Shown: in pieces, positions 1 through 64,000 of the stretch | Layout of the letters: each line of letters starts with the position of its first letter | Position numbering within the stretch: position 1 is the first letter of the stretch | Origin: an uncultured Bdellovibrionales bacterium | Lineage (GTDB): Bacteria > Patescibacteriota > Minisyncoccia > Moranbacterales > UBA1568 | Direction of reading: 5' to 3' | Assembly: GCA_964612055.1 (NCBI GenBank) | Contig: CAZTBI010000002.1 | Coordinates: 5,632 to 69,631, forward strand | Length of the DNA stretch: 64,000 nt | Translations under genes and position numbers: made by a program | The notes under the pieces: generated by a model | Told to the model about the DNA's origin: nothing | The model's database searches: none | What the model saw: only the letters and a program-made list of their open reading frames with translations

Positions 1-282
1 TCTCAAGACCCTCTGTCTGTTAAAATGCTTGCTCTCAAAGGAACTGATCTCATGAAGGAACTCGGTATTCCTCCTTCACCCATGATCGGTGCCCTCCTCG
101 ATGTTCTCCTGGCGGAAGTTATTGAGGATCCAAAAAAGAACACTCGAGAAGTACTACTCAAGCGAGCAGCCGAACTCAAAGAACACAATCTGGAGAAACT
201 CAGAAGTCTCGCAAAAGAAAAGATTGATGAGAAGCGAAGCGAGAACGATGCTGAAATAAAGAAGCACCACTGGATAGAGTAG
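1..282 (+). CDS. C-terminal fragment of CCA tRNA nucleotidyltransferase / poly(A) polymerase family protein (5' end outside window)
   Basis: Frame-1 ORF open from window edge to stop at 280-282; C-terminal motif LKGTDLMKELGIPPSPMIGALLDVLLAEVIEDPKKN resembles the C-terminal region of CCA-adding enzymes. Confidence 0.45.
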   Translation, partial: SQDPLSVKMLALKGTDLMKELGIPPSPMIGALLDVLLAEVIEDPKKNTREVLLKRAAELKEHNLEKLRSLAKEKIDEKRSENDAEIKKHHWIE

Positions 283-283
283 A

Positions 284-655
284 ATGGGTCAAACAACATT
301 TCGGATTGTAGTATATAATACCACTCAGAGAAAAGAGATTATGAAAATTTTTGTCCCAGGTATTAGCGACAATCCCGTCACTCTTATGAGGCGAGCGGGC
401 TACGTCTTTCAGCGACAGGAAGGTGGGGAAATGAGCTTTGTCCGTGTTCTCGCTCAATCCGGATATCCACGTTTTCACTGCTATACAAAAGTTTCTGGCG
501 TTGACCTTTTCTTGAATATGCACCTCGACCAGAAAAAACATACCTATGGTGCTGATACAACACGCCACCACGGAGAATATGAAGAGAGCAAACCAGTCAC
601 AGAAGAAGGAGCGAGACTCCTCAGTCTCCTTGGCGAAAAAGCGCAGCTCCTGTAA
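284..655 (+). CDS. hypothetical protein
   Basis: 123-aa ORF immediately after upstream stop; no recognisable motif. Confidence 0.4.
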   Translation: MGQTTFRIVVYNTTQRKEIMKIFVPGISDNPVTLMRRAGYVFQRQEGGEMSFVRVLAQSGYPRFHCYTKVSGVDLFLNMHLDQKKHTYGADTTRHHGEYEESKPVTEEGARLLSLLGEKAQLL

Positions 656-662
656 GAAAAAA

Positions 663-748
663 GCCGAGATGGTGGAATGGTAGACACACTAGCCTTAGGA
701 GCTAGCGGGAGCAATCCCATGAGAGTTCGAGTCTCTCTCTCGGCACCA
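663..748 (+). tRNA. tRNA-Leu (anticodon TAG), type II with long variable arm, CCA encoded
   Basis: Cloverleaf: acceptor GCCGAGA/TCTCGGC, anticodon stem CTAGC/GCTAG with loop CTTAGGA, long variable arm, T-loop TTCGAGT, ends ACCA. Confidence 0.85.
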
Positions 749-802
749 ACACAATTTCTCAATAGAAAAACTCCTAGACGATTTCTAGGAGTTTTTTAGT
801 CT

Positions 803-3625
803 CTAACGTTTTCGGAAAGGGAGCTGCGAAAGTTCCAAACGTTCCGGCAAAAGAACAAGGAAGAAACGCGTCGTAAAGAGAATCAAGACGACACTGAGGA
901 GGATTCTAAACGAGAACATGACAGAGGTTGGGATGTAGGACGCCAAGGTAGCAAGATATTTTTTTGCTCCCGGAAGTGTCCCTTGAGCAAAACCAGGTTC
1001 CTTGAGTTCAACCTGATCCGTGGCCGAGAAATGGATCTCTGGCGAATCAAGTGGTGAGATATTCCAAATGTCACGGAGTGCCTGACGAATACCCTGCGGC
1101 TGAACGACTGCAGCAGAGAGGCCGATGTTGTAAACATCCGGAGCTTCTTTGAGGGCAGTGAAAGCAATACTCATCCCCCCTCCCTCAGTCATAGAGACAC
1201 CGTCCACTGTCCACTGACGAACCGCCCTATCAGCCAAGAAATTTGGCAAGAAGGCTGCTTTAAAGGAGAGATTCTCACCAGAAAATCCTTCAAAAATTGA
1301 ATCGCTATATTCGCTACAATAACCATTTGGACAGGCCAGTGAAGCAGCGCCGTCCACATCCTTATACTGACCAACTAGTTTTGGCCAAGCCGTATTCGGA
1401 TCAACAGATTCTATAGAAAGTTCTGGGTCAATAACATGGAAAGCACGGGAGAGAGTCACTGTCTTACCCGTTTTCACGTCATTCGCTGTCATCGTGACAG
1501 CATAGGCGTCACCGACATTCCCTGATATTGGAAAGAAGTTTACAAAATTTTGTTGTCCAACAGTGATAGCGCCTGAAGCATCTTTTTCACAATCCTGAGA
1601 GACAACTGATCGATTACAGAAGAGTTTCGTCCCGTTGATAGTCCACTGGAAATTCGTCAAATCTGTTGGATCAACACGTAGACCAATAATCTCATTCTTA
1701 ATAACTCGACAGGCAGCTCGATCCAGAGGATCATCATTACAAATGAGCCCGGAAGCAAGAGGGGTAGGCAAAAGCACCTGTGTCCCATCTCCCACTACCT
1801 GAGTATTTACTTTGTACGCAGAGATCTTTTTCCCTGTCGAAGTAAATTTTACCACGACATCACTTTTCCCCTTGCGAATACTACCGCTGGCAAAGTTTTC
1901 TGAAACCTTGGCAGTAAAGCGTAGATATCCGATATCTCCGGTCAAGTAATCATCAAGTTGCCTCCCCGCCAAGAGGTAACTGCCATTATTCAGAATATCA
2001 AGCTTCAACCTCACTGTATCAAGAGCTGTCCCCTTGACGCTCCCGAGCAATTTGAGCCGCTGCAAGTCACTGGTTATTTTGGCTGAAACAAGATCACCAC
2101 CACTTCGGAATTGTGGGTTGTCGCTTATTTCAACGTCCCACTCAAAAAGTATTTCATTCACGCCACGTACCGCATTACCAACACTCGCCTCAGCAATAAC
2201 GAGGTCTCCCCCGGCATCCTCTGTCTCATCATTGATAGGCGCATCCGGACTAGCCGAAACAGAGACCTCGAGATTCGTCGCCTGGCCACCCTGAGTTGGG
2301 TCGACTAAGTTTCGCTCCAGACACTTATTCAGATCAATATCAGCCGCGTACATTGTTACCTCATACCCCTTGATCGTCTTGAAAAAAGATCCTGTCTCAT
2401 CAGCCAAAGAAAGCGGACAGTCTTTCTTTGAAAAGGCCCACATGATCATTGACGAAGAATCGTCATATTTGGTCGTGATCATCGATGTTCCTTCAACAGC
2501 CAGTCCTACCTGGTCACCTGAAGAATAATTCCAGGTAAAAGTACTCTGTCCCAAACCAGTCACATTGGCTTCATCCTTATTGCCATTATCTGCGGTATCA
2601 GGATCGGCCGGATCAGTCCCCCAGAAATCCTCTTCATCAGCCCCGAAAGAACCATCGCCCGTGACGTGTCCAGGAACCACTGGAAAGAGGTGAGCACAGT
2701 AGGTATTGAAACCACCCCCACCGCCACTGCAGGTTGTCAGTTCCGTACCACAAGAAGTCGAATATTTCGCATTGGAAACGCAACGAGGGGCCCCAACACT
2801 ACATTTTGGTACACCATCTACTCCACAGGCGGGAATGCCAGCAATATTACAGACATCGGACTCGGTAAAAGAAAAAGCCTGACTCGTCGTGTCAACACCA
2901 CCATCTCCAGGAACGGTAATATCCTCGGGACTGATTGTCTGCTCCCCTTCCATACACATCGGTGACTTACCATCTGGGCAATCGAAATTGATATCACCAG
3001 CATCCCCAAGCTCATAATTCTTTCCCGAAACTGAGTCATTGACATAGCAATGGTTCGGAGTGCTTACTTTGTTGTCACCACCAAAACGGGCTTTGTAGCC
3101 ATCATTATCAGTGTCAGAGTTATAATTCGCATCTGCCTTGTCGAAACCATTCTCCGCCAAAATTTGAGCCGCCTCTATTTTCCAATCTTCGACCGTAATT
3201 CTGCCATTACTATCACGGTCACATAGTGTTCGCACATCGTCACTCGGAGTATTGGTCAATCCACATTCTGCCCGCTTCAGGTACCAGGTATAGTACAGCT
3301 CACTCTCACTGTTTGAGAAATACATGGGAAAAGCTTTGGCAGAAATTTTCTCTCCTGATTTTGGGTCGCTCGGATTAAAGAAGAGGGATGCTTCTGGCGT
3401 CGGCTTCTTCACGTCTGCCGTATTAAAGTTTTCACCCTGACTCTGAATACTCCCCACATCAAGGTGGTAACGCTTTTCCATACCAGAAAGCATGGACGAA
3501 GCAGAGGGAATCGATGGGCCACCAAACAAACCAGCCGAAACCGGAGAAGCACTTACCACAAAAAGCTGGAGCAAGAGAAGTCCGCCAAGAAATGCTTTTT
3601 GTTTTTTTCGGAGAAAACTGACCAT
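803..3625 (-). CDS. large secreted Cys/Gly/Asp/Thr-rich cell-surface protein with Sec signal peptide and C-terminal TM anchor plus basic tail
   Basis: 941 aa if started at MVSFLRKKQKAFLGGLLLLQLFVVSASPVSA (avoids overlap with upstream gene); many Cys pairs and Ca-binding-like D-x-D-x-D-G motifs; C-terminus ...YIPTSVMFSFRILLSVVLILFTTRFFLVLLPERLELSQLPFRKR. Confidence 0.6.
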   Translation of the reverse strand: MVSFLRKKQKAFLGGLLLLQLFVVSASPVSAGLFGGPSIPSASSMLSGMEKRYHLDVGSIQSQGENFNTADVKKPTPEASLFFNPSDPKSGEKISAKAFPMYFSNSESELYYTWYLKRAECGLTNTPSDDVRTLCDRDSNGRITVEDWKIEAAQILAENGFDKADANYNSDTDNDGYKARFGGDNKVSTPNHCYVNDSVSGKNYELGDAGDINFDCPDGKSPMCMEGEQTISPEDITVPGDGGVDTTSQAFSFTESDVCNIAGIPACGVDGVPKCSVGAPRCVSNAKYSTSCGTELTTCSGGGGGFNTYCAHLFPVVPGHVTGDGSFGADEEDFWGTDPADPDTADNGNKDEANVTGLGQSTFTWNYSSGDQVGLAVEGTSMITTKYDDSSSMIMWAFSKKDCPLSLADETGSFFKTIKGYEVTMYAADIDLNKCLERNLVDPTQGGQATNLEVSVSASPDAPINDETEDAGGDLVIAEASVGNAVRGVNEILFEWDVEISDNPQFRSGGDLVSAKITSDLQRLKLLGSVKGTALDTVRLKLDILNNGSYLLAGRQLDDYLTGDIGYLRFTAKVSENFASGSIRKGKSDVVVKFTSTGKKISAYKVNTQVVGDGTQVLLPTPLASGLICNDDPLDRAACRVIKNEIIGLRVDPTDLTNFQWTINGTKLFCNRSVVSQDCEKDASGAITVGQQNFVNFFPISGNVGDAYAVTMTANDVKTGKTVTLSRAFHVIDPELSIESVDPNTAWPKLVGQYKDVDGAASLACPNGYCSEYSDSIFEGFSGENLSFKAAFLPNFLADRAVRQWTVDGVSMTEGGGMSIAFTALKEAPDVYNIGLSAAVVQPQGIRQALRDIWNISPLDSPEIHFSATDQVELKEPGFAQGTLPGAKKYLATLASYIPTSVMFSFRILLSVVLILFTTRFFLVLLPERLELSQLPFRKR

Positions 3626-3636
3626 ACCACTACACA

Positions 3637-4290
3637 TCAATGAATCACCAAGAGAAAAATGTCTGTTAAGAAAAAGAATGTCCAACTTGCTGCCCAAGAA
3701 TACCAGATGGATCGTGAAAAGTAAGCGACCAGACCAGCAAGTGGGCTAAAGACAATGAGCGGTGCTCTTTGCCAAGAGATATCCCCTGAAAGATACAGCA
3801 ACCCTACAAACAACGCTGCTTGGAAAAATACCGCCAAGAGACCAAATGACTTGAGCCACAGGAGTTGCACCAGGCCACGGAAAAACACCTCATAGAGAAG
3901 CGTCGTCAATGAAACCAAGAGCAATTCGTAGAGAAGAAACCAGAAGAAATGGAGCTGTACGGTCACCGGGAAAAAGTAGTGCTCAGTAAAAGATGTATAG
4001 CGACTAAGCAAGAACATTATCCCGAGCGCCAAGGCAACACATAGTATGCCTACGAACACTCCAAGAAAGCTGCTTCCCTCCTGCCAACCCAGATTTTTCA
4101 GGGACTCCTTCAATACTATTTTACTATACAATACCGGAACTACCAAGAAGAATGTCACCCCCACTAAGAGCGTTTGAAAGACTGGATTCACCTTGTCGCT
4201 CTGACTAAAAATCCCAAGAAAAAAGATGGAGCAGAGAACCAAGAGCCCGGTCACGATAAAACGCTTATTTAAAAAAATTTCTTTGGTCAT
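3637..4290 (-). CDS. polytopic membrane protein, CPBP (CAAX protease / Abi)-like intramembrane metalloprotease family, tentative
   Basis: 217 aa, about 6 TM helices; motif YEVFFRGLVQ resembles CPBP motif 1 (EExxxR/FRG); other CPBP motifs not clearly seen. Confidence 0.35.
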   Translation of the reverse strand: MTKEIFLNKRFIVTGLLVLCSIFFLGIFSQSDKVNPVFQTLLVGVTFFLVVPVLYSKIVLKESLKNLGWQEGSSFLGVFVGILCVALALGIMFLLSRYTSFTEHYFFPVTVQLHFFWFLLYELLLVSLTTLLYEVFFRGLVQLLWLKSFGLLAVFFQAALFVGLLYLSGDISWQRAPLIVFSPLAGLVAYFSRSIWYSWAASWTFFFLTDIFLLVIH

Positions 4291-4295
4291 AGGCT

Positions 4296-4874
4296 TTACG
4301 CTACTTTTCTTACTGATTGAGGCTGGTACGCACTGTCATTAGCCGCCTCCTGTTGATACTGAGCATTATTGGCCGCTTCCGTTTCCTGGAAAGCCGCAGC
4401 CGCTCGAGACATCTGATATTCACGGATTCGTTCAGCATTGGTTCTCGCCGTTCCTTCCGCCTCCAGTTGTTTCTGCTCCTTTTTCCAGGCACTACGAGCC
4501 ATCATATAAAGAATTACCACCGTCAATGTCTCCAAAGGAAGAAAATTCAGTCCAAATCCTACTGCCTCTACCAAACTAAAGAACATGAGTACTAAACCCC
4601 GAGTCATCTTGTTGCTCTGCTTCCCTCCCGAGCGGTCGAACAGTGTCATCAGCATCCAAATCAGAAAGGCGAAACAAGCAGTCACGACCGTTCCTATCCC
4701 AGGAAATGACCCTACTGCCGCAAAATCAAGTAAGTCTTTGAGAAGAGCAATTAAGCTTAGCCCCAAATACAACATCGCAGAAGGCTTTTCTCCAGTAAAC
4801 TTTGAGGCATGACTTTGAGTAGTCCTTTTATAGGCCGCCGCCAATATTCTCGCTTGTGGAGGAAGTGGTGCCAT
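4296..4874 (-). CDS. hypothetical membrane protein with Gln/Ala-rich C-terminal tail (T4SS-cluster associated)
   Basis: 192 aa, 3-4 predicted TM segments, C-terminal low-complexity QQEAANDSAYQPQ. Confidence 0.5.
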   Translation of the reverse strand: MAPLPPQARILAAAYKRTTQSHASKFTGEKPSAMLYLGLSLIALLKDLLDFAAVGSFPGIGTVVTACFAFLIWMLMTLFDRSGGKQSNKMTRGLVLMFFSLVEAVGFGLNFLPLETLTVVILYMMARSAWKKEQKQLEAEGTARTNAERIREYQMSRAAAAFQETEAANNAQYQQEAANDSAYQPQSVRKVA

Positions 4875-4886
4875 AACTCTATCTCT

Positions 4887-6887
4887 TTAATTCCCCGCAT
4901 CAAAATCCTTTTTCGCTTCTTCAATCTCGAGGAGCTGACGCGGATCAGAAGTAATAATCTGGTCTTCGCTGTAGGAAGCGATGATCTTGATCGCCGCATG
5001 CTTGGTACCGGCAAAGAATATTCCTTCTCCGACATTACTCTCGAGGAGCAAAAACTTCTCATGATCCGTCAAAAAGAACGTCTCTGCGATAAGCTCAATC
5101 GAGGATGGCGACTGGCGCAAGAGTAACTGAAGCGAAGAGTTGGTAATAATCGGCTTGCCGTAGCGTGACGACATGAAGTCGCTGATATCCTGCGTAATAG
5201 TCGTCAGTCCGGTGTAGTATTTACGACAACGTTTGGCAATACCGAAGAGAAAGCCGGCAGCATCTTCATGCTGCATCATGACCCAGGCCTCATCAACGAC
5301 GACCACCCGCTTCTTCAGCTTGCTCCGAATTTCATTCCAGATAAACTGCAAGATAATATACATAGCAATCGGCCGCAACTCTTCCTCAAGATCACGGATA
5401 TTGAACGCTACCAACTGATTGTCCGTCTCGATATTCGTCTGCTTGTCGAGAAAGCCACCAAAAATACCGTCCGTGTAGCGTTCCAAACGGATCGACAATG
5501 ACTCTGCTCCTTCCATATTCTGAAGCACGGCGTACAAATCTGACATCGTTGGAAACGAAGAGGCATCAAACTGAGAAAAATCACTGCGCTCATTGATATC
5601 TCGAATAGCATACGTCTCTCTGATGGCCCGGTCGAGGATCGAGTCTTCTTCTGGCGTCACTGAGCCCAACATGAGATGAAGAAGACCGATCAAATTAGCA
5701 ATGGAATTCCGGAAGACTCCTTCTGGATCCTCATCATCTACGGCTTTCGGAAGATCAAAAGGGTTCAAGTGGACATCGGAATTCAGAGAAATTTTAAGGA
5801 AACTCCCGCCCACTGCTTCACAGAGGTGTTTGTATTCATTTTCCGGATCGATGATGATAACACTCGAACCAAACATCATCGATCGCAAAACTTCAAGCTT
5901 CACAGTGTAACTTTTTCCAGCACCAGATTTGGCAAACACCACCATGTTGGCATTTTCCATTTTGAAACGATCGAAGAGTATCAGTCCGTTATTATGCCGG
6001 TTGATACCATAGAAAATACCCTGGTTCGAAGAAAGATCAGAAGAAACAAAGGGGAACGTGGTTGAAAGTGGCTCGGTATTCAAGTTATTAGCGACATCGA
6101 GAACATCATTGGCCAGTGGCCGCGTCGCTGAAAATCCCTGATCCATGCGGAGAACGGCTGGTTTGATGTACACCAACTGTGCTTCCAGAATCGACTCAAT
6201 GGCGTGACACTTATCACTCAAATCATCTTCGTCTTTACCATACACCGTCATGTACAAACCGAAACGGAAAAACTTTTCTGTTCCTTGCTGCAGTCTATCA
6301 CGCAAGCCTTCAATATCTTCCAGAGCGGTCTCGAGCATCGGGTCGCGAATCTTACCATCTTCAGCTTCGATATGGATCTGTGACTGCACCTGCGTCGCTG
6401 ACTTCCGCAGATTTTTCATGATTTCCGCCGTATCAATCGGATGGACGAAAAGCGCCGTGTCCATGCTGAAATCAATATTGATGATTGGTGAAAACCAATT
6501 GGTCGAGAGATAGCGTGGATAGGCAACCACGAAGTAGGTCCGGGCCAGAACATTGCCAACCTGCATACTATTGGAGCTCAATTTGATTGCTGGTGGAGCA
6601 ATCAAGTCCCGGAGCGTAGCCACTCCTTTTTTATACAAGGCATCCGCTTCCTTTGAAGCCTCGCCTTTGCCAAAAAGAGATGGGTTGGCCATAGGATTCA
6701 TCCGAGGAAGCGGAGCGGCCGGAACCACTGGTATTGCTTTCTCTATCTTTTCTTCAGGCAGAGCTTCTGGAACAACTGCTTCTGTCTGAGGCTCTGCTGT
6801 TTCTTCAGATACTGGAGACGATGAAGTAGGTGTGAGAGTTTTTCCCAGTACCGGACCCTTATCATCTCTGAAAACTATCCTTTCCAT
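4887..6887 (-). CDS. virB4: VirB4/TrbE/CagE-family T4SS ATPase, C-terminal ATPase portion
   Basis: Walker A VVFAKSGAGKSYTV, Walker B VVVVDEAWVMM, length and order typical of the VirB4 C-terminal domain. Confidence 0.85.
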   Translation of the reverse strand: MERIVFRDDKGPVLGKTLTPTSSSPVSEETAEPQTEAVVPEALPEEKIEKAIPVVPAAPLPRMNPMANPSLFGKGEASKEADALYKKGVATLRDLIAPPAIKLSSNSMQVGNVLARTYFVVAYPRYLSTNWFSPIINIDFSMDTALFVHPIDTAEIMKNLRKSATQVQSQIHIEAEDGKIRDPMLETALEDIEGLRDRLQQGTEKFFRFGLYMTVYGKDEDDLSDKCHAIESILEAQLVYIKPAVLRMDQGFSATRPLANDVLDVANNLNTEPLSTTFPFVSSDLSSNQGIFYGINRHNNGLILFDRFKMENANMVVFAKSGAGKSYTVKLEVLRSMMFGSSVIIIDPENEYKHLCEAVGGSFLKISLNSDVHLNPFDLPKAVDDEDPEGVFRNSIANLIGLLHLMLGSVTPEEDSILDRAIRETYAIRDINERSDFSQFDASSFPTMSDLYAVLQNMEGAESLSIRLERYTDGIFGGFLDKQTNIETDNQLVAFNIRDLEEELRPIAMYIILQFIWNEIRSKLKKRVVVVDEAWVMMQHEDAAGFLFGIAKRCRKYYTGLTTITQDISDFMSSRYGKPIITNSSLQLLLRQSPSSIELIAETFFLTDHEKFLLLESNVGEGIFFAGTKHAAIKIIASYSEDQIITSDPRQLLEIEEAKKDFDAGN

Positions 6888-6898
6888 GAAAACGAAAT

Positions 6899-7588
6899 TT
6901 AAGCGAGTTCTATCTTCTCTATATTTTTCAAGTCCGTCGTCGTGAAGAGTGACGGATTGTAGCTGTTGTAGAGCAATTCTATGATCTCTTCCGTATTGAG
7001 CTGCGTCACCTTGATACCTGTAGAAGAGAGTGCGGCCGCGATGTGATCCACTCGTTGCAACAACTGACTCCTATACGTTTCAAACAACTCCCCCTTCGAG
7101 CGAACCGCTTGTTTGGGACTAAAAATACCCATCATCTTGGCCACAAAACCTCCTTCTTGATCTTCTACTGGAGAAAATGGCACCACGATATAAAAAAACT
7201 TGGACATGATATTTGAGACCTCGCTCAAGTTCTTGATGAACGCTTTGTACTCGCCGATCTGAAAACGGAGGAGTTCGTTTTGCTGCTGTTTCTCTTCGTC
7301 ATCAAGCTGCTCCATGTACGGGGCAATATTGAAGCGACGGGACTGAATGACGATCTGCACTGGAAAATCGAGCGAATTCAGAAATGCCTGGTACTGAGCA
7401 ATAATCGCTTCTTGTTCCTGGCCAGATTTAAGATCGAAATTAAGCGAAGAAACCAGAAGCACTGCTCGCAGGGCGCCTGATTTCAAAACAATCACACCGT
7501 CGCGCATTTCTTCAACATCGACGTACTTCTGAGTACTCGAGGCGCTATTGGTTCGTTTTTTTGGTTTCAAAAACTCCATACACACCAA
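6899..7588 (-). CDS. VirB4 N-terminal domain (Gram-positive PrgJ/Orf16-type), separate ORF
   Basis: YVDVEEMRDGVIVLKSGALRAVLLVSSLNFDLKSGQEQEAIIAQYQAFLNSLDFPVQIVIQS matches the characteristic N-terminal region of Gram-positive VirB4 homologs; ends 11 nt upstream of the ATPase ORF in a different frame. Confidence 0.65.
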   Translation of the reverse strand: MVCMEFLKPKKRTNSASSTQKYVDVEEMRDGVIVLKSGALRAVLLVSSLNFDLKSGQEQEAIIAQYQAFLNSLDFPVQIVIQSRRFNIAPYMEQLDDEEKQQQNELLRFQIGEYKAFIKNLSEVSNIMSKFFYIVVPFSPVEDQEGGFVAKMMGIFSPKQAVRSKGELFETYRSQLLQRVDHIAAALSSTGIKVTQLNTEEIIELLYNSYNPSLFTTTDLKNIEKIELA

Positions 7589-7666
7589 ATATCAATTATC
7601 AGCTCGCATCAATCATACTCGTTTCAACTCACCGCTCTTCTTCGTTGATTGCTCTTTGCTCTCTGT

Positions 7667-8071
7667 TTACTGTCTCCTGTCCATAATACGAGCTAACTCT
7701 TTCAGTGTATCACGGGTCAGTTGCTTTTCAGGTTGCACCTCTTCTTGTGGCTTGTTATTTTCGGAACGAGATTTTACGGAAACCATCGGCATAACTGGAC
7801 GCTCCCAAACAGCCACCTTGGGACGAAAGAGAAAAAGCACCGCCTGTCCGATAAAGGATGATAGGGTAAAACCATTAGGCTTATAAAAAGCCAGAGCGAT
7901 AAACAGGAGCACTACCGGAATACCAAACACAATGGCTAAAGTCGTTCCAAAGGTCGTAAACAAAACCAGGAGCACCGCTCCCATAGCAATCATCCAGAGC
8001 AACTGCCGCCATGTTAGTGGACCAGCAATCTTGTCTTCGACATCAACGAATTGTGGAACACTCGACATCAT
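7667..8071 (-). CDS. PrgI-family / VirB3-like small membrane protein
   Basis: 134 aa; FVDVEDKIAGPLTWRQLLWMIAMGAVLLV followed by two TM helices; placed immediately upstream of VirB4 as in Gram-positive T4SS. Confidence 0.5.
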   Translation of the reverse strand: MMSSVPQFVDVEDKIAGPLTWRQLLWMIAMGAVLLVLFTTFGTTLAIVFGIPVVLLFIALAFYKPNGFTLSSFIGQAVLFLFRPKVAVWERPVMPMVSVKSRSENNKPQEEVQPEKQLTRDTLKELARIMDRRQ

Positions 8072-8089
8072 ATGCTTGAATATATTCTC

Positions 8090-9169
8090 TTACTCTTCTT
8101 TCCCGAGACTCACCGGTCGAATATGAAAGGGGTTTGCCTTGGGCATCGGAGCCCGAGGCGCCATTCTTTGTGGCATATTCTGCGGTTCCGGTGCCGTTCT
8201 TTCCTGCGGGATAGCCTGCGCTTTTTCTGCTGGCAGAACATGTTTCGAAGAAAACGAGAGGGTCCCTGACTGTTCTGGTGCAGCTGTTTTTGGGGTATTC
8301 ATAGTGGTAGTACCAAAATGAAAACTGGCACTATTTTGCAAAGGAGCCATTCTCGATGGAGCAACAGCTTGTGGTACTGGTCGTGGCGCCTGCGGGGCGA
8401 CAAAGGTCGGGAAAAGAACCAGGCTCTGCTCGGTATCGATTTCCAAAGGAAAGTTCTCTTCTACAGACTTAAGCACGAGGTTGACTCGCTCCCGTTCTTC
8501 CGGAGAAAGTCGCTTCCCATTCTCCGAACGAAAGAGGAAATTCCCACGCTGCACACTATCATGGTGCCCCACCCCCAGTTCATCGCGGTAATACTTGATC
8601 CAATAGAGAAGCGACGGACGGACTGGTTCACTTTGAGATTTGATTTTGATGCGCTCGCGAGTAATAAGTTGGTTACCCAACTGTTCATATTTGGAAAGGG
8701 CTTGAAGGAGCGGCAGCTTCACCGTTACTACAACTTGCTTTTTCTCCTCTTCAGACACTTCCTCAACTTTCACTTTCGGTTTGATAGTCAGAATTTCTTT
8801 CTGAATAAACTCAACAATAGCCTTAGCTTGATTCGGATCACCTCCACCACTCTCAGTGAGCATACTTGCAATTCTTGCCTCCAGTTCTGTGAGCTGTATC
8901 TCACCAAAAAAGAGTTCCCGAACAATCAAACTTACACTTCCTATAACAGAATCCTTTAGTTTTACTTTTTCCTGTAGGGACTTGATTTTTTGCGGCATTT
9001 CACTAGAAAGAATCACTTCTTGCTTATCCTGAGAAAGCTTTTCGAAGGCATCCCAAACAGACTGATCATCCTCAGGGGACATCTTTTCTTCCGTACCTTC
9101 CTTTGATACTACCATCGGATAATACCGCCGCTCTTTAATTTTTTTTTCACCTAGACCAAACATTGGCAT
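8090..9169 (-). CDS. hypothetical soluble protein with Pro-rich C-terminus (T4SS-cluster associated)
   Basis: 359 aa, no TM, C-terminal APQAPRPVPQAVAPS...PQRMAPRAPMP low complexity. Confidence 0.5.
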   Translation of the reverse strand: MPMFGLGEKKIKERRYYPMVVSKEGTEEKMSPEDDQSVWDAFEKLSQDKQEVILSSEMPQKIKSLQEKVKLKDSVIGSVSLIVRELFFGEIQLTELEARIASMLTESGGGDPNQAKAIVEFIQKEILTIKPKVKVEEVSEEEKKQVVVTVKLPLLQALSKYEQLGNQLITRERIKIKSQSEPVRPSLLYWIKYYRDELGVGHHDSVQRGNFLFRSENGKRLSPEERERVNLVLKSVEENFPLEIDTEQSLVLFPTFVAPQAPRPVPQAVAPSRMAPLQNSASFHFGTTTMNTPKTAAPEQSGTLSFSSKHVLPAEKAQAIPQERTAPEPQNMPQRMAPRAPMPKANPFHIRPVSLGKEE

Positions 9170-9181
9170 GATTCTCCAATT

Positions 9182-11185
9182 CTATGGATTAATTCCTGCC
9201 GCTCTCCATGCTGCTTTTTGTTCAGCAGTCAACTTGCTATAAGCATCAGCATGTTCCTTCGGTGACCAGTTTCCACTATGAACCTGATCAGTGACGTAGG
9301 CTATGGTTTCAGCATCAACAGGACGTCCAGTCCCACCATGCACCCCTTTAACCTTTCCGAGATCTTCAGCAGACATTCCGCCTAGATGCTTGTTATAAGC
9401 ATCTTGCCTCGTCATACCAGTAGCAATATCATTGTCAATCAATACTTTTGTATGTCCCTCTTTTTTAAGCTTCTGATCAAGCTTATCTTTAATCGCAGGA
9501 TTTGTAGCAACCATACCCTGATACTGGGCAGTAGTCATACCGTCGAAAGCTTTAGCGTCCATCTTATCAACAAGTTGAGCGATCGATTTTGTGTCGTTAC
9601 CCAAATGAGAAATAGCCGAAACCAAAGTATTGGCATCTCTAAATAATTCTTTGTCGGCTTTTTTGATAAGCTCAGCGCGCTTTTCATTTTGAGCCGCAGG
9701 ATTACCCGCATTCGCGACATCGACAGCTGCCAAACCTTGATTAAGTTGGGCGGCATCTTGGAAGCCTCCGCGCTTTGATAACAACCGAACCGCTGCTTCC
9801 AATGAAGCTTTATCGTGTTTAGTAGGATCAGCAACCATTGCTCGCAACTGAGTATCACTGGTTCGCTCTTCTTCCATCCTCTTCTCCTCTTCGGAGACTT
9901 TTTTGTTATGTTGACTCTCGACAGTTCGACGATATCCAGTCTTTCCTTCTCCCACATATGCAGCCAACCTTCCTTCGCTCTTCTCGCTAGAATCTTTCCA
10001 GTACTTAGGAGTGGCAAATCTTAGAACTTTATTATTTTCGGCACGACTCTTCAGGCCTTTTCCGACGCCTCTTGTCAACGTGTTATTATAGGTTTTCCTT
10101 CCTGCCCATTTAGCAAATTTTTGCCCCGTACCAGCTACAGCGCCGGCACCCATGATAGACATGGAAGTTGCCAGTCCAATCGCCATCCACAGCATAATCA
10201 TGGGGACGGTAAACATGGCCATAGAGCTAATAAAGCCAGCAGAAGTCGGGGCAGTATTAGCAGTCGCAGAATCAATAAATTGTTTCACCGTGTTGTCCTT
10301 CGCTATTTCTGCAAAAAAACGCGTAGCAACCATGAGCATAAGAGCTGCTGCTGGACCAAAAAACGTATACTGCCACAGTTTATCCCACCACATACCGCCA
10401 TATTTTCCGAGTCCCGGGATGACCGAAGCGGCAAAGCCGACAGAAGAAAAAATAAGAAGGATCACCAAGGCCGCTATACGAATCACAAATAGTATCGCCA
10501 AGACAAGCAGCGAAATTGAAAAGATGAACAGGAATACAATGGCCATGAGAATCTGTGACACTCCCATGCTTGTAAAATCAACCTCTTGGATACCACCCTT
10601 TGATCCAGGAATGAGGATGTTTTGAATTTGCGAAGCACTCAAAACTGTTCCCAGATAATCTTTCTGGTTTGTACCATCTCCAGTAGCCCCTATTTGATTA
10701 ATAAAGTAGTACATCGGGACATTGGTCACATCGATAATAATCCGGGTAATAGGGAAACTGAAGTTCACAAAGAGCGCCGCCAAGACAATGCTGAGCAATG
10801 TTTTCTTGTAGTTGCTCGCTACCTGAAAAACGATAGTAAAGGCAGTATAAAGAAGCGTCAGGATAAAGAAGAGGTTGAAAAAATCTCGAACAAACTGCCA
10901 CATGGTGTAGACACTGGCACGATTGAGCAGCCCATCTGATCCAGAGATATAATCCGGATTCACTGCCCATTCAAAAAGCGTAATAGCTATTGAGGCGAGC
11001 CAGCCAATCATCACAAAAACACCGTAGAGAAGAGCCTTGAATGCAGATCCTACGGTATTCCCAAGCAAATCGCCAAGACCAGCGTGCACCAAAGACGGGC
11101 TTAGAAAAAATATTCCCGATGCAAAAGCAAGAAGCGTGAAAGCAGAGACGACGATATTTTGTCTTTTGTTTTTTTTGAACACCAT
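9182..11185 (-). CDS. VirB6/TrbL-like polytopic membrane protein with C-terminal soluble domain
   Basis: 667 aa, N-terminal signal/TM then 6 or more TM helices over about 350 aa, hydrophilic C-terminal about 300 aa; position and topology as PrgH/TcpH/VirB6. Confidence 0.5.
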   Translation of the reverse strand: MVFKKNKRQNIVVSAFTLLAFASGIFFLSPSLVHAGLGDLLGNTVGSAFKALLYGVFVMIGWLASIAITLFEWAVNPDYISGSDGLLNRASVYTMWQFVRDFFNLFFILTLLYTAFTIVFQVASNYKKTLLSIVLAALFVNFSFPITRIIIDVTNVPMYYFINQIGATGDGTNQKDYLGTVLSASQIQNILIPGSKGGIQEVDFTSMGVSQILMAIVFLFIFSISLLVLAILFVIRIAALVILLIFSSVGFAASVIPGLGKYGGMWWDKLWQYTFFGPAAALMLMVATRFFAEIAKDNTVKQFIDSATANTAPTSAGFISSMAMFTVPMIMLWMAIGLATSMSIMGAGAVAGTGQKFAKWAGRKTYNNTLTRGVGKGLKSRAENNKVLRFATPKYWKDSSEKSEGRLAAYVGEGKTGYRRTVESQHNKKVSEEEKRMEEERTSDTQLRAMVADPTKHDKASLEAAVRLLSKRGGFQDAAQLNQGLAAVDVANAGNPAAQNEKRAELIKKADKELFRDANTLVSAISHLGNDTKSIAQLVDKMDAKAFDGMTTAQYQGMVATNPAIKDKLDQKLKKEGHTKVLIDNDIATGMTRQDAYNKHLGGMSAEDLGKVKGVHGGTGRPVDAETIAYVTDQVHSGNWSPKEHADAYSKLTAEQKAAWRAAGINP

Positions 11186-11332
11186 ACGTTACGAAAAGAA
11201 GATCCACTTCCCATTCTCAAACAAAAGGGGAATTTTCCGAACACTTTCGTCAAAATTATACCATACAAGAGAAGAAAACAAAAAAGAGCGCTCGCACGAA
11301 ACGCTCTTCTTTTCTTATCTTCTGACACGTTT

Positions 11333-12577
11333 CTAGTAAATGTATCCTTTGATGGCTCGGCTCGTAGCAGAAAGCGTCCGACGACTGGTCTTACCCCAAC
11401 CGACATAGTTCATTTCAGAGACCGTGATCGTACCGCCACTCACTTTTTCTACCAGGGCGACGTGACCATAGTACCGATTCTCAGTGGTTACTACGATGGA
11501 ACCAACCGCGGGCGTTCGCCCAGTCTTGTATCCCATAGCTTTGGCTTTGTAGAGCCAAGTACCAGCATTACCACTCCACGGAACATAGCGTTTCTGAGCC
11601 ACGTACCAGGTACAGTAGCCATACGGAAAGCGATGACCTGTACCAGCTCGCCCTTCGAGCTTCTTGAAACCAGAAGAAATATCAGTCGCTACACCACCTG
11701 TTGAAGTAGCATACTGACGCCGTTCGATGCCGGTATCAGGAGTGACTGGCTTCGGAGCTTCTTCTTTCTTTCCGTCAGGGATGATAATGAGGTCGCCCAC
11801 TTCTATTTCACCATTCGCTGGCAACTCATTGAAGGCGATAATTTTTTCCTTCTCTGCCTTATACATTGAAGCGATAGAATCAAGGGTATCACCAGACTTC
11901 ACCACATAGGAGAGTCCCGCTACCGGCAAGATAAATATCTGATCGCCTGGCTTGATCTGATCAGCATTGTCGAGGTCGTTAGCCCAGAGAACCGTATTGA
12001 CCGTAATACCGTTCTTCGAGGCGATACCACTTAAGGTATCGCCGTCCTTGACGGTATAGATCTTCACCCCGCCATCTTCTTCTGGGTCACGAGCGATAGA
12101 AGAGCCAGTCTGAGTCGAAAGAAGCACCTGGTTCCCCAAAGTAGCATTCTGAATATCCAAGAGTGAAATATCAGTTTTCTCCTCTGGATCAATAGGAGCA
12201 GGGGCATTGGCAAGCGGCACCAAAGACAGGTTCTCCTTTTTACTAACCTGCGCCGCGATACGATGCTTAGACGAAAGCGCTTCCTCAGCAGAAGCACCGT
12301 CGCCGTTAATATAGCCGAAAAGAAGGCTCTCTGAGTCTTTTCCCTGAGTGAAATTACTCACCGAAACGAGTAAAGCGCTCGAAGTGACGATAGAAAAGGC
12401 TGAATAGTTTCGAAAAATACGTACGACTCGATAGCCGGAAACTTCCTTGATAAAATGAAGCACTCTCGTCTGAAGACGGTGAAGGCGAGTATGCAAAGCG
12501 TAGGAAGAGACAGGATAGTCTCTTTTTTCCTTCACGTGAGGAGCGCGTTTCCAAGGAAACGATAAACGCTCTTTCAC
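11333..12577 (-). CDS. peptidoglycan hydrolase with two LysM domains and C-terminal CHAP domain (VirB1 functional analog)
   Basis: LysM motifs YTVKDGDTLSGIASKNGITV and YVVKSGDTLDSIASMYKAEKEKI; CHAP catalytic Cys (YGYCTWYV) and His (YGHVALVEKV); N-terminal TM anchor. Confidence 0.8.
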   Translation of the reverse strand: MKERLSFPWKRAPHVKEKRDYPVSSYALHTRLHRLQTRVLHFIKEVSGYRVVRIFRNYSAFSIVTSSALLVSVSNFTQGKDSESLLFGYINGDGASAEEALSSKHRIAAQVSKKENLSLVPLANAPAPIDPEEKTDISLLDIQNATLGNQVLLSTQTGSSIARDPEEDGGVKIYTVKDGDTLSGIASKNGITVNTVLWANDLDNADQIKPGDQIFILPVAGLSYVVKSGDTLDSIASMYKAEKEKIIAFNELPANGEIEVGDLIIIPDGKKEEAPKPVTPDTGIERRQYATSTGGVATDISSGFKKLEGRAGTGHRFPYGYCTWYVAQKRYVPWSGNAGTWLYKAKAMGYKTGRTPAVGSIVVTTENRYYGHVALVEKVSGGTITVSEMNYVGWGKTSRRTLSATSRAIKGYIY

Positions 12578-13027
12578 CCTCGAAAAGAAAAGCTTGGTAC
12601 GAATAAAACGTCGGCCCTTCGATTGGGAAAACCCCTGAGAACAGGTCTGTTGGAACCATCCAACAAGAAACGTCCATCGCGGCTCTTCCCCTAATTTTTA
12701 CAAATGTCAGTATAGCTTTTTCCTTTCCTTTCGTCAATGAAAAAAGTCACTAAAAACGTACTTTATGGCTTAAATAAAGCACAGTATCGTTGTATAACTT
12801 CTGCTCAAAAAGAAGTATACGCCAACTCTCAAAAGAAAGGCTCTACATCTTCCTCTCGGGCAACTTGGCAGGAAATTTGCATAGTTCCTTGCTCCTTGGG
12901 CAAGGAAAATTTTCTGACACGTTAGTCAAAACTGAGCTGGAGTTTTGATGAGCCAGAGAGGAAAGATCGGGGCCAGTAAAAAGGTGCTCTATGATACAAT
13001 ACACATGTCTTATAATATTATTCTGCC

Positions 13028-13981
13028 ATGACCTCTTTTGAAAAGCCACAGAACGATATCGAAGCTTTAGCCAAGCGCTTTTGTGACCACCTCGAGATAG
13101 AACTCAACCGATCCAGACGGACACTCGAGAGCTATTCTCGGGTGCTGCAGTCCTTCTTTTCCTGGGGAAACATCACTATTCCAGCCGATATTACCGCCGA
13201 AAAGGTCCGGGAATATCGTCTTCACCTGAACCGTAAGTCGAACCGTCGAGGGGAAAGCCTCAAGAAGAACACCCAGTCCTACCACGCTATTGTACTTCGC
13301 ACCTTCCTCAAATACCTCGCTAAACAAGACATCGAGGTCCTGCCAGCTGAAAAAATCGAGGTGGGAAAGGCCGAAGACCGACAGATTGATTTCCTCGAAT
13401 ACGATGAGGTCATGCGTCTGATCGAAGCCGCCTCCGGAAAAACCCCGAAGAACCTCCGTGATCAAGCCATCCTGGAACTTCTTTTTTCTTCGGGGCTGCG
13501 CGTCTCGGAACTCGTCTCACTCGATCGCAACCACGTGAATCTGGAGAAAGAAGAGTTCAGTGTCCGTGGTAAGGGTCGAAAATTACGTATTGTCTTTATT
13601 TCACCTGAAGCCAAGAAATCACTCCAAAAATATCTCGATATCCGCTCTGATGTCGATCCGGCTCTCTTCATCGCCTATCCCAAAAAAGGCCTGGTCAATG
13701 AGAAGAATAGGAAGCGCGAGACACTCCGTCTCACGACCAGGAGCATCGCTCGCATCGTGAAACACTATGCCACCAAGGCTGGAATACTGAAAGATGTCCA
13801 TCCGCACACCCTGCGTCACAGTTTTGCCACGGATCTTTTGGTTAATGGTGCCGATATCAGATCAGTACAAGCCATGCTTGGACATGCCTCCATCACTACC
13901 ACTCAGATCTACACCCACGTCACCAACGAACGCCTGAAAGAAGTCCATCAATCCTTCCACGCCAAAAGAAAAAAGAAGTGA
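13028..13981 (+). CDS. xerD: tyrosine site-specific recombinase XerC/XerD family
   Basis: C-terminal catalytic box HPHTLRHSFATDLLVNGADIRSVQAMLGHASITTTQIYTHV; RSRRTLESYSRVL N-terminal SAM-like domain. Confidence 0.85.
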   Translation: MTSFEKPQNDIEALAKRFCDHLEIELNRSRRTLESYSRVLQSFFSWGNITIPADITAEKVREYRLHLNRKSNRRGESLKKNTQSYHAIVLRTFLKYLAKQDIEVLPAEKIEVGKAEDRQIDFLEYDEVMRLIEAASGKTPKNLRDQAILELLFSSGLRVSELVSLDRNHVNLEKEEFSVRGKGRKLRIVFISPEAKKSLQKYLDIRSDVDPALFIAYPKKGLVNEKNRKRETLRLTTRSIARIVKHYATKAGILKDVHPHTLRHSFATDLLVNGADIRSVQAMLGHASITTTQIYTHVTNERLKEVHQSFHAKRKKK

Positions 13982-14003
13982 CCTCACATCACTTCTTTTT
14001 ATA

Positions 14004-16253
14004 TTATACCTTCTTCAGTGGCGCCACTCCGAGCATCATTTTCTTGACGCCGGCACGCTTGAAGGCGATAGTAGCCAGTGTTCCAGCGATCGAAACGATC
14101 AGTCCCGAACCGAACTGCGGATGTTCCACCATGTCTCCTGGCCTAACGTCACTGAACGTCAGCGGCTCTGCAGTTTCCGTGTTTCCTTCGGATATTTTTA
14201 GAGCTTCTTTGAGAGAACCGACTTTTTTTGTCGCTACTGGAAACGAATGAAAAGACTTTCGAAAATGACGCTTGCCCATCATCCCAGTACGTTTCAGTTC
14301 TTTTTCATCAATCAAGTGACTGGGAATTTCACTGATGAAACGTGACGGCGGATTCACCTGCGTCGAACCAAAAATAGTTCGCTGTTCGGTATAGAGGAGA
14401 CACACTCGCTCCTTGGCCCGGGTCAGTCCCACGTACATGAGCCGGCGCTCTTCTTCCATCTCTTGTGGCGAGAGGGCGCTCCGTGAGTGCGGGAACACGC
14501 CTTCTTCCAACCCGAGAATGAACACGATCGGAAACTCCAACCCCTTGGCGCTGTGCACTGTCATGACATGCACTGCCTCACTCTCCCGATTGATCTCATC
14601 GGTATCAGATGATAGCGCCACTTCTTCGAGGAAACGCTCCAGTGCTTGATCGAGACTGGTATCATTAAATTTCTGTGCCACCGAAAAAAGTTCCCGCACG
14701 TTTTCTTGCCGTACTTCTCCTTCGCTCGTCCCATCAGCCAGACTATCAAAATAACCACTCTGTTCTGTGAGAAGATCCAAAAGCTCCGTCAGTTTCAGGT
14801 CCGTCCGACTCTCCATCGTGGCTCGGATCTTCAAGAAGATATCGGCAAACTGCTTGATAAGCTTGATTTTGCCATCGCGGAGGTCACTTGTTTCAGTGGA
14901 AAGTTCATACGCCGCCTCCATAACACTCATATCCTTGGCTCGCGAGAAAGCAATCCACCGGTCGAGCGTTGCTCTTCCGATGCTTCGTTTGGGTTCATTC
15001 ACAATACGCTCCAACGCCAAGACGTCCTTTGGATTCTGTAAAAGCTTCACGTAAGAAATAACGTCCTTGATTTCCTTGCGCTGATAGAATTTGAGTCCCC
15101 CGACAATCCGATAGTTGATAGAGTAACGAAGAAACATTTCTTCCACAATACGAGACTGAGCATTGGTACGGTAGAGTACTGCAAAGTCACTCGCTGTACG
15201 CCCTTTCTTCATTTCTTCTTGCACTGTCTCCGCCACAAAACGCGCTTCTGCCTCTTCATCTTCTGCCGGACAGAGCGTGATCAATTCTCCAGCCTTAGTT
15301 TCCGTCCACAATTTCTTGTGGCGCTGGTGAACGTTCTTTTCAATTACCCCGGTGGCGGCATCAAGAATGACCTGAGTGGAACGATAATTCTGATCAAGCA
15401 CGATGACTGCTGCCTCCGGATAGTCTTTTTCAAAATTCAAAATATTACGAATATCCGCCTGACGCCAACCGTAAATCGACTGATAGTCATCGCCGATCAC
15501 AAAAATGTTGCCGTGTTTCTTAGCAAGAAGGTGTACCAGGGTGTACTGAAGCGAGTTGGTATCCTGATACTCGTCCACCATGACGTAGCGGAACAATTCT
15601 TGATACTTCTCCAAAACTTTTGGATATTCCTGAAAGAGTTTTACCGTCAATCGGATCATGTCGTCAAAATCCAAAGCATTGGTATTTTTGAGCTCCTTCT
15701 GATACCGCTCGTACACCTTGGCGGCTAGTTCCTCGTAGTAACTCCCCGTCTGAAGCAGATACTGTTCCGGCTCCATCTGGGCATTCTTAGCTTTCGAGAT
15801 CGCTTCCAAAAGCGAGCGTGGCCGTACCTGGTCCGGATCCATCTCGAGCTCCTTCATGACCTTTTTCACGATCGACTGCTGATCCTGATCATCAATAATA
15901 TTGAAATTCCGACCATACCCCAGGACTTCAATCTCCCGACGTAAGATCTTGGCACAAATGTTGTGAAAGGTGCCGATATGCGGCGGTAAGACCAAGGCGC
16001 CATATTCTGCTGCCTCACTCTGGGAAAGCAACTTCTCAATACGCTCCCGCATCTCCTGAGCCGCCTTATTCGTAAAAGTGACCGCCAAGATCCGCTCAGG
16101 ACTTACTTTTTTCTCTTCGATCAAGTAAGCAATACGGTGCGTCAAAGTCTTCGTCTTACCGGATCCGGCTCCAGCCAAAATCAAAACTGCCCCTTCTGTG
16201 GTCAGAACGGCCCGCAATTGCTCTGGATTCAACCCTTTTTCCCAAAATTTCAT
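14004..16253 (-). CDS. pcrA: ATP-dependent DNA helicase PcrA/UvrD
   Basis: LNPEQLRAV...ILAGAGSGKTKTLTHRIAYLI Walker A, DEYQDTN motif, 749 aa. Confidence 0.9.
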   Translation of the reverse strand: MKFWEKGLNPEQLRAVLTTEGAVLILAGAGSGKTKTLTHRIAYLIEEKKVSPERILAVTFTNKAAQEMRERIEKLLSQSEAAEYGALVLPPHIGTFHNICAKILRREIEVLGYGRNFNIIDDQDQQSIVKKVMKELEMDPDQVRPRSLLEAISKAKNAQMEPEQYLLQTGSYYEELAAKVYERYQKELKNTNALDFDDMIRLTVKLFQEYPKVLEKYQELFRYVMVDEYQDTNSLQYTLVHLLAKKHGNIFVIGDDYQSIYGWRQADIRNILNFEKDYPEAAVIVLDQNYRSTQVILDAATGVIEKNVHQRHKKLWTETKAGELITLCPAEDEEAEARFVAETVQEEMKKGRTASDFAVLYRTNAQSRIVEEMFLRYSINYRIVGGLKFYQRKEIKDVISYVKLLQNPKDVLALERIVNEPKRSIGRATLDRWIAFSRAKDMSVMEAAYELSTETSDLRDGKIKLIKQFADIFLKIRATMESRTDLKLTELLDLLTEQSGYFDSLADGTSEGEVRQENVRELFSVAQKFNDTSLDQALERFLEEVALSSDTDEINRESEAVHVMTVHSAKGLEFPIVFILGLEEGVFPHSRSALSPQEMEEERRLMYVGLTRAKERVCLLYTEQRTIFGSTQVNPPSRFISEIPSHLIDEKELKRTGMMGKRHFRKSFHSFPVATKKVGSLKEALKISEGNTETAEPLTFSDVRPGDMVEHPQFGSGLIVSIAGTLATIAFKRAGVKKMMLGVAPLKKV

Positions 16254-16324
16254 AGAACTTTACTATTCTATCACAGTCCGTACCTTCACTCTATCCTGGG
16301 AAGAAATATGCTAAAATACCAGAT

Positions 16325-17959
16325 ATGAAAGCCTTTTTCCTGAAATGTATTGAGAGTATCGAAAATACCCCGCTCACTCTGAGATCCTTCAGCGTAGCCT
16401 TTTTTGCGCTCATTATTGCCCGCCTCACAGTAGAGAACACCCTTGGACTTTTCAGGGAAGGTTCGTTCTTCTTTTTCTTTTTTGAATTCACCCACACCTT
16501 CCTCTTTTTCCTCTGCTCCTTCATTATCATGCTTCCCATTGTCTGGTGGGCAGGCGCTGTCGACCTAAAAAAGGCAGCCAACATTCTCCTTTTTGGCTTT
16601 CTCATCATTCTCACGCCACCTATTATTGACACCTGGATCTTCCATGGGAGTCATTTCTGGAGCTTTTATGAGTTTGACGGACTAAGAGGGCTTTTCGGGC
16701 GCTTCTTCACCCTCTTCGGAGACACACCTGATATCGGCATTACGTACGGTGTTCGGGTCGAAGTAGTCTTGGTCACTCTCGCTCTTGGCATGTACACCTT
16801 CCTCAAGTCTAGGCGCTTGGGCAAGAGCCTTCTCGCCGCTCTCCTGACATACACCACCCTTTTTGTACTTGGCACTTTTCCTTCTTGGGTCACGCTCTTT
16901 GTTCTTGCTTTCCAAAAAGGTCTCTTTGCCATCACAAGTAGTGACGTGGCCGCCCTTTTCCTCTCTCCAGAACAAATTCTTGGACGCGATCTCTCAGACT
17001 TTCGGAGCGTACTTAATTTCAAGATGAGCCTCATCTACGCCCTCCTTGCAAGCACCTTAGGAAGCCTCCTCCTCTTCCGTCAGGCTCCAACCTACTTCTT
17101 TGCACTCTGGAACAATGCTCGTCTTCCTCAGCTTATCTACCATGCCGGCCTTCTCATTCTTGGCATGCTCCTTGCCATCTATTTCTCCAATGGCCATTTC
17201 CAATTCGAATTCTTCCACCTCCTTGGCATCGCTGTTCTTCTCATCGCCGTTGAGTCAGCCTGGCTCGCTTCAGTCATCGTCAATGACATACACGATACCA
17301 AAATAGATGCTCTCACCAACCCCAACCGGCCACTCATTGAACACACTATTCCGACCGAGCTCTATCCTGTCTTCGGCGCTCTTTTCTTTGCCATCTCCAT
17401 CGTCTTTTCTGGTATTGTCAGTTTTTCAGCTCTCCTCATGCTCCTCGCCTACCAGGCGATTGCCTGGCTTTATTCTGCTCCACCACTCCGTCTCAAGAAA
17501 TACCCCCTCCTTGCCACATTTCTCGCTGCCTTTGCCGGTATCCTGGTTCTTGTCGCTGGTTCTGTTTCCCTCTCGGAAACGCATGACATCTCCGCCCTCC
17601 CCTTGCCACTCCTCATCTATCTCTTCATCGCCTATCTGCTCGCCCTTCCCATTAAAGACTTCAAGGACATCAGGGGTGATCAGGGTGATCAGGTCTACAC
17701 TATCCCTGTCCTCTTGGGCGCACAACTCGGGAAACAGGTCATTGGTACCCTGACCTTTCTTCTCTTCGTTTTCAGTCCGTTTGTTCTTCATATACGCTCC
17801 CTCTTTTTTCCAGCCCTCTTCTTCGGCGGCCTTACCTTTCTCGCACTTCAAAAAGGGACCGACGATGAAGCATCTTTCTTCGCCTTCCGAAAACTGCCTC
17901 GTATCATTCTTACTCTTACTATTCTCTACGGTATCGTCACCGTGCTCTTCCTGGTGTAA
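16325..17959 (+). CDS. UbiA-family prenyltransferase domain fused to an N-terminal polytopic membrane domain
   Basis: VNDIHDTKIDALTNPNRPL (NDxxDxxxD motif) and KDFKDIRGDQGDQVYTIPV (second Asp-rich motif); 544 aa, highly hydrophobic. Confidence 0.6.
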   Translation: MKAFFLKCIESIENTPLTLRSFSVAFFALIIARLTVENTLGLFREGSFFFFFFEFTHTFLFFLCSFIIMLPIVWWAGAVDLKKAANILLFGFLIILTPPIIDTWIFHGSHFWSFYEFDGLRGLFGRFFTLFGDTPDIGITYGVRVEVVLVTLALGMYTFLKSRRLGKSLLAALLTYTTLFVLGTFPSWVTLFVLAFQKGLFAITSSDVAALFLSPEQILGRDLSDFRSVLNFKMSLIYALLASTLGSLLLFRQAPTYFFALWNNARLPQLIYHAGLLILGMLLAIYFSNGHFQFEFFHLLGIAVLLIAVESAWLASVIVNDIHDTKIDALTNPNRPLIEHTIPTELYPVFGALFFAISIVFSGIVSFSALLMLLAYQAIAWLYSAPPLRLKKYPLLATFLAAFAGILVLVAGSVSLSETHDISALPLPLLIYLFIAYLLALPIKDFKDIRGDQGDQVYTIPVLLGAQLGKQVIGTLTFLLFVFSPFVLHIRSLFFPALFFGGLTFLALQKGTDDEASFFAFRKLPRIILTLTILYGIVTVLFLV

Positions 17960-17992
17960 CAAAAAAATGAGCGCTATAAGAAAAGAACTCCC

Positions 17993-18802
17993 TCAGGAGT
18001 TCTTTTCTCTATCCCACAAAGCGAGTTCTTCCCACTGTTCAATCGAAAGTCCCTGCGCGCGAATATCTTTTCGTAAACCAAGTGACTCCAACTTTTTCTC
18101 TACCACCTCACGTGGTATCGAGAGACTCGTGGCCAGATTATTCGCCAAGGTTTTCCGACGCGCTGCAAATCCGGCTCGAGCCAGACGAAATACCTTCCGA
18201 TCTTCTTCGGGATCATAGGCGCGCTTCGGAACAATATGCACGACTGCACTGTTCACTTTTGGTACCGGATCAAAAGCTGTTTTCGGAACAAACAATTTCT
18301 TCTCAACATGAGCATAGTACTGCGCCATGACTGAAAGAAGACTCATATCACCCGGTTCGGCCGCAAGACGCTTGGCTACTTCATCCTGCACCATAAGCGT
18401 CAGTGACTGCGGTTGAGATGGTAGCGAAAGGAGCGTGCGAATAATTGGCGCCGTGATGTAGTATGGGATATTAGCGACGATCTTGTAGGGATGCTCGGAG
18501 AAACCGGAGGATTGCAACAATTCTTCAAGGTGGAGATCCAAGATATTTCCTTCTACAATAGAGACGCTTTTCGAATCCACAAAATGCTTCTGGAGTTGCA
18601 CCGCCAGTTCATGATCAAGCTCAATCGCCAAAAGTTTTTCAGACCGCTCTGCTAGTTGAAAAGTAAGTGCTCCGGTTCCGGGACCCACTTCTACTACCCA
18701 GTCAGTCGGCATTACTTCTGCCACAGTAAAGATTCCCTCAATGACCTCTTCGTCTTTGAGAAAATTCTGCCCGAGTGATTTCTTAGCTACTACCTTCTTC
18801 AT
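17993..18802 (-). CDS. rsmA: 16S rRNA (adenine1518/1519-N6)-dimethyltransferase RsmA/KsgA
   Basis: SLGQNFLKDEEVIEGI, VVEVGPGTGALT SAM motif, 269 aa. Confidence 0.9.
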   Translation of the reverse strand: MKKVVAKKSLGQNFLKDEEVIEGIFTVAEVMPTDWVVEVGPGTGALTFQLAERSEKLLAIELDHELAVQLQKHFVDSKSVSIVEGNILDLHLEELLQSSGFSEHPYKIVANIPYYITAPIIRTLLSLPSQPQSLTLMVQDEVAKRLAAEPGDMSLLSVMAQYYAHVEKKLFVPKTAFDPVPKVNSAVVHIVPKRAYDPEEDRKVFRLARAGFAARRKTLANNLATSLSIPREVVEKKLESLGLRKDIRAQGLSIEQWEELALWDREKNS

Positions 18803-18825
18803 GCTGTTTGTTGACTATTGAATTG

Positions 18826-19797
18826 CTAGTTGACTATCTCTTCCATCTTCACATTGATCACGCCCGCACCGATGGAAGCAATTTTTGCAAAAGCCACTTT
18901 GTCGAGATCGATGATGCGTCCCGGCACAAAGGGGCCACGGTCGTTTATCACCACAATGACGCTCTTCCCATTCTCCAGGTTGGTTACTTTAACATAACTT
19001 CCCTTTGGAAGCCAGGGATTAGCCGCGGCCATCGTTCCGGTCCAAGCATACCAAGACGCTCCGCCCGTGTGACTTTTCCCGAGCTCGACATAGGTTCCCT
19101 GAGTGACAATCTCCGGCACTGGCTCTTTGATTCGCTCGGTCCGTAACAACTTCCGATTCACTTCCTTGCCATCATGAGAACTGATTCGGTAGGTGAGTCG
19201 ATCGATACCTGGTACGCCTTTTTGAGTCACGATGTTCTTCCGCCAGGAAAGTTTGCTATCTTCGTTAGCCTTTTTTTCAAAGGCTACTGCCTTCTCAAGA
19301 GTTTCTTCTTTGATCTCTACGCGGGTGACAGCAATAGTCAGACCTCTCGAAGCAGAAGTTTCTCGTTCTGGTTTCACGATATCATCTTCATCCAGAATCA
19401 CTCCAGCTTCGACGAGAGCCTCGGCAACGATCGCCGCATGGACACGAAAGGTTTCTTTTTTACCATCTGCAACTACTGCTATTTCGTGGGTTCGAGTCAC
19501 AAAGATTTTCATACCGGAAAAAAGCGGTGTTTCAGAAGACGGAAAGACGCTTTCTTTTTCCTCAAGACCGAGACCGCGTGCTCCCAAAAATTCCCCCACT
19601 GTTTTTTCTGAAACATTCTGAAAAGAAAAATCCAATCCATTATCAGAAAGCTGCACCATCTTTGGTACACCAGAAAAGTGATCTGCCTTGGGCCAAAAGA
19701 AAATGAGAGTAACAACAAAAAGCGCTGCAAGAAAAAATACCCCGTGAAGGAAATACTTTCTCATCGTCAGTTTTATCATGCGCTTCCCCCAGAGCAT
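18826..19797 (-). CDS. G5-domain plus RlpA-like (double-psi beta-barrel / 3D) lytic transglycosylase-like protein
   Basis: G5-like TERIKEPVPEIVTQGT; C-terminal GGASWYAWTGTMAAANPWLPKGSYVKVTNLENGKSVIVVINDRGPFVPGRIIDLDKVAFAKI matches RlpA family. Confidence 0.7.
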   Translation of the reverse strand: MLWGKRMIKLTMRKYFLHGVFFLAALFVVTLIFFWPKADHFSGVPKMVQLSDNGLDFSFQNVSEKTVGEFLGARGLGLEEKESVFPSSETPLFSGMKIFVTRTHEIAVVADGKKETFRVHAAIVAEALVEAGVILDEDDIVKPERETSASRGLTIAVTRVEIKEETLEKAVAFEKKANEDSKLSWRKNIVTQKGVPGIDRLTYRISSHDGKEVNRKLLRTERIKEPVPEIVTQGTYVELGKSHTGGASWYAWTGTMAAANPWLPKGSYVKVTNLENGKSVIVVINDRGPFVPGRIIDLDKVAFAKIASIGAGVINVKMEEIVN

Positions 19798-19800
19798 AGA

Positions 19801-21321
19801 CTAATCTTTAAAGCGATACTGCAGCGCCTCGGCAATATGCCCTACTCCTACGTTCGGGGCACTTTCGAGATCAGCAATCGTCCGCGCCACTTTGAGTACC
19901 CGTGTATACCCACGCGCCGAAAGATGCAAACGACTGACCGCATCACGCAAAACATTTCGCGAAGCTTCATCGAGTGCGCACACTTCTTTCACTGTTTGAC
20001 TGGTCATTTCAGCATTGGTGCGAAATGATTTTTCAACAAAACGCTTCTTCTGGAGCTCACGGGCGTTTTCTACTCGTTTGCGGATATCGATGCTGCGCTC
20101 GCCACTTTCTCCCTCTTCATCCAGTTTCTCTATTTTCAGTCTCGGTACTTCGACATGAAGATCGATACGATCCATGATCGGTCCGGAAATTTTCATGCGG
20201 TAGCGATTCGCCTGAGCTGGCGCGCAGGCGCAGACACGCTCTGGATCACCAGCGTAGCCACAAGGACACGGATTCATGGCTGCCACCAACATGAAACGTG
20301 CCGGAAAACGAAGTGATCCCTTGGCCCGCGAAACGGTCACCTCACCATCTTCCAATGGTTGACGTAAATTCTCTAAAACCGCTCGAGAAAACTCAGCAAA
20401 CTCATCGAGAAACAGTACGCCACGATGCGCCAAGCTAATTTCACCAGGACGAGGGTAAGTACCACCACCAACCAAAGAAACAGCGCTCGCGGTATGGTGC
20501 GGCGAACGAAATGGCCGCTTCGATACCAACGCATCGCCACGTAAAAGTTTCCCAGCCACCGAAAAAATCTTCGTTACTTCCAAGCTCTCATCAAAATCAA
20601 GACGTGGCAGTATCGTCGGAAGTGTTTTGGCCAAAAGCGTCTTCCCGCTCCCTGGTGGGCCAACAAAGAGGACATTGTGGCCACCAGCGGCCGCAATTTC
20701 CAGAGCTCGCTTGGCATGCTCCTGCCCACGCACATGGCACATATCTGATTCCGCATCCTCTTCTCTCGGCTCTTCTGCCGGAAGCTCATAAGGTTCAATG
20801 ACTAATTCTCCCCGAAGATGCTTCATCAAGTCAAAGAGATTGCGCACCGGAATAACTCGGATACCCGAGACAAGCGCCGCTTCTTTGGCATTCTCTTCTG
20901 GCACGTAGATTTCTTCAAAGTCATGCTCTCTGGCAAAAAGGGCAATCGGGAGTACTCCCTGCACACGGCGCACCATGCCATCAAGTGCTAGTTCACCAAC
21001 GAACAGCTTCTTTTCATAATCAAAACTGATTTGCTTGGTAGCCAAAAGAAATCCGAGCGCCATAGGCAAATCATAAATCGGTGTATTTTTCGGGAGATCA
21101 GCCGGGGCCAGATTGACCGTGATACGTCCACTCTGATGCGGTGGCTTGAAGCCACTATTTTTCAGTGCGGCACTGACACGGTCACGTGATTCCTTGATAG
21201 CAGTATCAGGCAATCCCACTAAAGTAAAAGTATGGAGTCCTTGTGACAAGACATCCACCTCAACTTCAACCAGGACGCTTTCCAATCCGACGGTTGCTGC
21301 TGAATAGACTTTGGCAGACAT
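19801..21321 (-). CDS. comM: YifB/ComM family Mg-chelatase-like AAA+ ATPase
   Basis: N-terminal Lon-protease-like domain VGLESVLVEVEVDVLSQGLHTFTLVGLPDTAIKESRDRV, Walker A GPPGSGKT, C-terminal ChlI-like; start set at MSAKVYSAAT to avoid overlap with lspA. Confidence 0.85.
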   Translation of the reverse strand: MSAKVYSAATVGLESVLVEVEVDVLSQGLHTFTLVGLPDTAIKESRDRVSAALKNSGFKPPHQSGRITVNLAPADLPKNTPIYDLPMALGFLLATKQISFDYEKKLFVGELALDGMVRRVQGVLPIALFAREHDFEEIYVPEENAKEAALVSGIRVIPVRNLFDLMKHLRGELVIEPYELPAEEPREEDAESDMCHVRGQEHAKRALEIAAAGGHNVLFVGPPGSGKTLLAKTLPTILPRLDFDESLEVTKIFSVAGKLLRGDALVSKRPFRSPHHTASAVSLVGGGTYPRPGEISLAHRGVLFLDEFAEFSRAVLENLRQPLEDGEVTVSRAKGSLRFPARFMLVAAMNPCPCGYAGDPERVCACAPAQANRYRMKISGPIMDRIDLHVEVPRLKIEKLDEEGESGERSIDIRKRVENARELQKKRFVEKSFRTNAEMTSQTVKEVCALDEASRNVLRDAVSRLHLSARGYTRVLKVARTIADLESAPNVGVGHIAEALQYRFKD

Positions 21322-21341
21322 AGACAAACTCGGGAGGTCTC

Positions 21342-21746
21342 TTACGGGGTACGGCGCACCTCCCACCACAGTAAAAATATCACACTTACGGTCAGAACAA
21401 CATCCGCCACATTGAAAAGGGGCAAAAATGGCAAGGCAAGAAAGTCAAAGACGCAACCAAAGAAAAGGCGTTCCATCAAGTTACTCGCACCAGCGGCCAT
21501 AAGAAGCAGCCAGAAAAAAGCCCTTCTTTTCTCCTCTTCTTTCCACCACTGCCTGAGAAAAAACCAGGCGGCACCAAAAAAAATGATCAAAAGAAGCCAA
21601 AGACTCACTTGCACACCAAAGGGGCCTTCAGTATTGCAAGTCACACCCTCTTTTTGGTATTCCCTCGCGAAAAAGCTTATCCCCTGAAGACAGGAAACAA
21701 AAAAGGCCACAGAAAGGATGCCTGAAAGCAGTTTCTGTGACCTCAT
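21342..21746 (-). CDS. lspA: lipoprotein signal peptidase II (short form)
   Basis: GASNLMERLFFGCVFDFLALPFLPLFNVADVVLTVSV matches LspA conserved GN..DRL..G.V.DF...P.FNvAD motif. Confidence 0.65.
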   Translation of the reverse strand: MRSQKLLSGILSVAFFVSCLQGISFFAREYQKEGVTCNTEGPFGVQVSLWLLLIIFFGAAWFFLRQWWKEEEKRRAFFWLLLMAAGASNLMERLFFGCVFDFLALPFLPLFNVADVVLTVSVIFLLWWEVRRTP

Positions 21747-21919
21747 AGGAAGAGTTTTGTAACTATCTCAGATCTCTCTTTCGTTACGAAACAGCATGGT
21801 TTTGAGCGAAAGGCGTGAAGATTGAGAAAGGCTACCTGAAAGGTAACCTGACGAAATCTGAACGGTTTGCAGCCAAAATCCATACTGTTGCAGTAGAATA
21901 TGGAGATCTGAATAGTTAC

Positions 21920-22264
21920 TTAAAGAGCGGTCCGAGCCCCAGGGTAAGCCTCGAGACGATCCAGACTGATTTCCTTACCAGTATTTTCACATACTCCATA
22001 AGTGCCAGCCTCCATCTTTGAAAGCGCATCGTTCACATCTTTCAGCTGTGTCTCCAGTGTTTGCTCCAAAGCCAGATTATCAACGTATTCCTCAACCTCA
22101 GAAGCATTCTCATCGGGATCAGTACCCATATCATCAATCTTGGTCTCATAATTCCCAGCTACGCCAGTTGGCTTGGCAAAACGAGAAAGCTCTTGCTCCA
22201 AGTGACTTTTCTCAGAAAGCAATTTTTCCTTCAGTCGGGCCAATGTCGCTGTATCAAGTGCCAT
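21920..22264 (-). CDS. DksA/TraR-family (YocK-like) small regulatory protein
   Basis: 114 aa, coiled-coil N-terminus, C-terminal GTYGVCENTGKEISLDRLEAYPGARTAL typical of DksA/TraR C-terminal domain; zinc-finger Cys only partly conserved. Confidence 0.5.
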   Translation of the reverse strand: MALDTATLARLKEKLLSEKSHLEQELSRFAKPTGVAGNYETKIDDMGTDPDENASEVEEYVDNLALEQTLETQLKDVNDALSKMEAGTYGVCENTGKEISLDRLEAYPGARTAL

Positions 22265-22331
22265 AACAGTATCAAAAAAATTTATAAAATTTCCTTTGTC
22301 TCCCTAGTATAGCAAAAATAGCCACCTTTGT

Positions 22332-22721
22332 CTAGAAGAAAATGTGTTCCAGATGCCTTATTGAAGCCTTTTTTAGGTTTGGATCATAGAGGATCGAGAG
22401 GGCGTCAAAGTGATAGGGAGCATTTTCACGCTTTTTTTCTCGCAGATAACACTGGGCAATACGTTCGAGCTTGCGGAGCTTGTCACGCGTAATATTTTCC
22501 TCAGGAAAAATATCACTTCCAGCTACTCCCAAACGACTCTTCACCTCCACAAATACTATTTCGTGGCTTTTTTCAGCCACAATATCAATCTCTCCCAAAC
22601 GTTTGCCGTGAGTATTACAATAATTGGTTTCGAGCATCTTGTAGCCCTTCTCTTTCAGATAGCGGCACCCAAGGTCCTCGCCCAATTTTCCCAACTCCGA
22701 AGATAGATGAAATGTTCCCAT
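22332..22721 (-). CDS. YraN/UPF0102 family endonuclease
   Basis: GEDLGCRYLKEKGYKMLETNYCNTHGKRLGEIDIVAEKSHEIVFVEVKSR...HFDALSI; start taken at MGTFHL, upstream 94 codons of the ORF-track ORF judged non-coding. Confidence 0.7.
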   Translation of the reverse strand: MGTFHLSSELGKLGEDLGCRYLKEKGYKMLETNYCNTHGKRLGEIDIVAEKSHEIVFVEVKSRLGVAGSDIFPEENITRDKLRKLERIAQCYLREKKRENAPYHFDALSILYDPNLKKASIRHLEHIFF

Positions 22722-23047
22722 ATATCCATAAATTAAGCCAAAAATAGGAAAAGAGCAATAAAAAAACACCCTTCTCTGGGAGTTCACGACCTGCTTCAGC
22801 TGAAAAATTATGTTGGTGTCCGGGCGTACGACGCCCAAATAATAAAATCTTGGCTGTACGCCCGAACGTTGCATGTGCCAACAGGTATGTCGGTTACTTA
22901 GCTCCGGGTGAGAAAGCATTGGTAATCCATTGATCACGCCTGTATTTTGTGCAGATGCATTTTTTCGCAGCAATCCTAACTTTTTTGCTACTTCTCCCTT
23001 CACCGTTCTCTGGCACGAAGCCTTTTGGTTCAGGTCGTTAGCTACAC

Positions 23048-23095
23048 ACTAGAGAGAAGGATATTCCATCCACTGTGTAGCCAACACCTGTTTTT
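23048..23095 (+). terminator. rho-independent terminator-like hairpin plus T-run
   Basis: GCTACACA...TGTGTAGC stem followed by CTGTTTTTTT. Confidence 0.45.
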
Positions 23096-23512
23096 TTGAA
23101 AGAACTTGTTTTTTTGTTTCTTTTTGTTTTTCTCCTGCTGTTATTATATTTCAGGAGCGTTTTTGTTTTTGTTTTAGTCTCCGTGTTAGGACGGAGCGGC
23201 TGTGGTACATTGCCACAACACTTGAACAGTGAAAGAGTCCCCCTCACAATTAGGGGGAAATTGTGATTGGGAACTCTTTCACCGTTCAGTTAACGGTTCG
23301 AGGAGCAATTTGTCAAAGAATTTTCAACGTCACAAGTCAATTATAGCAGAAAAAACACCTCTGGTCAATGCTCGCTTCAGAAAAAAGCTTCAGATGAAGT
23401 ATTTTTCTACTAAAAAATCTCTTGGCAGAAAAAAAATCGTATTGAGTATGAAAAAAGAAGTCAGGGACTTCTTTTTCTTTTTTAAAAATCCTTTTTCTAA
23501 GCCGAAAAAATT

Positions 23513-24535
23513 CTATGGTTGTGATTTTTTATCAATAATTGCGCGCAGCGTGTCCTTGCTCGTGCCAATAATCCATTCTTTGTCTCGCATGACATAATCA
23601 AAAGAGATACCCTGTGCCGCTTCAACATTGACATAACGCACTGCCTCAGTATTATAAACGCCAGAGCGAAAACTTGCCTTCGTAGGAACCGTTAACCCCG
23701 GAAAAAGAAGGGGCCGAAACAGAAAGGGCAGGGAGGCTTCATTCTTGGTGACTAACTCTCGGACCGTTCCCATGTCTCCTGAGGCAAAGGGGGCAAAAGA
23801 AAGTCCCAGCGTCACTTTCCCACCGGTATTATAGAGAAAGATCGAGAAAGATTCTCCCAAAGCGGCTATGAGATCCTCTGGGAGTGCTAAATCCGTGAGA
23901 TACGCAAAACGACTGAAGGCAAGAGGGTTATTATTCTTATCAGTAAGAAGAAATTCGACTGGCTTGGTCATCTGAGCTGCTGAAATTTTGGCTCCGGACT
24001 CGGTCAAAAGTGTTAAAAATGATTGCGTAGTCACTGTTTCGGTATCAACCATGAGAAAATTTGTCGTATCGGGAGCAAATGGAGCCACTGGCAATACTGG
24101 CACTGGTTCCGCCACCATAGTTACTTCGCTCGACGACTCTAGCAAAGGCTCCGGAGAGACAGCTGTTTTTCGCAGAAAATACCACGCTACCAAACCAACG
24201 ATCATGAGGAATAAGACTCCGCCAAAGGCAAACATGATCAGTATCTTTCTTTTTCTCTCTTCTTGAGCCGGTGGAAGAGATTTTTGAGAGGGAAGAGAAG
24301 GAAGAGAAGCTCTTTGTGTCTGTGGCACTGAAGATACTGGTGAGGGAGAAAAGGAACTAGTACCCAAAAATGGGCTTTCTCCCTTAGAAGAAGTCCCTTG
24401 TTTCTGTATGCCATTCATTGGAGTCGTTCTTCGTGGTTCTGCTCCCATAACACGCACCGCTTCAAAAACCTCTTTTGGTATCGGCCGTGAGGCGTTATTT
24501 TTTTCGCTACTCCCCACTGATGAAAAAAGTTCCAT
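23513..24535 (-). CDS. hypothetical membrane-anchored protein (single TM, Ser/Pro-rich N-terminal region)
   Basis: 340 aa, TM ILIMFAFGGVLFLMIVGLVAWYF around residue 100. Confidence 0.5.
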   Translation of the reverse strand: MELFSSVGSSEKNNASRPIPKEVFEAVRVMGAEPRRTTPMNGIQKQGTSSKGESPFLGTSSFSPSPVSSVPQTQRASLPSLPSQKSLPPAQEERKRKILIMFAFGGVLFLMIVGLVAWYFLRKTAVSPEPLLESSSEVTMVAEPVPVLPVAPFAPDTTNFLMVDTETVTTQSFLTLLTESGAKISAAQMTKPVEFLLTDKNNNPLAFSRFAYLTDLALPEDLIAALGESFSIFLYNTGGKVTLGLSFAPFASGDMGTVRELVTKNEASLPFLFRPLLFPGLTVPTKASFRSGVYNTEAVRYVNVEAAQGISFDYVMRDKEWIIGTSKDTLRAIIDKKSQP

Positions 24536-24540
24536 AAGAC

Positions 24541-24577
24541 ATCTAAAAAACGAAAGAGAGGCCTGCGCCTCTCTCTA
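24541..24577 (-). terminator. rho-independent terminator downstream of pnp
   Basis: AGAGAGGC(gcag)GCCTCTCT hairpin followed on minus strand by TTTCGTTTTTT. Confidence 0.6.
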
Positions 24578-24611
24578 GTATACAAGAGAACAAGAATTTT
24601 CGATAGAAGAT

Positions 24612-26732
24612 CTACGCGCCTTCTTGTTCCATGCGCCGCTTGGCCGCCTTGTGTGAGAGATTGATGCGTCCCTGTGAGTCAATTTCTTTGACAATGACCG
24701 GGATGACATCTCCGACCTTCACAACATCTTCCACGTTTTCTACCCGTTCATCGGAGAATTCAGAAATATGGACCAAACCTTCTTGATTCGGCAATACTTC
24801 CACAAAGGCGCCGAAATTCATCAGTCGTGTGACGCGACCCTGAAACAGTTCTCCGGCTACCACTTCACGAGTAATATTTCGCACCCATTCAACGGCTTTG
24901 TTGGCACTGATTTCATCAACAGAAGTGATAAAGACTGAGCCATCATCTTCAATATCGATAGAAACCCCTGTTTCATCAATAATCTGATTGATCACCTTGC
25001 CGCCAGGGCCGATGACATCACGGATCTTCTCTGGATTGATATGGAGCGTAATAATACGCGGTGCATATGGAGACATCGTCTTTCGAACTTCTGGCATGAC
25101 TTCAAGCATCTTGCCCATGATAAACATGCGACCTTCCTTGGCCTGAGCGATAGCAACCGCAAGCATAGCCGGGGTCAAGCCATCGATTTTCACATCCATC
25201 TGCATAGCGGTGATACCATCTTTGGTTCCGGCGACCTTGAAGTCCATATCCCCGTAGTGATCTTCCAGTCCCTGAATATCAGAAAGTACCTTGTAAGCAC
25301 CATCTTTTCCAGTGATCACGCCCATAGCGATACCAGCGACCGGCTTTTTGATTGGCACACCCGCATCCATAAGAGACAGAGTCGACCCACAGGTCGAAGC
25401 CATCGAGGAAGAACCATTTGACTCCAGCACTTCGGAAACCAAGAGAATCGTGTACGGGAATTCTTCTTTACTTGGAAGTACCGGTACCAATGCCTTCTCC
25501 GCCAAGGCTCCGTGACCGACTTCACGACGGCCTGGACCACGCATCGGCTTCACCTCACCAACAGAGTACGGTGGGAAGTTATAAAAATGCATGTAGCGCT
25601 TCTTTTCATCGGTTTCCATGGTATCAACTACCATTTCATCGCCAGGGGCGCCAAGCGTTGTCACGGTCAGAGCCTGGGTCTCACCACGCGTAAAGACTCC
25701 CGTTCCATGAGTACGTGGCAACACGCCGACCTTACACCAAATCGGACGGATCTCGGTCAACTTACGACCATCAGGACGCGCTTCTTTTTCGAGAATATTC
25801 TGGTGCACTGCTTCATCAGATACTTCATCAGTGATGAGCGAGAGGAGTTCGGAGAGATTCTTCTGCTCCGGATACTTTTCCGCGGCATATTTGGCGATAG
25901 CGGCATTGATTTCAGCCGTTTTCGCTTCCATGGCCTGCTTTGGCAACAGATAGAGCGCCTCAGCTAAGCCTGACCCTTGCGCAAACTGACGGATATCAGC
26001 CTCAAACTCGAGGGATCCACGAAGAACGGCGGCCTGCCGCTTTTCTTTCCCTGCTTCCTTACGGATATCCTCAATAAACGAGGCGATCTTCTGGATGGCT
26101 TCAAATCCAAACTGGAAGGCTTCAGCTATTTTTTCCTCGGTAATCTCGTTTGCCCCGGCTTCGATCATGTTGATCTTGTCCTTGGTACCAGAAAGGAGGA
26201 GATCCAAAGCACTTGCTTTGCGTTCTTCGCTCACCGGATTCAAAACGAGCGTTCCATCGGCAGCCATACCAATTCGCACGGCGCCAATTGGGCCATTCCA
26301 AGGAATATCAGAGAGAGCCAGAGCTGCTGAAGCGCCAATCATCGCTACGACATCCGGATCATTCTCACCATCAATAGACAGTGTGGTCACGACCACCTGC
26401 ACTTCATTTCGCATGCGACTATCAAAAAGTGGGCGCACCGTACGGTCCACCGCTCGCCCTGAAAGCACGGCATCATCTGAAGGGCGACCTTCGCGCTTGA
26501 TAAAGCGTGAGCCCTTGATCTTTCCGGCCGCATAGTAGCGCTCTTCGTAATCCACCATCAAAGGGAAATATCCAGTAATTTTGGACATTTCCTTGCTCAT
26601 GACAGCAGTCGCGAGCACTACCGTATCGCCATAGCGGGCCGTCACCGCACCACTGGCCTGCTTGGCAAACACGCCCGTCTCAATGACGAGCTCCCGTCCC
26701 CCCAGTTGGAGAGACCATTTCTTTCCTTCCAT
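24612..26732 (-). CDS. pnp: polyribonucleotide nucleotidyltransferase (PNPase)
   Basis: Two RNase PH domains, KH (GPGGKVINQIIDETGV) and S1 (GELFQGRVTRLMNFGAFVEV) domains; start set at MEGKKWSLQLGGRELVIETG. Confidence 0.9.
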   Translation of the reverse strand: MEGKKWSLQLGGRELVIETGVFAKQASGAVTARYGDTVVLATAVMSKEMSKITGYFPLMVDYEERYYAAGKIKGSRFIKREGRPSDDAVLSGRAVDRTVRPLFDSRMRNEVQVVVTTLSIDGENDPDVVAMIGASAALALSDIPWNGPIGAVRIGMAADGTLVLNPVSEERKASALDLLLSGTKDKINMIEAGANEITEEKIAEAFQFGFEAIQKIASFIEDIRKEAGKEKRQAAVLRGSLEFEADIRQFAQGSGLAEALYLLPKQAMEAKTAEINAAIAKYAAEKYPEQKNLSELLSLITDEVSDEAVHQNILEKEARPDGRKLTEIRPIWCKVGVLPRTHGTGVFTRGETQALTVTTLGAPGDEMVVDTMETDEKKRYMHFYNFPPYSVGEVKPMRGPGRREVGHGALAEKALVPVLPSKEEFPYTILLVSEVLESNGSSSMASTCGSTLSLMDAGVPIKKPVAGIAMGVITGKDGAYKVLSDIQGLEDHYGDMDFKVAGTKDGITAMQMDVKIDGLTPAMLAVAIAQAKEGRMFIMGKMLEVMPEVRKTMSPYAPRIITLHINPEKIRDVIGPGGKVINQIIDETGVSIDIEDDGSVFITSVDEISANKAVEWVRNITREVVAGELFQGRVTRLMNFGAFVEVLPNQEGLVHISEFSDERVENVEDVVKVGDVIPVIVKEIDSQGRINLSHKAAKRRMEQEGA

Positions 26733-26952
26733 AGACTTTTTGTCCGGAAGAGAAGCTAATAAACACGCGACTAAGCCCAAAGCCCTGCCTCGGCGTAATG
26801 CCTTTGCAAGACGGGTCCACTCGTGCACCTATTAACTACGCTCTTCCAGAAAACAATAATTAAATAACCTATTCGTACTCTAGCCTTATTTCGCCTCTTT
26901 TGTCAAAGAAAAAGAGTCCCTTTGAGATGGGACTCTTTTCCCTCTTTGATCA

Positions 26953-27450
26953 CTAGATCAAGAACTGCTTCTTACTTTCCGAAAGGTTGATGAAGTCATC
27001 AGCCTGTTCGATGAGCTTCGCTGAGGCTGATTCGGCAAAGGCCACCACCTCCACGCGACAGCCATAGGTATTTTGGAGGTATTCAACGAGCGAGATATAG
27101 TCACCATCACCGGAAACAATCACAATGACATCGAGTTTCGGTGCCATCTTGATAGCATCGATCGCGATTCCTACGTCCCAATCACCCTTCTTGGAACCAT
27201 CGTGAAAAATTTGGAGATCCTTGGTCTTTACCTCGTAACCACTTTTTTCCAAGGCTTCAAAAAACTTATCCTCTGTTGCTTCTACCGTCTTGATACCATA
27301 GGCCAGAGCCCGAATGAGCTTACGCTCACTCACCGCAGCCGTGAGTACATTCTTGAAATTCACCTTTTTGCTATAAAGCACGCGGGCACTGTAGTACATA
27401 TTCTGAATGTCTACCAATACACCGACTCGTTGTTCTGCAAATTTTGCCAT
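26953..27450 (-). CDS. NYN-domain (LabA-like / DUF88) protein
   Basis: VGVLVDIQNMYYSA...DVIVIVSGDGDYISLVEYLQNTYGCRVEVVAF pattern typical of the NYN/LabA nuclease fold. Confidence 0.65.
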   Translation of the reverse strand: MAKFAEQRVGVLVDIQNMYYSARVLYSKKVNFKNVLTAAVSERKLIRALAYGIKTVEATEDKFFEALEKSGYEVKTKDLQIFHDGSKKGDWDVGIAIDAIKMAPKLDVIVIVSGDGDYISLVEYLQNTYGCRVEVVAFAESASAKLIEQADDFINLSESKKQFLI

Positions 27451-27504
27451 AATTGTTTATAAAAATTGCCTCTTGTTTAAAATATCACTCAAAAAACAAA
27501 GGGC

Positions 27505-27768
27505 CTAGAGGCCCAATGTCTTCGTAAGAGTCTTGTAGGATTTCTCGTTTGTCTTCTCGAGATAGGCGAGAAGCTTTTTGCGCTTCGACACCATCTTCAG
27601 CAGTCCGCGACGAGAATGGAAATCTTTCTTGTTCTTCTTCAAGTGCGTCGTCAAACGCTTGATTTCTTCCGTAAACTTCGCAACTTGGTATTCTGGAGAA
27701 CCAGTATCCTTGTCATGTCGTTTTACCCCTCCTGTTACCTTCTCCTTTTGCTTGTGCGTCAGCGCCAT
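27505..27768 (-). CDS. rpsO: 30S ribosomal protein S15
   Basis: MALTHKQKEKV...HLKKNKKDFHSRRGLLKMVSKRKKLLAYL; 88 aa; upstream of pnp as in the canonical rpsO-pnp operon. Confidence 0.9.
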   Translation of the reverse strand: MALTHKQKEKVTGGVKRHDKDTGSPEYQVAKFTEEIKRLTTHLKKNKKDFHSRRGLLKMVSKRKKLLAYLEKTNEKSYKTLTKTLGL

Positions 27769-28211
27769 AGCCTTCTTGTCAGCAAGACGTTCGTCCACCA
27801 GAGGTGAACCAGCATCCGCTCGTGATAAATATTAACAAGAGCACTGTAACACGCTTAGAAATTTTTTGCAACTTTCAGATTTCCCTCTGTAAAGAAAAAG
27901 GGGGAACGCGTTGCGTGCCCCTTGAGATGAGCTGCCTGCGCTTCAGTGACTGGGGAGATCGATCACCTTGTCGGCCGATTGCTCCAAAAAGACCTGCTGC
28001 ACGCACTGTTCCGGTGCGTGCGCCGGATCAGGATGCAGGTAACAGACGCAGGCTGTATTTCGCTTATGGCCGTGAGGGCATAGCCTCTCGCCCCTGATAG
28101 CGATGCTTGCGGGAACCACCGCGCTATTACGTGTCACTTCCATGATCTGTCTCCTTTGACAGTTGCCACGATAGGCAAACTGTAGCGTACGTTTACGATT
28201 CCTGTCAATAA

Positions 28212-28250
28212 TAAAACCCAACCTCTCTCGGTTGGGTTTTAAGTTTTTTC
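28212..28250 (-). terminator. hairpin terminator after gyrA (T-rich on both strands)
   Basis: AACCCAACC(tctctc)GGTTGGGTT with TTTTAAGTTTTTT on plus and TTATTATT on minus. Confidence 0.55.
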
Positions 28251-28258
28251 TAGAACCT

Positions 28259-30721
28259 TTACAGAATCGTAAACGCCGCGACGCTATCTCCTGGTTGTGG
28301 CTTCATGACGCGCACTCCTTGAGTCACCCGACCAAGTTTCGGCACGCTCTTAAACGGAATACGGATGATGGTGCCTTTTGATGATGTCAGAATGAGATCG
28401 TCTTCGATATTGGCCATACTGACTACCTTGGCACCAATAAGCTTTCCCGTTTTCGGGGTGACCTTCATGGTCTTGATACCAGAACCACCACGCTTCTGAA
28501 CTTTATAGGATTTCAGTTCGCTCCGCTTTCCATAGCCGTTTTGGGAAAGAATGAGAAGTTCCAGGTCCTTGTTACCATTGCCAACCACATCCATACCGAC
28601 CAGAACATCAACATTCTTTAACTTGAGCCCACGTACTCCGGCAGCGTTACGTCCCATCGGACGGACATCGGATTCCTTGAAGCGGATAGCCTGACCATCA
28701 TTGGTGGTCAGTACCACTTCGTCACTTCCCGTCGTCGGCGAAACCCAACCCAAGGTATCACCCTTCTCAAGGGTGATAGCGATGAGACCACTGCGACGAA
28801 CATTTTCGAAATCCTCAAGCTTTGTTTTCTTGATCGTTCCTTTTTCTGTCGCCATGAACAAATACTTGAAGTCACTCCCCTTGTTGAGCGCGACCACCGC
28901 AGTAATTTTTTCTTCCTGGGAAAGTTGCAAAAAGTTCACAATCGCTTGGCCCTTCGACGTACGAGTTGATTCTGGGATTTCATAAGCTTTCGTCTGGAAG
29001 ACTTTGCCAGAATTGGTGAAGAACATGAGATTGTCATGCGTCTCAATCGTCAGCACCTTGGCAATCTTGTCTTCTTCTTTCGTTGTCGCACCGATAACCC
29101 CCTTGCCACCGCGCTTTTGCACACGGTAAACAGTCGGGTTCATACGCTTGATGTAGCCGTCTTCAGTGAGCGTGATAATAGCTTCTTCATTCGGAATCAA
29201 ATCTTCCTGACGGAATTCGCCAATCGCCCCTTTCACGACTTTGGTCCGACGCTCATCACCGAATTTTTCACGCACTTCGATCAACTCACTTTTCACCAGA
29301 GCTAAAATCTTTTTGCGATGCTTCAAGAGATCTTCGAGATACGCAATGAGTTTATATTTCTCTTCCAACTCATCTTCAATTTTCTTGCGTTCCAATCCGG
29401 CCAACGTCTGGAGACGCATCTCAAGAATAGCCGTGGCTTGTAATTCTGAAAGTTTGAATTTCTTTATCAAATTGACATGAGCCTCTTCTTTGGTCGCCGA
29501 TTTCTTGATGGTTTCGATAATGGCATCAATGTGATCAAGGGCAATTTTCAATCCTTCAAGAATATGAGCGCGATCTTTGGCTTTCTTCAAATCATGTTCC
29601 GTGCGACGCACGACGACAATCTCACGATGCTTGATGTAATGTTCGAGAATCGATTTCAGTGTCAGAATCTGCGGATCAACACCATCAACCAACGCCAGCA
29701 TATTGACGTTGAAATTTTTCTGCAGGTCCGTCATCTGATACAGCTGATTGAGCACCTTCTGAGGAAAAGCTTCCTTCTTCAAATCAATCACCACCCGCAC
29801 ACCATCCTTGTCGGATTCATCACGCAAGTCTTTGATACCAGGCAGCTTGTTTTCCTTGTACAGTTCCGCAATCTTCATGATGAGCGATGCCTTGTTGGTC
29901 GCATACGTCATCTCCGTCACCACAATCTGAAACATGCCTGACTTCATTTCCACAATCTCCGCTTTGGCTCGTGCCATGATAGGACCTTTACCGGTAGCGT
30001 AGGCTTCGCGGATATCTTTGGTATTGTAAATAATGCCACCCGTTGGAAAATCTGGACCCTTGATAAATTCCATAAGATCGTCCACCGTCGCTTCCGGATG
30101 ATCGATCAAGTGACAGATACCATCAATCAATTCATTCAAGTTGTGAGGAGGAATATTGGTCGCCATACCAACAGCGATACCAACCGTTCCGTTCAAAAGA
30201 AGTTGGGGCAACTTCGCCGGGAGTACCAACGGCTCTTCGTGCATGCCGTCAAAGTTTGGGACAAAATCAACCGTATCCTTATCAATATCAAGAAGCATTT
30301 CTTCGGCAATCGCTTTCAGCTTGGCCTCAGTATAACGATACGCGGCAGCACCATCACCATCCATGGAACCGAAGTTTCCCTGTCCCCAAATGAGCGGGTA
30401 GCGCAAAGAAAAATCCTGAGCCATACGAACCATCGTGTCGTAGACCGCTGTATCACCGTGCGGATGCCACTTCCCGAGTACTTCTCCGACAACCGTCGCC
30501 GATTTTCGAAACTTGGCCGTCGAACGGAGTCCAGTTGACCACATCGAATACAAAATGCGACGATGTACTGGTTTCAGACCGTCACGGACATCAGGCAGAG
30601 CACGCGCCACGATCACGCTCATGGCGTAATCGAGGTATGACTGACGCACCTCATCGGTAATCGATCGTAACTCGATCTTCCCATCGTGAAATTCTTTTTT
30701 CTCTTCTTTCTTTTCTGACAT
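28259..30721 (-). CDS. gyrA: DNA gyrase subunit A
   Basis: AMSVIVARALPDVRDGLKPVHRRILYSM active-site region, 820 aa, C-terminal beta-pinwheel repeats. Confidence 0.95.
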   Translation of the reverse strand: MSEKKEEKKEFHDGKIELRSITDEVRQSYLDYAMSVIVARALPDVRDGLKPVHRRILYSMWSTGLRSTAKFRKSATVVGEVLGKWHPHGDTAVYDTMVRMAQDFSLRYPLIWGQGNFGSMDGDGAAAYRYTEAKLKAIAEEMLLDIDKDTVDFVPNFDGMHEEPLVLPAKLPQLLLNGTVGIAVGMATNIPPHNLNELIDGICHLIDHPEATVDDLMEFIKGPDFPTGGIIYNTKDIREAYATGKGPIMARAKAEIVEMKSGMFQIVVTEMTYATNKASLIMKIAELYKENKLPGIKDLRDESDKDGVRVVIDLKKEAFPQKVLNQLYQMTDLQKNFNVNMLALVDGVDPQILTLKSILEHYIKHREIVVVRRTEHDLKKAKDRAHILEGLKIALDHIDAIIETIKKSATKEEAHVNLIKKFKLSELQATAILEMRLQTLAGLERKKIEDELEEKYKLIAYLEDLLKHRKKILALVKSELIEVREKFGDERRTKVVKGAIGEFRQEDLIPNEEAIITLTEDGYIKRMNPTVYRVQKRGGKGVIGATTKEEDKIAKVLTIETHDNLMFFTNSGKVFQTKAYEIPESTRTSKGQAIVNFLQLSQEEKITAVVALNKGSDFKYLFMATEKGTIKKTKLEDFENVRRSGLIAITLEKGDTLGWVSPTTGSDEVVLTTNDGQAIRFKESDVRPMGRNAAGVRGLKLKNVDVLVGMDVVGNGNKDLELLILSQNGYGKRSELKSYKVQKRGGSGIKTMKVTPKTGKLIGAKVVSMANIEDDLILTSSKGTIIRIPFKSVPKLGRVTQGVRVMKPQPGDSVAAFTIL

Positions 30722-30739
30722 ACGGAAATATATCTTTAC

Positions 30740-31087
30740 TTATTTGGCTCCCGGAGTCACTCCCTCACTTTGTACTGTACCGCTCCGCCCATCTAACTGT
30801 TGCTCAAAAAATTCACTCCCCCCAACACCCTGCCCATCAACCTTCAGTGGCGCTGCCTGCTCGAAGAGGTCGTTCAGTGATGGCGCACCGCCGGTCAGCC
30901 CCTTCCCTCGTTCAAGAGCTTTCGGAACATCCTGCGCCGCAGTTGTCACGCTGTCTTGTACCGAAAGGAGCCAGATACCAAAAATAAGAAGCATGGAAAA
31001 CGAAACGCAAATCACGACATAGCGCCTGCGAATATGTTCGGGTTCCTGACGTGCTGCTTCAATTTTTCTCTGAAGAGAAAATTCCAT
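30740..31087 (-). CDS. hypothetical small membrane-anchored protein
   Basis: Start at MEFSLQRKIEAARQEP fits directly after the upstream gene stop; single TM VVICVSFSMLLIFGIWLL. Confidence 0.4.
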   Translation of the reverse strand: MEFSLQRKIEAARQEPEHIRRRYVVICVSFSMLLIFGIWLLSVQDSVTTAAQDVPKALERGKGLTGGAPSLNDLFEQAAPLKVDGQGVGGSEFFEQQLDGRSGTVQSEGVTPGAK

Positions 31088-31097
31088 GATAATGCTG

Positions 31098-31763
31098 TTA
31101 TGCCCCTCTTTCAAGCAGTACGACTTCGAGCTGCTTCCCTTCCATTTCTTTTTTCTTGATGTTGAACTTCGGGAGAGTTTCCTTTGGACAATTTCCAATG
31201 GTATCACAGAAAGCTTTTTCTGTTTCCAGTGACAAAGTCAGTCCAGGAATCTTATAATGCATCGGAATAATAATTTTTGGCTCGATTTTTCGTACCAGCT
31301 CAGCTGCGAGTTTTGCATCGAGCGTATCACTACCCCCAACTGGAACAAAAAGGATATCGACGCCATTCAATTTATCAAGTATGTCTGGTGAGAGATCGTG
31401 CCCCAGAGCACCCAAGAAAGCCACGTGAATATCTTCACTTTCAAAAGCAAAGAGGGTGTTCTGTCCACGTTCCGCCCCTTCTTTGTTATCACGAAACGCT
31501 GGAAAACCAAGAGCCGCAATACCTTTGGCTGAATATTCCCCTGGCGCATCAATCACGGCCGGCTCACCCTTCAAGCTCTCCTTCACAGCTTCGGTATTGC
31601 CATGAGTGAGAAAAACGATATCGGCTTGACCCTGAGGTGCTCGCAGTCCGGAACCTTTTTCTAAAAGATCAGTCCAAATGATGACATCTTCCGTGGCCCG
31701 ACCCGCTGGCTTAGTGCTGATTTTGAAACAATAATCTCCGTAATACTGGATATTCATAGCCAC
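31098..31763 (-). CDS. metallo-beta-lactamase-fold hydrolase (UlaG/MBL-like)
   Basis: 221 aa; QADIVFLTHGNTEAV and ...HVAFLGALGHDLSPD consistent with MBL-fold His motifs. Confidence 0.55.
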   Translation of the reverse strand: MAMNIQYYGDYCFKISTKPAGRATEDVIIWTDLLEKGSGLRAPQGQADIVFLTHGNTEAVKESLKGEPAVIDAPGEYSAKGIAALGFPAFRDNKEGAERGQNTLFAFESEDIHVAFLGALGHDLSPDILDKLNGVDILFVPVGGSDTLDAKLAAELVRKIEPKIIIPMHYKIPGLTLSLETEKAFCDTIGNCPKETLPKFNIKKKEMEGKQLEVVLLERGA

Positions 31764-31907
31764 TTTTTTCCTTTACAATACATCTATAGTAGCAGAACTT
31801 CTCCTCCCTTACAAGGCTTATTTCTGTCACTTTTTCACTCAGTTTTCAAAAAAAACGACTAAAATAATTCAATAGCGCCACCTCATCCTCTCTGACTTCT
31901 CTGGGGG

Positions 31908-31936
31908 TTGCATAAATCCCTGTTCTGCGCTAGAAT
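31908..31936 (+). promoter_or_regulatory. sigma-70-like promoter TTGCAT-N17-TAGAAT upstream of rpsA leader
   Basis: -35 TTGCAT at 31908-31913, 17-nt spacer, -10 TAGAAT at 31931-31936. Confidence 0.45.
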
Positions 31937-32125
31937 CAGTTGCAGCTTCATTTGAGGCTACCCGGCTAATTGGTTAACACAACTGAATACGAGGAGCTCT
32001 ATCCTCGCTTTCTCCCGTTTTCCAAGGCGCCGTTTCGGTGTTTTTTCTTTTTTTCAAGCCAATTTTAGCGCCTTTTTAATATTAATATACGAGTCCAGGC
32101 GTTCTCGTCTCATCACAATAATCCT

Positions 32126-33292
32126 ATGTCACAAACCCCTGAAGAAGCAGTTGTTTCCCCAATGGAAGCCCTGCTCGCTCAACATGTCGTTGAAATACCA
32201 GAAGTGGGAGATGTCATCCCTGGTACTGTCATGCACGTCGCCCCAAGTTATGCCTTGATAGATCTCGGACCGCTTGGTACCGGTATTGTTTTGGGCAAAG
32301 AAATGCGTGACGGCCTCGGCCCTGAGGGGAAACTCAAGGTTGGAACCACTGTCACCGCCACTCTCATGAGTTATGAGAATGAAGATGGCTACATTGAACT
32401 TTCCATCCGTGAAGCCTCCTACGAGAAGTCCTGGGAAGACATCGAACACAAGCTCACCAACCGTGAAGTAGTGGCTACCAAGGTATCTGAAGCCAACAAA
32501 GGCGGTCTCATGGTAGAAATAAACGGTATTGTCGGCTTTTTGCCAGTCTCCCAGCTCGCCAGTGAACACTACCCTCGCGTGGAAGATGGCGACAAGAACA
32601 AGATTCTTGACCTTCTGAAGAAGCTGATCGGCCAGGAAATTCAGGTCCGTATCCTTGATGCCGATCGCGAGAGCGAGAAGCTCATCGTCTCAGAAAAGGC
32701 TGCTCAGAGCGAAAAAGAGCGTGAACTGATCAATCTCCTCAAAGTCGGTGACGTCGTAGAAGGTGAAGTCAGCGGTGTTGTTGATTTCGGTGCCTTCGTG
32801 AAATTCGCCCCTCCCGTTCGTGAAGATGGCAAGAAGCCAAGCGAGAAGCTCGAGGGTCTGGTTCATATTTCCGAATTGGCCTGGCAGCTTATCGATGATC
32901 CTCGTGAAATGATCAAGACCGGCGACTCGGTCGTTGCCAAGATCATCGGCATTGAAGAAACCCGTATCTCCCTCTCCATGAAGGCCTTGAAGAAGGATCC
33001 GTGGGATGCCGTTCTTGAAAAGTATAAGGTGGGCGATGTCGTTTCTGGCAAAGTCGACAAGATCAATCACTTCGGTGCCTTCGTCTACCTCGACAAGGAC
33101 ATTCACGGCCTGGCCCATGTCAGCGAATTCCAAGAAGTCTACCCAAACAAGAAGATCGAAGAGGTCTTCAAGGAAGGCGAGACCTACACTTGGAATATTC
33201 TCTCCATCGAGCCAAAGAGCCATCGTATGGGACTCCTCCCGGTAAAAGATAAGGCTACTCCTAAAGTCGCCAAGGAAGAAGCTACCGCGTAA
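32126..33292 (+). CDS. rpsA: 30S ribosomal protein S1 (short, 4 S1-domain form)
   Basis: Repeated S1 domains (GDVVEGEVSGVVDFGAFVKF, GDVVSGKVDKINHFGAFVYL), 388 aa. Confidence 0.85.
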   Translation: MSQTPEEAVVSPMEALLAQHVVEIPEVGDVIPGTVMHVAPSYALIDLGPLGTGIVLGKEMRDGLGPEGKLKVGTTVTATLMSYENEDGYIELSIREASYEKSWEDIEHKLTNREVVATKVSEANKGGLMVEINGIVGFLPVSQLASEHYPRVEDGDKNKILDLLKKLIGQEIQVRILDADRESEKLIVSEKAAQSEKERELINLLKVGDVVEGEVSGVVDFGAFVKFAPPVREDGKKPSEKLEGLVHISELAWQLIDDPREMIKTGDSVVAKIIGIEETRISLSMKALKKDPWDAVLEKYKVGDVVSGKVDKINHFGAFVYLDKDIHGLAHVSEFQEVYPNKKIEEVFKEGETYTWNILSIEPKSHRMGLLPVKDKATPKVAKEEATA

Positions 33293-33303
33293 AACTAAAA
33301 ACA

Positions 33304-33336
33304 TCCTGCTCTGTCAGGATGTTTTTGTAATAAATA
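33304..33336 (+). terminator. rho-independent terminator after rpsA
   Basis: AACATCCTG(ctctgt)CAGGATGTT followed by TTTGTAATAAAT. Confidence 0.55.
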
Positions 33337-33351
33337 ATAGGGGCATTCTCT

Positions 33352-33921
33352 ATGACGAGTTTCAAAAATATATTTATTATTTATGGACCATCAGGATCTG
33401 GCCAAGATTCTGTCATAGAAGGTGTTGCGGAACAAATAGCCATAGAAAGGGTTATCACAACGGTCACGCGACCGATGCGATCCACAGAATCACAGGGACA
33501 CCCCTACTATTTCATCTCTCGCGAAGAGTTCGAGAAGGAAATAAAGCAAAGCTCTCTCTTGGAGTATGTCGAAAAATATCTCGGCGTATATTATGGGGTG
33601 ACGACAAAAGAAGTAGAACGCATTGCAAAGAGTGGAAAAGTAGGAATTTGGAAAGTGGATTTCGAGGGAGCGCGCAATCTCAAGCAACGCTTCCCAGAAC
33701 TCACTGTCATTTTTATTAACGCCCATCTTGATATCATTGAGGAGAGGTTGCGCAAACGCGGTGATATAACAGAAGAAGATCTCCAAGCAAGATTGAGTCA
33801 CATACGTGAATGGCTTCCTAAAAAGACCTATGACTATAAAGTTGAAAATGAGGAAGGAAAACTCGACCAAACGATCGAACACGTTGCCCGCATCATCAAA
33901 GAGCATACTGAGAAAAAATAG
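33352..33921 (+). CDS. gmk: guanylate kinase
   Basis: P-loop GPSGSGQDS, TTVTRPMRSTESQGHPYYFISREEFEKEI guanylate-kinase signature region, 189 aa. Confidence 0.7.
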   Translation: MTSFKNIFIIYGPSGSGQDSVIEGVAEQIAIERVITTVTRPMRSTESQGHPYYFISREEFEKEIKQSSLLEYVEKYLGVYYGVTTKEVERIAKSGKVGIWKVDFEGARNLKQRFPELTVIFINAHLDIIEERLRKRGDITEEDLQARLSHIREWLPKKTYDYKVENEEGKLDQTIEHVARIIKEHTEKK

Positions 33922-33940
33922 CTCCGACATCACTCCTTTT

Positions 33941-34885
33941 GTGCGGGCCTTTTTGAAGCGTGTCCAGAACACCGTCACCACAGAGAGTCTCTGGGGGAAG
34001 AAAGAACACTTCATCATCGCCGTCTCTGGTGGGGCGGACAGCCTGTGCCTCCTCGATGTTCTCTTCCTCCTTTCGAAAAAGTACGATTTTAAGCTTCATA
34101 TCGCCCACGTCAATTACCGTCTACGCCAAGAAGACTCCGCCCTCGACGAAGCTTTGGTGCGGGAACGGGCCGCTTTTTATAAGCTCCCCTTGACCGTGCT
34201 TCATCCGAAAAAAACCACGTCTTCCAACCTTGAAGAGAAGCTCCGTGATATTCGCTATCATTTTCTGGAAACCGTCCGAAAAAAAGAGCAGGCCACTCTC
34301 ATTGCCGTCGCTCACCACGAAGATGACCAGGCAGAAACTTTTCTTCTCCGCCTGCTCCGCGGGTCTGGCATGACTGGTCTTTCCGCTATGCGACCAAAGC
34401 ATGGATATATCATCCGCCCTCTCATCAAAGTAAGTCGCCAGGATATCCTCCGTTACCTCAAAGAACGCAACATCGCCTATCGGACAGACGGCAGTAACGG
34501 CGATCAAAAATTTTTACGAAACCGCCTGCGCCACGAACTCCTCCCCCTCTTAGAAAAAGAGTACCAACCGAAAGTACGAAAAATTCTGGCTGATACCGCC
34601 GCGCTCCTCGCCTCAGACTATGCCATACTCGAAACATTGTCCTCACCTCATACTGATACGAAAGAATTCTCAGTTCAAGTACTCCTCGCCCTACCAGAGC
34701 CAGTCCTCAAAACAAGACTCCGTTTCCTCCTCAAGCCCTACTATAAAGGTAAGGCTGCCCCAAAGGGACTTATCGAAGAGATTCTGAAGCTTCTCAAAAG
34801 CCGCAAAGGGAAGATTCAGACCCTCTCCTTCCGAGGGTTGAAGATCGAGCGGAAAGGTGATACAGTGAGACTACTCAATTTTTAA
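33941..34885 (+). CDS. tilS: tRNA(Ile)-lysidine synthetase
   Basis: PP-loop IIAVSGGADSLCLLDVL, HVNYRLRQEDS; ORF-track ORF begins at 33806 inside gmk, so a GTG start at 33941 (28 aa before SGGADS) is proposed; ATG at 33848 is the alternative. Confidence 0.75.
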   Translation: MRAFLKRVQNTVTTESLWGKKEHFIIAVSGGADSLCLLDVLFLLSKKYDFKLHIAHVNYRLRQEDSALDEALVRERAAFYKLPLTVLHPKKTTSSNLEEKLRDIRYHFLETVRKKEQATLIAVAHHEDDQAETFLLRLLRGSGMTGLSAMRPKHGYIIRPLIKVSRQDILRYLKERNIAYRTDGSNGDQKFLRNRLRHELLPLLEKEYQPKVRKILADTAALLASDYAILETLSSPHTDTKEFSVQVLLALPEPVLKTRLRFLLKPYYKGKAAPKGLIEEILKLLKSRKGKIQTLSFRGLKIERKGDTVRLLNF

Positions 34886-34914
34886 TTCTAACCCTTTATT
34901 GTTATAAGAAACCT

Positions 34915-36744
34915 ATGGAAAAAATGCTCAAAAATCTCTCGACGCTCATCCTGTTCTTCCTTTTGATTTCCGGTATTGTCATCCTCTACCAGTCACCCGA
35001 AGCTAAACCGACCGAGGTTTCCTTAAATGAGCTCGTGACCCAGATCAATCAAGGACAGGTCAAGGAAATTATCGTCAAAAACAACGAGCTCTCAATTGAG
35101 CTTCAGGATGGGAAAAAGGAGAAGGCTGGGAAAGAGCCAGAAAGCTCTCTTTCTGAAACCTTCAACAACTACGGTATCGATAAAGAAAAGTTGAAGGGTG
35201 TGACCATGACCATTACCGAAGATTCCGGTTTCAGTTTTTGGCTGACCGCTCTTCTGCCATTCCTCCTCCCCTTCATTCTGATCTCGGCCTTTATCTGGTT
35301 CATGATGCGCCAGGCACAACGTGGCAACTCTCAGGCATTGTCTTTTGGGATGAGTCGCGCGCGCATGCTTGACCCCAAAGACAAGAAAAAGCGCATTATG
35401 TTCGCCGATGTTGCTGGTGCCATAGAAGCCAAAACAGAGCTCGAAGAAGTAGTTGAATTTCTGAAGCATCCGAAAAAGTTCCTGAATATGGGAGCAAAGA
35501 TTCCAAAGGGCGTTCTTCTCCTCGGCCCTCCAGGGACCGGAAAGACTTTGATGGCCAAAGCCGTAGCCGGTGAAGCAGGCGTCCCTTTCTTCAATATTAG
35601 CGGGAGTGAGTTTGTGGAGATGTTTGTCGGCGTCGGAGCCAGTCGTGTTCGTGATCTCTTTAAACAAGCCAAGAAAAATGCTCCGGCCATCGTCTTTATC
35701 GACGAAATTGATGCTGTCGGTCGTCATCGTGGCGCTGGTCTTGGAGGTGGACACGATGAACGCGAGCAGACCTTAAACCAGATCTTGGTTGAAATGGATG
35801 GCTTCGAAACAGATACTTCGGTCATCGTTATTGCTTCCACCAACCGTCCTGATGTACTCGATCCGGCACTCCTTCGTCCTGGACGCTTTGACCGCCGCGT
35901 CACGATGGATCTTCCAGATATCAATGAACGTGAACAAATCTTAGCGATCCATGTCAAAAATAAGCCCATTGAAGAAGTAGTGCGCATGCGTACCATCGCC
36001 GAACGTACCCCAGGATTCTCTGGCGCTGATCTCGCTAACTTGGTAAATGAGGCCGCCATTCTCGCTACCAGACGCAACAAGAAAACGATTGGTATGGGAG
36101 AGCTCACTGAGTCTATTGAAAAAGTCATCCTTGGTCCAGAACGTCGCAGTCGCGTCATCAACAAGAAAGAGAAGGAAATCGTGGCTTACCACGAAGGTGG
36201 TCACGCCCTAGTCGGAGCCAGCCTCCCGAATGCTGATCCGGTGCACAAGGTTTCTATTATCTCGCGCGGACATGCTGGTGGCTATACCCTTTCCGTTCCG
36301 GATGAAGACAAGAGCCTCCATTCTCATGCCTACTTCCTCGATGAACTGGCTGTTTTCTTAGGTGGCTATGCCAGTGAGAAGCTCGTCTTTGGTGATATTA
36401 CGACCGGCCCCTCCAATGATCTCGAACGCGCCACCTCTATGGCGAGAAGCATGGTCACTCGCTACGGCATGAGCCGTCTTGGCGCTCGAACTTTCGGCAA
36501 GAAAGAAGAGCTCGTTTTCTTGGGACGCGAGATGCACGAAGAACGAAATTATTCTGAAAAAACTGCTCAGGATATTGATATCGAGGTCACACACTATATC
36601 GATGAGGCCTTCAAGCGCGCTACTGCTATTCTGACTGAAAAGCGCGCCACCCTAAATGCCATCGCGGCGGCACTGCTCGAGAAAGAAACTCTTGAAAAAG
36701 ATGAGTTCGCCGCTCTTGTCAAAAGCTTCTCTCCTACAGCATAA
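34915..36744 (+). CDS. ftsH: ATP-dependent zinc metalloprotease FtsH
   Basis: N-terminal TM, AAA Walker [19 protein letters not shown] zinc motif, 609 aa. Confidence 0.95.
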
Positions 36745-36753
36745 GACGCAACT

Positions 36754-37662
36754 TTGTTTGCGATCGATCATCCCCTCTCCGTTATGGAAAAAATTTCGTT
36801 TTTCGAAATTCTGAAAGAAAGCTGGGATACGTCTTTTTCACGTACCAGCTTTCTTTTCTTTGGTTTTTTCATTGCTCTCCCTCTTGCTGTACAAACTATT
36901 GCCCTACCCGATACCTCTCTACCACAAACAGCGCTCCTGGAAAAAGCCGCTCGCCATCCCCTCCTGACACTTCTACTCATCAGCTCTTTCTTTGTCTTCA
37001 AGCTCTTCGGAAAAAGCAACCTCATCACTACTCTTCATCAAAACACCGAGAAAAATAAGCGTGCCGAAAAAAAGAATCCTTTCTTTCAGGAAGCTTCAAG
37101 AAATTTTAAAAAGGCTTTCCTCCTTGATATCACTCTCGCACTTTTCTTTCTCATCCTCTTCTTCGTTCTCGCCCTTCCTTCACTCATTTCCTTCTTCACC
37201 TTTGGTACCATTCCAGAAACACTCCTTGTCTTGAGTGCGCTCATTTTGATACCCGTCGTTATTATTAGCTTCTTTGTGAGAGAGTTTTCTTTTTTCTATT
37301 TTCTTCTCTCTCCCCTTCGCCTCAAGGCCTCCTTCGAAGCAGGCGCTACTCTGTTCACAAAAAAAAGAAACCTCTGCCTTGCTTTTGGTCTTTTTGCCCT
37401 CCTCCAGACCCTCCTCTTTACTTTTTTTCTGAACCTGGCTATGCTAGGTATTGTCGCACTTTCACAAAAAGTAACCCCTTTCCTCCCAGAAACGGTACTC
37501 CTTTTCTCTGGAACACTCCTTTCCCTCACTTGGTACGAGGTTTTCAAGCAAGCTCTGTGGTTGAATTTTTTCAAACGTTTAGCTACCCCAAAAAATCCAG
37601 TGGCCAAAGAAGTAACCGATGTTCTCTTCAAAGAAAAAGTTTCTGAAATTCCCTCGGCGTAA
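36754..37662 (+). CDS. hypothetical polytopic membrane protein
   Basis: 302 aa, 6 or more hydrophobic segments, no recognisable motif. Confidence 0.5.
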   Translation: MFAIDHPLSVMEKISFFEILKESWDTSFSRTSFLFFGFFIALPLAVQTIALPDTSLPQTALLEKAARHPLLTLLLISSFFVFKLFGKSNLITTLHQNTEKNKRAEKKNPFFQEASRNFKKAFLLDITLALFFLILFFVLALPSLISFFTFGTIPETLLVLSALILIPVVIISFFVREFSFFYFLLSPLRLKASFEAGATLFTKKRNLCLAFGLFALLQTLLFTFFLNLAMLGIVALSQKVTPFLPETVLLFSGTLLSLTWYEVFKQALWLNFFKRLATPKNPVAKEVTDVLFKEKVSEIPSA

Positions 37663-37667
37663 TATAT

Positions 37668-37741
37668 GGGTCTGTAGCTCAGTTGGTTAGAGCGCTACAT
37701 TGACATTGTAGAGGTCTCCAGTTCGAATCTGGACAGACCCA
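37668..37741 (+). tRNA. tRNA-Val (anticodon GAC)
   Basis: Acceptor GGGTCTG/CAGACCC, anticodon stem CTACA/TGTAG with loop TTGACAT, T-loop TTCGAAT, 74 nt. Confidence 0.85.
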
Positions 37742-37756
37742 CCCTCAAAAAGAAAA

Positions 37757-37786
37757 ATCCCCGAACATTTCGGGGATTTTTTCTGG
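37757..37786. terminator. bidirectional hairpin terminator
   Basis: ATCCCCGAA(cattt)CGGGGAT flanked by A-run upstream and T-run downstream. Confidence 0.55.
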
Positions 37787-37795
37787 CCTGAAACA

Positions 37796-38869
37796 TTAGT
37801 AGCCGCCATCAGGACCATTGGCTGGTGGTGGTGGTTTAGTATACGGCCTGACATAGACATCAGTTTTCTGACTCACTTCACTGGTAAACTGCGCTGCTGG
37901 ACCAAGAGCCCGATTCGCCTGATCAAGCGCTCCTACTACTTTGTTATCCACACTGTCGATACCTCTTTGAATGTTTGCTTGCACCTGTCCCACTCCTCGC
38001 TGAACCAAACTACTCACCGTCTTATTGACCAAAGCTCCAACGACCCCAGAAAGAAATTCCCCGGGATTTTCAGCAGCGGCAATTAAATTGTTACCAATAT
38101 TCTGGACATTGACCGTCATCGCTTCAATAGTAGCAGCTGGCGCAATGGTCATGCCATTTTTTTCAGGACCGACAAAACCAGAGGACTGCGCCTTCGTTCG
38201 GGCGGCATCCTGTTCCTGAGCCAGCCTCTCTGCATACACTCCCTGAGCAACCAGTTCGTATCCAAAAGGATTATTCATCGGATTGGAGAAGAAGGCGTTG
38301 AAACCACGCCAATCCCCCTCCTGAAACATACGCTCCGGATTATCAGCATATTGATCCAGATCGTACTCGAAATAAGATTGGGTGCCGGAATAAAAGACAC
38401 CGATCGAGTTTTCAGCGCGCGATCTCAGATATCCCGCATAATTTCCAGAAACATTTCCCGCAACGTCACCAATTCCAACATAGTTCGCCGAAGCATATTT
38501 ACCACGTGTCGTCAGAGTAAAGAAATCATTCATGAACAGCTTCGTCTTCTCTGCTGGCGTATTGTACAAAAAATCTCCCCAATCAGTAATAAAGAGCGCG
38601 TCACCCACTGACGACCCACCAACCATCTGCGCCACTTTACTATTAAGGATTTTAATAGCAGCTACCTTGAGCGTTCCTAAGATAGCGCCTTCAATCTGAC
38701 GCTTAATAACATCGAGCGTCTGCCCTAACAGTTCAGACGCAATCGATTCTCCCCACACACCAGCCCGTACTGGCGCAGCTGAAAAAAGGATATTGAAAAC
38801 AAAAACGAATAGAAAGAAACCTCGAAGAAAAGATTTTTCAGAGAAATTTTTCAGAGAAAAGACGCGCAT
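37796..38869 (-). CDS. hypothetical secreted protein (signal peptide, Gly/Asn/Ala-rich, C-terminal PPPPANGPDGGY)
   Basis: 357 aa; N-terminal FFLFVFVFNILFSAAPVRA signal peptide. Confidence 0.5.
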   Translation of the reverse strand: MRVFSLKNFSEKSFLRGFFLFVFVFNILFSAAPVRAGVWGESIASELLGQTLDVIKRQIEGAILGTLKVAAIKILNSKVAQMVGGSSVGDALFITDWGDFLYNTPAEKTKLFMNDFFTLTTRGKYASANYVGIGDVAGNVSGNYAGYLRSRAENSIGVFYSGTQSYFEYDLDQYADNPERMFQEGDWRGFNAFFSNPMNNPFGYELVAQGVYAERLAQEQDAARTKAQSSGFVGPEKNGMTIAPAATIEAMTVNVQNIGNNLIAAAENPGEFLSGVVGALVNKTVSSLVQRGVGQVQANIQRGIDSVDNKVVGALDQANRALGPAAQFTSEVSQKTDVYVRPYTKPPPPANGPDGGY

Positions 38870-38873
38870 AAAA

Positions 38874-39863
38874 TCAGAGATTGATTGGTATTTCTTTTAT
38901 ACCAAGTTCATTGAGCTTACCGTACACTTCTTGCGAAAATTCAGATGCCACTCCAAGAAATCCCTGCACTTTAGAGAGTGAGGCAATCTGTCCAATAGGA
39001 TCACTCTCGCCATCAATCTTTGTCTCATCCTTCAGTTGCATGGAGTACTTCACCATTTTGATCGCTTTCACATGAACATCAAGCATTTTTTCTGGAACCT
39101 CAACATCATTTATTTCCTCCAAAGTTTTCTCCCCTTTCTTTGAAAGCTCTTCCAGATATTTGGTATTCCCAAGAGTGATAGCTGAAAGTGATTCCGTACC
39201 AAGAGAAGTAAGCACGGAGCTCAAATCATTTTCATCATGAAATTTTTTCGGAGAATTGTTCGCCAAGATATACGCTATCACTGTCAGATATTCCACCGCA
39301 TCTTCTTTCTCTTGCTCCTCCCGCTTGCTCCCCTTCAAACTCTTTGAAAGATGCTTGATTTTGATGGTACTCATATCAACCTCAGGAAGAATAATCTCCT
39401 GATTTGATTGATCAAGAATACTTTGGACAGATTGATTGATATCCTCAAACGTTACCTCTCCATCCTGACCGAGGTTTTCGCCCTGTACCATACCTGCAAT
39501 CTGCTCCGAAACCTGATCCGTCAAGTTGGCCTCATTGGTCGTTGATGAAGTGTACGTTCTCGTATTTCCTGTTTCAGTCACGAGCTTATCACCAGGGGCG
39601 GGTTTCAATGGATCATATCCACTCTCCACTTCCACGCCATCCATATAGCTATCACCATCTGTATCCTTGTTGAGTGGATCAGTTTTATACAAAGTTTCTT
39701 CATCATTACTCAAACCATCTTGATCGGAGTCTTGAAAAATATTTTTTCCCGTGTCATCAGCAGAAACAAAAAAAGCCACACTCAAAAAGAGAAGGCTTGA
39801 AAAGAGAAAAAAAGAAACGCGTGCATTTCTCTCTGAAATACCTGACAGAAACTTTTGCAACAT
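38874..39863 (-). CDS. hypothetical secreted protein with Asp-rich Ca-binding-like repeats
   Basis: Start at MLQKFLSGISERNARVSFFLFSSLLFLSVAFFVSA signal peptide; DSDQDGLSNDEE...DKDTDGDSYMDGVE repeats. Confidence 0.5.
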   Translation of the reverse strand: MLQKFLSGISERNARVSFFLFSSLLFLSVAFFVSADDTGKNIFQDSDQDGLSNDEETLYKTDPLNKDTDGDSYMDGVEVESGYDPLKPAPGDKLVTETGNTRTYTSSTTNEANLTDQVSEQIAGMVQGENLGQDGEVTFEDINQSVQSILDQSNQEIILPEVDMSTIKIKHLSKSLKGSKREEQEKEDAVEYLTVIAYILANNSPKKFHDENDLSSVLTSLGTESLSAITLGNTKYLEELSKKGEKTLEEINDVEVPEKMLDVHVKAIKMVKYSMQLKDETKIDGESDPIGQIASLSKVQGFLGVASEFSQEVYGKLNELGIKEIPINL

Positions 39864-40192
39864 ACAGACTATTTTTATTTTCCCCAATACACTCAATAAC
39901 TCCAAAGAAATTATACCATTCTTTTCTGACAATACAAATACTTTTTCGAAGATATTTTGACAAGTGCTGTTTGTTTTTTAAAACCCTTACTCGAAAGAAA
40001 TATCTCCTGCTCATATCGCTAAAAAACGATTCTTCCTCTCTTGTATATTTTTAAGAGTTCTCAAGGTTTCAAAAAGTTACTCCGGCATCTTACCCAATAC
40101 TGCAAGAGTGTTGTTTTCACTCAAAACCTACTCCAAAACATACTTAAGAGATACCCTTTCATAATAGATTTTATACTATAATATATAAAACA

Positions 40193-41956
40193 CTATTTGT
40201 CAATATTATATGAGAGAAGACGAGAAGAAGAGAAAAGACCAAGCATCAACCAGAAAAGTAGCTGCCCTTGCTGAATATCCCAGAGATAATGATCAAAAAG
40301 TGAAACTACTCCTAAAAATAAGATTACTGCCTCTAATAAGGCCTTCGTCCTCAAGCCACCTATTGTTCCACGTGGAACATTTTTCACTAAATCAGTTTCA
40401 TTATTTTTCAAATGTTCCACGTGGAACATTTTTTCTTGATCTGATTTAATAGATTCTCTATTGTTCCACGTGGAACATTTTTTCTTAATCCAGTTTAAGA
40501 AACCCCGGATTGTTCCACGTGGAACAATTATTAAGATAAGAAAAATAAGGAAGAGGAGGGCTCCGATAAGGCCGGTTTCAGAAAAAATAAGGAGGAAAAG
40601 GTTATGAACTGGCTGAAATTGCCATGGGAACAACTTTTCGGAGAAAAAGTCCTGCATAGCAAAAACCGATTGACCTATACCCTCTCCTTGAAACGGGTAT
40701 TCCTTTAGGATAAAAAAGGAGCCTTTTTCAAGAAATACCCTTTCTTTAAAGGGCTGGGTAAAGAAATATTGCCAATTTACCATTCCTAGAAATAACCCCA
40801 TGGTGATGGTTATGAGTAAAATCTTAGGGATGTTCCACGTGGAACATTTTTTTCGGAACCAACTAAAGAGGTCTTGAATTGTTCCACGTGGAACATTTTT
40901 TTCGGAACCAACTAAAGAGGTCTTGAATTGTTCCACGTGGAACATCTTGTATACAAAGTAACCTATAGCGAGTAGGAGTCCTAAAAAGGCCCCTTTCGAG
41001 AAAGTGAGCAAAAAGCCAGTAACCTGAATGCCCAGGACAAGCCTGTACAATAAGACTGATTGTTCCACGTGGAACAATTGATGATTTTTCCATACATTGT
41101 TCCACGTGGAACATTTTTCCTGAATCCAACTGAGAATATTTTGGATTGTTCCACGTGGAACATTTTGTGAAGAATCCTGATCAGTGCTTCTTAGTATAAG
41201 TAAATGTTCCACGTGGAACATTTTTCTACCAAAAATAAGCGGGTAAGCTACGGTGAAAAGAATAGTTATTCCAAAAAACCCACCTAGGATATTTGGGTGC
41301 GGGAATAAGCCATAAGCACGAATAAGGCTCTCTTCTGCTAAGATGATCTTTGCTACTCCAGTGCCACCAGATGAAAGGATACTTTCTTTCAAAAAACTCA
41401 ATCCGAGAGAGGATTGTGAGATAAATTGAAGGATAGCCAGTACTGACTGGAAAAAGCCTCCTATAATCAAAGAAACAAACGTTATGTGCCGAATGTTCCA
41501 CGTGGAACAATCTTGGTGCTTTAAGGAAATTGTTCCACGTGGAACAAAATAAAGCAGAAGGAAGATGTAGAGCAAATAACCTGCTAGGAGTCGTGAAAAG
41601 GAGTAAGCACCCAGTAAATGACTTTTTGACCAGAAAATGGAAAGCCCTGACCAGAGAAGAAATGGTAGAGGAGCAAAGAATAGCACTTTAAATTGTTCCA
41701 CGTGGAACAATTGTTTCCACCACAATATTGACAGGATAGTATTTCTATTCTCTAATATAAATACTATGAGGACACCAAGCAGAAGCATGTCTGATAGGTA
41801 GAGCGAGATGTCCGTGTATTCATTGAAACCACTGGTTCCGTCTGGAGAAAAAACAAAAAAGACTTTTCGAACAGAAAGGGGGAGGGTGAAGAGAAAAAGA
41901 AAGAAGGTGGCTTTCCCTAGTCTCTTTTCTTTCAGAAAAACAGCCGGAGCTATCAT
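40193..41956 (-). CDS. O-antigen ligase (Wzy_C/WaaL)-like membrane protein interrupted in frame by multiple palindromic repeat insertions
   Basis: Non-repeat segments (AYGLFPHPNILGGFFGITIL; PFQGEGIGQSVFAMQDFFSEKLFPWQFQPVHNLFLLIFSETGLIGALLF) align with the O-antigen-ligase paralog at 62462-63748; repeat-encoded MFHVEH / NVPRGTI / KCSTWN peptides recur 14 times. Confidence 0.5.
   Translation of the reverse strand: MIAPAVFLKEKRLGKATFFLFLFTLPLSVRKVFFVFSPDGTSGFNEYTDISLYLSDMLLLGVLIVFILENRNTILSILWWKQLFHVEQFKVLFFAPLPFLLWSGLSIFWSKSHLLGAYSFSRLLAGYLLYIFLLLYFVPRGTISLKHQDCSTWNIRHITFVSLIIGGFFQSVLAILQFISQSSLGLSFLKESILSSGGTGVAKIILAEESLIRAYGLFPHPNILGGFFGITILFTVAYPLIFGRKMFHVEHLLILRSTDQDSSQNVPRGTIQNILSWIQEKCSTWNNVWKNHQLFHVEQSVLLYRLVLGIQVTGFLLTFSKGAFLGLLLAIGYFVYKMFHVEQFKTSLVGSEKNVPRGTIQDLFSWFRKKCSTWNIPKILLITITMGLFLGMVNWQYFFTQPFKERVFLEKGSFFILKEYPFQGEGIGQSVFAMQDFFSEKLFPWQFQPVHNLFLLIFSETGLIGALLFLIFLILIIVPRGTIRGFLNWIKKKCSTWNNRESIKSDQEKMFHVEHLKNNETDLVKNVPRGTIGGLRTKALLEAVILFLGVVSLFDHYLWDIQQGQLLFWLMLGLFSSSRLLSYNIDK
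40364..41709. repeat. 14 copies of perfect 16-bp palindrome TGTTCCACGTGGAACA in five clusters (49-bp tandem units plus singles)
   Basis: Copies start at 40364, 40413, 40462, 40511, 40831, 40880, 40929, 41061, 41098, 41147, 41205, 41494, 41531, 41694; spacings 49/49/49, 49/49, 37/49/58, 37; flanks conserved (attgttccacgtggaacatttt). Confidence 0.9.
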
Positions 41957-42060
41957 ACGGGAAGCATTATAGCTCTATTATAACGAATCTTTAGTTCTTT
42001 TGCACCTTAAGAAACATTGACGAAAGCCTAAAACTCAGTATGATGAGGAAGTAGCTTTTT

Positions 42061-42133
42061 GGGCCATTAGCTCATTTGGTAGAGCACTTCCATGGCATGG
42101 AAGGGGTGGCCGGTTCGAATCCGGCATGGTCCA
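42061..42133 (+). tRNA. tRNA-Ala (anticodon GGC)
   Basis: Acceptor GGGCCAT/ATGGTCC, anticodon stem CTTCC/GGAAG with loop ATGGCAT, T-loop TTCGAAT. Confidence 0.8.
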
Positions 42134-42201
42134 CATCGACGCATTCGAACGGGAGAGTGAGTATTCCGGCATGGTCCACACTCAAAATAAATACCCATTG
42201 T

Positions 42202-42225
42202 CCCCGAAAAGGGGATTTTTGTTTT
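42202..42225 (+). terminator. rho-independent terminator after tRNA-Ala
   Basis: CCCCGAAAAGGGG hairpin followed by ATTTTTGTTTT. Confidence 0.55.
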
Positions 42226-42290
42226 ACTTCGACTGTGACCATTGATACAATAGAAGAAACGTGATAGAGTTCACTCTTACCACGTCGGGA

Positions 42291-42362
42291 GCCCTTGTAG
42301 TTCAACGGATAGAACGACTCACTCCTAACGAGTAAACGTAGGTTCGACTCCTACCGAGGGCA
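42291..42362 (+). tRNA. tRNA-Arg (anticodon CCT)
   Basis: Acceptor GCCCTTG/CGAGGGC (one G-U), D-stem GTTC/GAAC, anticodon loop CTCCTAA, T-loop TTCGACT, 72 nt. Confidence 0.75.
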
Positions 42363-42392
42363 CACAAACAAGCCATTTTCATCACTTATACA

Positions 42393-42743
42393 GTGTTATC
42401 CCAACCTATGTCATCAATGCGCATCACCAAAGTCAACGAGCAAATTCGAAAACTCTTAGGAGAGATCATGGAACGGGAACTTTCTCTCAAGCCCGGAGTT
42501 ATTATTACTATTGCCAAGGTTGACACTTCAAAAGATCTCCGCTATACTCGCATGTTCATTAGTGTTTTCCCAGAGAGCGAAACACGCTACGTCTCAGAGA
42601 CTCTAAAAAAAGAACTCTCGGGAATACAAAAGAACCTCTACGCCAAATTGTACATGCGACCGATGCCCAAACTTTCCTTCGAAATCGATACCACGGAGCA
42701 GGAAGCAGACAAAGTAGAGAAAATACTGAAGAGCCTTGATTAA
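42393..42743 (+). CDS. rbfA: ribosome-binding factor A
   Basis: RITKVNEQIRKLLGEIMERELSLKPGVIITIAKVDTSKDLRYTRMFISVF typical RbfA KH-like fold sequence, 116 aa. Confidence 0.8.
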   Translation: MLSQPMSSMRITKVNEQIRKLLGEIMERELSLKPGVIITIAKVDTSKDLRYTRMFISVFPESETRYVSETLKKELSGIQKNLYAKLYMRPMPKLSFEIDTTEQEADKVEKILKSLD

Positions 42744-42769
42744 AGCATTTTCTCGACTTATACACGGTT

Positions 42770-43729
42770 ATGCAACGTTTCGACAAAGAATTCCGAACGC
42801 TCGCCTACGTCATTTCCAAAGCGGAACGTATTCTTCTTTTTGCACACAGCCGTCCTGATCCAGATACCGTCGGTGCCAACCTCGCCCTCGAAGAGCACCT
42901 CCGTTCTCTGGGGAAAAAGGTTGATATTGCTTGCTTCAATCCCTTCCCGGATAGCCTCAAAGGATTGGCAGAAAAAACATTTCTTCATCCTGATCAACTC
43001 GATCTTCAAAAGTATGATGTTGTCATTGGAAGTGACAGCGTGGATCGCGGACTCGATACCGTCATGTCCCGTTTTCATGAAAAGCAAGTGATCATTCTGA
43101 TCGATCATCATCCAGATATAACTCTTACGGGCGATGTCGTCATTATCGATCCAGAATATTCTTCAACATCAGAACTGCTCTATCTTTTTTTCACCGCTAC
43201 TGATGCGCCTATTTCGAAATCCATGGCGACGATGCTTCTCATGGGCATCCTCTTTGATACTGGTGGCTTTCAGCACGGAGGAGTATCACCGCAAGTAATG
43301 GAGATCGCTTCCGAACTCATGAAAAAAGGAGCGCCACTTTCAAAAATCTCACAGACCATTTTCACCAACAAAAATATTGGTGCCATGAAGCTGTGGGGCA
43401 AGGCGTTTGAAAAAGCGAAATTCAATAAAGAAACCGGCATGCTTGTCACGGCGGTCACCCAAAAAGACATCGATGAGTGCGCTGCCTGTGCCGAAGATAT
43501 TTATCAGGTAGCTTCTATTCTCTCCACCGTCCCCGATGCGAAATTTGCGATGGTCCTTTCAGAACGTGATCACGTAACTGTCCGGGCATCACTTCGTTCT
43601 ATGGAACATCATGGTATTGATGTCTCTGCAATCGCTCATCAATTCGGCGGGGGAGGACACAAGCTCGCCAGTGGTTTCGAAGTACCGGGGAAAATTATTG
43701 AAACCAAAGAAGGTTTCAGTATTGCGTAA
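42770..43729 (+). CDS. nrnA: DHH/DHHA1-family phosphoesterase (NrnA-like oligoribonuclease / pAp phosphatase)
   Basis: HSRPDPDTVGANLAL, IDHHPD (DHH motif), GGGH near C-terminus (DHHA1); follows rbfA as is common. Confidence 0.8.
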   Translation: MQRFDKEFRTLAYVISKAERILLFAHSRPDPDTVGANLALEEHLRSLGKKVDIACFNPFPDSLKGLAEKTFLHPDQLDLQKYDVVIGSDSVDRGLDTVMSRFHEKQVIILIDHHPDITLTGDVVIIDPEYSSTSELLYLFFTATDAPISKSMATMLLMGILFDTGGFQHGGVSPQVMEIASELMKKGAPLSKISQTIFTNKNIGAMKLWGKAFEKAKFNKETGMLVTAVTQKDIDECAACAEDIYQVASILSTVPDAKFAMVLSERDHVTVRASLRSMEHHGIDVSAIAHQFGGGGHKLASGFEVPGKIIETKEGFSIA

Positions 43730-43735
43730 TGTCGT

Positions 43736-44335
43736 ATGGAGAAACAAAAAAAATTAGAAGCGCTCAATATTCTCATGGCCGCTTCTTGCGCCTGTGCATT
43801 GAAAGATGAAGCAACGCAAGCCGTACCTGGAGATGGGAGCGCAGAAGCGGAAATCATGTTCATCGGAGAAGCGCCTGGAAAAAAAGAAGACGAGCTGGGC
43901 GTTCCCTTTGTCGGAGCTTCAGGAAAGTTTCTTTCCGAAATGCTCGCCACCATCAATTTGAAACGTGAAGACATCTACATCACCAACGTCGTAAAATATC
44001 GTCCGCCAAATAATCGTGATCCACTTCCAGAAGAAATTGATGCGTGTATGCCGTGGCTTCACGAACAAATAAAAATCATTCAGCCAAAAATTATTGTGAC
44101 GCTTGGTCGTCACGCCATGGAACACTTCATTTCCGGTAAAAAGATTTCCGAGATTCACGGTCAGACTTTTCGAAGAACGTTCGACGATATCGGTGAGCAA
44201 GTATTCTTTTCTTTGTACCATCCAGCCGCTGCCCTTTATAACGGCGGTATGCGTCAGACCCTTATAGAAGATTTCAAAAAGATTCCAAAGGTGATAGAAG
44301 AGATAAAGGAAGGGAATAAAAATCCGGTCTTGTGA
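43736..44335 (+). CDS. udg: uracil-DNA glycosylase, family 4
   Basis: MFIGEAPGKKEDELGVPFVGASGKFL (GEAPG...PFVG motif), 199 aa. Confidence 0.8.
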   Translation: MEKQKKLEALNILMAASCACALKDEATQAVPGDGSAEAEIMFIGEAPGKKEDELGVPFVGASGKFLSEMLATINLKREDIYITNVVKYRPPNNRDPLPEEIDACMPWLHEQIKIIQPKIIVTLGRHAMEHFISGKKISEIHGQTFRRTFDDIGEQVFFSLYHPAAALYNGGMRQTLIEDFKKIPKVIEEIKEGNKNPVL

Positions 44336-44348
44336 CCGGATTTTTTTG

Positions 44349-44430
44349 TGGGCGAGGAGGGACTCGAACCCTCATGTCTTTTGGACACAACATTTTAAGT
44401 GTCGCGTGTATACCATTCCACCACTCGCCC
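44349..44430 (-). tRNA. tRNA-Leu (anticodon TAA), type II
   Basis: Reverse complement gives GGGCGAG...anticodon loop CTTAAAA, long variable arm TGTCCAAAAGACATGA, T-loop TTCGAGT, acceptor TCGCCC-A; 82 nt. Confidence 0.85.
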
Positions 44431-44444
44431 ATTTATAAATTTTC

Positions 44445-44933
44445 CTAACCTTTCTTTTTATTTCTTCCTCTATGTGTTGGTTTTAAACTATGACAATTTG
44501 GACAAAGAACTCTCAAATTTTCTAATCGATTATCATTTCTGTCACCGTTTATATGATCCAGCTCCAGAGGAATTCTTCCATCCTCTGAAACTTTTTTCCA
44601 GCCACATTCTTCACATTCTTTCTTTTTTATTTCCGCTCCAAAAAGTCGCTTCTTTAATTTAAAGCTCTGATAGCTTGAATTTTTAACAAGTATTTTTTCT
44701 AAAGTTTTCGGAGCTTTACGAGCAAATGGCATTCCCTTGCTCCAACCCATTCCTAAAAAATGACTCGTGTTGAGATTAAGTTGAGAGATTCTATTCTGAA
44801 TTTGAACATAATTTCCGCCTGCAGGAATAAGACCAAGAGCATAGATCACCTGTCGGACACTTCTTGATTCTTTAACGGCCTCTACAAGTTGCTTCTCTGT
44901 CCATTTACAACTCCTCATATGGTACACTATCAC
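44445..44933 (-). CDS. HNH endonuclease
   Basis: C-terminal CEECGW...ELDHINGDRNDNRLENLRVLCPNCHS (HNH/His-Me finger with Zn-binding Cys pairs); 162 aa. Confidence 0.75.
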   Translation of the reverse strand: MIVYHMRSCKWTEKQLVEAVKESRSVRQVIYALGLIPAGGNYVQIQNRISQLNLNTSHFLGMGWSKGMPFARKAPKTLEKILVKNSSYQSFKLKKRLFGAEIKKKECEECGWKKVSEDGRIPLELDHINGDRNDNRLENLRVLCPNCHSLKPTHRGRNKKKG

Positions 44934-44981
44934 TTATATCTTTAAGTATACCATTAAAAATCTTGATTTCAAATAACCTAG

Positions 44982-45052
44982 AGGTCGCGTCCGGAGTCGA
45001 ACCGGACTAAAGGGATTTGCAGTCCCGTGCCTAACCGATCGGCCACGCGACC
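44982..45052 (-). tRNA. tRNA-Cys (anticodon GCA)
   Basis: Reverse complement: acceptor GGTCGCG/CGCGACC, anticodon loop CTGCAAA, T-loop TTCGACT, discriminator U (typical of tRNA-Cys); 71 nt. Confidence 0.8.
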
Positions 45053-45171
45053 ATTGTGCTTTTCAGTACTTCCAAAGCCTACCAAATAGGCAAGAGAGCG
45101 TCAATAAAATTAAAAGGCGCACTCCGGAATCCAGGTGCGCCCATCGAGTCTTCATACGGGATCGAGCAGAC

Positions 45172-45438
45172 CTAGACCTGTCTCTTTACAAGGAGAAAGG
45201 TCGTGGTACAGACATCACTCGAGCCGCGGCGTTCTCGCAGCTTCGTGAGCGATACCGCTTCATACCCACGCAATTTGCAAATGGCATTCAGAATGGCGAC
45301 ACTTTCGCTTGCCATCAAAGCCTCCACCGACACGATACCTTGCTCGTCACAGAACTTGTTCAGTCCGTCTTGGTCCATGTTGAGATCAAGTTTCGCGTCC
45401 TCAGCACGAAGCCATAGGTTAGAGTGGTGTTGCGACAT
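45172..45438 (-). CDS. hypothetical small protein
   Basis: 88-aa ORF (start MSQHHSNLWLRAEDAKL) with protein-like composition; no motif; weakly supported. Confidence 0.3.
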   Translation of the reverse strand: MSQHHSNLWLRAEDAKLDLNMDQDGLNKFCDEQGIVSVEALMASESVAILNAICKLRGYEAVSLTKLRERRGSSDVCTTTFLLVKRQV

Positions 45439-45597
45439 ATCGAGCTCGTGGCTCGATACCAAAGTCAATGTTGCATAAGTCACTGTAAGGTATCCTCTCA
45501 AAAAAGTTAATGAGCCTGAATCCTCTGTAAAGCTTTCAAATCTAAGACTTGTCAACTTTATGGAAGAGGGGAGCCGAAGCTCCCCGTTCCGCTACTC

Positions 45598-46155
45598 TTA
45601 CTGTACTATCTCTGCAGTCAGGTTCTGACGACCAAAGGCGAAAGCTTCTGACTTGGTTTCGACATAGATGTCGATGTGGTTACCCTTGATAGCACCACCA
45701 CGGTCTTCACAACGGTACTCACCCATACCTTCGATAGCAATCTTGGTACCAAAGGGGAGGGCTGGAGGACAGGCCAAGGTACGTTTTTCTTGTACCTTCA
45801 AACCTGAAGCCGTAATACCATCCGACTTACCACATTCATCAGCCGCAGCCGTATAGGCAGAAGCATTGATGGTAAAAGGGTCAGTCGGGAGATTCTTCCA
45901 CAGATGAGCCTGCTTTTCTTTCCAACGGGCAAGCATTTTCTCATCTTTGCTCATTTCGGTTACTGGCGTCGCTACCTGCTTGTCCTTGTCCTCAAGGATA
46001 AATGTCCATTCGAGGAGGTACGGATCGTTCTGGTAGCTATAATCAGTGTTCGAAAAAAGCTCATTTTCGTTTGAAGCAGCCTGTACGGTATCAATCTGGG
46101 AAAGAGCACTCACTAATACGATTATCGCGAAAAGAAAGTCTTTTCGTGCACCCAT
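45598..46155 (-). CDS. 3D-domain (MltA/RlpA-like) cell-wall-associated protein with signal peptide
   Basis: C-terminal TASGLKVQEKRTLACPPALPFGTKIAIEGMGEYRCEDRGGAIKGNHIDIYVETKSEAFAFG matches the 3D domain (three conserved Asp). Confidence 0.7.
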   Translation of the reverse strand: MGARKDFLFAIIVLVSALSQIDTVQAASNENELFSNTDYSYQNDPYLLEWTFILEDKDKQVATPVTEMSKDEKMLARWKEKQAHLWKNLPTDPFTINASAYTAAADECGKSDGITASGLKVQEKRTLACPPALPFGTKIAIEGMGEYRCEDRGGAIKGNHIDIYVETKSEAFAFGRQNLTAEIVQ

Positions 46156-46221
46156 AGTATGTTCTTAGGATAAGCCGTGGCCCTCGGAAGGGTGACGGGC
46201 TAGCTCGTAAGCCAACTGAGC

Positions 46222-46250
46222 ATATTAGCACATTTTTGTATTTTAGTCAA
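46222..46250 (-). promoter_or_regulatory. sigma-70-like promoter TTGACT-N17-TAATAT for the 3D-domain gene
   Basis: On minus strand: TTGACT(aaaatacaaaaatgtgc)TAATAT about 75 nt upstream of the ATG. Confidence 0.4.
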
Positions 46251-46340
46251 TGCTATTATCTGAACTTGTGGCTTATATAAAGCAAAAAGCTCATTTTTTA
46301 ATGAGGATTTTGGCTTATTTTAGGGAAAAGTATGGAAATT

Positions 46341-46967
46341 TTAGGTACCCGGGTCAGAACGATCCCACTCCTTCAACTGACCAGCCCGACGCTCTAGAGG
46401 CGAAGCTTTGCGAAGGGATTTTTCTTGACCTTTGGGAATGAGGGGGTAGTGCTTAGATTCATCGAGGGCCAGGGCGATATCCCAGAGATGCTTCTCTGAG
46501 GTAATCCAATCCGTTCCGAAGCGTTTCAGCGAAAATGGCCGAGAATAGCTCCGAAGCGTCTTTTCTCCGGTACTGACCAACACATATTCATGAAAATACG
46601 ACAGGGCGAGTTCTCTTAAAGTGCGATAAATAGGGTCACGATAGCGGAGCACAGGGTGATTACTCTTACTGATCGCGCCCCAGTAACCATTGTGTTTAAA
46701 AGGGACAATCACATGATCAAAGTCTGGCGACTTTGCTTTCAAGTCGAGAAGGAGCGGCTTTTCTCCATGAAGCCACAAAGCCGTGGCAGCGATAAAAGCG
46801 CCTTCTATGCAATGAGCTCGGCCTTTGCGGAGCGCCATACGAGGAGAAGAACAGGAGTCACTGTACCGAGAGAGATTACTCGGAAAGGCATCGAGGAAGT
46901 CCTGGATCTTCTCTGGAGTATCAAGTTTCTTCAAAACTGCTAGTTCTTCTTTAGAAAGACCAAGCAT
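46341..46967 (-). CDS. hypothetical protein, possibly transglutaminase-like cysteine-protease fold
   Basis: 208 aa; GRAHCIEGAFIAATALWLHG (Cys in G-x-C context), DFDHVIVPF, YWGAIS could form a Cys-His-Asp triad; tentative. Confidence 0.4.
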   Translation of the reverse strand: MLGLSKEELAVLKKLDTPEKIQDFLDAFPSNLSRYSDSCSSPRMALRKGRAHCIEGAFIAATALWLHGEKPLLLDLKAKSPDFDHVIVPFKHNGYWGAISKSNHPVLRYRDPIYRTLRELALSYFHEYVLVSTGEKTLRSYSRPFSLKRFGTDWITSEKHLWDIALALDESKHYPLIPKGQEKSLRKASPLERRAGQLKEWDRSDPGT

Positions 46968-46971
46968 AGAA

Positions 46972-47430
46972 TTAGACCGCGTCAGAGAGACTGCGCTTTC
47001 CTTCTTTCACCAACGAAAGTGAAAGGAAAAAGATAGAGATGATAATGAGGGTACAGATAAAGCACAGGAGACAAAAGGCTTTGATGAAAAAGATTTCACG
47101 ATAGATGATAAAACCATTGAAACACATACCGAGAAATGACAGGGTGGCGAGGATTTTCGCCTGCACATACGACTGATGCTTGTAGCCATACCAAGCCAGG
47201 CCGAGGAGTATCGGATAGACCACGAGCGCTACCCAGGGGAAAGGAATACCAAAGACATTCGAAAGAGGATGACGCAGCACTTCGCTACAGGAGTTGAATT
47301 TTGAAAAATCACAAAGCGAGGTCAGTCCCAATGGATCAACATAGCGGAAATAATAGGCTTTGTAGCTCAGATACGCGGCGTTGACCAGGGCTATGGCCGC
47401 TAAAATAATAATGGTGCGGTACTTTTTCAT
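46972..47430 (-). CDS. vitamin K epoxide reductase (VKOR) family membrane protein
   Basis: Loop Cys pair CDFSKFNSCSEVL, TM CxxC (CLLCFIC), 4 TM helices, 152 aa. Confidence 0.6.
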   Translation of the reverse strand: MKKYRTIIILAAIALVNAAYLSYKAYYFRYVDPLGLTSLCDFSKFNSCSEVLRHPLSNVFGIPFPWVALVVYPILLGLAWYGYKHQSYVQAKILATLSFLGMCFNGFIIYREIFFIKAFCLLCFICTLIIISIFFLSLSLVKEGKRSLSDAV

Positions 47431-47524
47431 AAGGTAACATTAGCAATTCCTTTTGTAGTCTATCATATTTTCATAACAAAAAAGAAAAACTGCCGGCCGG
47501 AATTCCGACAGGCAGTCGTGAACA

Positions 47525-48250
47525 TCATGACTCGTAGCGCCCTCTTGGCCATGTCTTCACATAGCGCTTGCTTGCCATAAACGCGTAGAAGGGTCCGAAC
47601 AAAGCACCGAAGCAGACAGACCAGATGGCAAGATGCGTGACGACATCCCAGGTGCTGGCTGTCAGGCAGTACTGACAGAGCGTCTCTTTGAGAGCAACCG
47701 TGTTATTGATCGCCAGGAGGAATGTGCCCAGGAGAGAGAGGTAGAGAACAGGAGTGAACAACGCTCCCCAGAAGGCGTAGACATGAAGATCACGCTGGTA
47801 GTAGCAGAGAACCAGGGCTCCTGCTGCAAAACCCAGGCTAGTCGCCGTGAGTGAGTGCAGGCCACTGAGCCAAAACACCATGGTGGTGAAAAAAGTCACT
47901 CCTACCACCATGAGTCGATTGGTGAGTGGCTCCGTTTCCTTTCGGCTCTCGAGGTGATGAGTGCCCAACTGAGGAAGTAGCGTCACGATGCCGATGAATC
48001 CCGCTCCGAAAAGTACATCTTCGATCGTCAGATACACCGGACCGATGGCGACGCCGAAAACGCTGGGTGGGTTCCAGAAGTCCTTCCGGTAGAGCTGGGA
48101 GATAACGATACCTCCCACGCCACCACAGAAACTCATGACGTTGAGCTGACGCCGCCACTTGGGACGTCCAAATCCCAGAAAGAAGAAAATCAGGTACACC
48201 CAGACGGCAAAGGCCAGGTAGGCGAACTTCGGAGAAAGCGTGATCAACAT
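47525..48250 (-). CDS. hypothetical polytopic membrane protein (GC-rich patch)
   Basis: 241 aa, 7 or more hydrophobic segments; local GC about 55-60% vs about 45% elsewhere. Confidence 0.5.
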   Translation of the reverse strand: MLITLSPKFAYLAFAVWVYLIFFFLGFGRPKWRRQLNVMSFCGGVGGIVISQLYRKDFWNPPSVFGVAIGPVYLTIEDVLFGAGFIGIVTLLPQLGTHHLESRKETEPLTNRLMVVGVTFFTTMVFWLSGLHSLTATSLGFAAGALVLCYYQRDLHVYAFWGALFTPVLYLSLLGTFLLAINNTVALKETLCQYCLTASTWDVVTHLAIWSVCFGALFGPFYAFMASKRYVKTWPRGRYES

Positions 48251-48431
48251 GATCTACCTCCGTACCAGGTTGTTAAGGATGTCCTTGGTCTAACATAAAA
48301 AATACGAGGTGTCAATGATGTTCGAACTTTCTACTTCGGAAAAGTCTGATTGAAGTAATGAAAAAAGAGCTAGTCAGGCTCTTGAGTGTTTTGTGACCGT
48401 GGGCCGAGATGCTACTCGGTCCAGTGCGTTG

Positions 48432-48650
48432 CTACTTGCGTGTAACGTGGGGGTGATGTAGACGATACCAGAACCCACCGATGAAGATTGCCATGCCTAG
48501 GAGCATCAGCCAGAGCGTAATGTCTTGCCAGTGTTGGGCGACCGCACTTGGATCATGACGCAGATCCTCATACATGACACCGACGAAGACCATGAGCAGG
48601 ATGCCAATGACCGAAGTCCGCGCTCCCTTTTCAGTTCGATCCAGTTTCAT
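48432..48650 (-). CDS. hypothetical small membrane protein (GC-rich patch)
   Basis: Start at MKLDRTEKGARTSVIGILLMVFVGVMY; two TM helices; 73 aa. Confidence 0.35.
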   Translation of the reverse strand: MKLDRTEKGARTSVIGILLMVFVGVMYEDLRHDPSAVAQHWQDITLWLMLLGMAIFIGGFWYRLHHPHVTRK

Positions 48651-48688
48651 GAGAGACTCCTTTCGAGTCAGTTGAGTTGATGAGGTGA

Positions 48689-49045
48689 TCAGACTTCTTC
48701 GTACGACCCGCGAACGAGACGCACCCAGACACCACAAGTGATGTCCAGGTCGTAATCGGCCAGCACCGTACGGATGCCCTCGGCAATGACATGACGCCGA
48801 TCATCGATAGTGAACAGACGACCAGGGTACTCGTTGGCATCGATCAAGATGTCGCACGCATTGGCATTCACAGCAAAAGAGCAGAGCAACTGAGCGTCGA
48901 CCATGACGTGATGCGCGCTCAGATGAGCTTCCGGATCGTCCTCGACATGGAGCGCCGATGCGACGATTTCAGGAAGCTTTGTTGCCAAAGCCCTGACGAA
49001 AGAGTCAGGCAAGCTAGCCTGATAGCGAATAACAACCAGCGGCAT
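48689..49045 (-). CDS. hypothetical protein, tautomerase-like N-terminal Pro (MPLVVIRY...)
   Basis: 118 aa beginning Met-Pro-Leu-Val-Val-Ile-Arg as in the 4-OT/tautomerase superfamily; assignment tentative. Confidence 0.4.
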   Translation of the reverse strand: MPLVVIRYQASLPDSFVRALATKLPEIVASALHVEDDPEAHLSAHHVMVDAQLLCSFAVNANACDILIDANEYPGRLFTIDDRRHVIAEGIRTVLADYDLDITCGVWVRLVRGSYEEV

Positions 49046-49150
49046 GGCGCTCTCCTTGTTAAGTTGCTGTTGGTCCGAATTGGACTGAGTAGAATACTAT
49101 AATTTTACTTCCCTGTCCAGCCTTAGTTCGAACACTCGTCTTGGGTAATA

Positions 49151-49184
49151 AAAAACAAGGCTCTTCCGCCAACTGGCGGAGAGC
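49151..49184 (-). terminator. hairpin terminator downstream of minus-strand tRNA-Gly region
   Basis: GGCTCTTCCGCC(aact)GGCGGAGAGC with T-run on minus strand (AAAAAAC on plus at 49151-49157). Confidence 0.5.
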
Positions 49185-49196
49185 TTCATTTTTGAC

Positions 49197-49290
49197 TGAG
49201 CGGGTAAGGGGAGGATCGAACTACTCGCTACGCTCCGTTCTATAGGGCTTCCGCCCTCTAGTCCTCGAAGACTCGGTCACCCCAGACTGG
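49197..49290 (-). pseudogene. tRNA-like fragment: duplicate of the tRNA-Gly 3' end with degenerate body
   Basis: 17-nt TGAGCGGGTAAGGGGAG (49197-49213) identical to the 3' end of tRNA-Gly (49383-49399); T-loop-like TTCGATC present but no canonical cloverleaf. Confidence 0.3.
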
Positions 49291-49384
49291 AAAACAGGTG
49301 TTTTCCCGACCCCTTTCCCGTTCGACTCCCCTTTGCCCGATAAAACTAAAAATCACCCCTGATGGAGTGATTTTTAGCTTAGTG

Positions 49385-49456
49385 AGCGGGTAAGGGGAGT
49401 CGAACCCCTATCTCGACCTTGGCAAGGTCGCATAATAGCCGCTATACGATACCCGC
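49385..49456 (-). tRNA. tRNA-Gly (anticodon GCC)
   Basis: Reverse complement: acceptor GCGGGTA/TACCCGC, anticodon stem CGACC/GGTCG with loop TTGCCAA, T-loop TTCGACT, discriminator U; 72 nt. Confidence 0.85.
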
Positions 49457-49530
49457 TTGTGAAAGCCTATCTATCCTAGCGGAAGACCCTTTCGTATGTC
49501 AACTCGAGGGATTTCCAGTATAATGAGGAA

Positions 49531-50160
49531 ATGTCACAAAAGAACCATCAAATACGTCTTTCAAGTATGGGCGAGGAGAGCAATATACAACGTGCACCCG
49601 TGGTAAGTCTTATGGAACTTGCCAAAAAGGGGGATCGGCAGGCTTTTGGTGAGCTCTACCAGCTGTACCTCACACCCGTTTTTCGCTACCTATTCTCCCA
49701 GACCAAGAACCGTGAGACGGCCGAGGATCTTTCCCAAACCGTTTTCATCAAAGCTCTGAAACACCTAGAACAAAGCCCTCCGAAAGCATCCGGGGGATCG
49801 GAGCTCGCCTACTTCTTTGCCATCGCCAAAACAACCTTGATTGATTTCTGGAGAAAGAAGAAGGAGGTAGCCATACTCGATGAACAATCTGAGGCCATGC
49901 GCACCTTAACTGACGAACGTGCCGGAGCTCTTGAGAATCTGACAGAGCAAGAACACCAGTTGCTCATAGAGAAAGGACTTGCTATTTTAAACGATAAGGA
50001 ACGCGAAGTGCTGATACTGCGATTCTTAAATGATTACTCCCATCGCGAGATTGCTACGCTCTTGGGAAAAAATGAAGCCGCTATCAGACAGCTCCAGTGT
50101 CGCGGTCTGAAAACACTCCGAAAATATTTCTCCTCCCGTTACCCTTCGAAAACTCTATGA
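49531..50160 (+). CDS. ECF (sigma-24/sigma-E-like) RNA polymerase sigma factor
   Basis: Region 2 FGELYQLYLTPVFRYLFSQTKNRETAEDLSQTVFIKALK; region 4 EREVLILRFLNDYSHREIATLLGKNEAAIRQLQCRGLKTLR. Confidence 0.85.
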   Translation: MSQKNHQIRLSSMGEESNIQRAPVVSLMELAKKGDRQAFGELYQLYLTPVFRYLFSQTKNRETAEDLSQTVFIKALKHLEQSPPKASGGSELAYFFAIAKTTLIDFWRKKKEVAILDEQSEAMRTLTDERAGALENLTEQEHQLLIEKGLAILNDKEREVLILRFLNDYSHREIATLLGKNEAAIRQLQCRGLKTLRKYFSSRYPSKTL

Positions 50161-50822
50161 ACCAAGACTGGAAAAAATTTACAGGAAGCGTCGCGCACGA
50201 ACTGCGTGATGAACATCTTTCTCCCAAAGAACGCGCCGAGCTCGTGAGTGTCGCGGCTATGCTTGCCGTCACAAAAGAAAAAGCATTACCAAGTGAAGCG
50301 CTCCTCACACGCATCCTCAAAGAAGCATCTGTCACAACTGCGTCAACTGGTCGTTCTCCATATACGAACAAAAAGAAATATCGGTTTTCTCTTTCATCCC
50401 TTCTCGTTCTTTTCGAAAATTTCTTCTCCCAAAAGAAATGGCTCCTCGCCTCAGGCGCAGCTGCCATGCTCATTCTCGTCGTAACTCTTTCTTTTTCCGC
50501 TTCGGAAAAAACATTCATCGCCGAACGATCGTGGCTTCCAAAATTAGAAAACTCTACCCTCGCTGAAAATGTCACCGCTCTCGTCACTACCGGTTCTTTC
50601 TCAGGAACAGTACGTAAAAATACTGACAGTGAAAAAGTGGCTCTCTCAAAAATCTCCCCTCAACAAAACGAAGATACTGAAGAAAAAAATCTCGATACAC
50701 TCTTGGCATTCACTCAAGAAAGTGAAGTATCAGCACTGACGTTTGACGAAGATACGGCCTTCCAAAGCATGGATCAAGATGTAAACTCCTTAAGCCAACT
50801 CTATGATGAAAATGGTTTCTAA
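50157..50822 (+). CDS. putative anti-sigma factor (single-pass membrane protein)
   Basis: ATGA start/stop overlap with sigma gene; cytoplasmic N-terminus, central TM WLLASGAAAMLILVVTLSFSA, extracytoplasmic C-terminus. Confidence 0.5.
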   Translation: MNQDWKKFTGSVAHELRDEHLSPKERAELVSVAAMLAVTKEKALPSEALLTRILKEASVTTASTGRSPYTNKKKYRFSLSSLLVLFENFFSQKKWLLASGAAAMLILVVTLSFSASEKTFIAERSWLPKLENSTLAENVTALVTTGSFSGTVRKNTDSEKVALSKISPQQNEDTEEKNLDTLLAFTQESEVSALTFDEDTAFQSMDQDVNSLSQLYDENGF

Positions 50823-51570
50823 AAAACAATATCGAAAAATTCTTTCGGTTATTGTTCTCACCGGATCGTTTCTCGTACCGTCGTTCAATGTCCTGGCCGC
50901 GACAGAGGTCGAGCTACGAACAAAAAACCTTTTCTGCAATAACATAGATACCATCAAAAGTCGCTTTGATCAAAGTGCAGAAAACGTCTACCAAAACCTG
51001 AAAGAGCGTCGCGATAATCGACTCGAAAGTTTGACAGAGTACCGCACGAAACGTGACACCGAACTTACTTCTGATCGTACGAAGCGCGATCAGGATCGAG
51101 AGAGTGGTTACCAAAAACTTGAAGGGTTAGCTGATACCGACGAAGAAAAAACAGCTGTCACAATATTTGAATCAACTATGGACCAAGCGGTGTCGACACA
51201 TCGCGATACTATCGATGTCGCTATCAAGACTTCACGCGATGGACTCGACAAAGCCATCACCAATCATACCAGTGGCGTAGAAAAAGCAGCTTTAGATTTT
51301 CGGAATAAAACCAATGCCGCTTTTGAACAAGCAGAAAATGACTGCACAAAAAATGTCAGTCTCGATACTATTCGTCAACATCTGAAAACTGTCTTGGCAG
51401 AAGCCCGAAAAACATTTACCGCTGCTGTCCAAGAAGTCGCAACGTTCCGTGCTATCCAAAAAGATCTGAGAGATACTCGAAGTACGGCTCTGAAAAGTGC
51501 TGGTGAAACTTTCGAGAAAACAGCGGCCCAAGCTCGCGCTGATCTGAAAAAGGCTTTTGGTGAAAACTAA
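50812..51570 (+). CDS. hypothetical secreted alpha-helical protein (signal peptide), third gene of the ECF operon
   Basis: Signal peptide ILSVIVLTGSFLVPSFNVLAA; charged, helical low-complexity remainder. Confidence 0.5.
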   Translation: MVSKKQYRKILSVIVLTGSFLVPSFNVLAATEVELRTKNLFCNNIDTIKSRFDQSAENVYQNLKERRDNRLESLTEYRTKRDTELTSDRTKRDQDRESGYQKLEGLADTDEEKTAVTIFESTMDQAVSTHRDTIDVAIKTSRDGLDKAITNHTSGVEKAALDFRNKTNAAFEQAENDCTKNVSLDTIRQHLKTVLAEARKTFTAAVQEVATFRAIQKDLRDTRSTALKSAGETFEKTAAQARADLKKAFGEN

Positions 51571-51579
51571 CTCCCTTCA

Positions 51580-51612
51580 AAGAAAAACCGCCCCGAAAAG
51601 GGCGGTTTTTTA
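51580..51612 (+). terminator. rho-independent terminator
   Basis: AAACCGCCC(cgaaaa)GGGCGGTTTTTTAT. Confidence 0.65.
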
Positions 51613-51614
51613 TG

Positions 51615-51686
51615 TGGGACTGGATGGGATCGAACCATCGACCAAGCGGTTATGAGCCGCGCGCTCTACCACTGAGCTACAGTCCC
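51615..51686 (-). tRNA. tRNA-Met (anticodon CAT; elongator or Ile2/lysidine-type, not initiator-like)
   Basis: Reverse complement: acceptor GGGACTG/CAGTCCC, anticodon loop CTCATAA, stem CGCGG/CCGCT lacks the initiator 3xGC signature; 72 nt. Confidence 0.8.
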
Positions 51687-51709
51687 GCTCGTGCTCATTG
51701 AACGTGTTT

Positions 51710-51781
<72 letters not shown>

Positions 51782-52015
51782 GGCATCTTATACCCAGAAG
51801 ATACTGTGTACAACCAGGGGATAACTAACTCTTTTCCTTTATTCAAGCCTCTTGTGCGCACTTTGGGACTCGGTCACGGATATTTTTCCTGCAGGAAAAA
51901 TTCCTCGACCCCGCCTCGCGGTCCATCCACTGATGGACAACGCTCCGGCTTTCTCGACCCTTCATAAGCCAAGCAGTTGGCTTATTCAGCCTCACAGGCT
52001 CACTACGTTCCCCTG

Positions 52016-52089
52016 TGCGTGCTGAGGGACTCGAACCCCCGACCCTCTCGGTGTAAACGAGATGCTCTAACCAACTGAGCTAAGCACGC
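52016..52089 (-). tRNA. tRNA-Val (anticodon TAC)
   Basis: Reverse complement: acceptor GCGTGCT/AGCACGC, anticodon stem TCTCG/CGAGA with loop TTTACAC, T-loop TTCGAGT; 74 nt. Confidence 0.85.
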
Positions 52090-52126
52090 CCATTTTGAGC
52101 GCTCATCGCTCATTTCATTCACTCTG

Positions 52127-52210
52127 TGCCCAAGAGAGGACTCGAACCTCCAATCCCTTGCGGGAACTAGCACCTCAAGCTAGCGCGTATACCAATTCCG
52201 CCACCTGGGC
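52127..52210 (-). tRNA. tRNA-Leu (anticodon GAG), type II
   Basis: Reverse complement: acceptor GCCCAGG/CTTGGGC, anticodon stem CTAGC/GCTAG with loop TTGAGGT, long variable arm, T-loop TTCGAGT; 84 nt. Confidence 0.8.
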
Positions 52211-52332
52211 ATGTGTCTCCTCTTCTTCCATCCCAATTCCGACTATCTAGGCAAATGCCTTATTCTATTTCGCACCCATACACTGTACCAATTCTTCGTC
52301 CCTCATGCAACAGGTAAAGAAAGAGGCCTTCT

Positions 52333-52785
52333 TTAGGCCTCTTTTTCTTCGCTTGCTACTGGAGCAACTTCTGCCTGAGGAGCCGCAGGAGCTACCTCTT
52401 CGGCTTTTGGTACCAGTCTTGCCTTGACTGCGACTTCTTTTAATTTCTTCGAAAGTACCTTGGCTGACTTGTCACGCACGAAATAGAGCTTGGCACGTCT
52501 GGCCGTGGTACGCTTCACGAACTCAATCTTCTGAATCTGATCAGAGGAGAGGGGGAGAATGAGCTCGACACCAATACCATCAGAAACCTTACGAACGGTA
52601 AGTGTGCGAGAAGCGCTCTGACCACCTTTTATAGCAATAACAGTACCCTGAAACATCTGGGTGCGCTCCTTGGAGCCTTCTTTGATCTTGCGGTATATCT
52701 TAATCACGTCTCCGGCGCGCAGTTCTGGCAAAAGAGAAAAAGCTTTTCTTTGCTTAAGATTAAAGGAAATGAGGCTCTGGTGCAT
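52333..52785 (-). CDS. rplS: 50S ribosomal protein L19 with Lys/Ala-rich C-terminal extension
   Basis: GDVIKIYRKIKEGSKERTQMFQGTVIAIKGGQSASRTLTVRKVSDGIGVELILPLSS...AKLYFVRDKSAK; start at MHQSLISFN. Confidence 0.8.
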   Translation of the reverse strand: MHQSLISFNLKQRKAFSLLPELRAGDVIKIYRKIKEGSKERTQMFQGTVIAIKGGQSASRTLTVRKVSDGIGVELILPLSSDQIQKIEFVKRTTARRAKLYFVRDKSAKVLSKKLKEVAVKARLVPKAEEVAPAAPQAEVAPVASEEKEA

Positions 52786-52858
52786 AAACGTTTCGTTAAA
52801 ATCGGATGTCTCAGACAAGCCGTTTGAGTAATTCAAAAAGGGAATACGAGAGAATACC

Positions 52859-53899
52859 CTAAAAAAGGCTTTTCAAGGCCTCATCATCATAGCTTGCTAT
52901 CGCGGTTTCGTCAATACTCTGAAGTACTGCTTGAAAATCTCCCGGGAGCGGTGATGAAAAATGGTATTTCTTGTCAAAAAGTGTCAAAGAAAGACGGGTG
53001 GCATGAAGCATATGACGGGGAGCAGAAATCCTGTTTTCACCCTTTGCCTCTTTGAAAGCATATAGCTTGTCTCCTACGACCGGATGACCCAAAAAAGAGA
53101 GGTGGACACGAATCTGATGTGTGCGACCGGTCTTTGGCGTTACCAAAAGAAGATCATACCCCTCGAAACGCTGTATGACCCGATACGCAGTAAAGGCGCT
53201 GCGAAGCGTCCCGGGAAGAGTTCCTTTGTACGTTTCCGGATCGATAGCCTGGCGCTTCAGCTCTCCTGATCTTCGTATGAGAGGGGCGCTCACTTCACCC
53301 TGGAGAGCCGGCAAATGACCGGGGACCAAGGCGACATAGGTCTTTTCCACTGCCCGCTCCTGAAAGGCCTTTTTGAGAGCCTCAAAGCTTTTTGTCTCCT
53401 TGGCAATAATAAGTATTCCGGAAGTATCACGATCCAAACGGTGAACGATACCAGGCCGGAGCGGATCCTCTCCTACTTTGGAAAGATTCGGATAATGAGC
53501 CAAAATCCAGTCGACGACTGTAGCTCGTCCGAAAGATCCTCCTTGGTGCACTTGTATCCCGGGACCCTTGTCCACTACCAGTATATGTTCATCTTCAAAG
53601 AGCACTCGGAGTATCGGCAGTGCTCCTTTCTCCTCTTGAGACTGAACACTTCCCATGAGTGTCGCTGGATTGATAGAGAAGAGGTCGTGCGTTACTACCA
53701 GTGTCCGCGGCAAGGCCGGAACACTGTTTAAAAGTACCCTTCCTTCTTTGATGGCACGAGCGGCAAACGCACGTGAAAAGACCTTTTCTTCTGAGTAGCG
53801 CTCCTGAAGCAGCGTCGCCAAGGCACTATCAAAACGCTTGTCATGGAGATGACGAGGAACTTCCAATACAAATGGTGCTTCCTTTGAAGAAAAAGTCAT
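52859..53899 (-). CDS. rluD: RluA-family 23S rRNA pseudouridine synthase (RluD-like) with N-terminal S4 domain
   Basis: HRLDRDTSGILIIAKETKSFEALKKAF catalytic Asp motif; VHRLD; 346 aa. Confidence 0.85.
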   Translation of the reverse strand: MTFSSKEAPFVLEVPRHLHDKRFDSALATLLQERYSEEKVFSRAFAARAIKEGRVLLNSVPALPRTLVVTHDLFSINPATLMGSVQSQEEKGALPILRVLFEDEHILVVDKGPGIQVHQGGSFGRATVVDWILAHYPNLSKVGEDPLRPGIVHRLDRDTSGILIIAKETKSFEALKKAFQERAVEKTYVALVPGHLPALQGEVSAPLIRRSGELKRQAIDPETYKGTLPGTLRSAFTAYRVIQRFEGYDLLLVTPKTGRTHQIRVHLSFLGHPVVGDKLYAFKEAKGENRISAPRHMLHATRLSLTLFDKKYHFSSPLPGDFQAVLQSIDETAIASYDDEALKSLF

Positions 53900-53977
53900 A
53901 CGTATTTCTTATGAACCTCTATCTGGCGAGCGTCTTTTCGGCTATACTATACAATATTATTGCTAAATACGTGTTTT

Positions 53978-54985
53978 ATGAAGATAGCGTTCTTTGAAGC
54001 CACTGATAAGGATATCGCTTATCTCGGAGAAAAGCTCTCCCAACACGAAGTCACCTTCTTCAAGGAGCCCCTGGATGCGAAAAATGCCTCCGAGGCAGCT
54101 TCTTTCGATATCATATCGGTCTTTATCTACTCGGCGGTGACATCGGTCGTATTAGAGAAGATGCCTCAAGTACGAGCCATCATGACACGTTCCACCGGAT
54201 TTGACCATATCGATCTCATTGCTTGCAACAAACGGGGCATTTCCGTCTCCAATGTGCCGTATTACGGCGAAAATACCGTCGCTGAGCATACCTTTGCTCT
54301 CATCCTAGCGCTTTCTCGAAACGTCCACAAATCCTATGCTCGCGGACTGAAAGGAGACTTTTCCATTGACGGCCTTATGGGCTTTGACTTGAAAGACAAG
54401 ACTTTGGGCGTTATCGGCACCGGTCACATCGGGCTGCACGTCATTCGCATTGCCAAAGGCTTTGGGATGCATGTACTCGCCTTTGATACCCAGAAAAACA
54501 CCTTCCTCTCTGAAGTCCTTCACTTCACCTACGCTTCTTTGGATGACATCTTAGCTCAAGCCGATATCGTCACGCTCCATGTTCCTTATAATGAGCATAC
54601 TCACCACCTCATAAACGAAGAAAACATTGGCAAGATGAAGAAGGGGGCGCTCCTCATCAATACCGCTCGTGGCGGTATCATCGAAAACAAAGCACTCATC
54701 AAAGCACTCGATCAGGGCATCCTTTCGGGTGTTGGACTTGATGTTCTTGAAGGGGAGGAACTCATCAAAGAAGAGAGTCAGTGTCTCCATATCGACTGCC
54801 AAACCGATACAAAACATCATGAGGAAGGAAAAGGCCTGCTCTCTCGTGACAATGTCGTCTTTACTCCCCATATCGGATTTTACAGCACCGAAGCCCTAGA
54901 GCGCATCCTCGATACTACCATCGAAAACATCGAACACTTCGTCTCTGGGAAGAAAAAAAATCAGATTCCCGGAAATCTCATCTAG
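53978..54985 (+). CDS. D-isomer-specific 2-hydroxyacid dehydrogenase (D-lactate dehydrogenase-like)
   Basis: NAD-binding GVIGTGHIGLHV, catalytic region RGGIIENKALIKAL, FTPHIGFYSTEA (His); start at MKIAFFEATD. Confidence 0.8.
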   Translation: MKIAFFEATDKDIAYLGEKLSQHEVTFFKEPLDAKNASEAASFDIISVFIYSAVTSVVLEKMPQVRAIMTRSTGFDHIDLIACNKRGISVSNVPYYGENTVAEHTFALILALSRNVHKSYARGLKGDFSIDGLMGFDLKDKTLGVIGTGHIGLHVIRIAKGFGMHVLAFDTQKNTFLSEVLHFTYASLDDILAQADIVTLHVPYNEHTHHLINEENIGKMKKGALLINTARGGIIENKALIKALDQGILSGVGLDVLEGEELIKEESQCLHIDCQTDTKHHEEGKGLLSRDNVVFTPHIGFYSTEALERILDTTIENIEHFVSGKKKNQIPGNLI

Positions 54986-55230
54986 AGATATTTCTCTTCC
55001 ACAAATTTTACGAAAAAATCCCTTGTTTCAGGGGATTTTTTATTACAACACGAAAACTTTCATTGTGTCTAAAAATGAGTTTATAACACTACATGTTGTT
55101 GAAAATATCTTTTTTACGGAAAATATGATCGAATTTTACCGCTTAAAAAGCGGCTATTTGACAGCCTATTTTTGACCGCCTATTATAGGTAAGCGACCGG
55201 GGTCGCTTTTAATCATCTTTACACAAAACT

Positions 55231-55869
55231 ATGTCCCAAGATGCCTGCTGCGGTGGTGGAGGCTGCCACGACGAAATGAGCGAAATGCCAGGATACTTTC
55301 CTATTATTGGAAAGCGTGTGCCGAACCTGGAATTTGATTATTTCCACAAAGAAGGGTTTCATCGTTCTCATTTTTCAGACTTCCATGGAAAATGGGTAGT
55401 AGTGTTTTTCTACCCAGCTGACTTTACCTTCATCTGCCCAACCGAACTAGAAGAAATGCAGAAAAATTACGCCAAGTTCCAGGAGCTCGGCGCTGAAGTA
55501 TTGTCCGTTTCGACTGATACCAAATTTACCCACAAAGCCTGGCACGATCATTCGCCGGCTATCAAGACTCTCGAATACCCGATGGTCGCTGATCCATCTG
55601 GTGAGATTTCTCGGACCTTTGGTGTCTATATAGATGAGGGGGAGGATAACGGACTCGCGCTCCGCGGTTCCTTTATTCTTGATCCAGACGGCGCCCTCCA
55701 AGCCTACGAAGTCCACGCCAATAATGTTGGACGCTCTGCTGATGAATTGCTCCGCAAGCTCGAAGCAGCTATCTTCGTCCGTGAACACGGTGGTGAAGTC
55801 TGTCCTGCCAACTGGAAGAAAGGCGGCAAGACGCTCAAGCCTGGCATCGACTTAGTCGGTAAGATCTAA
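55231..55869 (+). CDS. 2-Cys peroxiredoxin (AhpC/TSA family) with Cys/Gly-rich N-terminal extension
   Basis: Peroxidatic Cys in FYPADFTFICPTEL, resolving Cys in EVCPANWKKGG; N-terminal MSQDACCGGGGCHDEM. Confidence 0.85.
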   Translation: MSQDACCGGGGCHDEMSEMPGYFPIIGKRVPNLEFDYFHKEGFHRSHFSDFHGKWVVVFFYPADFTFICPTELEEMQKNYAKFQELGAEVLSVSTDTKFTHKAWHDHSPAIKTLEYPMVADPSGEISRTFGVYIDEGEDNGLALRGSFILDPDGALQAYEVHANNVGRSADELLRKLEAAIFVREHGGEVCPANWKKGGKTLKPGIDLVGKI

Positions 55870-55887
55870 ACAAAAAAACAAAACGCT

Positions 55888-56463
55888 ATGTCCGATATCT
55901 ACACCGCCAAAGACTGGAAGCACCTCCTCGGCCTTCCGGGATTCAGCGACACGATGCTCACCAATCACTTCACTCTCTACGAAGGTTATGTGAAGAACAC
56001 GAATCTCCTGATGGAGAAACTGGATGCTCTCGAGGCTGGTACACCGGAATACTATGAACTGAAGCGAAGGCTCGGCTGGGAATTTGGCGGCATGAGGATG
56101 CACGAACTCTACTTCGGGAACATGACCAAAGAAACCTCTTCTCTCAATGAAGAGTCAGCTCTTGGAAAAAAGATTCTTGCTACCTGGGGAAGCTTTGCAG
56201 CCTGGAAGGAAAGCTTCATGAAGCTCGGTACCATAAGAGGTATTGGCTGGGTCGTTCTCCTACAAGACAATGAATCAAAAGAACTCTTCCACACCTGGGT
56301 TGGTGATCACCATGAAGGTCACATCCTGAACACTACGCCAATCCTCGTTCTTGATTGCTGGGAACACGCTTATATCACTGACTACGGTATCAAACGAGCC
56401 GACTACATCGCAGCCTTCACCCAAGTCATCGACTGGCAAGCGGCAGAAAAGAGATTTGGTTAA
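55888..56463 (+). CDS. Fe/Mn superoxide dismutase-like protein
   Basis: C-terminal LDCWEHAYITDY matches the D-x-W-E-H-A-Y metal-binding signature; N-terminal NHFTLYEGYVKNTN resembles the HHxKHHxxYV region; 191 aa. Confidence 0.6.
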   Translation: MSDIYTAKDWKHLLGLPGFSDTMLTNHFTLYEGYVKNTNLLMEKLDALEAGTPEYYELKRRLGWEFGGMRMHELYFGNMTKETSSLNEESALGKKILATWGSFAAWKESFMKLGTIRGIGWVVLLQDNESKELFHTWVGDHHEGHILNTTPILVLDCWEHAYITDYGIKRADYIAAFTQVIDWQAAEKRFG

Positions 56464-56512
56464 TATCTCCGTCCGTCCCTTTCCCTCCTTCAAGAACCTA
56501 AAATAAAACGCT

Positions 56513-59128
56513 ATGACCCTGAATCAAATCAAACGCCGTGATGGAGAAATCGTTCCTTTCGATCGAGCCCGTATTGAAGTTGCCATCACGGCTGCTTGTG
56601 ATGCGATCGGTGAAACCGAAAAGGACTTTATTACAAAAATGACTGATGATGTTGTCGCTGATCTCATCGCTTCTTGTGACAGTGGCGCGAACAGTCATGT
56701 TCCTTCTGTTGAAAAGATTCAGGACCTCGTAGAGAAACACCTCATGAAGGAGGGGAAGTATGAGATCGCCAAAGCCTACATCCTCTACCGTGAAAAGCAG
56801 CAGGAAAAACGCGATGAGAAAAAGGAGAAGTTAGTGGAACAATTCGAACAACACTCGCTCACCGTGACGAAGGCGAACGGATCGAAGGAGCTCTTCGATA
56901 TGAAAAAGATCAAAGCAGTTTTTGATCGCGCTGCTGTTGGCTACGAAAAGGATTGCACGTATGAAGCAATGATTGAGGCCTTCAAGAAAAATATTGTCGA
57001 TGAGATCAAGACCTCTGATATTAGCAAGCTCCTCATCAAGACTTGCGTTGACTTGGTCACCGTAGAAAATATTTTCTGGCAAAATATTGCGGCTCGTATT
57101 CTCTTGGGAGACATCTACAAACAAGCTATTAAAAATCGTGGTCTGGAACAGAAAGATATCTATTCTCCAGAAGCGTACCAGAAACACTTCGATGACTATA
57201 TCGAACGTGGCTTGTACTACAAGGATTTCTATCAGTACTACTCCAAAGAAGATATCCTCGAAGCAGGTCGTCATCTCTCCAAAGATACTGATACCAATTA
57301 TGAGTACACTACCGTGGTCTCATTCATCAAGCGCTATCTCTTGAATCCCAACAAGATCACGCGTGAATTGCCACAGGAGATGTATATGTCGGTAGCCCTC
57401 TTTTTGGCTATCCCTGAACCAGCCGAGAATCGCCTCAAATTCGCCCTTCAGGTCTACAAACACTGTTCCGAACAACGTATCTCGCTGCCGACCCCAACAC
57501 TCTTAAACGCCCGTACCAACTATCACCAACTTTCAAGCTGCTTCAAAATCAATATCAATGATGACCTGCGCGCCATCTACCATGCCATCGAAAACATGGC
57601 TCAAATCTCGAAGTTCGGTGGTGGTGTCGGAGTCTATCTCGGCAATATCCGTTCCCGTGGTAGCTCTATTCGTGGTGTAAAGGGCATGTCAGGCGGTGTC
57701 AATCCATGGGTCAAAGTGATCAACGATACGGCTGTAGCCGTCAACCAACTCGGTTCTCGTCTCGGCGCTATTTCAGTCACGCTCGATATCTGGCACCTCG
57801 ATATTCATGACTTCCTCGATCTTCAAACTGAGACCGGTGACATAAGGGCCAAGGCTTTCGATATCTTCCCGGCCGTTTCTATTCCGGACCTTTTCATGAA
57901 GCGTTTGCAGGATGATGCCAACATCACCCTCTTTGATCCTCATGAGATCGAAGAGCTCTATGGGAAGCGTTTGCAGGATAGTTTCGATAAAGAATTCGAA
58001 ACTTTTTACCTGGCAGCCGAGCAAGATGAACGCATCACCATGAAGAAGTCCATCAAAGCCAAAGAACTCTTCAAAAAGTTCTTGAAATCGACCGTGGAAA
58101 CAGGGATGCCGTACGTCTTCTTCCGTGATACCGTCAATCGCTTGAACCCAAACAAACACGTCGGCAACATCTACTCTACCCAGCTCTGTACCGAAATCTG
58201 TCAGAATACTTCAGACACCAAGTTCATCGAAGAAACTATCGAAGACGGCAAGATTATCATCCGTTACGAACCTGGGGATTTGGTAGTCTGTAACCTCGCC
58301 TCAATCAACATCGCTACTGTTTTTGAGGAAGCAACCATCGCTGACGTCTTCCCAGTTGTCATGCGTGTCTTGGATAACGTGGTGACGCTCAACTACTACC
58401 CAATCAAAGAGGCTGAGCGTACGTCCAAGCGTTACCGGAGCGTGGGCTTAGGCTATCTCGGTCTCGCCGAATACCTCGCCACTCACAAACTCGCCTACGA
58501 CAGCGAAGCCGCGCGCAAAGAAGTCGACCGTCTCTTCGAACGCTATACCTACTACACCTACCGTGCTTCCATCGATCTCGCCAAAGAACGTGGTACCTAC
58601 GATCTCTATCCTGGCAGCGAATATTCCAAAGGCATCCTTCTCGGACGTGAAAGTGAATGGTTTGAGAAAAATACACCACACGCCGCTGACTGGAAGCAAC
58701 TCTTCGCCGATATGCAGACCGATGGCGTCCGCTTCGCCTACCACACCGCTCCCGCTCCTAATACCTCGACCGCTGGTGTCGTCGGTACCACTGCTGCGCT
58801 CCTGCCAATCTACAAGAAGTTCTTTGTTGAGACCAACCTTTCGGCCCCAACGCTCCGCGTCGCTCCAAAACTCTCCAAAGAAAACTTCTGGTATTACAAG
58901 GAGTACATCAACATGAACATGAATGACGTCATCGATATGATGGCCGTCATCTACCCCTGGATTGACCAGTCAGTCTCGTTTGAATGGATGATTGATCCGT
59001 CCCGAGTCAGTCCCGCTCAACTCTACGGTTACTACGTCAAGGCCTGGGAGCAAGGGATCAAGACTGTCTACTATGTACGCAGTCTCTCAGCCGAAGTGAA
59101 AGATGACTGTGTCAGCTGTAGCGGTTAG
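56513..59128 (+). CDS. nrdA: class I ribonucleoside-diphosphate reductase alpha subunit (with N-terminal ATP-cone)
   Basis: ATP-cone RRDGEIVPFDRARIEVAI; catalytic NLCTEI (CNLASINIA), C-terminal CVSCSG redox tail; 871 aa; followed by the beta subunit. Confidence 0.85.
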   Translation: MTLNQIKRRDGEIVPFDRARIEVAITAACDAIGETEKDFITKMTDDVVADLIASCDSGANSHVPSVEKIQDLVEKHLMKEGKYEIAKAYILYREKQQEKRDEKKEKLVEQFEQHSLTVTKANGSKELFDMKKIKAVFDRAAVGYEKDCTYEAMIEAFKKNIVDEIKTSDISKLLIKTCVDLVTVENIFWQNIAARILLGDIYKQAIKNRGLEQKDIYSPEAYQKHFDDYIERGLYYKDFYQYYSKEDILEAGRHLSKDTDTNYEYTTVVSFIKRYLLNPNKITRELPQEMYMSVALFLAIPEPAENRLKFALQVYKHCSEQRISLPTPTLLNARTNYHQLSSCFKININDDLRAIYHAIENMAQISKFGGGVGVYLGNIRSRGSSIRGVKGMSGGVNPWVKVINDTAVAVNQLGSRLGAISVTLDIWHLDIHDFLDLQTETGDIRAKAFDIFPAVSIPDLFMKRLQDDANITLFDPHEIEELYGKRLQDSFDKEFETFYLAAEQDERITMKKSIKAKELFKKFLKSTVETGMPYVFFRDTVNRLNPNKHVGNIYSTQLCTEICQNTSDTKFIEETIEDGKIIIRYEPGDLVVCNLASINIATVFEEATIADVFPVVMRVLDNVVTLNYYPIKEAERTSKRYRSVGLGYLGLAEYLATHKLAYDSEAARKEVDRLFERYTYYTYRASIDLAKERGTYDLYPGSEYSKGILLGRESEWFEKNTPHAADWKQLFADMQTDGVRFAYHTAPAPNTSTAGVVGTTAALLPIYKKFFVETNLSAPTLRVAPKLSKENFWYYKEYINMNMNDVIDMMAVIYPWIDQSVSFEWMIDPSRVSPAQLYGYYVKAWEQGIKTVYYVRSLSAEVKDDCVSCSG

Positions 59129-59178
59129 AAAAAGCTGGGAACAGGTGGATAGGATATATAACAAAAAGGACAAGATCT

Positions 59179-60222
59179 ATGACCGAAGAAATGAAGCGCA
59201 ATCTCATGTTCAACCCGAAAGGGGATGATGCCGTTGCGGTACGTACCATCATCAAAGGCGCTACCACCGGGTTATTCAACTTAAACGCTACCAAATACCC
59301 TTGGGCCAAGTCACTCTACCAGGTAATGGTGGGGAACTTCTGGGTACCAGAAAAAGTCTCAGGGCTCAAGGATGACGCTCGCATGTTTCACGCTGACCTG
59401 AGCCCAGATGAACAAAAGGCCTACAAGGGCATCTTGTCCTTCTTGATCTTCCTCGACTCTATCCAAACGGTCAATTTACCGCACTTTGCTGATTACATCA
59501 CCTCTCCTGAGGTCAATCTCATCCTGGCAATTCAGGCCTATCAAGAAGCTATTCACTCACAATCCTACGCTACTATCCTCGAATCCGTAGTGGAAAGTGA
59601 GGAACGCGACGAGATCTATTACTTTTGGCGCACTGATGAGACACTCCTCAAACGCAACAAGTATATTGGTCAAATCTACCAGGATTTCACGGATAATCCT
59701 TCTGATAAGACCTTTTTCCGCGGTATTGTGGCCAATTTCCTCCTCGAATCCATCTACTTCTACAATGGTTTCGCCTTCTTCGATACCTTGGTAGACCACA
59801 TGAAGATGCTCGCTACCGGCCGCATGATCGCTTATATCCGCCGCGATGAACTGACTCATGTCACTATCTTTGCCAATATCATCCGAGAAATTAAGCGTGA
59901 ATTCCCGGAAATCTACGACGAAGCCCTGATCAAAGAAATGATGGCGGAGGCAGTGCGACAGGAAGTCGAATGGGGCAAGCATATCCTAGGTAACAAAATT
60001 CCTGGCATTAGCGGCGAAGCGACCGAAAGCTACACCAAATGGCTCGCCAATAACCGGCTTGCTATGCTCAATATCGACCCGCTCTATCCAGAGGCTGTCA
60101 CCAACCCGTACAAACACCTCGATCGCCTCCAAGACACCAATAGCGACAAAGGAAACTTCTTTGAGACAACCGTCGTAAACTACACGCAGTCAACCAGCAT
60201 GAAGGGCAGTTGGGACTTCTAA
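59179..60222 (+). CDS. nrdB: class I ribonucleotide reductase beta subunit (ferritin-like di-iron)
   Basis: Di-iron ligand motifs FLDSIQTVN..., QEAIHSQSYATILES, GFAFFDTL...ELTHVTIF; 347 aa. Confidence 0.85.
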   Translation: MTEEMKRNLMFNPKGDDAVAVRTIIKGATTGLFNLNATKYPWAKSLYQVMVGNFWVPEKVSGLKDDARMFHADLSPDEQKAYKGILSFLIFLDSIQTVNLPHFADYITSPEVNLILAIQAYQEAIHSQSYATILESVVESEERDEIYYFWRTDETLLKRNKYIGQIYQDFTDNPSDKTFFRGIVANFLLESIYFYNGFAFFDTLVDHMKMLATGRMIAYIRRDELTHVTIFANIIREIKREFPEIYDEALIKEMMAEAVRQEVEWGKHILGNKIPGISGEATESYTKWLANNRLAMLNIDPLYPEAVTNPYKHLDRLQDTNSDKGNFFETTVVNYTQSTSMKGSWDF

Positions 60223-60254
60223 CCCACACTCTTTATTTGGAAATAGAAAAAAAA

Positions 60255-60283
60255 GATATCCCGGATCAGTCCGGGATTTTTTC
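60255..60283 (+). terminator. rho-independent terminator after nrdB
   Basis: ATCCCGGA(tcagt)CCGGGAT followed by TTTTTTCT. Confidence 0.6.
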
Positions 60284-60331
60284 TGAAAAAATGTGCTATA
60301 CTAGCGGGGTAGTATAGCTTCTTTTTTTACT

Positions 60332-61282
60332 ATGAAAAAAAATATAAAAGCCTTCTTAGTAGTTTTAGGTCTTCTCTCGATGAGCTTCGCCTTTACTCCA
60401 GAAACCAGAGCTCAAGCTCCTCAGGCTGGACTTCAGTATCAACTCTTGGAAAAAATTCCTTTCACGAACGACGTTAGCGGCAGTGATCTCCCGAGCTACG
60501 TCAGCGCGCTCTATAAAGTAGCCCTCATTGTTGTCACGCTCTCAGCCGTCCTCATGCTCTCTATTGGTGGTTTCATGTACCTAACCAGTGCTGGCAACAC
60601 CGCTTCCATGGGGAATGCCAAGGGCATTATTTATGACTCTCTCATCGGTCTCGTTATTGCTCTTGCTGCCTGGCTTATCCTCTATATCATCAACCCTGAT
60701 CTGGTCAAAATAAGTTTGAAGGTTCTCCCTCCCGTGACGCCCTTAACCGGTCAAGCAGGGACTCCAGAGGGTCTCGGCACACTCCCTCCTGAAAGCACAG
60801 TCGAACTCGCCAAACAAATCCTTGCCAGTGGAAATATCAACCTGGCTTCTTCTGGAAGCTGCAAAAGCCCAAGCGGCACAGTTTCTCCGAGAAAAAATAT
60901 TGAGGATGTGGCCGCCGGAAAAAGGATGGCTGCTTGTTATGCTGGCCCGAGATGCGTCGCTGAAGGGGAAAGAGGCTGCGCAGATGATGCCGTACGCCCA
61001 AGCGAGACCATGCTCAAAGCTATTTGGACTGTCGGCCAGAGCCAGCGATTCACCATCACCAGTATGAGCGGCGGACCACACGGCGCGAATTCCGCTCACT
61101 ACAAAGGCCAGGCCATCGATATCTCTCCCGCTACTCAAGCGCTGATGGATGCCTTCACCAAGGAAGGAGCGGCGGCACCGAATGGCCAAAGTGCCTCTAT
61201 GTGCGAAAATGAAAATGGCAAGAATGTTGGTTGCGCCCAAGGCAGCGGAGCTGACCATATCCACCTCGTTTTCCCGAATTAG
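60332..61282 (+). CDS. fusion protein: N-terminal TrbC/VirB2-pilin-like domain plus C-terminal M15 (VanY/LAS-type) zinc peptidase domain
   Basis: Signal peptide, then two TM helices (VALIVVTLSAVLMLSIGGFMYL ... LIGLVIALAAWLILYII) separated by a short loop as in VirB2/TrbC pilins; C-terminus has SGGPHGANSAHYKGQAIDIS (H-x6-D) and GADHIHLVF (D-x-H) zinc-peptidase motifs. Confidence 0.55.
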   Translation: MKKNIKAFLVVLGLLSMSFAFTPETRAQAPQAGLQYQLLEKIPFTNDVSGSDLPSYVSALYKVALIVVTLSAVLMLSIGGFMYLTSAGNTASMGNAKGIIYDSLIGLVIALAAWLILYIINPDLVKISLKVLPPVTPLTGQAGTPEGLGTLPPESTVELAKQILASGNINLASSGSCKSPSGTVSPRKNIEDVAAGKRMAACYAGPRCVAEGERGCADDAVRPSETMLKAIWTVGQSQRFTITSMSGGPHGANSAHYKGQAIDISPATQALMDAFTKEGAAAPNGQSASMCENENGKNVGCAQGSGADHIHLVFPN

Positions 61283-61310
61283 ACTTTCGTTTCTTCTGAA
61301 CTCTATAGTT

Positions 61311-62447
61311 ATGGCGAAAAAGATTTTTTTCTTTTCTTTGGGTTTTTTTATCCTAGTACTCATCTTTCTCGGTGCCTACAACTTTGCTTTTAAGAATAAC
61401 GTTAACGATCCCGTCGCCGACCCAACCAAGAAAGAGTTTGGGAAAGAAGAGGAAGTCGTCGCTTCACCAGAGAGTATTACCAATCCTATCAATGAGGCTG
61501 TCTTAGGAGCGACAGCGGGAGAGGATGAGGCGCTTTACTATTACTCTCTCGATGACCAGTCACTGAAGAAAGCCACACTTGAGGGAAGAAACAAGACCGT
61601 CCTCATGAGTAACCTCCCTGGGACTGCCAGCCGCGTCCTCTGGTCACCCAAGAAAGACAAGGTTCTCCTGCTCTTGAAACAATCGGGTACTGGCGGCACA
61701 CTCTGGTATAGTGCCAATGTCACCACCAAATCACTCACCCCGCTCAAAGCCGAGATGTCACGCCTCACCTGGGATAATCTGGGGGAAAAACTTTTCTATC
61801 AATATACTGATCCGACTTCCGGAAAACGTTCCTTAAATATTGCTAACACTGATGGTAGCGCTTGGAAAAAGTTAGCTGATCTCGGAACGAAAGATTCTTT
61901 TCTCGCTTCTGTTCCACAAAGTAGTCTGGTATCGTTTTGGGCACGACCTCTGGCCAGAGAAAAATCACCCCTTGAGACTGTGAACACTGTAGGCGAGAGT
62001 CGTCGCACCCTCTCGGGAGACTTTTTTGGCAGTGATTACTCCTGGGCACCCAATGGCGAAAATATCGTCATAAGTGGCAGCAATACGAGCGACGGCAGCC
62101 CTTCGCTCCGTGTTCTCCCAAGCACCGGAGGAAAAGCGAGTGACCTCTCAATCCCAACACTTATTTCAAAAACAACCTGGTCCAAAGACGGGCGCACTCT
62201 CTACTACGCACTTCCAGGTGCTCTGCCAGAAGGATCCATTCTCCCCGATGACTACTTCGGAAAACCTCTCTACACCAAGGACACTTTTTGGAAGGTAGAT
62301 GTCGTCACTGGTAAAAAAACACGCCTCATTGAATTGAAAGAAAACACCCAGGCTCTCGATAGTAGCGACCTCTTCCTTTCACCAAAAGAAGATTTCCTCT
62401 ACTTTACTGACCGTGTCAGTAAACGCCTCTACAGCATAGAACTCTAA
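61311..62447 (+). CDS. membrane-anchored beta-propeller (TolB/PD40-like) protein
   Basis: Start at MAKKIFFFSLGFFILVLIFLGAY (TM anchor); repeated ...LYY.S.D...G...L... blades; start chosen to avoid overlap with upstream gene. Confidence 0.5.
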   Translation: MAKKIFFFSLGFFILVLIFLGAYNFAFKNNVNDPVADPTKKEFGKEEEVVASPESITNPINEAVLGATAGEDEALYYYSLDDQSLKKATLEGRNKTVLMSNLPGTASRVLWSPKKDKVLLLLKQSGTGGTLWYSANVTTKSLTPLKAEMSRLTWDNLGEKLFYQYTDPTSGKRSLNIANTDGSAWKKLADLGTKDSFLASVPQSSLVSFWARPLAREKSPLETVNTVGESRRTLSGDFFGSDYSWAPNGENIVISGSNTSDGSPSLRVLPSTGGKASDLSIPTLISKTTWSKDGRTLYYALPGALPEGSILPDDYFGKPLYTKDTFWKVDVVTGKKTRLIELKENTQALDSSDLFLSPKEDFLYFTDRVSKRLYSIEL

Positions 62448-62461
62448 AAAGAAAAAGCTCC

Positions 62462-63748
62462 TCACTCCCCAGATGGGGAGTTTTTCTTTTCCTGACTCTT
62501 GATATTCGAAAAACCAAGCGCGAGAAGTAGCGCAAAACCCAGTGCCAAATCATTCTTGAAATACGGAGTATCCGTCACTCCGTAAACAAGTGTCAGGAGA
62601 AGTAGCGCCAAAGTCAGCGCTGCTGTCAGGCGCTTCACTTCATTTACTTCAGAGACGAGGGATTGAAACGCGAGGTAGCCGAAACGCCCAACCAAAAGAA
62701 GGAAGCCGAAAAAACCCGTGAGACCGGTACTGAGAAGAACCGCGAGATACAGGTTGTGCGGCTCTGGAACAGCCCATTCCAAATAGGGAGGAAAATACTT
62801 CTGATATTCGAGGTACTCCGCCTGAAACCTGCCTGGGCCAATACCGAAGACGAGGTTGTCCTGGAGTATCTTTTCAGCGGCCCGCCAGATCATCACCCGT
62901 GAAGCAAGCGAGGAGCGAGTATCAGAAGAGAATGTGGCCTGCCATTTTTCACTCCCATGCTCAAAGAAAAAGAATGTTCCTATAGAAAAGAGAACGATCA
63001 GAATAAGGGAAAGTGTCTTTTTGGAAAAATGCTGAAAAATGCGGCTCCCGAAAAGAAAAAAGGTTATCGCTCCAAAAAGCGCTCCCCAGACTCCATAGGA
63101 ACGGGTAAAGAAAAGTACCACGAGAACCAAGGCGCTTCCGGAAAAAAGAAGTGCCTGTTGGAAAAAATTCTTTCCACCTTGTTCCTCGGAAAGGAATGAG
63201 AGATAGAGGGCGATGAGCGGAGCAGGAGCCAAGAAAAAAGCCAGGAAGTTCGGAGAAGGATATGGTCCGGAAAGTCGATGATCATAAGTCAACACATCAG
63301 CAAAGAGAAAAAAGAGGGTACCGATAGCAGTGGCAAGAAGCATCAGAAACCAAGCAAAGAAAAAGGCTTCGCGCTTTTCCAAGGTTCTCGTCTCAGAAAA
63401 AATGAGCCACCCGGCCAAGAAAGGAAAGAAAAACCAAGACTTGAGCATCCCCAAGCCCATCAGAGAAAATGGGTTAACAGAAAATGAAAGAATAGCGCCA
63501 AGACAGAACAGGACCACTCCGACAAGAAACGGCGTGTCTCTCAAAAAAAACTTGTCCTGCTTTTCTTTGAGACAAGAAAGTGAAAAAAAGACGAGGGCTA
63601 TAGTAATAGCTATCTCATGAAGATAGAGTGGTAGGCCAAAAGGGAGCACCTTCACCTGGGCAAAGGGTAACAAAAAAACAGCTACGATGAGCAGGAAGGA
63701 TACCAGATTATGCTCGAGGAGAGATGGTTTCATGTCTGTAGGATACAC
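62462..63748 (-). CDS. O-antigen ligase (Wzy_C/WaaL) family membrane protein
   Basis: 10 or more TM helices; VFGIGPGRFQAEYLEYQKYFPPYLEWAVPEPHNLYLAVLLSTGLTGFFGFLLLVG matches the Wzy_C core. Confidence 0.7.
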   Translation of the reverse strand: MYPTDMKPSLLEHNLVSFLLIVAVFLLPFAQVKVLPFGLPLYLHEIAITIALVFFSLSCLKEKQDKFFLRDTPFLVGVVLFCLGAILSFSVNPFSLMGLGMLKSWFFFPFLAGWLIFSETRTLEKREAFFFAWFLMLLATAIGTLFFLFADVLTYDHRLSGPYPSPNFLAFFLAPAPLIALYLSFLSEEQGGKNFFQQALLFSGSALVLVVLFFTRSYGVWGALFGAITFFLFGSRIFQHFSKKTLSLILIVLFSIGTFFFFEHGSEKWQATFSSDTRSSLASRVMIWRAAEKILQDNLVFGIGPGRFQAEYLEYQKYFPPYLEWAVPEPHNLYLAVLLSTGLTGFFGFLLLVGRFGYLAFQSLVSEVNEVKRLTAALTLALLLLTLVYGVTDTPYFKNDLALGFALLLALGFSNIKSQEKKNSPSGE

Positions 63749-64000
63749 CAGCTGCTATGAGAAGGAGAAGGGCCGGTAAAACGTGAACGGAAAAAAGTGG
63801 TGTCTCAAAAAAAGCATGCGCCAAGAAGATAACTAGGGCTGTAAGAAGCGAAAGAGCAAGCCAATCATCTTTTTTTATCTTCCACCAAAGAAAAAGTCTA
63901 GCACTAGAAAGTACAAGCATCCCGAGAAAAAAGAAGAGGCCGATGAAACCTACTTCCACCGCAATATCGAGAAAAAGATTATGCGCATAGATAGGCTCCC
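63708..64000 (-). CDS. O-antigen ligase-like membrane protein, C-terminal fragment (N-terminus beyond window end)
   Basis: GFIGLFFFLGMLVLSSARLFLWWKIKKDDWLALSLLTALVIFLAHAFFETPLFSVHVLPALLLLIAAG resembles the Wzy_C C-terminal region; ORF open to window edge. Confidence 0.4.
   Translation of the reverse strand, partial: EPIYAHNLFLDIAVEVGFIGLFFFLGMLVLSSARLFLWWKIKKDDWLALSLLTALVIFLAHAFFETPLFSVHVLPALLLLIAAGVSYRHETISPRA

Follow-up and report, generated by a model that had tools for sequence, protein, structure and literature searches.

A monoderm-type type IV secretion gene cluster conserved among Moranbacteria, with lineage-specific accessory genes

Introduction

The type IV secretion systems (T4SSs) closest to the one described here form the Patescibacteria-clade class of Quinonero-Coronel et al. 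2025 (PMC12102498), in which a relaxase is nearly absent and a coupling protein (T4CP) is rarely found near virB4. In this class TrsD is the most abundant partner, PrgI and PF18895 pilins are present, VirB1 is linked to virB4 mainly in Paceibacteria, and ksgA is often nearby (PMC12102498). The experimentally studied example is that of Southlakia epibionticum ML1 (SEML1_0006-0019; Wang et al. 2023, PMC10633639), where epibiotic growth requires the T4SS genes, those for the pilins included. For a cultivated relative, tubular structures that may be T4SS pili have been reported together with uptake of host RNA (bioRxiv 10.64898/2026.06.21.733656).

Outside this class, the MPF_FATA systems of Bacillota used for comparison were the CTn2/CD1110 family, pCF10 Prg/Pcf and pGO1 Trs with its TrsD, and the closest non-CPR VirB4 that we found lies on the 898-kb plasmid of Pontibacillus sp. 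ALD_SL1 (NZ_CP062975, 352-361 kb). Helicobacter pylori ComB, which takes up DNA, Bordetella Ptl and Brucella VirB use a VirB4 without a coupling protein and so set a precedent for non-conjugative use, although these systems belong to diderms, have an outer-membrane core of VirB7/9/10 and share with the present locus only VirB4-, VirB3- and VirB2-type parts.

Results

Gene organization and conservation of the cluster

We analyzed a 64-kb stretch of DNA (the window), in which positions 803-12577 are filled by nine minus-strand ORFs separated by gaps of 5-147 nt or by small overlaps (Table 1). This confirms both the 11.8-kb co-directional block of the original prediction and its nature as a monoderm-type T4SS gene block. 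On one side lie genes for PcrA, a UbiA-family protein, KsgA, ComM, LspA, PNPase, S15, GyrA, FtsH and RNR, all of them housekeeping genes, and past the left edge are those for the CCA-adding enzyme and IF-2. Sigma-70-like sites are no more numerous in the region than expected from shuffling, and the putative promoter at 12709-12737 is a positional candidate only.

Table 1. Coordinates of the cluster genes, their flanks and the dispersed pilin gene
Feature	Position	Strand	Description or basis
tRNA-Leu(TAG)	663..748	+	Flank, no component; ARAGORN and Rfam
944-aa surface protein	803..3637	-	Signal peptide, Cys-rich region, tandem Ig-like beta-sandwich domains, C-terminal TM anchor
217-aa CPBP/Rce1-like polytopic protein	3637..4290	-	Rce1-like matches in orthologues
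192-aa membrane protein	4296..4874	-	3-4 hydrophobic segments; no family match
VirB4 ATPase, MPF_FATA / CD1110 type	4887..6887	-	Pfam, NCBIfam, PDB
TrsD-like 229-aa protein	6899..7588	-	VirB4 N-terminal domain as its own gene; NCBIfam, hhalign
PrgI / VirB3-like small membrane protein	7667..8071	-	PF12666, 47.5 bits (cut-off 27)
359-aa protein	8090..9169	-	No predicted TM segment; conserved cluster member
667-aa polytopic membrane protein	9182..11185	-	'Extended VirB6-like' architecture
LysM x2 + CHAP peptidoglycan hydrolase	11333..12577	-	N-terminal membrane anchor; VirB1 analogue; Pfam
Candidate operon promoter	12709..12737	-	TTGACG-17-TATACT; best sigma-70-like match, upstream of the LysM-CHAP gene
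Xer-type tyrosine recombinase	13028..13981	+	Flank, no component; divergent, pcrA-linked
316-aa VirB2-like protein	60332..61282	+	Signal peptide, T4SS_pilin domain (PF18895), C-terminal extension

Relatives are encoded by 341 stretches, from which 80 loci, mostly labelled Moranbacteria, were kept. The order pcrA-xerD-hydrolase-667aa-359aa-prgI-trsD-virB4-192aa-CPBP-944aa, followed by tRNA-Leu, is common to about 45 species-level loci, and two rearranged gene-order variants were also found. All 20 loci scanned for tRNA-Leu(TAG) have this gene shortly beyond that for the surface protein.

VirB4 and its separately encoded N-terminal domain

The VirB4 ATPase has intact Walker A (GAGKS) and Walker B (VVVVDEAW) motifs and matches Pfam P-loop_TraG (2.4e-28), the curated NCBIfam equivalog conju_CD1110 (354 bits, cut-off 325) and, in the PDB, the VirB4 structure 4ag5 (8.5e-52) and TrwK (6e-8). 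It is 68-87% identical to its counterparts in the 80 Moranbacteria-type loci and its identity to VirB4s from Bacillota and Actinomycetota plasmids is at most ∼35%, identity levels by which we judge it to be a member of the Patescibacteria clade.

This ATPase had been described as split, and its identity as VirB4 stands, but the gene is not broken. The neighboring 229-aa protein matches NCBIfam TrsD (4e-8), carries a precomputed Pfam call of PF26593 (TraC-like), and aligns to positions 2-119 of the CD1110 VirB4 model (9e-7) and 90-233 of VirB4_plasma (1.5e-11); in hhalign it reached 99.6% with the Pontibacillus TrsD-like protein and 88% with the N terminus of an unsplit Clostridium perfringens VirB4. 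Given that the trsD-like gene corresponds to the N-terminal domain of VirB4 and that the two are separate ORFs in 79 of 79 related loci, the division is native, and TrsD-like protein plus VirB4 is the standard arrangement.

Membrane, wall and pilin components

Two further calls, of a PrgI/VirB3-like protein and a LysM-CHAP murein hydrolase, were borne out by Pfam, the former well above its cut-off (Table 1) and the latter with 85 bits for LysM and 70 bits for CHAP. PrgI is found in 74 of the 80 loci and gave 85% in hhalign with the PrgI/TraL-like protein of Pontibacillus. The hydrolase translation shows the CHAP cysteine (GYCTWYV) and histidine (YGHVALV) motifs; gene callers place its start at ∼12535 (400 aa), and its gene adjoins that of the 667-aa protein in at least 37 related loci.

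The 667-aa protein, which belongs to a family of 17,027 representative clusters, was proposed to be VirB6-like. Its architecture fits, with long hydrophobic helices at residues 38-342 followed by a helical hydrophilic C-terminal domain of ∼270 residues, as does its gene position, which is that of the Pontibacillus cluster, where the corresponding protein is a weak TrbL match. The sequence tests, however, all failed: no match was found in Pfam, NCBIfam, PDB sequences or plasmids, hhalign against a TrwI family alignment returned P=0.13, and the polytopic proteins of the two clusters have no significant mutual similarity. Fold matches were weak, a Foldseek search of the PDB with the AF2 model (pLDDT 78) giving nothing significant, with R388 TrwI/VirB6 chains at ranks 9, 10 and 12 (E 0.6-0.9, probability 0.63-0.80, TMt 0.35-0.43). 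The VirB6-like assignment, from architecture and position, is hence unproven.

The original prediction also described the component set as minimal, which overlooked a VirB2-like pilin gene in the same window, 47 kb from the cluster. Its 316-aa product exceeds the PF18895 cut-off (27.5 versus 26.6 bits) and holds the sole pilin domain in the window, and in 10 related loci a homologue of the gene comes directly after that for the surface protein. The C-terminal extension has no database match; it carries an H-x6-D...H-x-H motif that, in a reading proper to this analysis, looks LAS/M15-peptidase-like. In relatives, the C-terminal domain is SLT (E 2e-16, 4e-13) or SLT_3.

Accessory proteins

Four cluster proteins, the 359-, 192-, 944- and 667-aa proteins, have no known family. 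The 359-aa protein combines a conserved central domain with a Pro-rich tail, neither it nor its 53 orthologues having a match in Pfam, NCBIfam or the PDB. In 56 loci its gene is flanked by prgI and by the gene for the 667-aa protein. Family searches with the 192-aa protein were likewise without a match. Lys-46, Asp-47, Asp-50 and Pro-113 are invariant in its alignment, and its gene keeps to virB4 even in rearranged clusters, following it in the arrangement-B loci L045-L062. This protein was tested as a pilin and is not pilin-like.

The CPBP-like call holds for the family, with Rce1-like matches in 29 of 52 orthologues (best 2e-7), but the copy in the window stays below the Pfam cut-off (19.6 versus 22.4 bits). 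With neither the motif-2 nor the motif-3 histidines conserved in the consensus, the protein is probably catalytically degenerate. In 50 loci its gene is found a little upstream of that for the surface protein, and in the gene calls its stop overlaps the start of the latter by 1 nt.

The predicted Cys-rich surface protein was upheld, with a length of 944 aa, a signal peptide and 18 cysteines invariant across 36 orthologues. It has no Pfam or NCBIfam match, and its homologues are all unnamed Moranbacteria-type proteins. A Foldseek search with its AF2 model (pLDDT 76) gave matches at E 1e-8 to 1e-5 to adhesion molecules with tandem Ig/FnIII domains, MG domains of complement C3, an S-layer protein from an archaeon and an ice adhesin from a bacterium. 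We regard the protein as a candidate adhesin or envelope-spanning partner.

Comparison with known systems

The locus resembles the Patescibacteria-clade T4SSs in its chromosomal position, its MPF_FATA-like VirB4, the separate TrsD-like gene beside virB4, PrgI/VirB3, a virB4-linked wall hydrolase, a PF18895 VirB2-like pilin, ksgA in the neighborhood and the lack of a relaxase and of a nearby T4CP. This agrees with the earlier view of a Gram-positive-type T4SS in an ultra-small bacterium, probably non-conjugative (PMC12102498, PMC10633639). It differs in that the pilin is a single, C-terminally fused gene at a distance, with no in-cluster array, and in that the cluster does not lie beside dnaA/dnaN within the window. 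The CPBP-like, 944-aa Cys-rich Ig-like, 359-aa and 192-aa genes have no counterpart named in PMC12102498 or PMC10633639. The system class is thus already known (2025), and some of its lineage-specific accessory genes here are undescribed.

With the MPF_FATA systems of Bacillota it shares a VirB4 that passes the CD1110-family model and a TrsD homologue as in pGO1, and with a C. perfringens plasmid locus the succession of VirB6-position protein, PrgI and VirB4 with a large wall hydrolase adjacent. Unlike the conjugative T4SSs of this group, it has no relaxase, MobC, T4CP or oriT and is not carried by a mobile element, the VirB4 N-terminal domain is a separate gene, and VirB4 identity is only 27-35%. 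The Pontibacillus cluster follows the same pilin-VirB6-VirB3-TrsD-VirB4-hydrolase scheme. Its pilins, of which there are two genes, are likewise of PF18895, its large polytopic protein is a weak TrbL/VirB6 match, TrsD-like and PrgI/TraL-like proteins are encoded separately from a short VirB4 (34% identity), and the wall hydrolase is again large; it has no relaxase or T4CP within its 10-kb flanks, and the plasmid is typed non-mobilizable. There, however, the hydrolase is M23-type and downstream, and homologues of the CPBP-like, 944-aa, 359-aa and 192-aa proteins are missing.

Coupling protein and relaxase

The predicted lack of VirD4 and relaxase genes was upheld for the larger ORFs: no such domain was found in any ORF of at least 300 aa in the window except 59179-60222, which was outside the scan, and smaller ORFs were scanned in part. 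Four of the scanned ORFs of this size have no Pfam match at all. Functional-looking Walker A proteins in the window are only FtsH, ComM, PcrA and VirB4, leaving no spare P-loop protein. Given that 64 kb were analyzed and that most Patescibacteria genomes have a VirD4-like match somewhere (PMC12102498), a T4CP may be encoded elsewhere in the genome.

Discussion

Together these data make it very probable that the block is a core chromosomal T4SS of Candidatus Moranbacteria (Patescibacteria, class Paceibacteria), of the MPF_FATA-derived Patescibacteria clade, serving host contact and macromolecule transfer and not conjugation, a function that we infer from the analysis as a whole. The direction of transfer is the least certain part: with no coupling protein linked to the system, we prefer uptake of host material or pilus-mediated access over T4CP-dependent export.

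A more specific form of uptake, in which a nucleic-acid importer like H. pylori ComB or archaeal Ced feeds host DNA or RNA to a nucleotide-auxotrophic parasite, is possible but tentative. The lack of a linked coupling protein or relaxase would suit it, as would speculation in the literature and the host-RNA-uptake preprint (bioRxiv 10.64898/2026.06.21.733656). Genes whose products act on nucleic acids are found within 27 kb (ComM, PcrA, PNPase, a NYN-domain nuclease and YraN), and virB4-192aa directly abuts comM in arrangement-B relatives, but the neighborhood consists of ordinary housekeeping genes, whose linkage is non-specific. The VirB4 match to CedB is weak (51 bits) and far under the cut-off of 700, the ComB-type VirB7/9/10 set is absent, and in S. 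epibionticum competence through comEC is a separate, dispensable function (PMC12857230).

Somewhat less likely still is export of protein effectors or toxins towards the host, as by the likewise T4CP-less Bordetella Ptl and Brucella VirB systems. Effector systems without a T4CP are known (PMC12102498, PMC12857230), the conserved soluble 359-aa protein inside the cluster could be a substrate, and the pilin of relatives has a muralytic-type C-terminal domain (SLT, E 2e-16). However, neither an effector-like domain nor a secretion signal was found, and the parasite's own wall may be the sole target of the hydrolase domains.

The original prediction further raised a domesticated integrative element between tRNA-Leu and XerD. 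An ICE or IME at this site, domesticated or still active, is very improbable, even though the block has a tRNA gene at one end and at the other a tyrosine recombinase whose catalytic residues are intact, and though the origin of the T4SS class is thought to lie in monoderm conjugative elements (PMC12102498). The recombinase (Pfam Phage_integrase, 144 bits) is Xer-type, scoring 238 with NCBIfam XerA_Arch (cut-off 220) and 250 and 244 with XerD and XerC, both below their cut-offs. It stays with pcrA, adjoining it in at least 30 loci, and the arrangement-C loci, which are more distant, do not have it beside the cluster. The 64 kb hold no second copy of the tRNA-Leu 3' end as a direct repeat and no long flanking or att repeats. 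Nor does composition point to a foreign origin, GC content (0.465 in the cluster versus 0.473) and codon use (RMS difference 0.074, versus 0.064 +/- 0.015 for other blocks) being indistinguishable from the flanks. Dozens of Moranbacteria species share the synteny of cluster, tRNA and pcrA-xerD flank, and the rearrangements break the cluster internally and do not relocate it as a unit. The cluster is vertically inherited, with no mobile element between tRNA and integrase.

That there is no T4SS at all, only chance or generic similarities of a HerA/FtsK-like ATPase and unrelated membrane proteins, might be argued from the four of nine proteins without a family and the VirB6 call, but has next to no probability and is refuted by VirB4 above its curated equivalog cut-off and matched to a solved VirB4 structure, PrgI and pilin above theirs, TrsD matching the VirB4 N-terminal domain, and a gene order paralleling Gram-positive T4SS loci.

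For the preferred reading, a host-contact T4SS, established T4SS biology suggests that the LysM-CHAP hydrolase would open the parasite's own wall. PrgI and TrsD would dock the VirB4 hexamer onto a membrane channel made by the polytopic protein, and VirB4 would power the extraction of pilin and its assembly into a short tube. Engagement of the host envelope would fall to the Ig-like protein, possibly together with the muralytic C-terminal domain of the pilin. The machine would in this way serve the epibiotic lifestyle, in host contact and the transfer of macromolecules.

A conserved chromosomal T4SS cluster

Nine minus-strand ORFs, spaced by 5-147 nt or overlapping slightly, occupy 803-12577 between a tRNA-Leu(TAG) and a tyrosine recombinase gene, and therefore the original prediction of a T4SS-like block at this place stands, together with both of its flanks.

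Positions along the window of the T4SS genes and neighboring features
Feature	Position	Strand	Remark
ORF, 123 aa	284-655	+	beside tRNA-Leu; no family match
tRNA-Leu(TAG)	663-748	+	flank
944-aa surface-protein gene	803-3637	-	cluster
CPBP-like gene, 217 aa	3637-4290	-	cluster
192-aa gene	4296-4874	-	cluster
virB4	4887-6887	-	cluster
TrsD-like gene, 229 aa	6899-7588	-	cluster
prgI	7667-8071	-	cluster
359-aa gene	8090-9169	-	cluster
667-aa gene	9182-11185	-	cluster
Terminator-like hairpin, strong	11280-11312	-	14-pair stem and T-run; between LysM-CHAP and 667-aa genes
LysM-CHAP hydrolase gene	11333-12577	-	cluster
Tyrosine recombinase gene	13028-13981	+	flank; divergent from nine-gene block
G5/DUF348/DPBB wall-remodelling protein gene	18826-19797	-	RpfB/YabE-like; between ksgA and comM
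TSP3-repeat protein gene	38874-39932		low-GC patch
Wzy_C O-antigen-ligase-like protein gene	40193-41956		low-GC patch
VirB2-like pilin fusion gene, 316 aa	60332-61282	+	signal peptide, PF18895 T4SS_pilin, C-terminal extension; overlaps long ORF 61149-62447

Using VirB4 as the query against a species-level genome collection, we recovered 341 stretches encoding a relative and kept 80, for the most part MAGs labelled as Candidatus Moranbacteria/Moraniibacteriota or Parcubacteria group, with VirB4 identities of 68-87%. The order pcrA, xerD, hydrolase, 667-aa, 359-aa, prgI, trsD, virB4, 192-aa, CPBP-like and 944-aa gene recurs in ∼45 of these 80 species-level loci, a count conditional on VirB4, since the loci were picked by its presence and so no empty site could appear in the sample. 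All 20 loci that were scanned for it have a tRNA-Leu(TAG) a little beyond the 944-aa gene. In a second arrangement (∼16 loci) prgI-trsD-virB4-192aa adjoins comM while the hydrolase and 667-aa genes remain with pcrA-xerD, and in a third (∼9 loci) the flank is without pcrA-xerD-hydrolase; both are internal chromosomal rearrangements and not relocations of the whole unit. Recognition of the block as a T4SS was correct, and the system is real and well conserved. The 123-aa ORF that follows the 944-aa gene is also kept in its place in 26 related loci, with identities of 51-71%.

The core-gene flank encodes the XerD-like recombinase, PcrA, a UbiA-family protein, KsgA, the G5/DPBB wall protein, ComM and LspA, and continues with a DksA-type protein, YraN, PNPase, an NYN nuclease, S15, GyrA, S1, TilS, FtsH and ribonucleotide reductase; past the left window edge lie a CCA-adding enzyme and IF-2. 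The G5/DUF348/DPBB gene is a second muralytic-type gene near the T4SS. Farther along, GC content falls to 0.37-0.39 at 39000-42000 and 44000-45000, against ∼0.47 elsewhere in the window, and this patch may be a variable surface-glycan region. An Rfam scan of the window returned tRNAs only, and promoter-like sites in the cluster region were no more numerous than expected by chance. Given the strong hairpin downstream of the LysM-CHAP hydrolase gene, this gene may be transcribed apart from the remaining cluster.

The cluster is not an integrative element

With a tRNA-Leu at one end and a XerD-type recombinase at the other, the block had been proposed as a possible domesticated integrative element. 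With ≤3 mismatches permitted, a 24-nt probe from the tRNA-Leu 3' end found no site in the 64 kb besides the tRNA it was taken from, so that the direct repeat looked for near the far boundary is absent, and a search of 1-16500 showed no long direct repeats around the block. Compared with its flanks, the cluster is alike in GC content (0.465 versus 0.473) and in synonymous codon fractions (r = 0.91; RMS difference 0.074), the latter difference being no larger than is usual among the other contiguous blocks (0.064 +/- 0.015). The recombinase is best matched by the XerD, XerC and XerA models (238-250 bits). It clears the cut-off of XerA_Arch and has only low scores with integrase-specific models, and its gene is tied to pcrA across species. 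On synteny, the missing att repeat, matching composition and the Xer-type recombinase, we reject an integrative element at the tRNA-Leu, domesticated or otherwise.

No coupling protein or relaxase was found with the cluster

The original statement that neither VirD4 nor a relaxase is visible in the window was borne out by two scans. The Pfam scan, which took in the ORFs of at least 300 aa except 59179-60222 and part of the ORFs below 300 aa, returned no VirD4/FtsK/TraG-like protein and no relaxase among the scanned ORFs of the 64-kb window; four of those of at least 300 aa had no match of any kind. When every reading frame was searched for Walker A, only FtsH, ComM, PcrA, VirB4 and three chance motifs came up, leaving no spare Walker-A protein. 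The context of virB4 is chromosomal, with neither a relaxase nor a coupling protein (T4CP) next to it in the 64-kb window. In a 2025 survey, VirD4-like matches occurred in most Patescibacteria genomes, just 148 of 5,713 being near virB4, and relaxases occurred in just 103 Patescibacteria genomes (PMC12102498).

The relaxase, oriT and VirD4/TcpA-type coupling protein that define a conjugative MPF_FATA element, either an ICE or a plasmid, were not found at the window locus. Unlike the window, a C. perfringens plasmid locus has relaxase, oriT and coupling protein all ≤7 kb from virB4, and 10 kb of it take in MobC, PrgI, an unsplit VirB4 and an SLT hydrolase along with the relaxase and T4CP. By these features the window locus does not qualify as such an element, there being no relaxase or coupling protein in the scanned window ORFs of at least 300 aa.

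VirB4 and its separate TrsD-like partner

VirB4 matches Pfam P-loop_TraG (2.4e-28) and AAA_10, and scores 354 bits against NCBIfam NF045971 conju_CD1110 (VirB4-like conjugal transfer ATPase, CD1110 family; curated cut-off 325), covering positions 176-730 of the 752 in the model. It also matches the solved VirB4 ATPase domain (PDB 4ag5) at 8.5e-52 and R388 TrwK at 6e-8, and its Walker A (GAGKS) and Walker B (VVVVDEAW) motifs are intact. Its closest plasmid relatives are VirB4s from Bacillota and Actinomycetota, which, with the CD1110 and 4ag5 matches, gives it MPF_FATA affinity. The 68-87% identity to the 80 CPR loci contrasts with ≤∼35% to any plasmid VirB4, a difference in identity that is at most a proxy for membership of the monophyletic Patescibacteria clade.

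The TrsD-like gene is directly upstream of virB4, 11 nt apart, and its 229-aa product is matched by CD1110 (model positions 2-119), a mycoplasma VirB4 model (positions 90-233) and the TrsD family (4e-8). By hhalign this protein scores 99.6% to the product of a separate 274-aa gene of the Pontibacillus cluster discussed below and 88% to the first 131 residues of the unsplit C. perfringens VirB4. The description of VirB4 as split is literally right, in that the 229-aa protein corresponds to its N-terminal part, but the two are separate ORFs in 79 of the 79 related loci containing both, so the split is the native arrangement. TrsD is the commonest reported partner of VirB4 in Patescibacteria (PMC12102498).

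The nearest non-CPR VirB4 (34% identity) is on the Pontibacillus sp. ALD_SL1 megaplasmid NZ_CP062975 (locus L085, 5477-15030), where the cluster follows the same pilin/VirB6/VirB3/TrsD/VirB4/hydrolase logic, with two PF18895 pilins, a weak TrbL/VirB6 protein, a PrgI/TraL-like protein, a separate TrsD-like protein, a short VirB4 and an M23 hydrolase. No relaxase or T4CP was found inside its 10-kb flanks; the cluster adjoins flagellar genes. Since a Bacillota megaplasmid carries both pilins and a separate TrsD, VirB2-like pilins and the TrsD split are not confined to CPR.

Other components of the secretion core

Two further assignments in the original prediction were confirmed: the PrgI/VirB3 homologue near virB4 scores 47.5 bits against PF12666 (cut-off 27), and in the murein hydrolase two LysM domains accompany one CHAP domain, of which both the Cys and the His motif are present.

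The 667-aa protein, put forward as a VirB6-like polytopic protein, is predicted to have long hydrophobic helices at residues 38-342 followed by a well-predicted helical hydrophilic domain, the same layout as the "extended VirB6" architecture (PMC12857230), and its gene sits where a VirB6 homologue is expected relative to PrgI and VirB4. Architecture and position thus fit, but every direct test was negative or non-significant. The protein had no match in Pfam, NCBIfam or a profile search of PDB sequences, and tblastn against plasmids gave nothing; across 38 members of its family, Pfam TrbL appeared once, at a chance-level E of 0.74. The Pontibacillus protein at the VirB6 position has a sub-threshold TrbL match (E 2e-4, profile positions 5-213 of 215); BLASTP and hhalign of the 667-aa protein against this 779-aa protein were not significant (P ∼0.03), and hhalign of the family against 120 TrwI-family proteins gave P 0.13. 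In a Foldseek search of the PDB with the predicted model, the sole recurring membrane-protein family was R388 TrwI/VirB6 (three entries; E 0.6-0.9, TM 0.35-0.43). The family is very large, with 17,027 clusters in a representative library, among whose listed relatives only close ones appear and none bridges to annotated VirB6 proteins. The VirB6-like label is therefore limited to position and architecture, and homology is unproven.

Conserved accessory proteins

The CPBP-like assignment of the 217-aa protein held in part: 29 of 52 orthologues match the CPBP/Rce1 fold family (best 2e-7), but the window copy is under the cut-off and the canonical motifs are incomplete. When the family was tested for EExxxR, FxxxH and HxxxN/D, only E134/R138 and D210 were conserved; the motif-2 and motif-3 histidines are lost, and the family alignment contains no conserved histidine, because of which the protein, though CPBP-like, is probably not a canonical active protease. 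The CPBP-like and 944-aa genes are separate and are close neighbors, with short gaps or overlaps, in 50 loci; in the called genes the 944-aa start overlaps the CPBP-like stop by 1 nt, and through this overlap the two are translationally coupled. Together, the histidine loss and the coupling suggest a role for the CPBP-like protein as a non-catalytic partner or chaperone.

A signal peptide, a C-terminal TM helix and 18 invariant cysteines characterize the 944-aa protein. Its AF2 model (pLDDT 76) predicts a chain of beta-sandwich domains, with matches at E 1e-8 to 1e-5 to adhesion molecules built of tandem Ig/FnIII domains, to MG domains of complement, to an S-layer protein from an archaeon and to a bacterial adhesin. 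For both the 667-aa and the 944-aa protein there are NCBI entries at 100% identity, none of them named. The 359-aa and 192-aa proteins gave no family match, either singly or through ∼50 orthologues each. The 192-aa protein was considered as a pilin and ruled out, having no PF18895 or pilin-HMM match.

A displaced pilin fusion

In the rearranged relatives, genes with the PF18895 T4SS_pilin domain are the immediate upstream neighbors of prgI, and searching their products against the window matched a single gene, which encodes the sole pilin domain there (27.5 bits, just above the cut-off of 26.6). In 10 related loci a homologue of this pilin comes immediately behind the 944-aa gene and shares its strand; the pilin therefore belongs to the T4SS, and the window genome encodes a VirB2-like pilin of this system 47 kb away. 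The gene set is hence not as minimal as first listed, the pilin having been missed.

In four relatives (L073:16189-17187, L080:16249-17211, L078:16507-17943 and L070:15255-16154) the cluster-linked pilin is fused to a wall-hydrolase domain, either an SLT lytic transglycosylase (E 2e-16, 4e-13) or an SLT_3 lysozyme-like domain; among related Moranbacteria the pilin domain is conserved and the type of C-terminal wall hydrolase differs between lineages. The C-terminal extension of the window pilin (∼190 aa) has no Pfam, NCBIfam or PDB-sequence match and holds an H-x6-D...H-x-H pattern, a motif by which it may be LAS-peptidase-like. A sub-lineage with a rearranged cluster (L045-L065, e.g. L050:6974-8578 and L053:7166-8648) carries a pair of pilin genes, of which one encodes a Cys-rich N-region plus two pilin domains, in the order two pilins, prgI-trsD-virB4-192aa, comM-rpfB-like-ksgA-pcrA-xerD, LysM-CHAP and 667-aa.

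Discussion

With its MPF_FATA-type VirB4, TrsD-like gene, PrgI and PF18895 pilin, the locus agrees in the features tested with the T4SS published for the Patescibacteria clade, except that homology to VirB6 is unproven and VirB4 is placed by identity only. This class of system was already published in 2025, and the locus is a further member, so it adds little on whether such systems exist. Its gene set has intact catalytic motifs and is conserved across species, and no conjugation partner was found among the scanned ORFs of the window.

In line with T4SS biology, the LysM-CHAP hydrolase would open the wall locally, and a VirB4 hexamer, tethered by PrgI and TrsD to the channel of the polytopic 667-aa protein, would drive pilin assembly, with the Ig-like 944-aa protein and the muralytic domain of the pilin acting at the host surface. 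The role of the Patescibacteria T4SS is termed "completely unknown" in the literature. Southlakia epibionticum cannot grow epibiotically without its T4SS genes and pilins, whereas comEC is not essential (PMC10633639, PMC12857230), and a 2026 preprint on a cultivated relative describes tubular structures, perhaps T4SS pili, and host RNA uptake (bioRxiv 10.64898/2026.06.21.733656). We favor host access or uptake over T4CP-dependent export, a choice that sequence cannot decide. A more specific proposal, which we consider unlikely, is that Moranbacteria have added a lineage-specific host-piercing module to the T4SS and run it as a coupling-protein-free feeding organelle. Such a module would comprise the VirB2-like pilin with interchangeable muralytic C-domains (SLT, SLT_3 or LAS-like), the disulfide-rich, Ig-like anchored 944-aa protein, its catalytically dead CPBP-like partner and the two conserved unknowns, and with VirB4, TrsD and PrgI it would form a tube breaching the host wall and drawing in host nucleic acids.

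What the locus adds is the displaced pilin fusion and the conserved, unnamed accessory genes. Concrete candidates for the host-contact end, all of them conserved and unnamed, are the Ig-like 944-aa protein, the degenerate CPBP-like protein, the 359-aa protein, the 192-aa protein and the fusions of pilin and hydrolase. As a Paceibacteria example the locus is clean and well conserved, its gene boundaries are defined, and it shows clearly that the system belongs to the core chromosome and is not a mobile one. With the T4SS essential in the one Patescibacteria species tested, its function is a key question for a lineage that makes up a large share of bacterial diversity.

Follow-up and report, generated by a model that had tools for sequence, protein, structure and literature searches.

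Does the small membrane protein encoded directly ahead of a giant, cysteine-rich surface protein process the C-terminus of its neighbor, or does it serve that neighbor in another way? The question is raised by two adjacent genes in a 64,000-nucleotide stretch of DNA (the window). A preliminary description made from this stretch proposed that they form a dedicated sorting pair, the small CPBP-like protein being the processing protease for a tripartite C-terminal tag on the large one. In the analysis reported here, CPBP similarity was found and the tail proved to be more than a plain anchor; the pairing survives, whereas the enzymatic mechanism falls. In the tiny, uncultured Moranbacteria that carry the pair, the small membrane protein more likely holds the anchor of the large protein than cuts it.

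A strictly conserved gene pair at the end of a T4SS operon

Both open reading frames lie where the preliminary description placed them, on the minus strand (Table 1). Genomic neighborhood analysis reveals that a small CPBP-like open reading frame directly precedes the large gene, in the same orientation, in every testable locus (76/76, testable loci being those with upstream sequence). The arrangement holds across partners down to ∼33% identity, and seven further distant loci also keep the pair. With 173 homologues of the small protein and 388 of the large one (45–100% identity), this adjacency is not due to chance, and the two genes constitute a dedicated, strictly conserved pair, as had been proposed. 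The large gene starts within or directly next to the stop codon of its partner, and the two genes are probably translationally coupled. In the window, the stop of the small gene and the second ATG of the large one are 11 nt apart rather than the twelve base pairs first described. The length of 941 residues originally given for the large protein counts its stop codon; a database protein with 100% identity (P0121) has 944 residues.

Table 1. Features of the gene pair and of the surrounding operon in the window.
Feature	Position	Strand	Basis or remark
tRNA-Leu(tag), downstream end of the operon	663..748	+	
Large surface protein gene	803..3625	-	ORF; 940 aa plus stop, or 944 aa with the alternative ATG
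Conserved C-terminal tail, residues 888-940	806..964	-	Alignments; conservation windows; profile search
Predicted TM helix of the tail, ∼residues 900-925, with Arg907	851..928	-	AlphaFold2/DSSP; hydropathy
Putative N-terminal signal peptide, residues 1-31 (MVSFLRKKQKAFLGGLLLLQLFVVSASPVSA/G)	3533..3625	-	Hydrophobic segment 11-35
Alternative ATG of the large gene	3637-3635	-	Overlaps the stop codon of the upstream gene as TGATG
217-aa, 7-helix membrane protein, divergent CPBP/Rce1-like, likely pseudo-protease	3637..4290	-	Pfam, AlphaFold2, fold match
Degenerate CPBP motif 1, YEVFFRG (residues 133-139), replacing EExxxRG	3874..3894	-	Partner alignment
192-aa membrane protein between VirB4 and CPBP-like gene	4296..4874	-	Hydrophobic segments
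VirB4-type T4SS ATPase (CD1110/monoderm type)	4887..6887	-	NF045971, PF19044
TrsD/TraC-N-terminal-like protein, separate gene	6899..7588	-	Weak below-cut-off matches
PrgI (VirB3-like) membrane protein	7667..8071	-	PF12666, E = 2.7e-12
359-aa protein, Pro-rich C-terminus	8090..9169	-	No family match (Pfam, NCBIfam); in 52/52 loci
667-aa polytopic membrane protein, position expected for a VirB6/PrgH-like channel subunit	9182..11185	-	
Cell-wall hydrolase with LysM and CHAP, analogous to VirB1; opens the cluster	11333..12577	-	PF01476, PF05257

The pair is normally the last unit of a Patescibacteria T4SS operon, so that the T4SS adjacency noted for the window is borne out more widely. In each of the 52 loci whose upstream sequence was long enough, the genes follow the order CHAP/LysM > VirB6-like > p359 > PrgI > TrsD > VirB4 > p192 > CPBP-like > large protein. 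The VirB4 protein of the window exceeds the cut-off of its model, NF045971 (E = 1.4e-105, 354 bits, cut-off 325). The TrsD-like protein stays below cut-off both against TrsD (NF041427, E = 4.2e-8, 33 bits, cut-off 200) and against the VirB4 model NF045975, whose N-terminal part it matches (E = 1.5e-11); a homologue in another locus (L001) carries the TraC-like domain PF26593. The 667-residue protein, present in 52/52 loci, has a signal-like N-terminus, approximately six hydrophobic segments and no Pfam match, and the protein at its position in locus L091 carries TrbL_3 (PF19590). The 192-residue protein matches no Pfam or NCBIfam family and has a homologue at the same position in 42/52 loci, and the LysM + CHAP hydrolase is found within 10 kb upstream in 39/52. 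No relaxase or VirD4 was matched among the scanned cluster proteins, and no sortase or exosortase, in agreement with the preliminary description, nor any archaeosortase or rhombosortase among the seven operon proteins at 803-9169 (Pfam and NCBIfam; the 667-residue and CHAP/LysM proteins were scanned against Pfam only). With its monoderm-type VirB4, PrgI/VirB3, weak TrsD, hydrolase and no relaxase, the cluster fits a Patescibacteria MPF-FATA-like T4SS locus.

The fixed gene order would also suit two proteins that both belong to the T4SS membrane assembly without specific mutual contact. The CPBP-like protein would then be a subunit with a general structural or regulatory task, or an Abi-type protein conferring immunity or self-protection, and the tail would have its docking site on another subunit, for instance the VirB6-like or the 192-residue protein. 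The covariation analysis (mutual information, APC-corrected) is consistent with such independence, tail columns contributing 0 of the top 50 partner–large-protein pairs where 1.9 are expected, in an alignment whose 77 sequences give it little power. However, three of the seven distant loci (L085–L087) keep the two genes adjacent although the sequence covered upstream (10 kb for L087, ∼2.7–4 kb for L085 and L086) contains no VirB4, which argues that the two proteins are linked to each other and not just to the operon. Moreover, the genes downstream in L087 match those in L091, a locus with T4SS genes, suggesting that the pair remained together when the T4SS block was lost or relocated. As for immunity, CPBP/Abi proteins serve as bacteriocin immunity factors, a function reported to need the conserved motifs, and these are degenerate here. 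Joint membership of the machine without contact between the two proteins is, on this evidence, rather unlikely. The same clade, with the pair but without VirB4 in the sequence covered, weakens the earlier idea that the large protein is a pilus-tip adhesin of the T4SS.

An Ig-like surface protein with a family-specific anchor

The large protein is predicted to be a secreted, Ig-like protein with a single C-terminal TM helix. As the preliminary description held, it appears to be secreted: its N-terminus is signal-peptide-like (...LFVVSASPVSA/GLF), and cleavage would follow an AxA-type site. The cysteine richness noted there amounts to 20 Cys (2.1%), 16 of them invariant and four nearly invariant across 50 homologues. 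Pfam and NCBIfam scans matched no domain in it. Structurally, the AlphaFold2 model (pLDDT 79) and Foldseek indicate that the ectodomain is rich in beta structure and built of Ig-like domains in tandem, with matches to Dscam, NCAM, the MG domains of complement C3 and an archaeal S-layer protein, and further matches to an RTX adhesin and phage Hoc/Ig proteins. Such Ig-like repeats are typical of surface and adhesion proteins, and the large protein may act as an adhesin.

The C-terminal sequence quoted in the preliminary description is exact, and two of the three elements read into it are conserved. The tail consists of a juxtamembrane helix (KKYLAxxASYIP), a TM helix (xSVMFSFRILLSxxLxLF…LLPE) and a variable cytoplasmic end, with SYIP…FxFR…LS as the conserved core (…SYIP-xS-x-x-F-x-F-R-I-x-L-S…). 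AlphaFold2/DSSP places helices at residues 888-896 and 900-925, and hydropathy reveals a single C-terminal hydrophobic segment (∼897-928). Pro899, Arg907 and Leu914 are invariant, and the most distant members of the family still keep Pro899 and Arg907. The SYIP motif and the TM helix of the proposed sorting tail thus stand, but its Arg/Lys cluster does not: most tails have 3–4 basic residues after the helix, but the net charge there is zero or negative in 27/116 tails and several distant tails end acidic, so that the basic end is not conserved.

A profile search did not find this tail on several otherwise unrelated proteins. A tail profile run against 1.84 billion representatives returned 62 matches, all of them members or fragments of the large-protein family except P0255, a low-complexity match, and P0248, a 160-residue fragment of unclear affiliation. 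A single tail was present at each locus, both in the window and across the 80 loci. Within the tail alignment no Cys is conserved, and the tail alone matches no sorting-signal model, nor any other NCBIfam model, at E ≤ 10. The tail carries a conserved motif confined to one protein family and is not an anonymous anchor.

A mostly positive segment behind a hydrophobic helix is also what the positive-inside rule predicts for an ordinary type-I membrane anchor, in which case the adjacency of the genes would be operon economy without functional meaning. This is very improbable given the invariant Pro and Arg of the anchor, its conservation above the protein average, and an adjacency kept in all 76 testable loci, with partners as divergent as described above, and in the seven distant ones. 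In a conservation ranking of 92 windows along the protein, residues 891-920 come 20th, the signal-peptide region is poorly conserved (81-89) and the extreme C-terminus is 90th. With this ranking and the invariance of Pro899 and Arg907, the anchor appears to be constrained like an interaction surface.

A probable CPBP-like fold with degenerate catalytic motifs

The CPBP assignment of the small protein is supported at the level of its family and remains sub-threshold for the window sequence itself. PF02517 is matched by 37/43 family members at E ≤ 0.01 (best 1.9e-7), and some homologues carry a precomputed match to it; the window protein reaches E = 0.0011 over residues 117-202, its 19.6 bits lying below the gathering cut-off of 22.4. 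Exosortase and archaeosortase models gave no match. The AlphaFold2 model (pLDDT 87.5) contains seven long helices, one more than the six TM segments first counted, and its best PDB fold match, although weak, is Rce1 (4CAD, prob 0.80, TM 0.42, E = 0.24), at 12–13% identity. Weak NCBIfam matches to the myxosortase models occur in the family (MrtS 22/43, best E = 6.1e-5; MrtP 4/43), with no Mrt match for the window protein at E ≤ 1.

CPBP proteases require the motifs EExxxR, FxxxH and HxxxN/D (PMC11980579, PMC12260438), and in MrtX the required residues are E146, H188, H223 and N227 (PMC11980579). The CPBP-type EVFFRG of the preliminary description is present as YEVFFRG. Across 77 Moranbacteria-type partners, E134 and R138 are invariant, and position 133 is Tyr in 59, Phe in 12, Leu in four, and Asp and Ile in one each, but never Glu. 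Motif 1 reads YDFLFRG, YGFFFNG or NEFFFKG in distant partners, and the YGFFFNG protein, which has neither the motif Glu nor the Arg, nevertheless retains its large neighbor. No column of the 77-partner alignment reaches 30% His, no invariant or near-invariant His was found in the family, and two distant partners lack His altogether. The catalytic Glu/His/His/Asn set is absent from this family, the second Glu of motif 1 being the one canonical catalytic residue kept. The small protein is likely a pseudo-protease, and the processing role first attributed to it is not supported.

Dedicated one-to-one sorting would instead require an intramembrane protease with a non-canonical site, for example Glu134/Glu122/Asp210/Ser194, cleaving at or near SYIP or where the helix ends in LLPE and thereby releasing or re-anchoring the large protein. 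Several polar residues are invariant or nearly so in the partner helices within Moranbacteria (E134, R138, S194, D210, Y121, Q39, Q157) and could form such a site. The strict pairing and tight translational linkage, the signature motif directly preceding the TM helix, the basic residues past most helices and the weak myxosortase-type similarity all agree with this scheme. Moreover, sorting pairs with a single target and neighboring genes are known from D. H. Haft's sorting-signal models, so that a one-family tag lowers the probability of sorting without by itself excluding it. Yet the canonical residues are missing, and even the second Glu and the motif Arg are lost in the YGFFFNG partner that keeps its large neighbor; every His is missing from two partners. 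The tail matches no sorting-signal model, and its TM helix is itself conserved in sequence, which would be unexpected of a discarded anchor. The tail also lacks a conserved Cys, unlike the myxosortase-family tags (PMC11980579). A sorting protease is improbable, given the loss of the catalytic set, a tail confined to a single family and the lack of conservation in the basic end.

Proposed role of the pair

The preferred reading, which we give an even chance, is an obligate membrane pair in which the small protein is not a protease but a non-catalytic scaffold or dock that binds the anchor of the large one. The large protein would be exported via its signal peptide, present its stack of disulfide-rich Ig-like domains at the cell surface and, uncleaved at its C-terminus, stay anchored by its single TM helix. 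Inside the membrane, the 217-residue partner would bind this conserved helix, possibly through a contact between Arg907 and a conserved acidic residue, Glu122 or Asp210, both of which a reading of the topology would place in the outer leaflet. Such binding may stabilize, orient or localize the surface protein. In Moranbacteria, the VirB4/PrgI/TrsD T4SS operon ends with the pair as its last translated unit, a position that makes the large protein the best candidate for the surface or host-contact component of the machine; the putative T4SS link of the pair is one of gene order only.

Comparison with known systems

Rce1, the type II CAAX prenyl endopeptidase (PDB 4CAD, PF02517), is the best structural match of the small protein and shares with it a remnant of motif 1 (xExxxRG). 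Unlike Rce1, the small protein has seven helices rather than eight and does not conserve the catalytic Glu, both His and the Asn.

By analogy only, the pair resembles APH-1 and nicastrin in gamma-secretase, a eukaryotic four-subunit protease. APH-1 is a seven-TM, CPBP-derived, non-proteolytic subunit, reportedly traced to the CAAX proteases by Pei and colleagues in 2011. It packs on the single C-terminal TM helix of nicastrin, which has a large type-I glycoprotein ectodomain.

The myxosortase systems (MrtX/MYXO-CTERM, MrtS, MrtP) likewise combine a CPBP-family protein with targets bearing a motif, a TM helix and a short cytoplasmic end, and in some reduced genomes these targets are encoded beside the enzyme gene (PMC11980579). 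However, the EExxxR, His and HxxxN motifs are intact in MrtX, and the MYXO-CTERM tag, which has an Arg-rich end as well as an invariant lipidated Cys, is borne by dozens of proteins in each genome (PMC11980579). Here, the catalytic residues are absent, and the tail, without conserved Cys or basic end, belongs to one protein family.

A functional parallel may be offered by SpdC(LyrA)–SagB and SpbR–SpsB of Staphylococcus aureus, which also involve a polytopic CPBP/Rce1 fold with degenerate motifs. SpdC, SpbR and LnsB are CPBP homologues of this kind, SpbR reading HELYMR/FIYLD/QIVAI (PMC12260438); the first Glu lost from HELYMR is also lost from the YEVFFR of the small protein, which shares with such non-catalytic scaffolds the combination of a probable CPBP fold and degenerate catalytic motifs. 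SpdC and SpbR work through partner binding, and the TM helix of SagB packs on TM3 of SpdC and is required for the complex (10.1101/2020.05.21.109470, PMC12260438). Whereas those proteins act by binding, binding here is suggested by gene pairing and anchor conservation. Beyond the superfamily, the two groups have no detectable relationship in sequence. The small protein has as its partner a ∼940-residue, C-terminally anchored Ig-repeat surface protein rather than a small enzyme, and the gene of this partner is adjacent, probably translationally coupled and usually part of a T4SS operon.

That operon corresponds to the chromosomal, relaxase-less, MPF-FATA-like T4SS of Patescibacteria (Quinonero-Coronel et al. 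2025, PMC12102498), which the VirB4, TrsD, PrgI/VirB3, VirB6-like and CHAP/LysM VirB1-like proteins of the window match. For that system, ‘No adhesins, such as PrgB, were detected’, and a search of the text turned up neither CPBP nor CAAX nor any protease component (PMC12102498). The pair adds a lineage-specific module to the end of this T4SS operon.

A conserved gene pair at the end of a type IV secretion operon

The CPBP-like 217-aa membrane protein and the large surface protein are encoded by the final two genes of a minus-strand operon (table below), and homologues of both come nearly all from Candidatus Moranbacteria/Moraniibacteriota MAGs (Patescibacteria). The window cluster is a chromosomal, relaxase-less, monoderm-type type IV secretion system (T4SS) known from Patescibacteria (PMC12102498), and the pair is normally fixed at the end of its operon.

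Genes of the T4SS operon in transcription order, with flanking features
Order	Product	Coordinates	Strand	Remarks
	Tyrosine recombinase (Phage_integrase, Xer-like)	13028-13981	+	just upstream of the T4SS cluster
1	LysM + CHAP hydrolase	11333-12577	-
2	667-aa polytopic protein	9182-11185	-
3	359-aa protein	8090-9169	-	function unassigned
4	PrgI/VirB3-like protein		-
5	TrsD/TraC-N-like protein, 229 aa	6899-7588	-
6	VirB4, CD1110 type	4887-6887	-	354 bits against a cut-off of 325
7	192-aa membrane protein	4296-4874	-	between VirB4 and the CPBP-like gene; no family match
8	CPBP-like 217-aa protein	3637-4290	-
9	Large protein	803-3625	-	last gene
	tRNA-Leu	663-748		after the operon end

The large-protein alignment was scanned against one genome per species, yielding 80 loci, four of which begin at a contig end and were left out of the pairing count. 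Wherever there is sequence upstream of the large gene (76/76 loci), its immediate upstream neighbor, in the same orientation, is a homologue of the 217-aa protein, and all 52 loci that extend 9 kb or more upstream keep the full gene order of the window. Adjacency also persists in L085-L092, which carry the most distant large-protein homologues recovered by the tail search. The proposal in the preliminary description that the two genes form a dedicated pair is borne out by this adjacency and by the distant loci, and the chance that they are neighbors without functional meaning is very small.

A distant clade comprising L085 (3339-7654), L086 (2022-6033) and L087 (9308-13462) keeps the pair with no VirB4 in the upstream sequence (∼2.7-4 kb for L085 and L086, 10 kb for L087), where UPF0102, a DksA/TraR zinc finger protein and LspA are encoded instead. 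Because L087 and the T4SS-bearing locus L091 have matching genes 3' of the pair, the T4SS block looks to have been lost or relocated in this clade while the pair was retained. With the pair adjacent in the absence of an upstream VirB4, the tightest linkage is therefore that between the two pair proteins themselves. The two could also be separate T4SS subunits, or the small protein could have an immunity-type role; given a position normally fixed at the T4SS operon end on the one hand and this tighter mutual linkage on the other, we consider such roles unlikely.

Several features of the cluster vary or merit separate mention. The VirB4 N-terminal-like domain (TrsD/TraC-like) is encoded separately, just ahead of the VirB4 ATPase gene, the arrangement reported for most Patescibacteria (PMC12102498). 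The 192-aa protein is a fast-evolving T4SS component: a single-sequence search found a homologue in only 42 of 52 loci, and the nine related loci inspected in detail carry a similar-size gene (96-181 aa) at its position. In some lineages, a small 23S_rRNA_IVP-family gene is inserted within the T4SS cluster, between the PrgI gene and the gene at the position of the 359-aa protein (L088, 5143-5493; L091, 5269-5634). In L090, the gene that directly follows the large-protein gene encodes a T4SS_pilin-domain protein (PF18895, 12639-13526); in the window, tRNA-Leu takes this place. An integrative element, suggested by this tRNA-Leu and the upstream integrase, was considered and rejected: the tRNA end has no att-like repeat, its best match being 13 nt within another tRNA-Leu, and the integrase is a syntenic neighbor in at least 20 related loci. 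Many TPA MAG records with the Moranbacteria-type cluster go under the title ‘uncultured Bdellovibrionales bacterium’ (L005, L006, L009-L015 and many others), with one record each under Saccharibacteria and ‘Candidatus Fimivivens’; mislabelling is the probable cause.

The large protein is a probable Ig-like-repeat surface protein

The large protein is encoded within a single long ORF (803-3697, minus strand). It starts either at the ATG at 3625 (940 aa) or at the ATG at 3637-3635 (944 aa), which overlaps the upstream stop codon (TGATG) and is the start annotated for P0121, a database protein 100% identical to it. The earlier figures of 941 aa and a 12-bp intergenic gap are thus replaced by 940 or 944 aa and by a gap of 11 nt or a 1-nt overlap; the C-terminal sequence quoted with them was exact. 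The N-terminus is signal-peptide-like (…LFVVSASPVSA/G), a single C-terminal hydrophobic helix spans approximately residues 897-928, and of 20 cysteines, 16 are invariant and 4 nearly invariant in 50 homologues. No Pfam domain was detected in the protein or in any of 49 homologues, nor any NCBIfam domain in the protein, and the family profile gave only one chance-level match against PDB chains. The AlphaFold2 model is beta-rich (pLDDT 79) and matches proteins with tandem Ig/FN3-like folds: Dscam, NCAM, complement C3 MG domains, an archaeal S-layer protein, an RTX adhesin and phage Hoc/Ig proteins. The large protein reads as a disulfide-stabilised cell-surface protein.

The best-conserved region of the protein, well above the Ig-like repeats, is an acidic, Asn/Gly-rich block at residues 321-470 (window ∼2216-2665, minus strand; …FWGTxPxDPDTADNGNKDEANVxGLGQSxFTWNY…GDQVGVAVEGTSM…). 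It has no family match and may form a core for calcium binding or for catalysis.

The 217-aa protein is a likely CPBP-superfamily member that has probably lost catalysis

The membrane protein directly upstream carries the expected EVFFRG, as YEVFFRG at residues 133-139, but the six transmembrane helices previously assigned to it become seven long helices in the AlphaFold2 model (pLDDT 87.5). Its score against PF02517 (19.6 bits) is just under the Pfam cut-off of 22.4, and 37 of 43 relatives match that family (best E = 1.9e-7). Weak NCBIfam matches within the small-protein family are to CPBP subfamilies, including MrtS in 22/43 (best E = 6e-5) and MrtP in 4/43, and the best PDB fold match of the model is Rce1 (4CAD), a weak one (prob 0.80, TM 0.42). 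The family profile found nothing among PDB chains at E <= 10, and tblastn of the protein against plasmids likewise returned nothing. Membership of the CPBP superfamily is supported for the family as a whole, and the 217-aa protein probably shares it.

Active CPBP enzymes require EExxxR, FxxxH and HxxxN/D (PMC11980579, PMC12260438), and the catalytic residues of MrtX are E146, H188, H223 and N227 (PMC11980579). A search of the window and every fetched locus for a canonical EExxxR…H…HxxxN protein, as a reference for residue-by-residue alignment, found none. The claim of lost catalytic residues is therefore built on two alignment-independent facts, a single xExxxRG motif and the lack of a conserved His. 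Where the first Glu would stand, the 77 partners have Tyr (59), Phe (12), Leu (4), Asp (1) or Ile (1) and never Glu, and the alignment contains no His-rich column. Distant partners have YDFLFRG, YGFFFNG or NEFFFKG as motif 1, and in two of these proteins His is absent altogether. Judged by its residues, the 217-aa protein is thus probably not an enzyme. Of the CPBP-type processing protease suggested in the preliminary description, the superfamily survives while the protease is not supported, as the catalytic Glu and His residues are missing; a dedicated protease of non-canonical type is improbable.

The conserved tail is confined to one protein family

The C-terminal tail of the large protein (residues 888-940) has a conserved core, KYLAAxxSYIP-xS-xx-F-x-F-R-I-x-L-S-xx-L-x-L-F, in which Pro899, Arg907 and Leu914 are invariant; the Pro and Arg are retained even by the most distant family members. 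Conservation extends through the first half of the transmembrane helix: residues 891-920 rank 20 of 92 in conservation, against ranks of 81-89 for the signal peptide. Such conservation of a transmembrane half would be unexpected in an anchor removed by cleavage and then lost. Past the helix the residues vary: of 116 tails, 27 have no net charge or a negative one, and several of the distant tails finish with acidic residues. The motif and helix of the sorting-signal architecture first proposed are upheld, whereas its Arg/Lys cluster is not a conserved feature. The tail contains no conserved Cys, and on its own it matches no NCBIfam model.

A tail profile searched against 1.84 billion representative proteins gave only 62 matches, all at the C-terminus and all members or fragments of the large-protein family save one low-complexity match and one unclear 160-aa fragment. 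In the window and L001-L004, the only tail-bearing protein is the large protein itself. The tag shared by other proteins that a sorting signal had suggested was thus not recovered. Since single-target sorting systems are known, restriction to one family lowers the probability of the sorting reading without removing it. A CPBP-type motif beside a tail of motif, transmembrane helix and charged end is, as a caution, not enough to call a sorting system.

A candidate anchor-binding module and its relation to known systems

The favored model, to which we give about an even chance, is non-catalytic: by analogy, the 217-aa protein would bind the large protein at its conserved anchor, which it would hold or position in the membrane. 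Charged loops and the model suggest that its N-terminus is inside and its C-terminus outside, placing Glu122 and Asp210, which are kept even in distant partners, in the outer leaflet. Arg907 of the tail would be expected at the same level, and a contact between it and Glu122 or Asp210 is a specific, purely inferential prediction. In an inter-protein covariation test (mutual information with APC correction), underpowered at 77 pairs, tail columns were not enriched.

Attachment to host cells is thought to be the way of life of Patescibacteria, and T4SS genes are essential for the host-attached lifestyle in one cultured relative; the survey of their T4SS detected no adhesins (PMC12102498), and a text search of it found no mention of CPBP, CAAX or protease. 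A literature search on CAAX/CPBP proteins in T4SS or conjugation and on the Moranbacteria T4SS gave no relevant precedent. An Ig-repeat protein of ∼850-1,200 aa fixed at the T4SS operon end across Moranbacteria is a candidate host-contact part, and its obligate partner offers a testable handle on it. The T4SS cluster itself and non-catalytic CPBP scaffolds are already known; what is new is a Patescibacteria-specific, gene-linked pair that combines a probably dead CPBP-fold protein with a giant Ig-repeat surface protein anchored by its tail.

In function, the nearest precedents come from S. aureus: SpdC and SpbR, degenerate CAAX-protease-like proteins from which the anchor-binding role is proposed by analogy. 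The partner of SpdC is SagB, a membrane-anchored hydrolase whose transmembrane helix packs on SpdC TM3 and is needed for complex formation (10.1101/2020.05.21.109470), and SpbR, with the motifs HELYMR/FIYLD/QIVAI, binds and inhibits the signal peptidase SpsB (PMC12260438). The finding would add a non-Firmicutes, genetically partner-linked case to such CAAX-protease-like scaffolds that do not cut. The fullest reading, possible but doubtful as a whole, is of an undescribed module across Moranbacteria and related Patescibacteria, in which a dead CPBP-fold protein would be receptor or chaperone for the anchor of a T4SS-linked surface protein. If true, this would put a name to the surface or host-contact part that the T4SS of Patescibacteria has so far lacked, and bacteria would have in this pair their counterpart of APH-1 with nicastrin.

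Follow-up and report, generated by a model that had tools for sequence, protein, structure and literature searches.

A cluster of putative parS sites translated in three reading frames of a WaaL-like membrane protein gene in Candidatus Moranbacteria

The locus

The window analysed here is a whole stretch of 64,000 nucleotides (64 kb). A single reading frame of 587 aa with an ATG start lies on its minus strand and passes through 14 exact copies of a 16-bp palindrome, TGTTCCACGTGGAACA, located at 40364-41709. The copies start at positions 40364, 40413, 40462, 40511, 40831, 40880 and 40929, and further on at 41061, 41098, 41147, 41205, 41494, 41531 and 41694. Their spacings are 49/49/49, 49/49, 37/49/58 and 37 bp, and one site stands alone. 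A motif count reproduced the copies and spacings reported in the initial annotation of this DNA. The single minus-strand frame that it described through all copies, and their translation in three phases inside a real O-antigen-ligase-like gene, were likewise borne out. Within the 587-aa frame, the palindromes are read as FHVE (n = 5), VPRGT (n = 5) and CSTWN (n = 4). The features are as follows, with the palindromes listed as candidate parS sites.

40193..41956, minus strand: host gene, predicted WaaL/Wzy_C-like 12-helix membrane glycosyltransferase; 587 aa, intact ORF, whole array inside
41694..41709, no strand: parS 1, translated in frame a as L-FHVEQ (about aa 83-87), helix 2-3 loop
41531..41546, no strand: parS 2, translated in frame c as F-VPRGT (about aa 138-142), helix 4-5 loop
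41494..41509, no strand: parS 3, translated in frame b as CSTWN-I (about aa 150-154), helix 4-5 loop
41205..41220, no strand: parS 4, translated in frame a as M-FHVEH (about aa 247-251), helix 6-7 loop, pLDDT below 50
41147..41162, no strand: parS 5, translated in frame c as N-VPRGT, helix 6-7 loop
41098..41113, no strand: parS 6, translated in frame b as CSTWN-N, helix 6-7 loop
41061..41076, no strand: parS 7, translated in frame a as L-FHVEQ, end of the helix 6-7 loop
40929..40944, no strand: parS 8, translated in frame a as M-FHVEQ, helix 8-9 loop
40880..40895, no strand: parS 9, translated in frame c as N-VPRGT, helix 8-9 loop
40831..40846, no strand: parS 10, translated in frame b as CSTWN-I, helix 8-9 loop
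40511..40526, no strand: parS 11, translated in frame c as I-VPRGT, helix 10-11 loop
40462..40477, no strand: parS 12, translated in frame b as CSTWN-N, helix 10-11 loop
40413..40428, no strand: parS 13, translated in frame a as M-FHVEH, helix 10-11 loop, pLDDT below 50
40364..40379, no strand: parS 14, translated in frame c as N-VPRGT, helix 10-11 loop

No further match to the palindrome was found in the rest of the 64-kb window with up to 3 mismatches allowed, and 100 dinucleotide-preserving shuffles of the sequence gave 0 matches. TRF reported 49-bp arrays at 40360-40526 (78% matches) and 40831-40945 (100%). These local 49-bp copies fit tandem duplication or gene conversion inside the array. 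The 33-bp spacers on both sides of parS 9 (40880..40895) are identical, yet they are read in two frames, as FKTSLVGSEK and IQDLFSWFRKK.

An Rfam scan of the window returned tRNAs only, none of them in the array. Promoter predictions in the window were at the background count, and the terminator-like predictions were the hairpins of the candidate parS sites themselves, followed by T runs. A CRISPR-like array was rejected: the repeats are 16 bp long and lie within an ORF, and Pfam scans of the window returned no cas genes.

The palindrome matches chromosomal parS

The 16-mer is identical to parS2/parS3 of P. aeruginosa and to the parS of P. putida. It is also identical to the parS of B. bacteriovorus, at which purified ParB binds and accumulates in a CTP-dependent manner. 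All 14 sites match the 16-bp palindrome of chromosomal parS, tGTTNCACGTGAAACa. Among the matches listed in the literature for this sequence, all concern ParB, parS or partition systems. The variants seen in relatives of the host gene are solely T at position 5 and A at position 12, and these are the positions tolerated in the canonical consensus TGTTNCACGTGAAACA. The conserved 16-bp unit extends to about 22 bp, and the extended palindrome AAA-parS-TTT is seen in all three phases. At least 120 GTDB species from many phyla have pairs of the motif at close distance. In 52 of the first 120 loci, tblastn detected a ParB homologue in the 8-kb block that also holds the pair. Judged by sequence, the 14 palindromes are copies of parS, the bacterial chromosome-segregation site, which ParB would bind in this lineage as well.

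The initial annotation had offered, as its third alternative, clustered sites for a dimeric DNA-binding protein. This comes closest to the evidence because ParB is a dimeric helix-turn-helix protein. The palindromes could also be operators for a dimeric regulator other than ParB that governs the glycosyltransferase gene or its neighbours. TrmB-family regulators are encoded close by in some relatives, and a search around the loci turned up no ParB gene. ParB itself can repress near parS in P. aeruginosa (PMC5521831). However, the match to validated parS is 16/16, with variation at the same two wobble positions, and the same motif pairs adjoin parB in other phyla. An arrangement of 10 to 17 operators along 1.3 kb of coding region is not the architecture of a regulator. 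Control by another regulator is therefore a quite improbable explanation of the array.

The host gene encodes a WaaL-like membrane protein

On its sequence and predicted structure, the host gene encodes a putative O-antigen-ligase-like (WaaL-like, GT-C) enzyme with an intact core. Pfam Wzy_C (PF04932) matches aa 308-470 of the 587-aa product with 27.3 bits (cut-off 31.7), and the inserts interrupt this match. The product has 505 homologues, and PF04932 is precomputed for many of them. The paralogue at 62465-63748 scores 68.6 bits with Wzy_C. The alignment with this paralogue that had been noted earlier was found, but it is weak (29% identity over 126 aa, E = 4e-4). An AF2 model of the product reaches a pLDDT of 79.3 and a pTM of 0.83. 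In a PDB structure search with this model, WaaL (7tpg_B) was the sole significant match (E 6e-5, probability 1.00, TM 0.61). WaaL consists of 12 helices and a periplasmic loop with Arg/Arg/His (PMC10920833). The 587-aa product shows the same predicted fold, with 12 helices, a long periplasmic loop and the conserved Arg/Arg/His. In the alignment of homologues, 26 columns are invariant, including the candidate catalytic residues R213, R406 and H451.

The topology of WaaL, together with the invariant R213, R406 and H451, places all five parS zones on the cytoplasmic side. The zones would thus correspond to five cytoplasmic loops. Lys and Arg residues number 29 in the segments assigned to the cytoplasm versus 11 in the outer loops. 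Mapping the sites on loops versus TM helices, a check proposed earlier, puts them in the interhelix loops of the AF2 model, and pLDDT falls below 50 almost solely within the parS zones.

Two further suggestions made for this gene were a decaying pseudogene colonised by a MITE-like element and a fortuitous or frame-disrupted ORF. Neither agrees with the orthologues, since one stop-free frame holds all sites in 67 of 69 non-redundant orthologues, with a median length of 587 aa. The 26 invariant columns and the confidently modelled WaaL-like core also speak against decay. About 7% stop codons are expected at the composition of the gene, and 587 open codons would arise by chance with a probability of about 1e-18. 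Short perfect repeats may collapse or expand in short-read assemblies, and the exact copy number in the window is not guaranteed. However, the same gene, loops and synteny are common to more than 80 contigs from JGI, ENA and NCBI assemblies. With the core residues invariant as well, an assembly artefact or a chance ORF in a dead gene has next to no probability.

The array is conserved and confined to one gene in relatives

Candidatus Moranbacteria and related Parcubacteria (CPR) carry the parS cluster in frame within the orthologous WaaL-like gene. The metagenome loci compared here were seeded with core motifs that are not derived from parS. They were ranked by tblastn with the 587-aa protein, and the best 80 of 278 were taken. 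The search for the repeat in relatives, also proposed earlier, found sites in 79 of these best 80 of 278 loci; parS peptides raise the tblastn score, so this count describes the nearer relatives, down to about 29% identity. In the same best 80 of 278 loci, there are 659 sites in 155 kb of gene versus 2 in 772 kb of flanks, a difference of about 1600-fold. All 17 sites of one related locus (L121) lie inside the gene. The same loops of the same orthologue are occupied down to about 27-30% protein identity, and the spacers vary from site to site and from genome to genome. The gene order RbfA-DHH-UDG / gene / TSP3 ... FtsH-TilS ... GyrA is conserved. As with chromosomal parS, the sites are conserved across related genomes and, in the window and the flanks of the related loci, are confined to one chromosomal region. 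The same arrangement is present in a MAG labelled Bdellovibrionales (locus L062), which hints that it is older than the CPR or transferable.

The initial annotation had likened the array to a Rickettsia palindromic element (RPE) carrying a new repeat. Colonisation of the gene by an in-frame mobile palindromic element, RPE-like or MITE, would agree with a palindrome that is stop-free in all frames and translated in frame. Some units were copied recently, as seen from the complete identity of the 49-bp units at 40831-40945. However, the motif is the universal chromosomal parS and not a lineage-specific repeat, and its unit of 16-22 bp has neither terminal repeats nor target duplications. An RPE or a MITE would be a lineage-specific unit of about 100 bp or longer with terminal repeats, whereas the 16-bp unit here is shared by many phyla. 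Many copies across unrelated genes and intergenic DNA would also be expected, and no such dispersal was found in the window or in the flanks of the related loci. The occupation of the same loops of one orthologue at low protein identity points in the same direction. A mobile element is a highly improbable origin of the array.

The DNA carries two codes

The parS sites are preserved as DNA. Exact parS codons are used in 213/214 cases of VPRGT, 198/207 of FHVE and 157/163 of CSTWN (96-99.5%), versus 0.3%, 1.2% and 0.2%, respectively, expected from codon usage. The peptides FHVE, VPRGT and CSTWN are themselves kept at about 13 places in the majority consensus of 47 homologues, as would be seen if the repeats were selected as a protein motif of the loops and the DNA palindrome were incidental. 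However, one DNA sequence gives rise to three unrelated peptides, and synonymous codons are almost absent. Moreover, the zones are predicted to be disordered, and the AAA/TTT flanks are independent of phase. Selection for the peptides is hardly credible as the cause of the repeats. Instead, selection acts on the DNA sequence, not on the peptide.

The reading frame leaves its own mark on the array. The spacings form a 3-nt ladder (37, 40, 43, 46, 49 and 52), and neighbouring sites avoid multiples of 3. Spacings of neighbours in the orthologues fall into the modulo-3 classes 1/2/0 as 145/93/19, versus 46/54/50 in mostly non-coding arrays of other phyla, counts that are not independent because the loci are related by descent. 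The dense arrays sampled outside the CPR are mostly not in one ORF; for example, an array of 11 sites (locus L112) has at most 3 in any open frame. The site is constant at the nucleotide level, and the frame and the enzyme core are held by protein selection, so that the DNA carries two codes. This is a natural case of dual coding, in which an invariant protein-binding site is translated in three frames with measurable effects on codons, spacer length and frame order.

ParB genes and the origin region

ParB, ParA and DnaA genes are absent from the 64-kb window. No tblastn match to ParB, Soj or DnaA was obtained in 1.12 Mb of related CPR loci with approximate probes. No parAB operon was found in the window, and in the related loci none was found at up to 10 kb from the gene. 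The Spo0J probe itself works, because 52 of the first 120 loci with motif pairs were matched by it. A ParB consensus probe run against a protein database retrieved Bacillota-type ParB alone, which has no bearing on the CPR. Neither dnaN nor a GC-skew switch was found across the window. The gene gyrA lies 10 kb from the host gene in the window and adjoins it in some relatives. Our literature search found no report linking parS or ParB with Patescibacteria, CPR or Parcubacteria, and no prior description of a parS cluster embedded in a membrane-enzyme gene.

A probable centromere inside a coding sequence

The array is most likely a chromosomal centromere and ParB/SMC loading array that has been kept under both DNA-level and coding constraint. 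ParB, a dimeric CTP-dependent clamp, would load onto DNA at the 16-bp parS sites. A ParB encoded elsewhere in the genome would bind AAATGTTCCACGTGGAACATTT, and the 14 sites together would form a centromere-like partition complex used by ParA and/or SMC condensin. Segregation and chromosome organisation would proceed via this complex. The cluster appears to be built into the coding sequence of one WaaL-like gene, in predicted cytoplasmic loops and in three frames. Neighbouring sites lie in different frames, and a repeat-mediated deletion between neighbours would frameshift the gene, so that selection on the gene would protect the array (frame-locking). If the array is a centromere, its probable position is now known for a large group of ultra-small, uncultivated bacteria, about whose cell biology hardly anything has been learnt. 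The FHVE / VPRGT / CSTWN signature in a WaaL-like ORF would then serve as a simple finder for it. Once genetic tools for the CPR mature, a parS cassette with its ParB could potentially be used for plasmid stabilisation or chromosome labelling.

The WaaL-like gene may also be more than a passive host, although we regard this extension as doubtful. In these streamlined bacteria, the whole centromere could have been placed deliberately in alternating frames of a needed 12-helix membrane-protein gene, so that frame-locking keeps the repeats from collapsing. Additionally or instead, transertion could be involved: the nascent protein would be inserted co-transcriptionally into the membrane and could in this way tether the ParB-parS complex to it. 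If true, either would be a mode of maintaining or anchoring a bacterial centromere that has not been described before. Frame-locking, coupling between a membrane gene and segregation, and ParB roadblocks on gene expression are testable ideas raised by the array.

Comparison with known systems

The closest relatives of the array are the chromosomal ParABS systems. P. aeruginosa parS2/3, P. putida and B. bacteriovorus have the identical 16-bp palindrome, and their sites are likewise clustered in one region. P. aeruginosa has ten putative parS sites, four of them near oriC, and B. bacteriovorus has two sites upstream of parAB. Unlike in these systems, 14 sites (up to 17 in relatives) are packed here into 1.35 kb of a single ORF. 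Myxococcus xanthus resembles the present case in having many near-identical parS sites, 22 in number, that serve one partition complex; its consensus TGTTCCACGTGGAACG differs by one base. Streptomyces and Corynebacterium also have multi-site chromosomal centromeres. In all three, the sites lie scattered across a region of tens to hundreds of kb, and we know of none reported with a cluster in one reading frame.

A translated intragenic site is reportedly present in Bacillus subtilis, where Lin and Grossman in 1998 are said to have described a parS inside the spo0J (parB) coding sequence that is read as ...VPRET.... The present sites resemble it in being translated. However, that is a single site in parB itself, with no array, no use of three frames and no membrane-protein gene.

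The sopC centromere of F is made up of 12 tandem repeats of 43 bp, and every one of them contains an inverted repeat of 16 bp. The head-to-tail units of 37-49 bp described here, each with one 16-bp palindromic ParB-type site, are similar in layout. In contrast, sopC is carried on a plasmid, is non-coding and has a different binding sequence, recognised by SopB, whereas the array here is coding and is interrupted by conserved TM segments.

RPEs are about 100-150 bp long, lineage-specific and dispersed through many genes. The array shares with them the tolerance of palindromic DNA in frame and the addition of peptide segments to loops. It differs from them in consisting of a universal protein-binding site of 16 bp that stays within one orthologous gene. 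For annotation, "hypothetical" insertions in O-antigen-ligase-like proteins should not be taken for mobile elements or pseudogenes.

The Palindrome Is a parS Sequence

The palindrome TGTTCCACGTGGAACA is present in 14 exact copies at 40364-41709, and an exact-match search of the window confirmed in full the copy number and spacings reported in the initial annotation. No further copies with up to three mismatches were found in the whole 64 kb, and shuffled sequences never matched it (0/100). The initial annotation regarded the repeat as a different, new one, favoring an in-frame insert like the Rickettsia palindromic elements, but the 16-mer is an established parS sequence, the chromosome-segregation site bound by ParB. 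Among the matches listed, its occurrences in the literature concern ParB, parS, or partition systems. P. aeruginosa parS2 and parS3 are the same perfect palindrome (PMC4368675). The P. putida parS is the same 16-mer, and the consensus of Myxococcus xanthus, which has 22 parS sites, is one base off (PMC7022226). The Bdellovibrio bacteriovorus parS is also identical, and purified ParB binds it and accumulates in a CTP-dependent manner (bioRxiv 10.1101/2023.06.27.546657). The sites of the window's relatives vary only where the canonical consensus TGTTNCACGTGAAACA tolerates it, with T at position 5 and A at position 12. Operators of a different regulator have little or no support.

Pairs of copies spaced 17-47 bp apart were sought across GTDB in one genome per species, and at least 120 loci were found, in Acidobacteriota, Bacteroidota, Bacillota, Verrucomicrobiota, Proteobacteria, Planctomycetota, Actinomycetes, and CPR. 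A ParB homologue lies within the same 8-kb block as the pair in 52 of the 120 loci listed. In an Acidobacteriaceae contig (L112, CAWCRD010000006.1), 11 identical parS sites in 1.7 kb adjoin parB, with at most 3 in any one open frame. Two other loci, L028 and L065, also carry dense clusters of identical sites that do not share one frame. Model organisms may thus underrate how common dense non-coding parS arrays are.

The Array Lies in a Living WaaL-Like Gene

One 587-aa ORF (40193..41956, minus strand) does run through every copy in three phases, as had been read from the sequence. Five sites are translated as FHVE, five as VPRGT, and four as CSTWN. Two stretches of the array are 49-bp tandem arrays, and the units of one are 100% identical. 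On the plus strand of 40364-41709, antisense to the host gene, 13 hairpins resembling intrinsic terminators (parS followed by a T run) are found vs 2.6 expected.

The product matches Pfam Wzy_C weakly (27.3 bits; cut-off 31.7). The 428-aa paralogue at 62462-63748 (minus strand) scores 68.6 bits and contains zero parS, so that only one of the two Wzy_C-family paralogues of the window hosts the array. Among PDB structures, the confident AlphaFold model (pLDDT 79.3, pTM 0.83) matches only the O-antigen ligase WaaL significantly (7TPG; E 6e-5, prob 1.00, TM 0.61). Values of pLDDT below 50 are almost confined to the parS zones, at residues 142-149, 246-296, 342-358, 373-375, and 499-529. The N-terminus of WaaL is inside the cell. 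From this topology, the helix order of the model, and the positive-inside rule, the five zones are predicted to be the five cytoplasmic loops; the predicted cytoplasmic segments contain 29 K+R vs 11 in the outer loops. In the paralogue and in low-parS orthologues, the zones are absent or remain as decayed relics such as MFHGEH, NVPHGT, and CSAWN.

A decaying pseudogene, colonized by a MITE-like element, had been raised as an alternative. In 67 of 69 non-redundant loci, however, a single stop-free frame (median 587 aa) holds all sites, and 47 aligned homologues share 26 invariant columns, with R213, R406, and H451 among them. The host gene is alive, and a pseudogene has little or no support.

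Conservation in Relatives

The repeat was sought in relatives, as had been suggested, and parS was found in the orthologous gene of CPR relatives. Three CPR loci of the GTDB scan (L011, L013, and L102) resemble the window. The orthologous ORF of L011 (Moraniibacteriota) and that of L013 (Parcubacteria group) each run through 6-8 exact copies, besides a few one-mismatch variants. A search for homologous proteins yielded 505, and parS-derived peptides are present in 119 of the best 120, with up to 18 per protein. Because shared words seed this search, it favors proteins with such peptides, and it was therefore repeated on metagenome contigs with the seeds WQFQPVH and DIQQGQ, which come from the conserved enzyme core and are not parS-derived. 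Consensus parS lies within the gene in 79 of 80 loci. These are the best 80 of 278 ranked by tblastn to the window protein, and the figure therefore holds for the nearer relatives, with a lower limit of about 29% identity. Over the 80 loci, 155 kb of gene contains 659 sites and 772 kb of flanks contains 2, an approximately 1600-fold difference in density. Neither a mobile element of the Rickettsia palindromic element or MITE type nor an assembly artefact has more than little support.

Long contigs keep the synteny: RbfA-DHH-UDG flanks the gene on one side, and TSP3 ... FtsH-TilS ... GyrA follows on the opposite side. In L102, the same UDG-DHH-RbfA order as in the window adjoins the sites, and all 17 sites of L121 lie inside a 628-aa ORF. 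A distant orthologue, a 501-aa ORF, is found in at least one contig labelled 'uncultured Bdellovibrionales' (L062:721-2226, CAZQLN010000002.1). It shares 27% identity with the window protein (E 1e-35), and its seven exact parS copies are in frame and occupy the same loops. This is either the same arrangement outside CPR, a transfer, or a mis-binned contig. The clade of L011 and the homologues P0066 and P0085 has an extra parS-type site, translated as YLNVSRGTI or YLDVSRETI, in the structured periplasmic-loop region of the enzyme rather than in a predicted cytoplasmic loop. In L011 and L122-L124, regulator genes of the TrmB family are present within a few kb of the gene.

Constraint on DNA and Reading Frame

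The conserved entity is the DNA, not the peptide. In 73 orthologues, the exact parS codons encode VPRGT in 213 of 214 cases, FHVE in 198 of 207, and CSTWN in 157 of 163; the rates expected from background codon usage are 0.3%, 1.2%, and 0.2%, respectively. The extended palindrome AAA-parS-TTT is seen across orthologues in all three reading phases, and its flanks may have a role in ParB binding, in DNA bending, or in terminating antisense transcripts. A peptide repeat has little or no support. The C5/G12 form of the window is free of stops in all six frames, as follows directly from its sequence, and A at position 12 would create a TGA stop in one frame.

Spacings between neighbours form a 3-nt ladder of 37, 40, 43, 46, 49, and 52, the product expected of codon-wise indels under a reading-frame constraint. 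Multiples of 3 are rare: in the metagenome sample, spacings of 1/2/0 mod 3 number 145/93/19 (chi-square p = 5e-21, although the loci share descent and are not independent counts), whereas parS pairs of other phyla give 46/54/50 (p = 0.73). The dense arrays of those phyla are mostly not contained in a single ORF. At 40847-40928, two identical 33-bp spacers are read in two frames, one as FKTSLVGSEK and the other as IQDLFSWFRKK; they stem from a recent duplication or conversion in which the ORF stayed open. In P0001, the closest relative, the first of the two intervals is 37 nt long vs 49 in the window, and this difference of 12 nt (by hand count) preserves the frame. Since neighbours lie in different frames, a repeat-mediated deletion between them would be a frameshift, and selection on the host gene would thus stabilize the array.

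Proposed Role

The array is quite probably the chromosomal centromere of the organism and a putative ParB loading zone. At the 14 sites, ParB dimers would nucleate, form closed CTP clamps, and then spread, and the ParB-parS complex could be used by ParA and/or SMC. Pfam annotation of the window gave no ParA, ParB, DnaA, or DnaN, and the 64 kb contain no GC-skew switch. No ParB was found in 1.12 Mb of related CPR loci, a ParB consensus probe matched Bacillota ParB only, and none of the literature searched links parS or ParB with CPR.

Multi-site centromeres are known with sites spread over tens to hundreds of kb, whereas 10-17 sites are here packed into one gene. B. subtilis parS within spo0J is the known in-gene case, but it is a single site and not a whole in-frame array. 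The iterated plasmid centromeres of the sopC type are non-coding, in contrast to this coding array. The motif is already known. The arrangement appears to be a new variant, in which one orthologous WaaL-like membrane-protein gene has a whole array of 10-17 sites embedded in its frame throughout a large CPR clade. There is nothing unusual in what the motif is. Specialists would not expect the conserved dual-coding architecture, which raises testable questions.

Other Features of the Window

By Pfam, the gene content is of CPR type, with T4SS-like genes, many small uncharacterized proteins, and a housekeeping backbone. The T4SS-like cluster (3640-12577) is of the kind reported for Patescibacteria and includes several large proteins without a Pfam match.

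Features of the window outside the array
4890-6887, TraG/VirB4-type ATPase, T4SS-like cluster
7670-8071, PrgI-family protein, T4SS-like cluster
11336-12577, LysM/CHAP cell-wall hydrolase, T4SS-like cluster
13028-13978, plus strand, XerC/D-type tyrosine recombinase (Phage_integrase, 144 bits)
16325-17956, plus strand, UbiA-family prenyltransferase, 544 aa
44448-44933, minus strand, HNH endonuclease ORF in the region 44348-45052, between tRNA-Leu(taa) and tRNA-Cys
60332-61279, T4SS pilin-like gene, far from the T4SS-like cluster

The recombinase adjoins the T4SS-like cluster and UvrD; in the related loci L123 and L124, a similar one lies just past FtsH. The HNH endonuclease ORF is a candidate selfish or homing element, of small size, in the tRNA cluster. 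The UbiA-family ORF, oriented opposite to most neighbouring genes, coincides with the strongest strand asymmetry of the window (16001-18000; GC skew -0.28, AT skew -0.23). The guanylate kinase ORF (33352-33921) and the TilS ORF (33806-34885, GTG start) share about 115 bp. Gene calls for L121 and L125 show the same overlap. It may therefore be genuine, or TilS may start further downstream.
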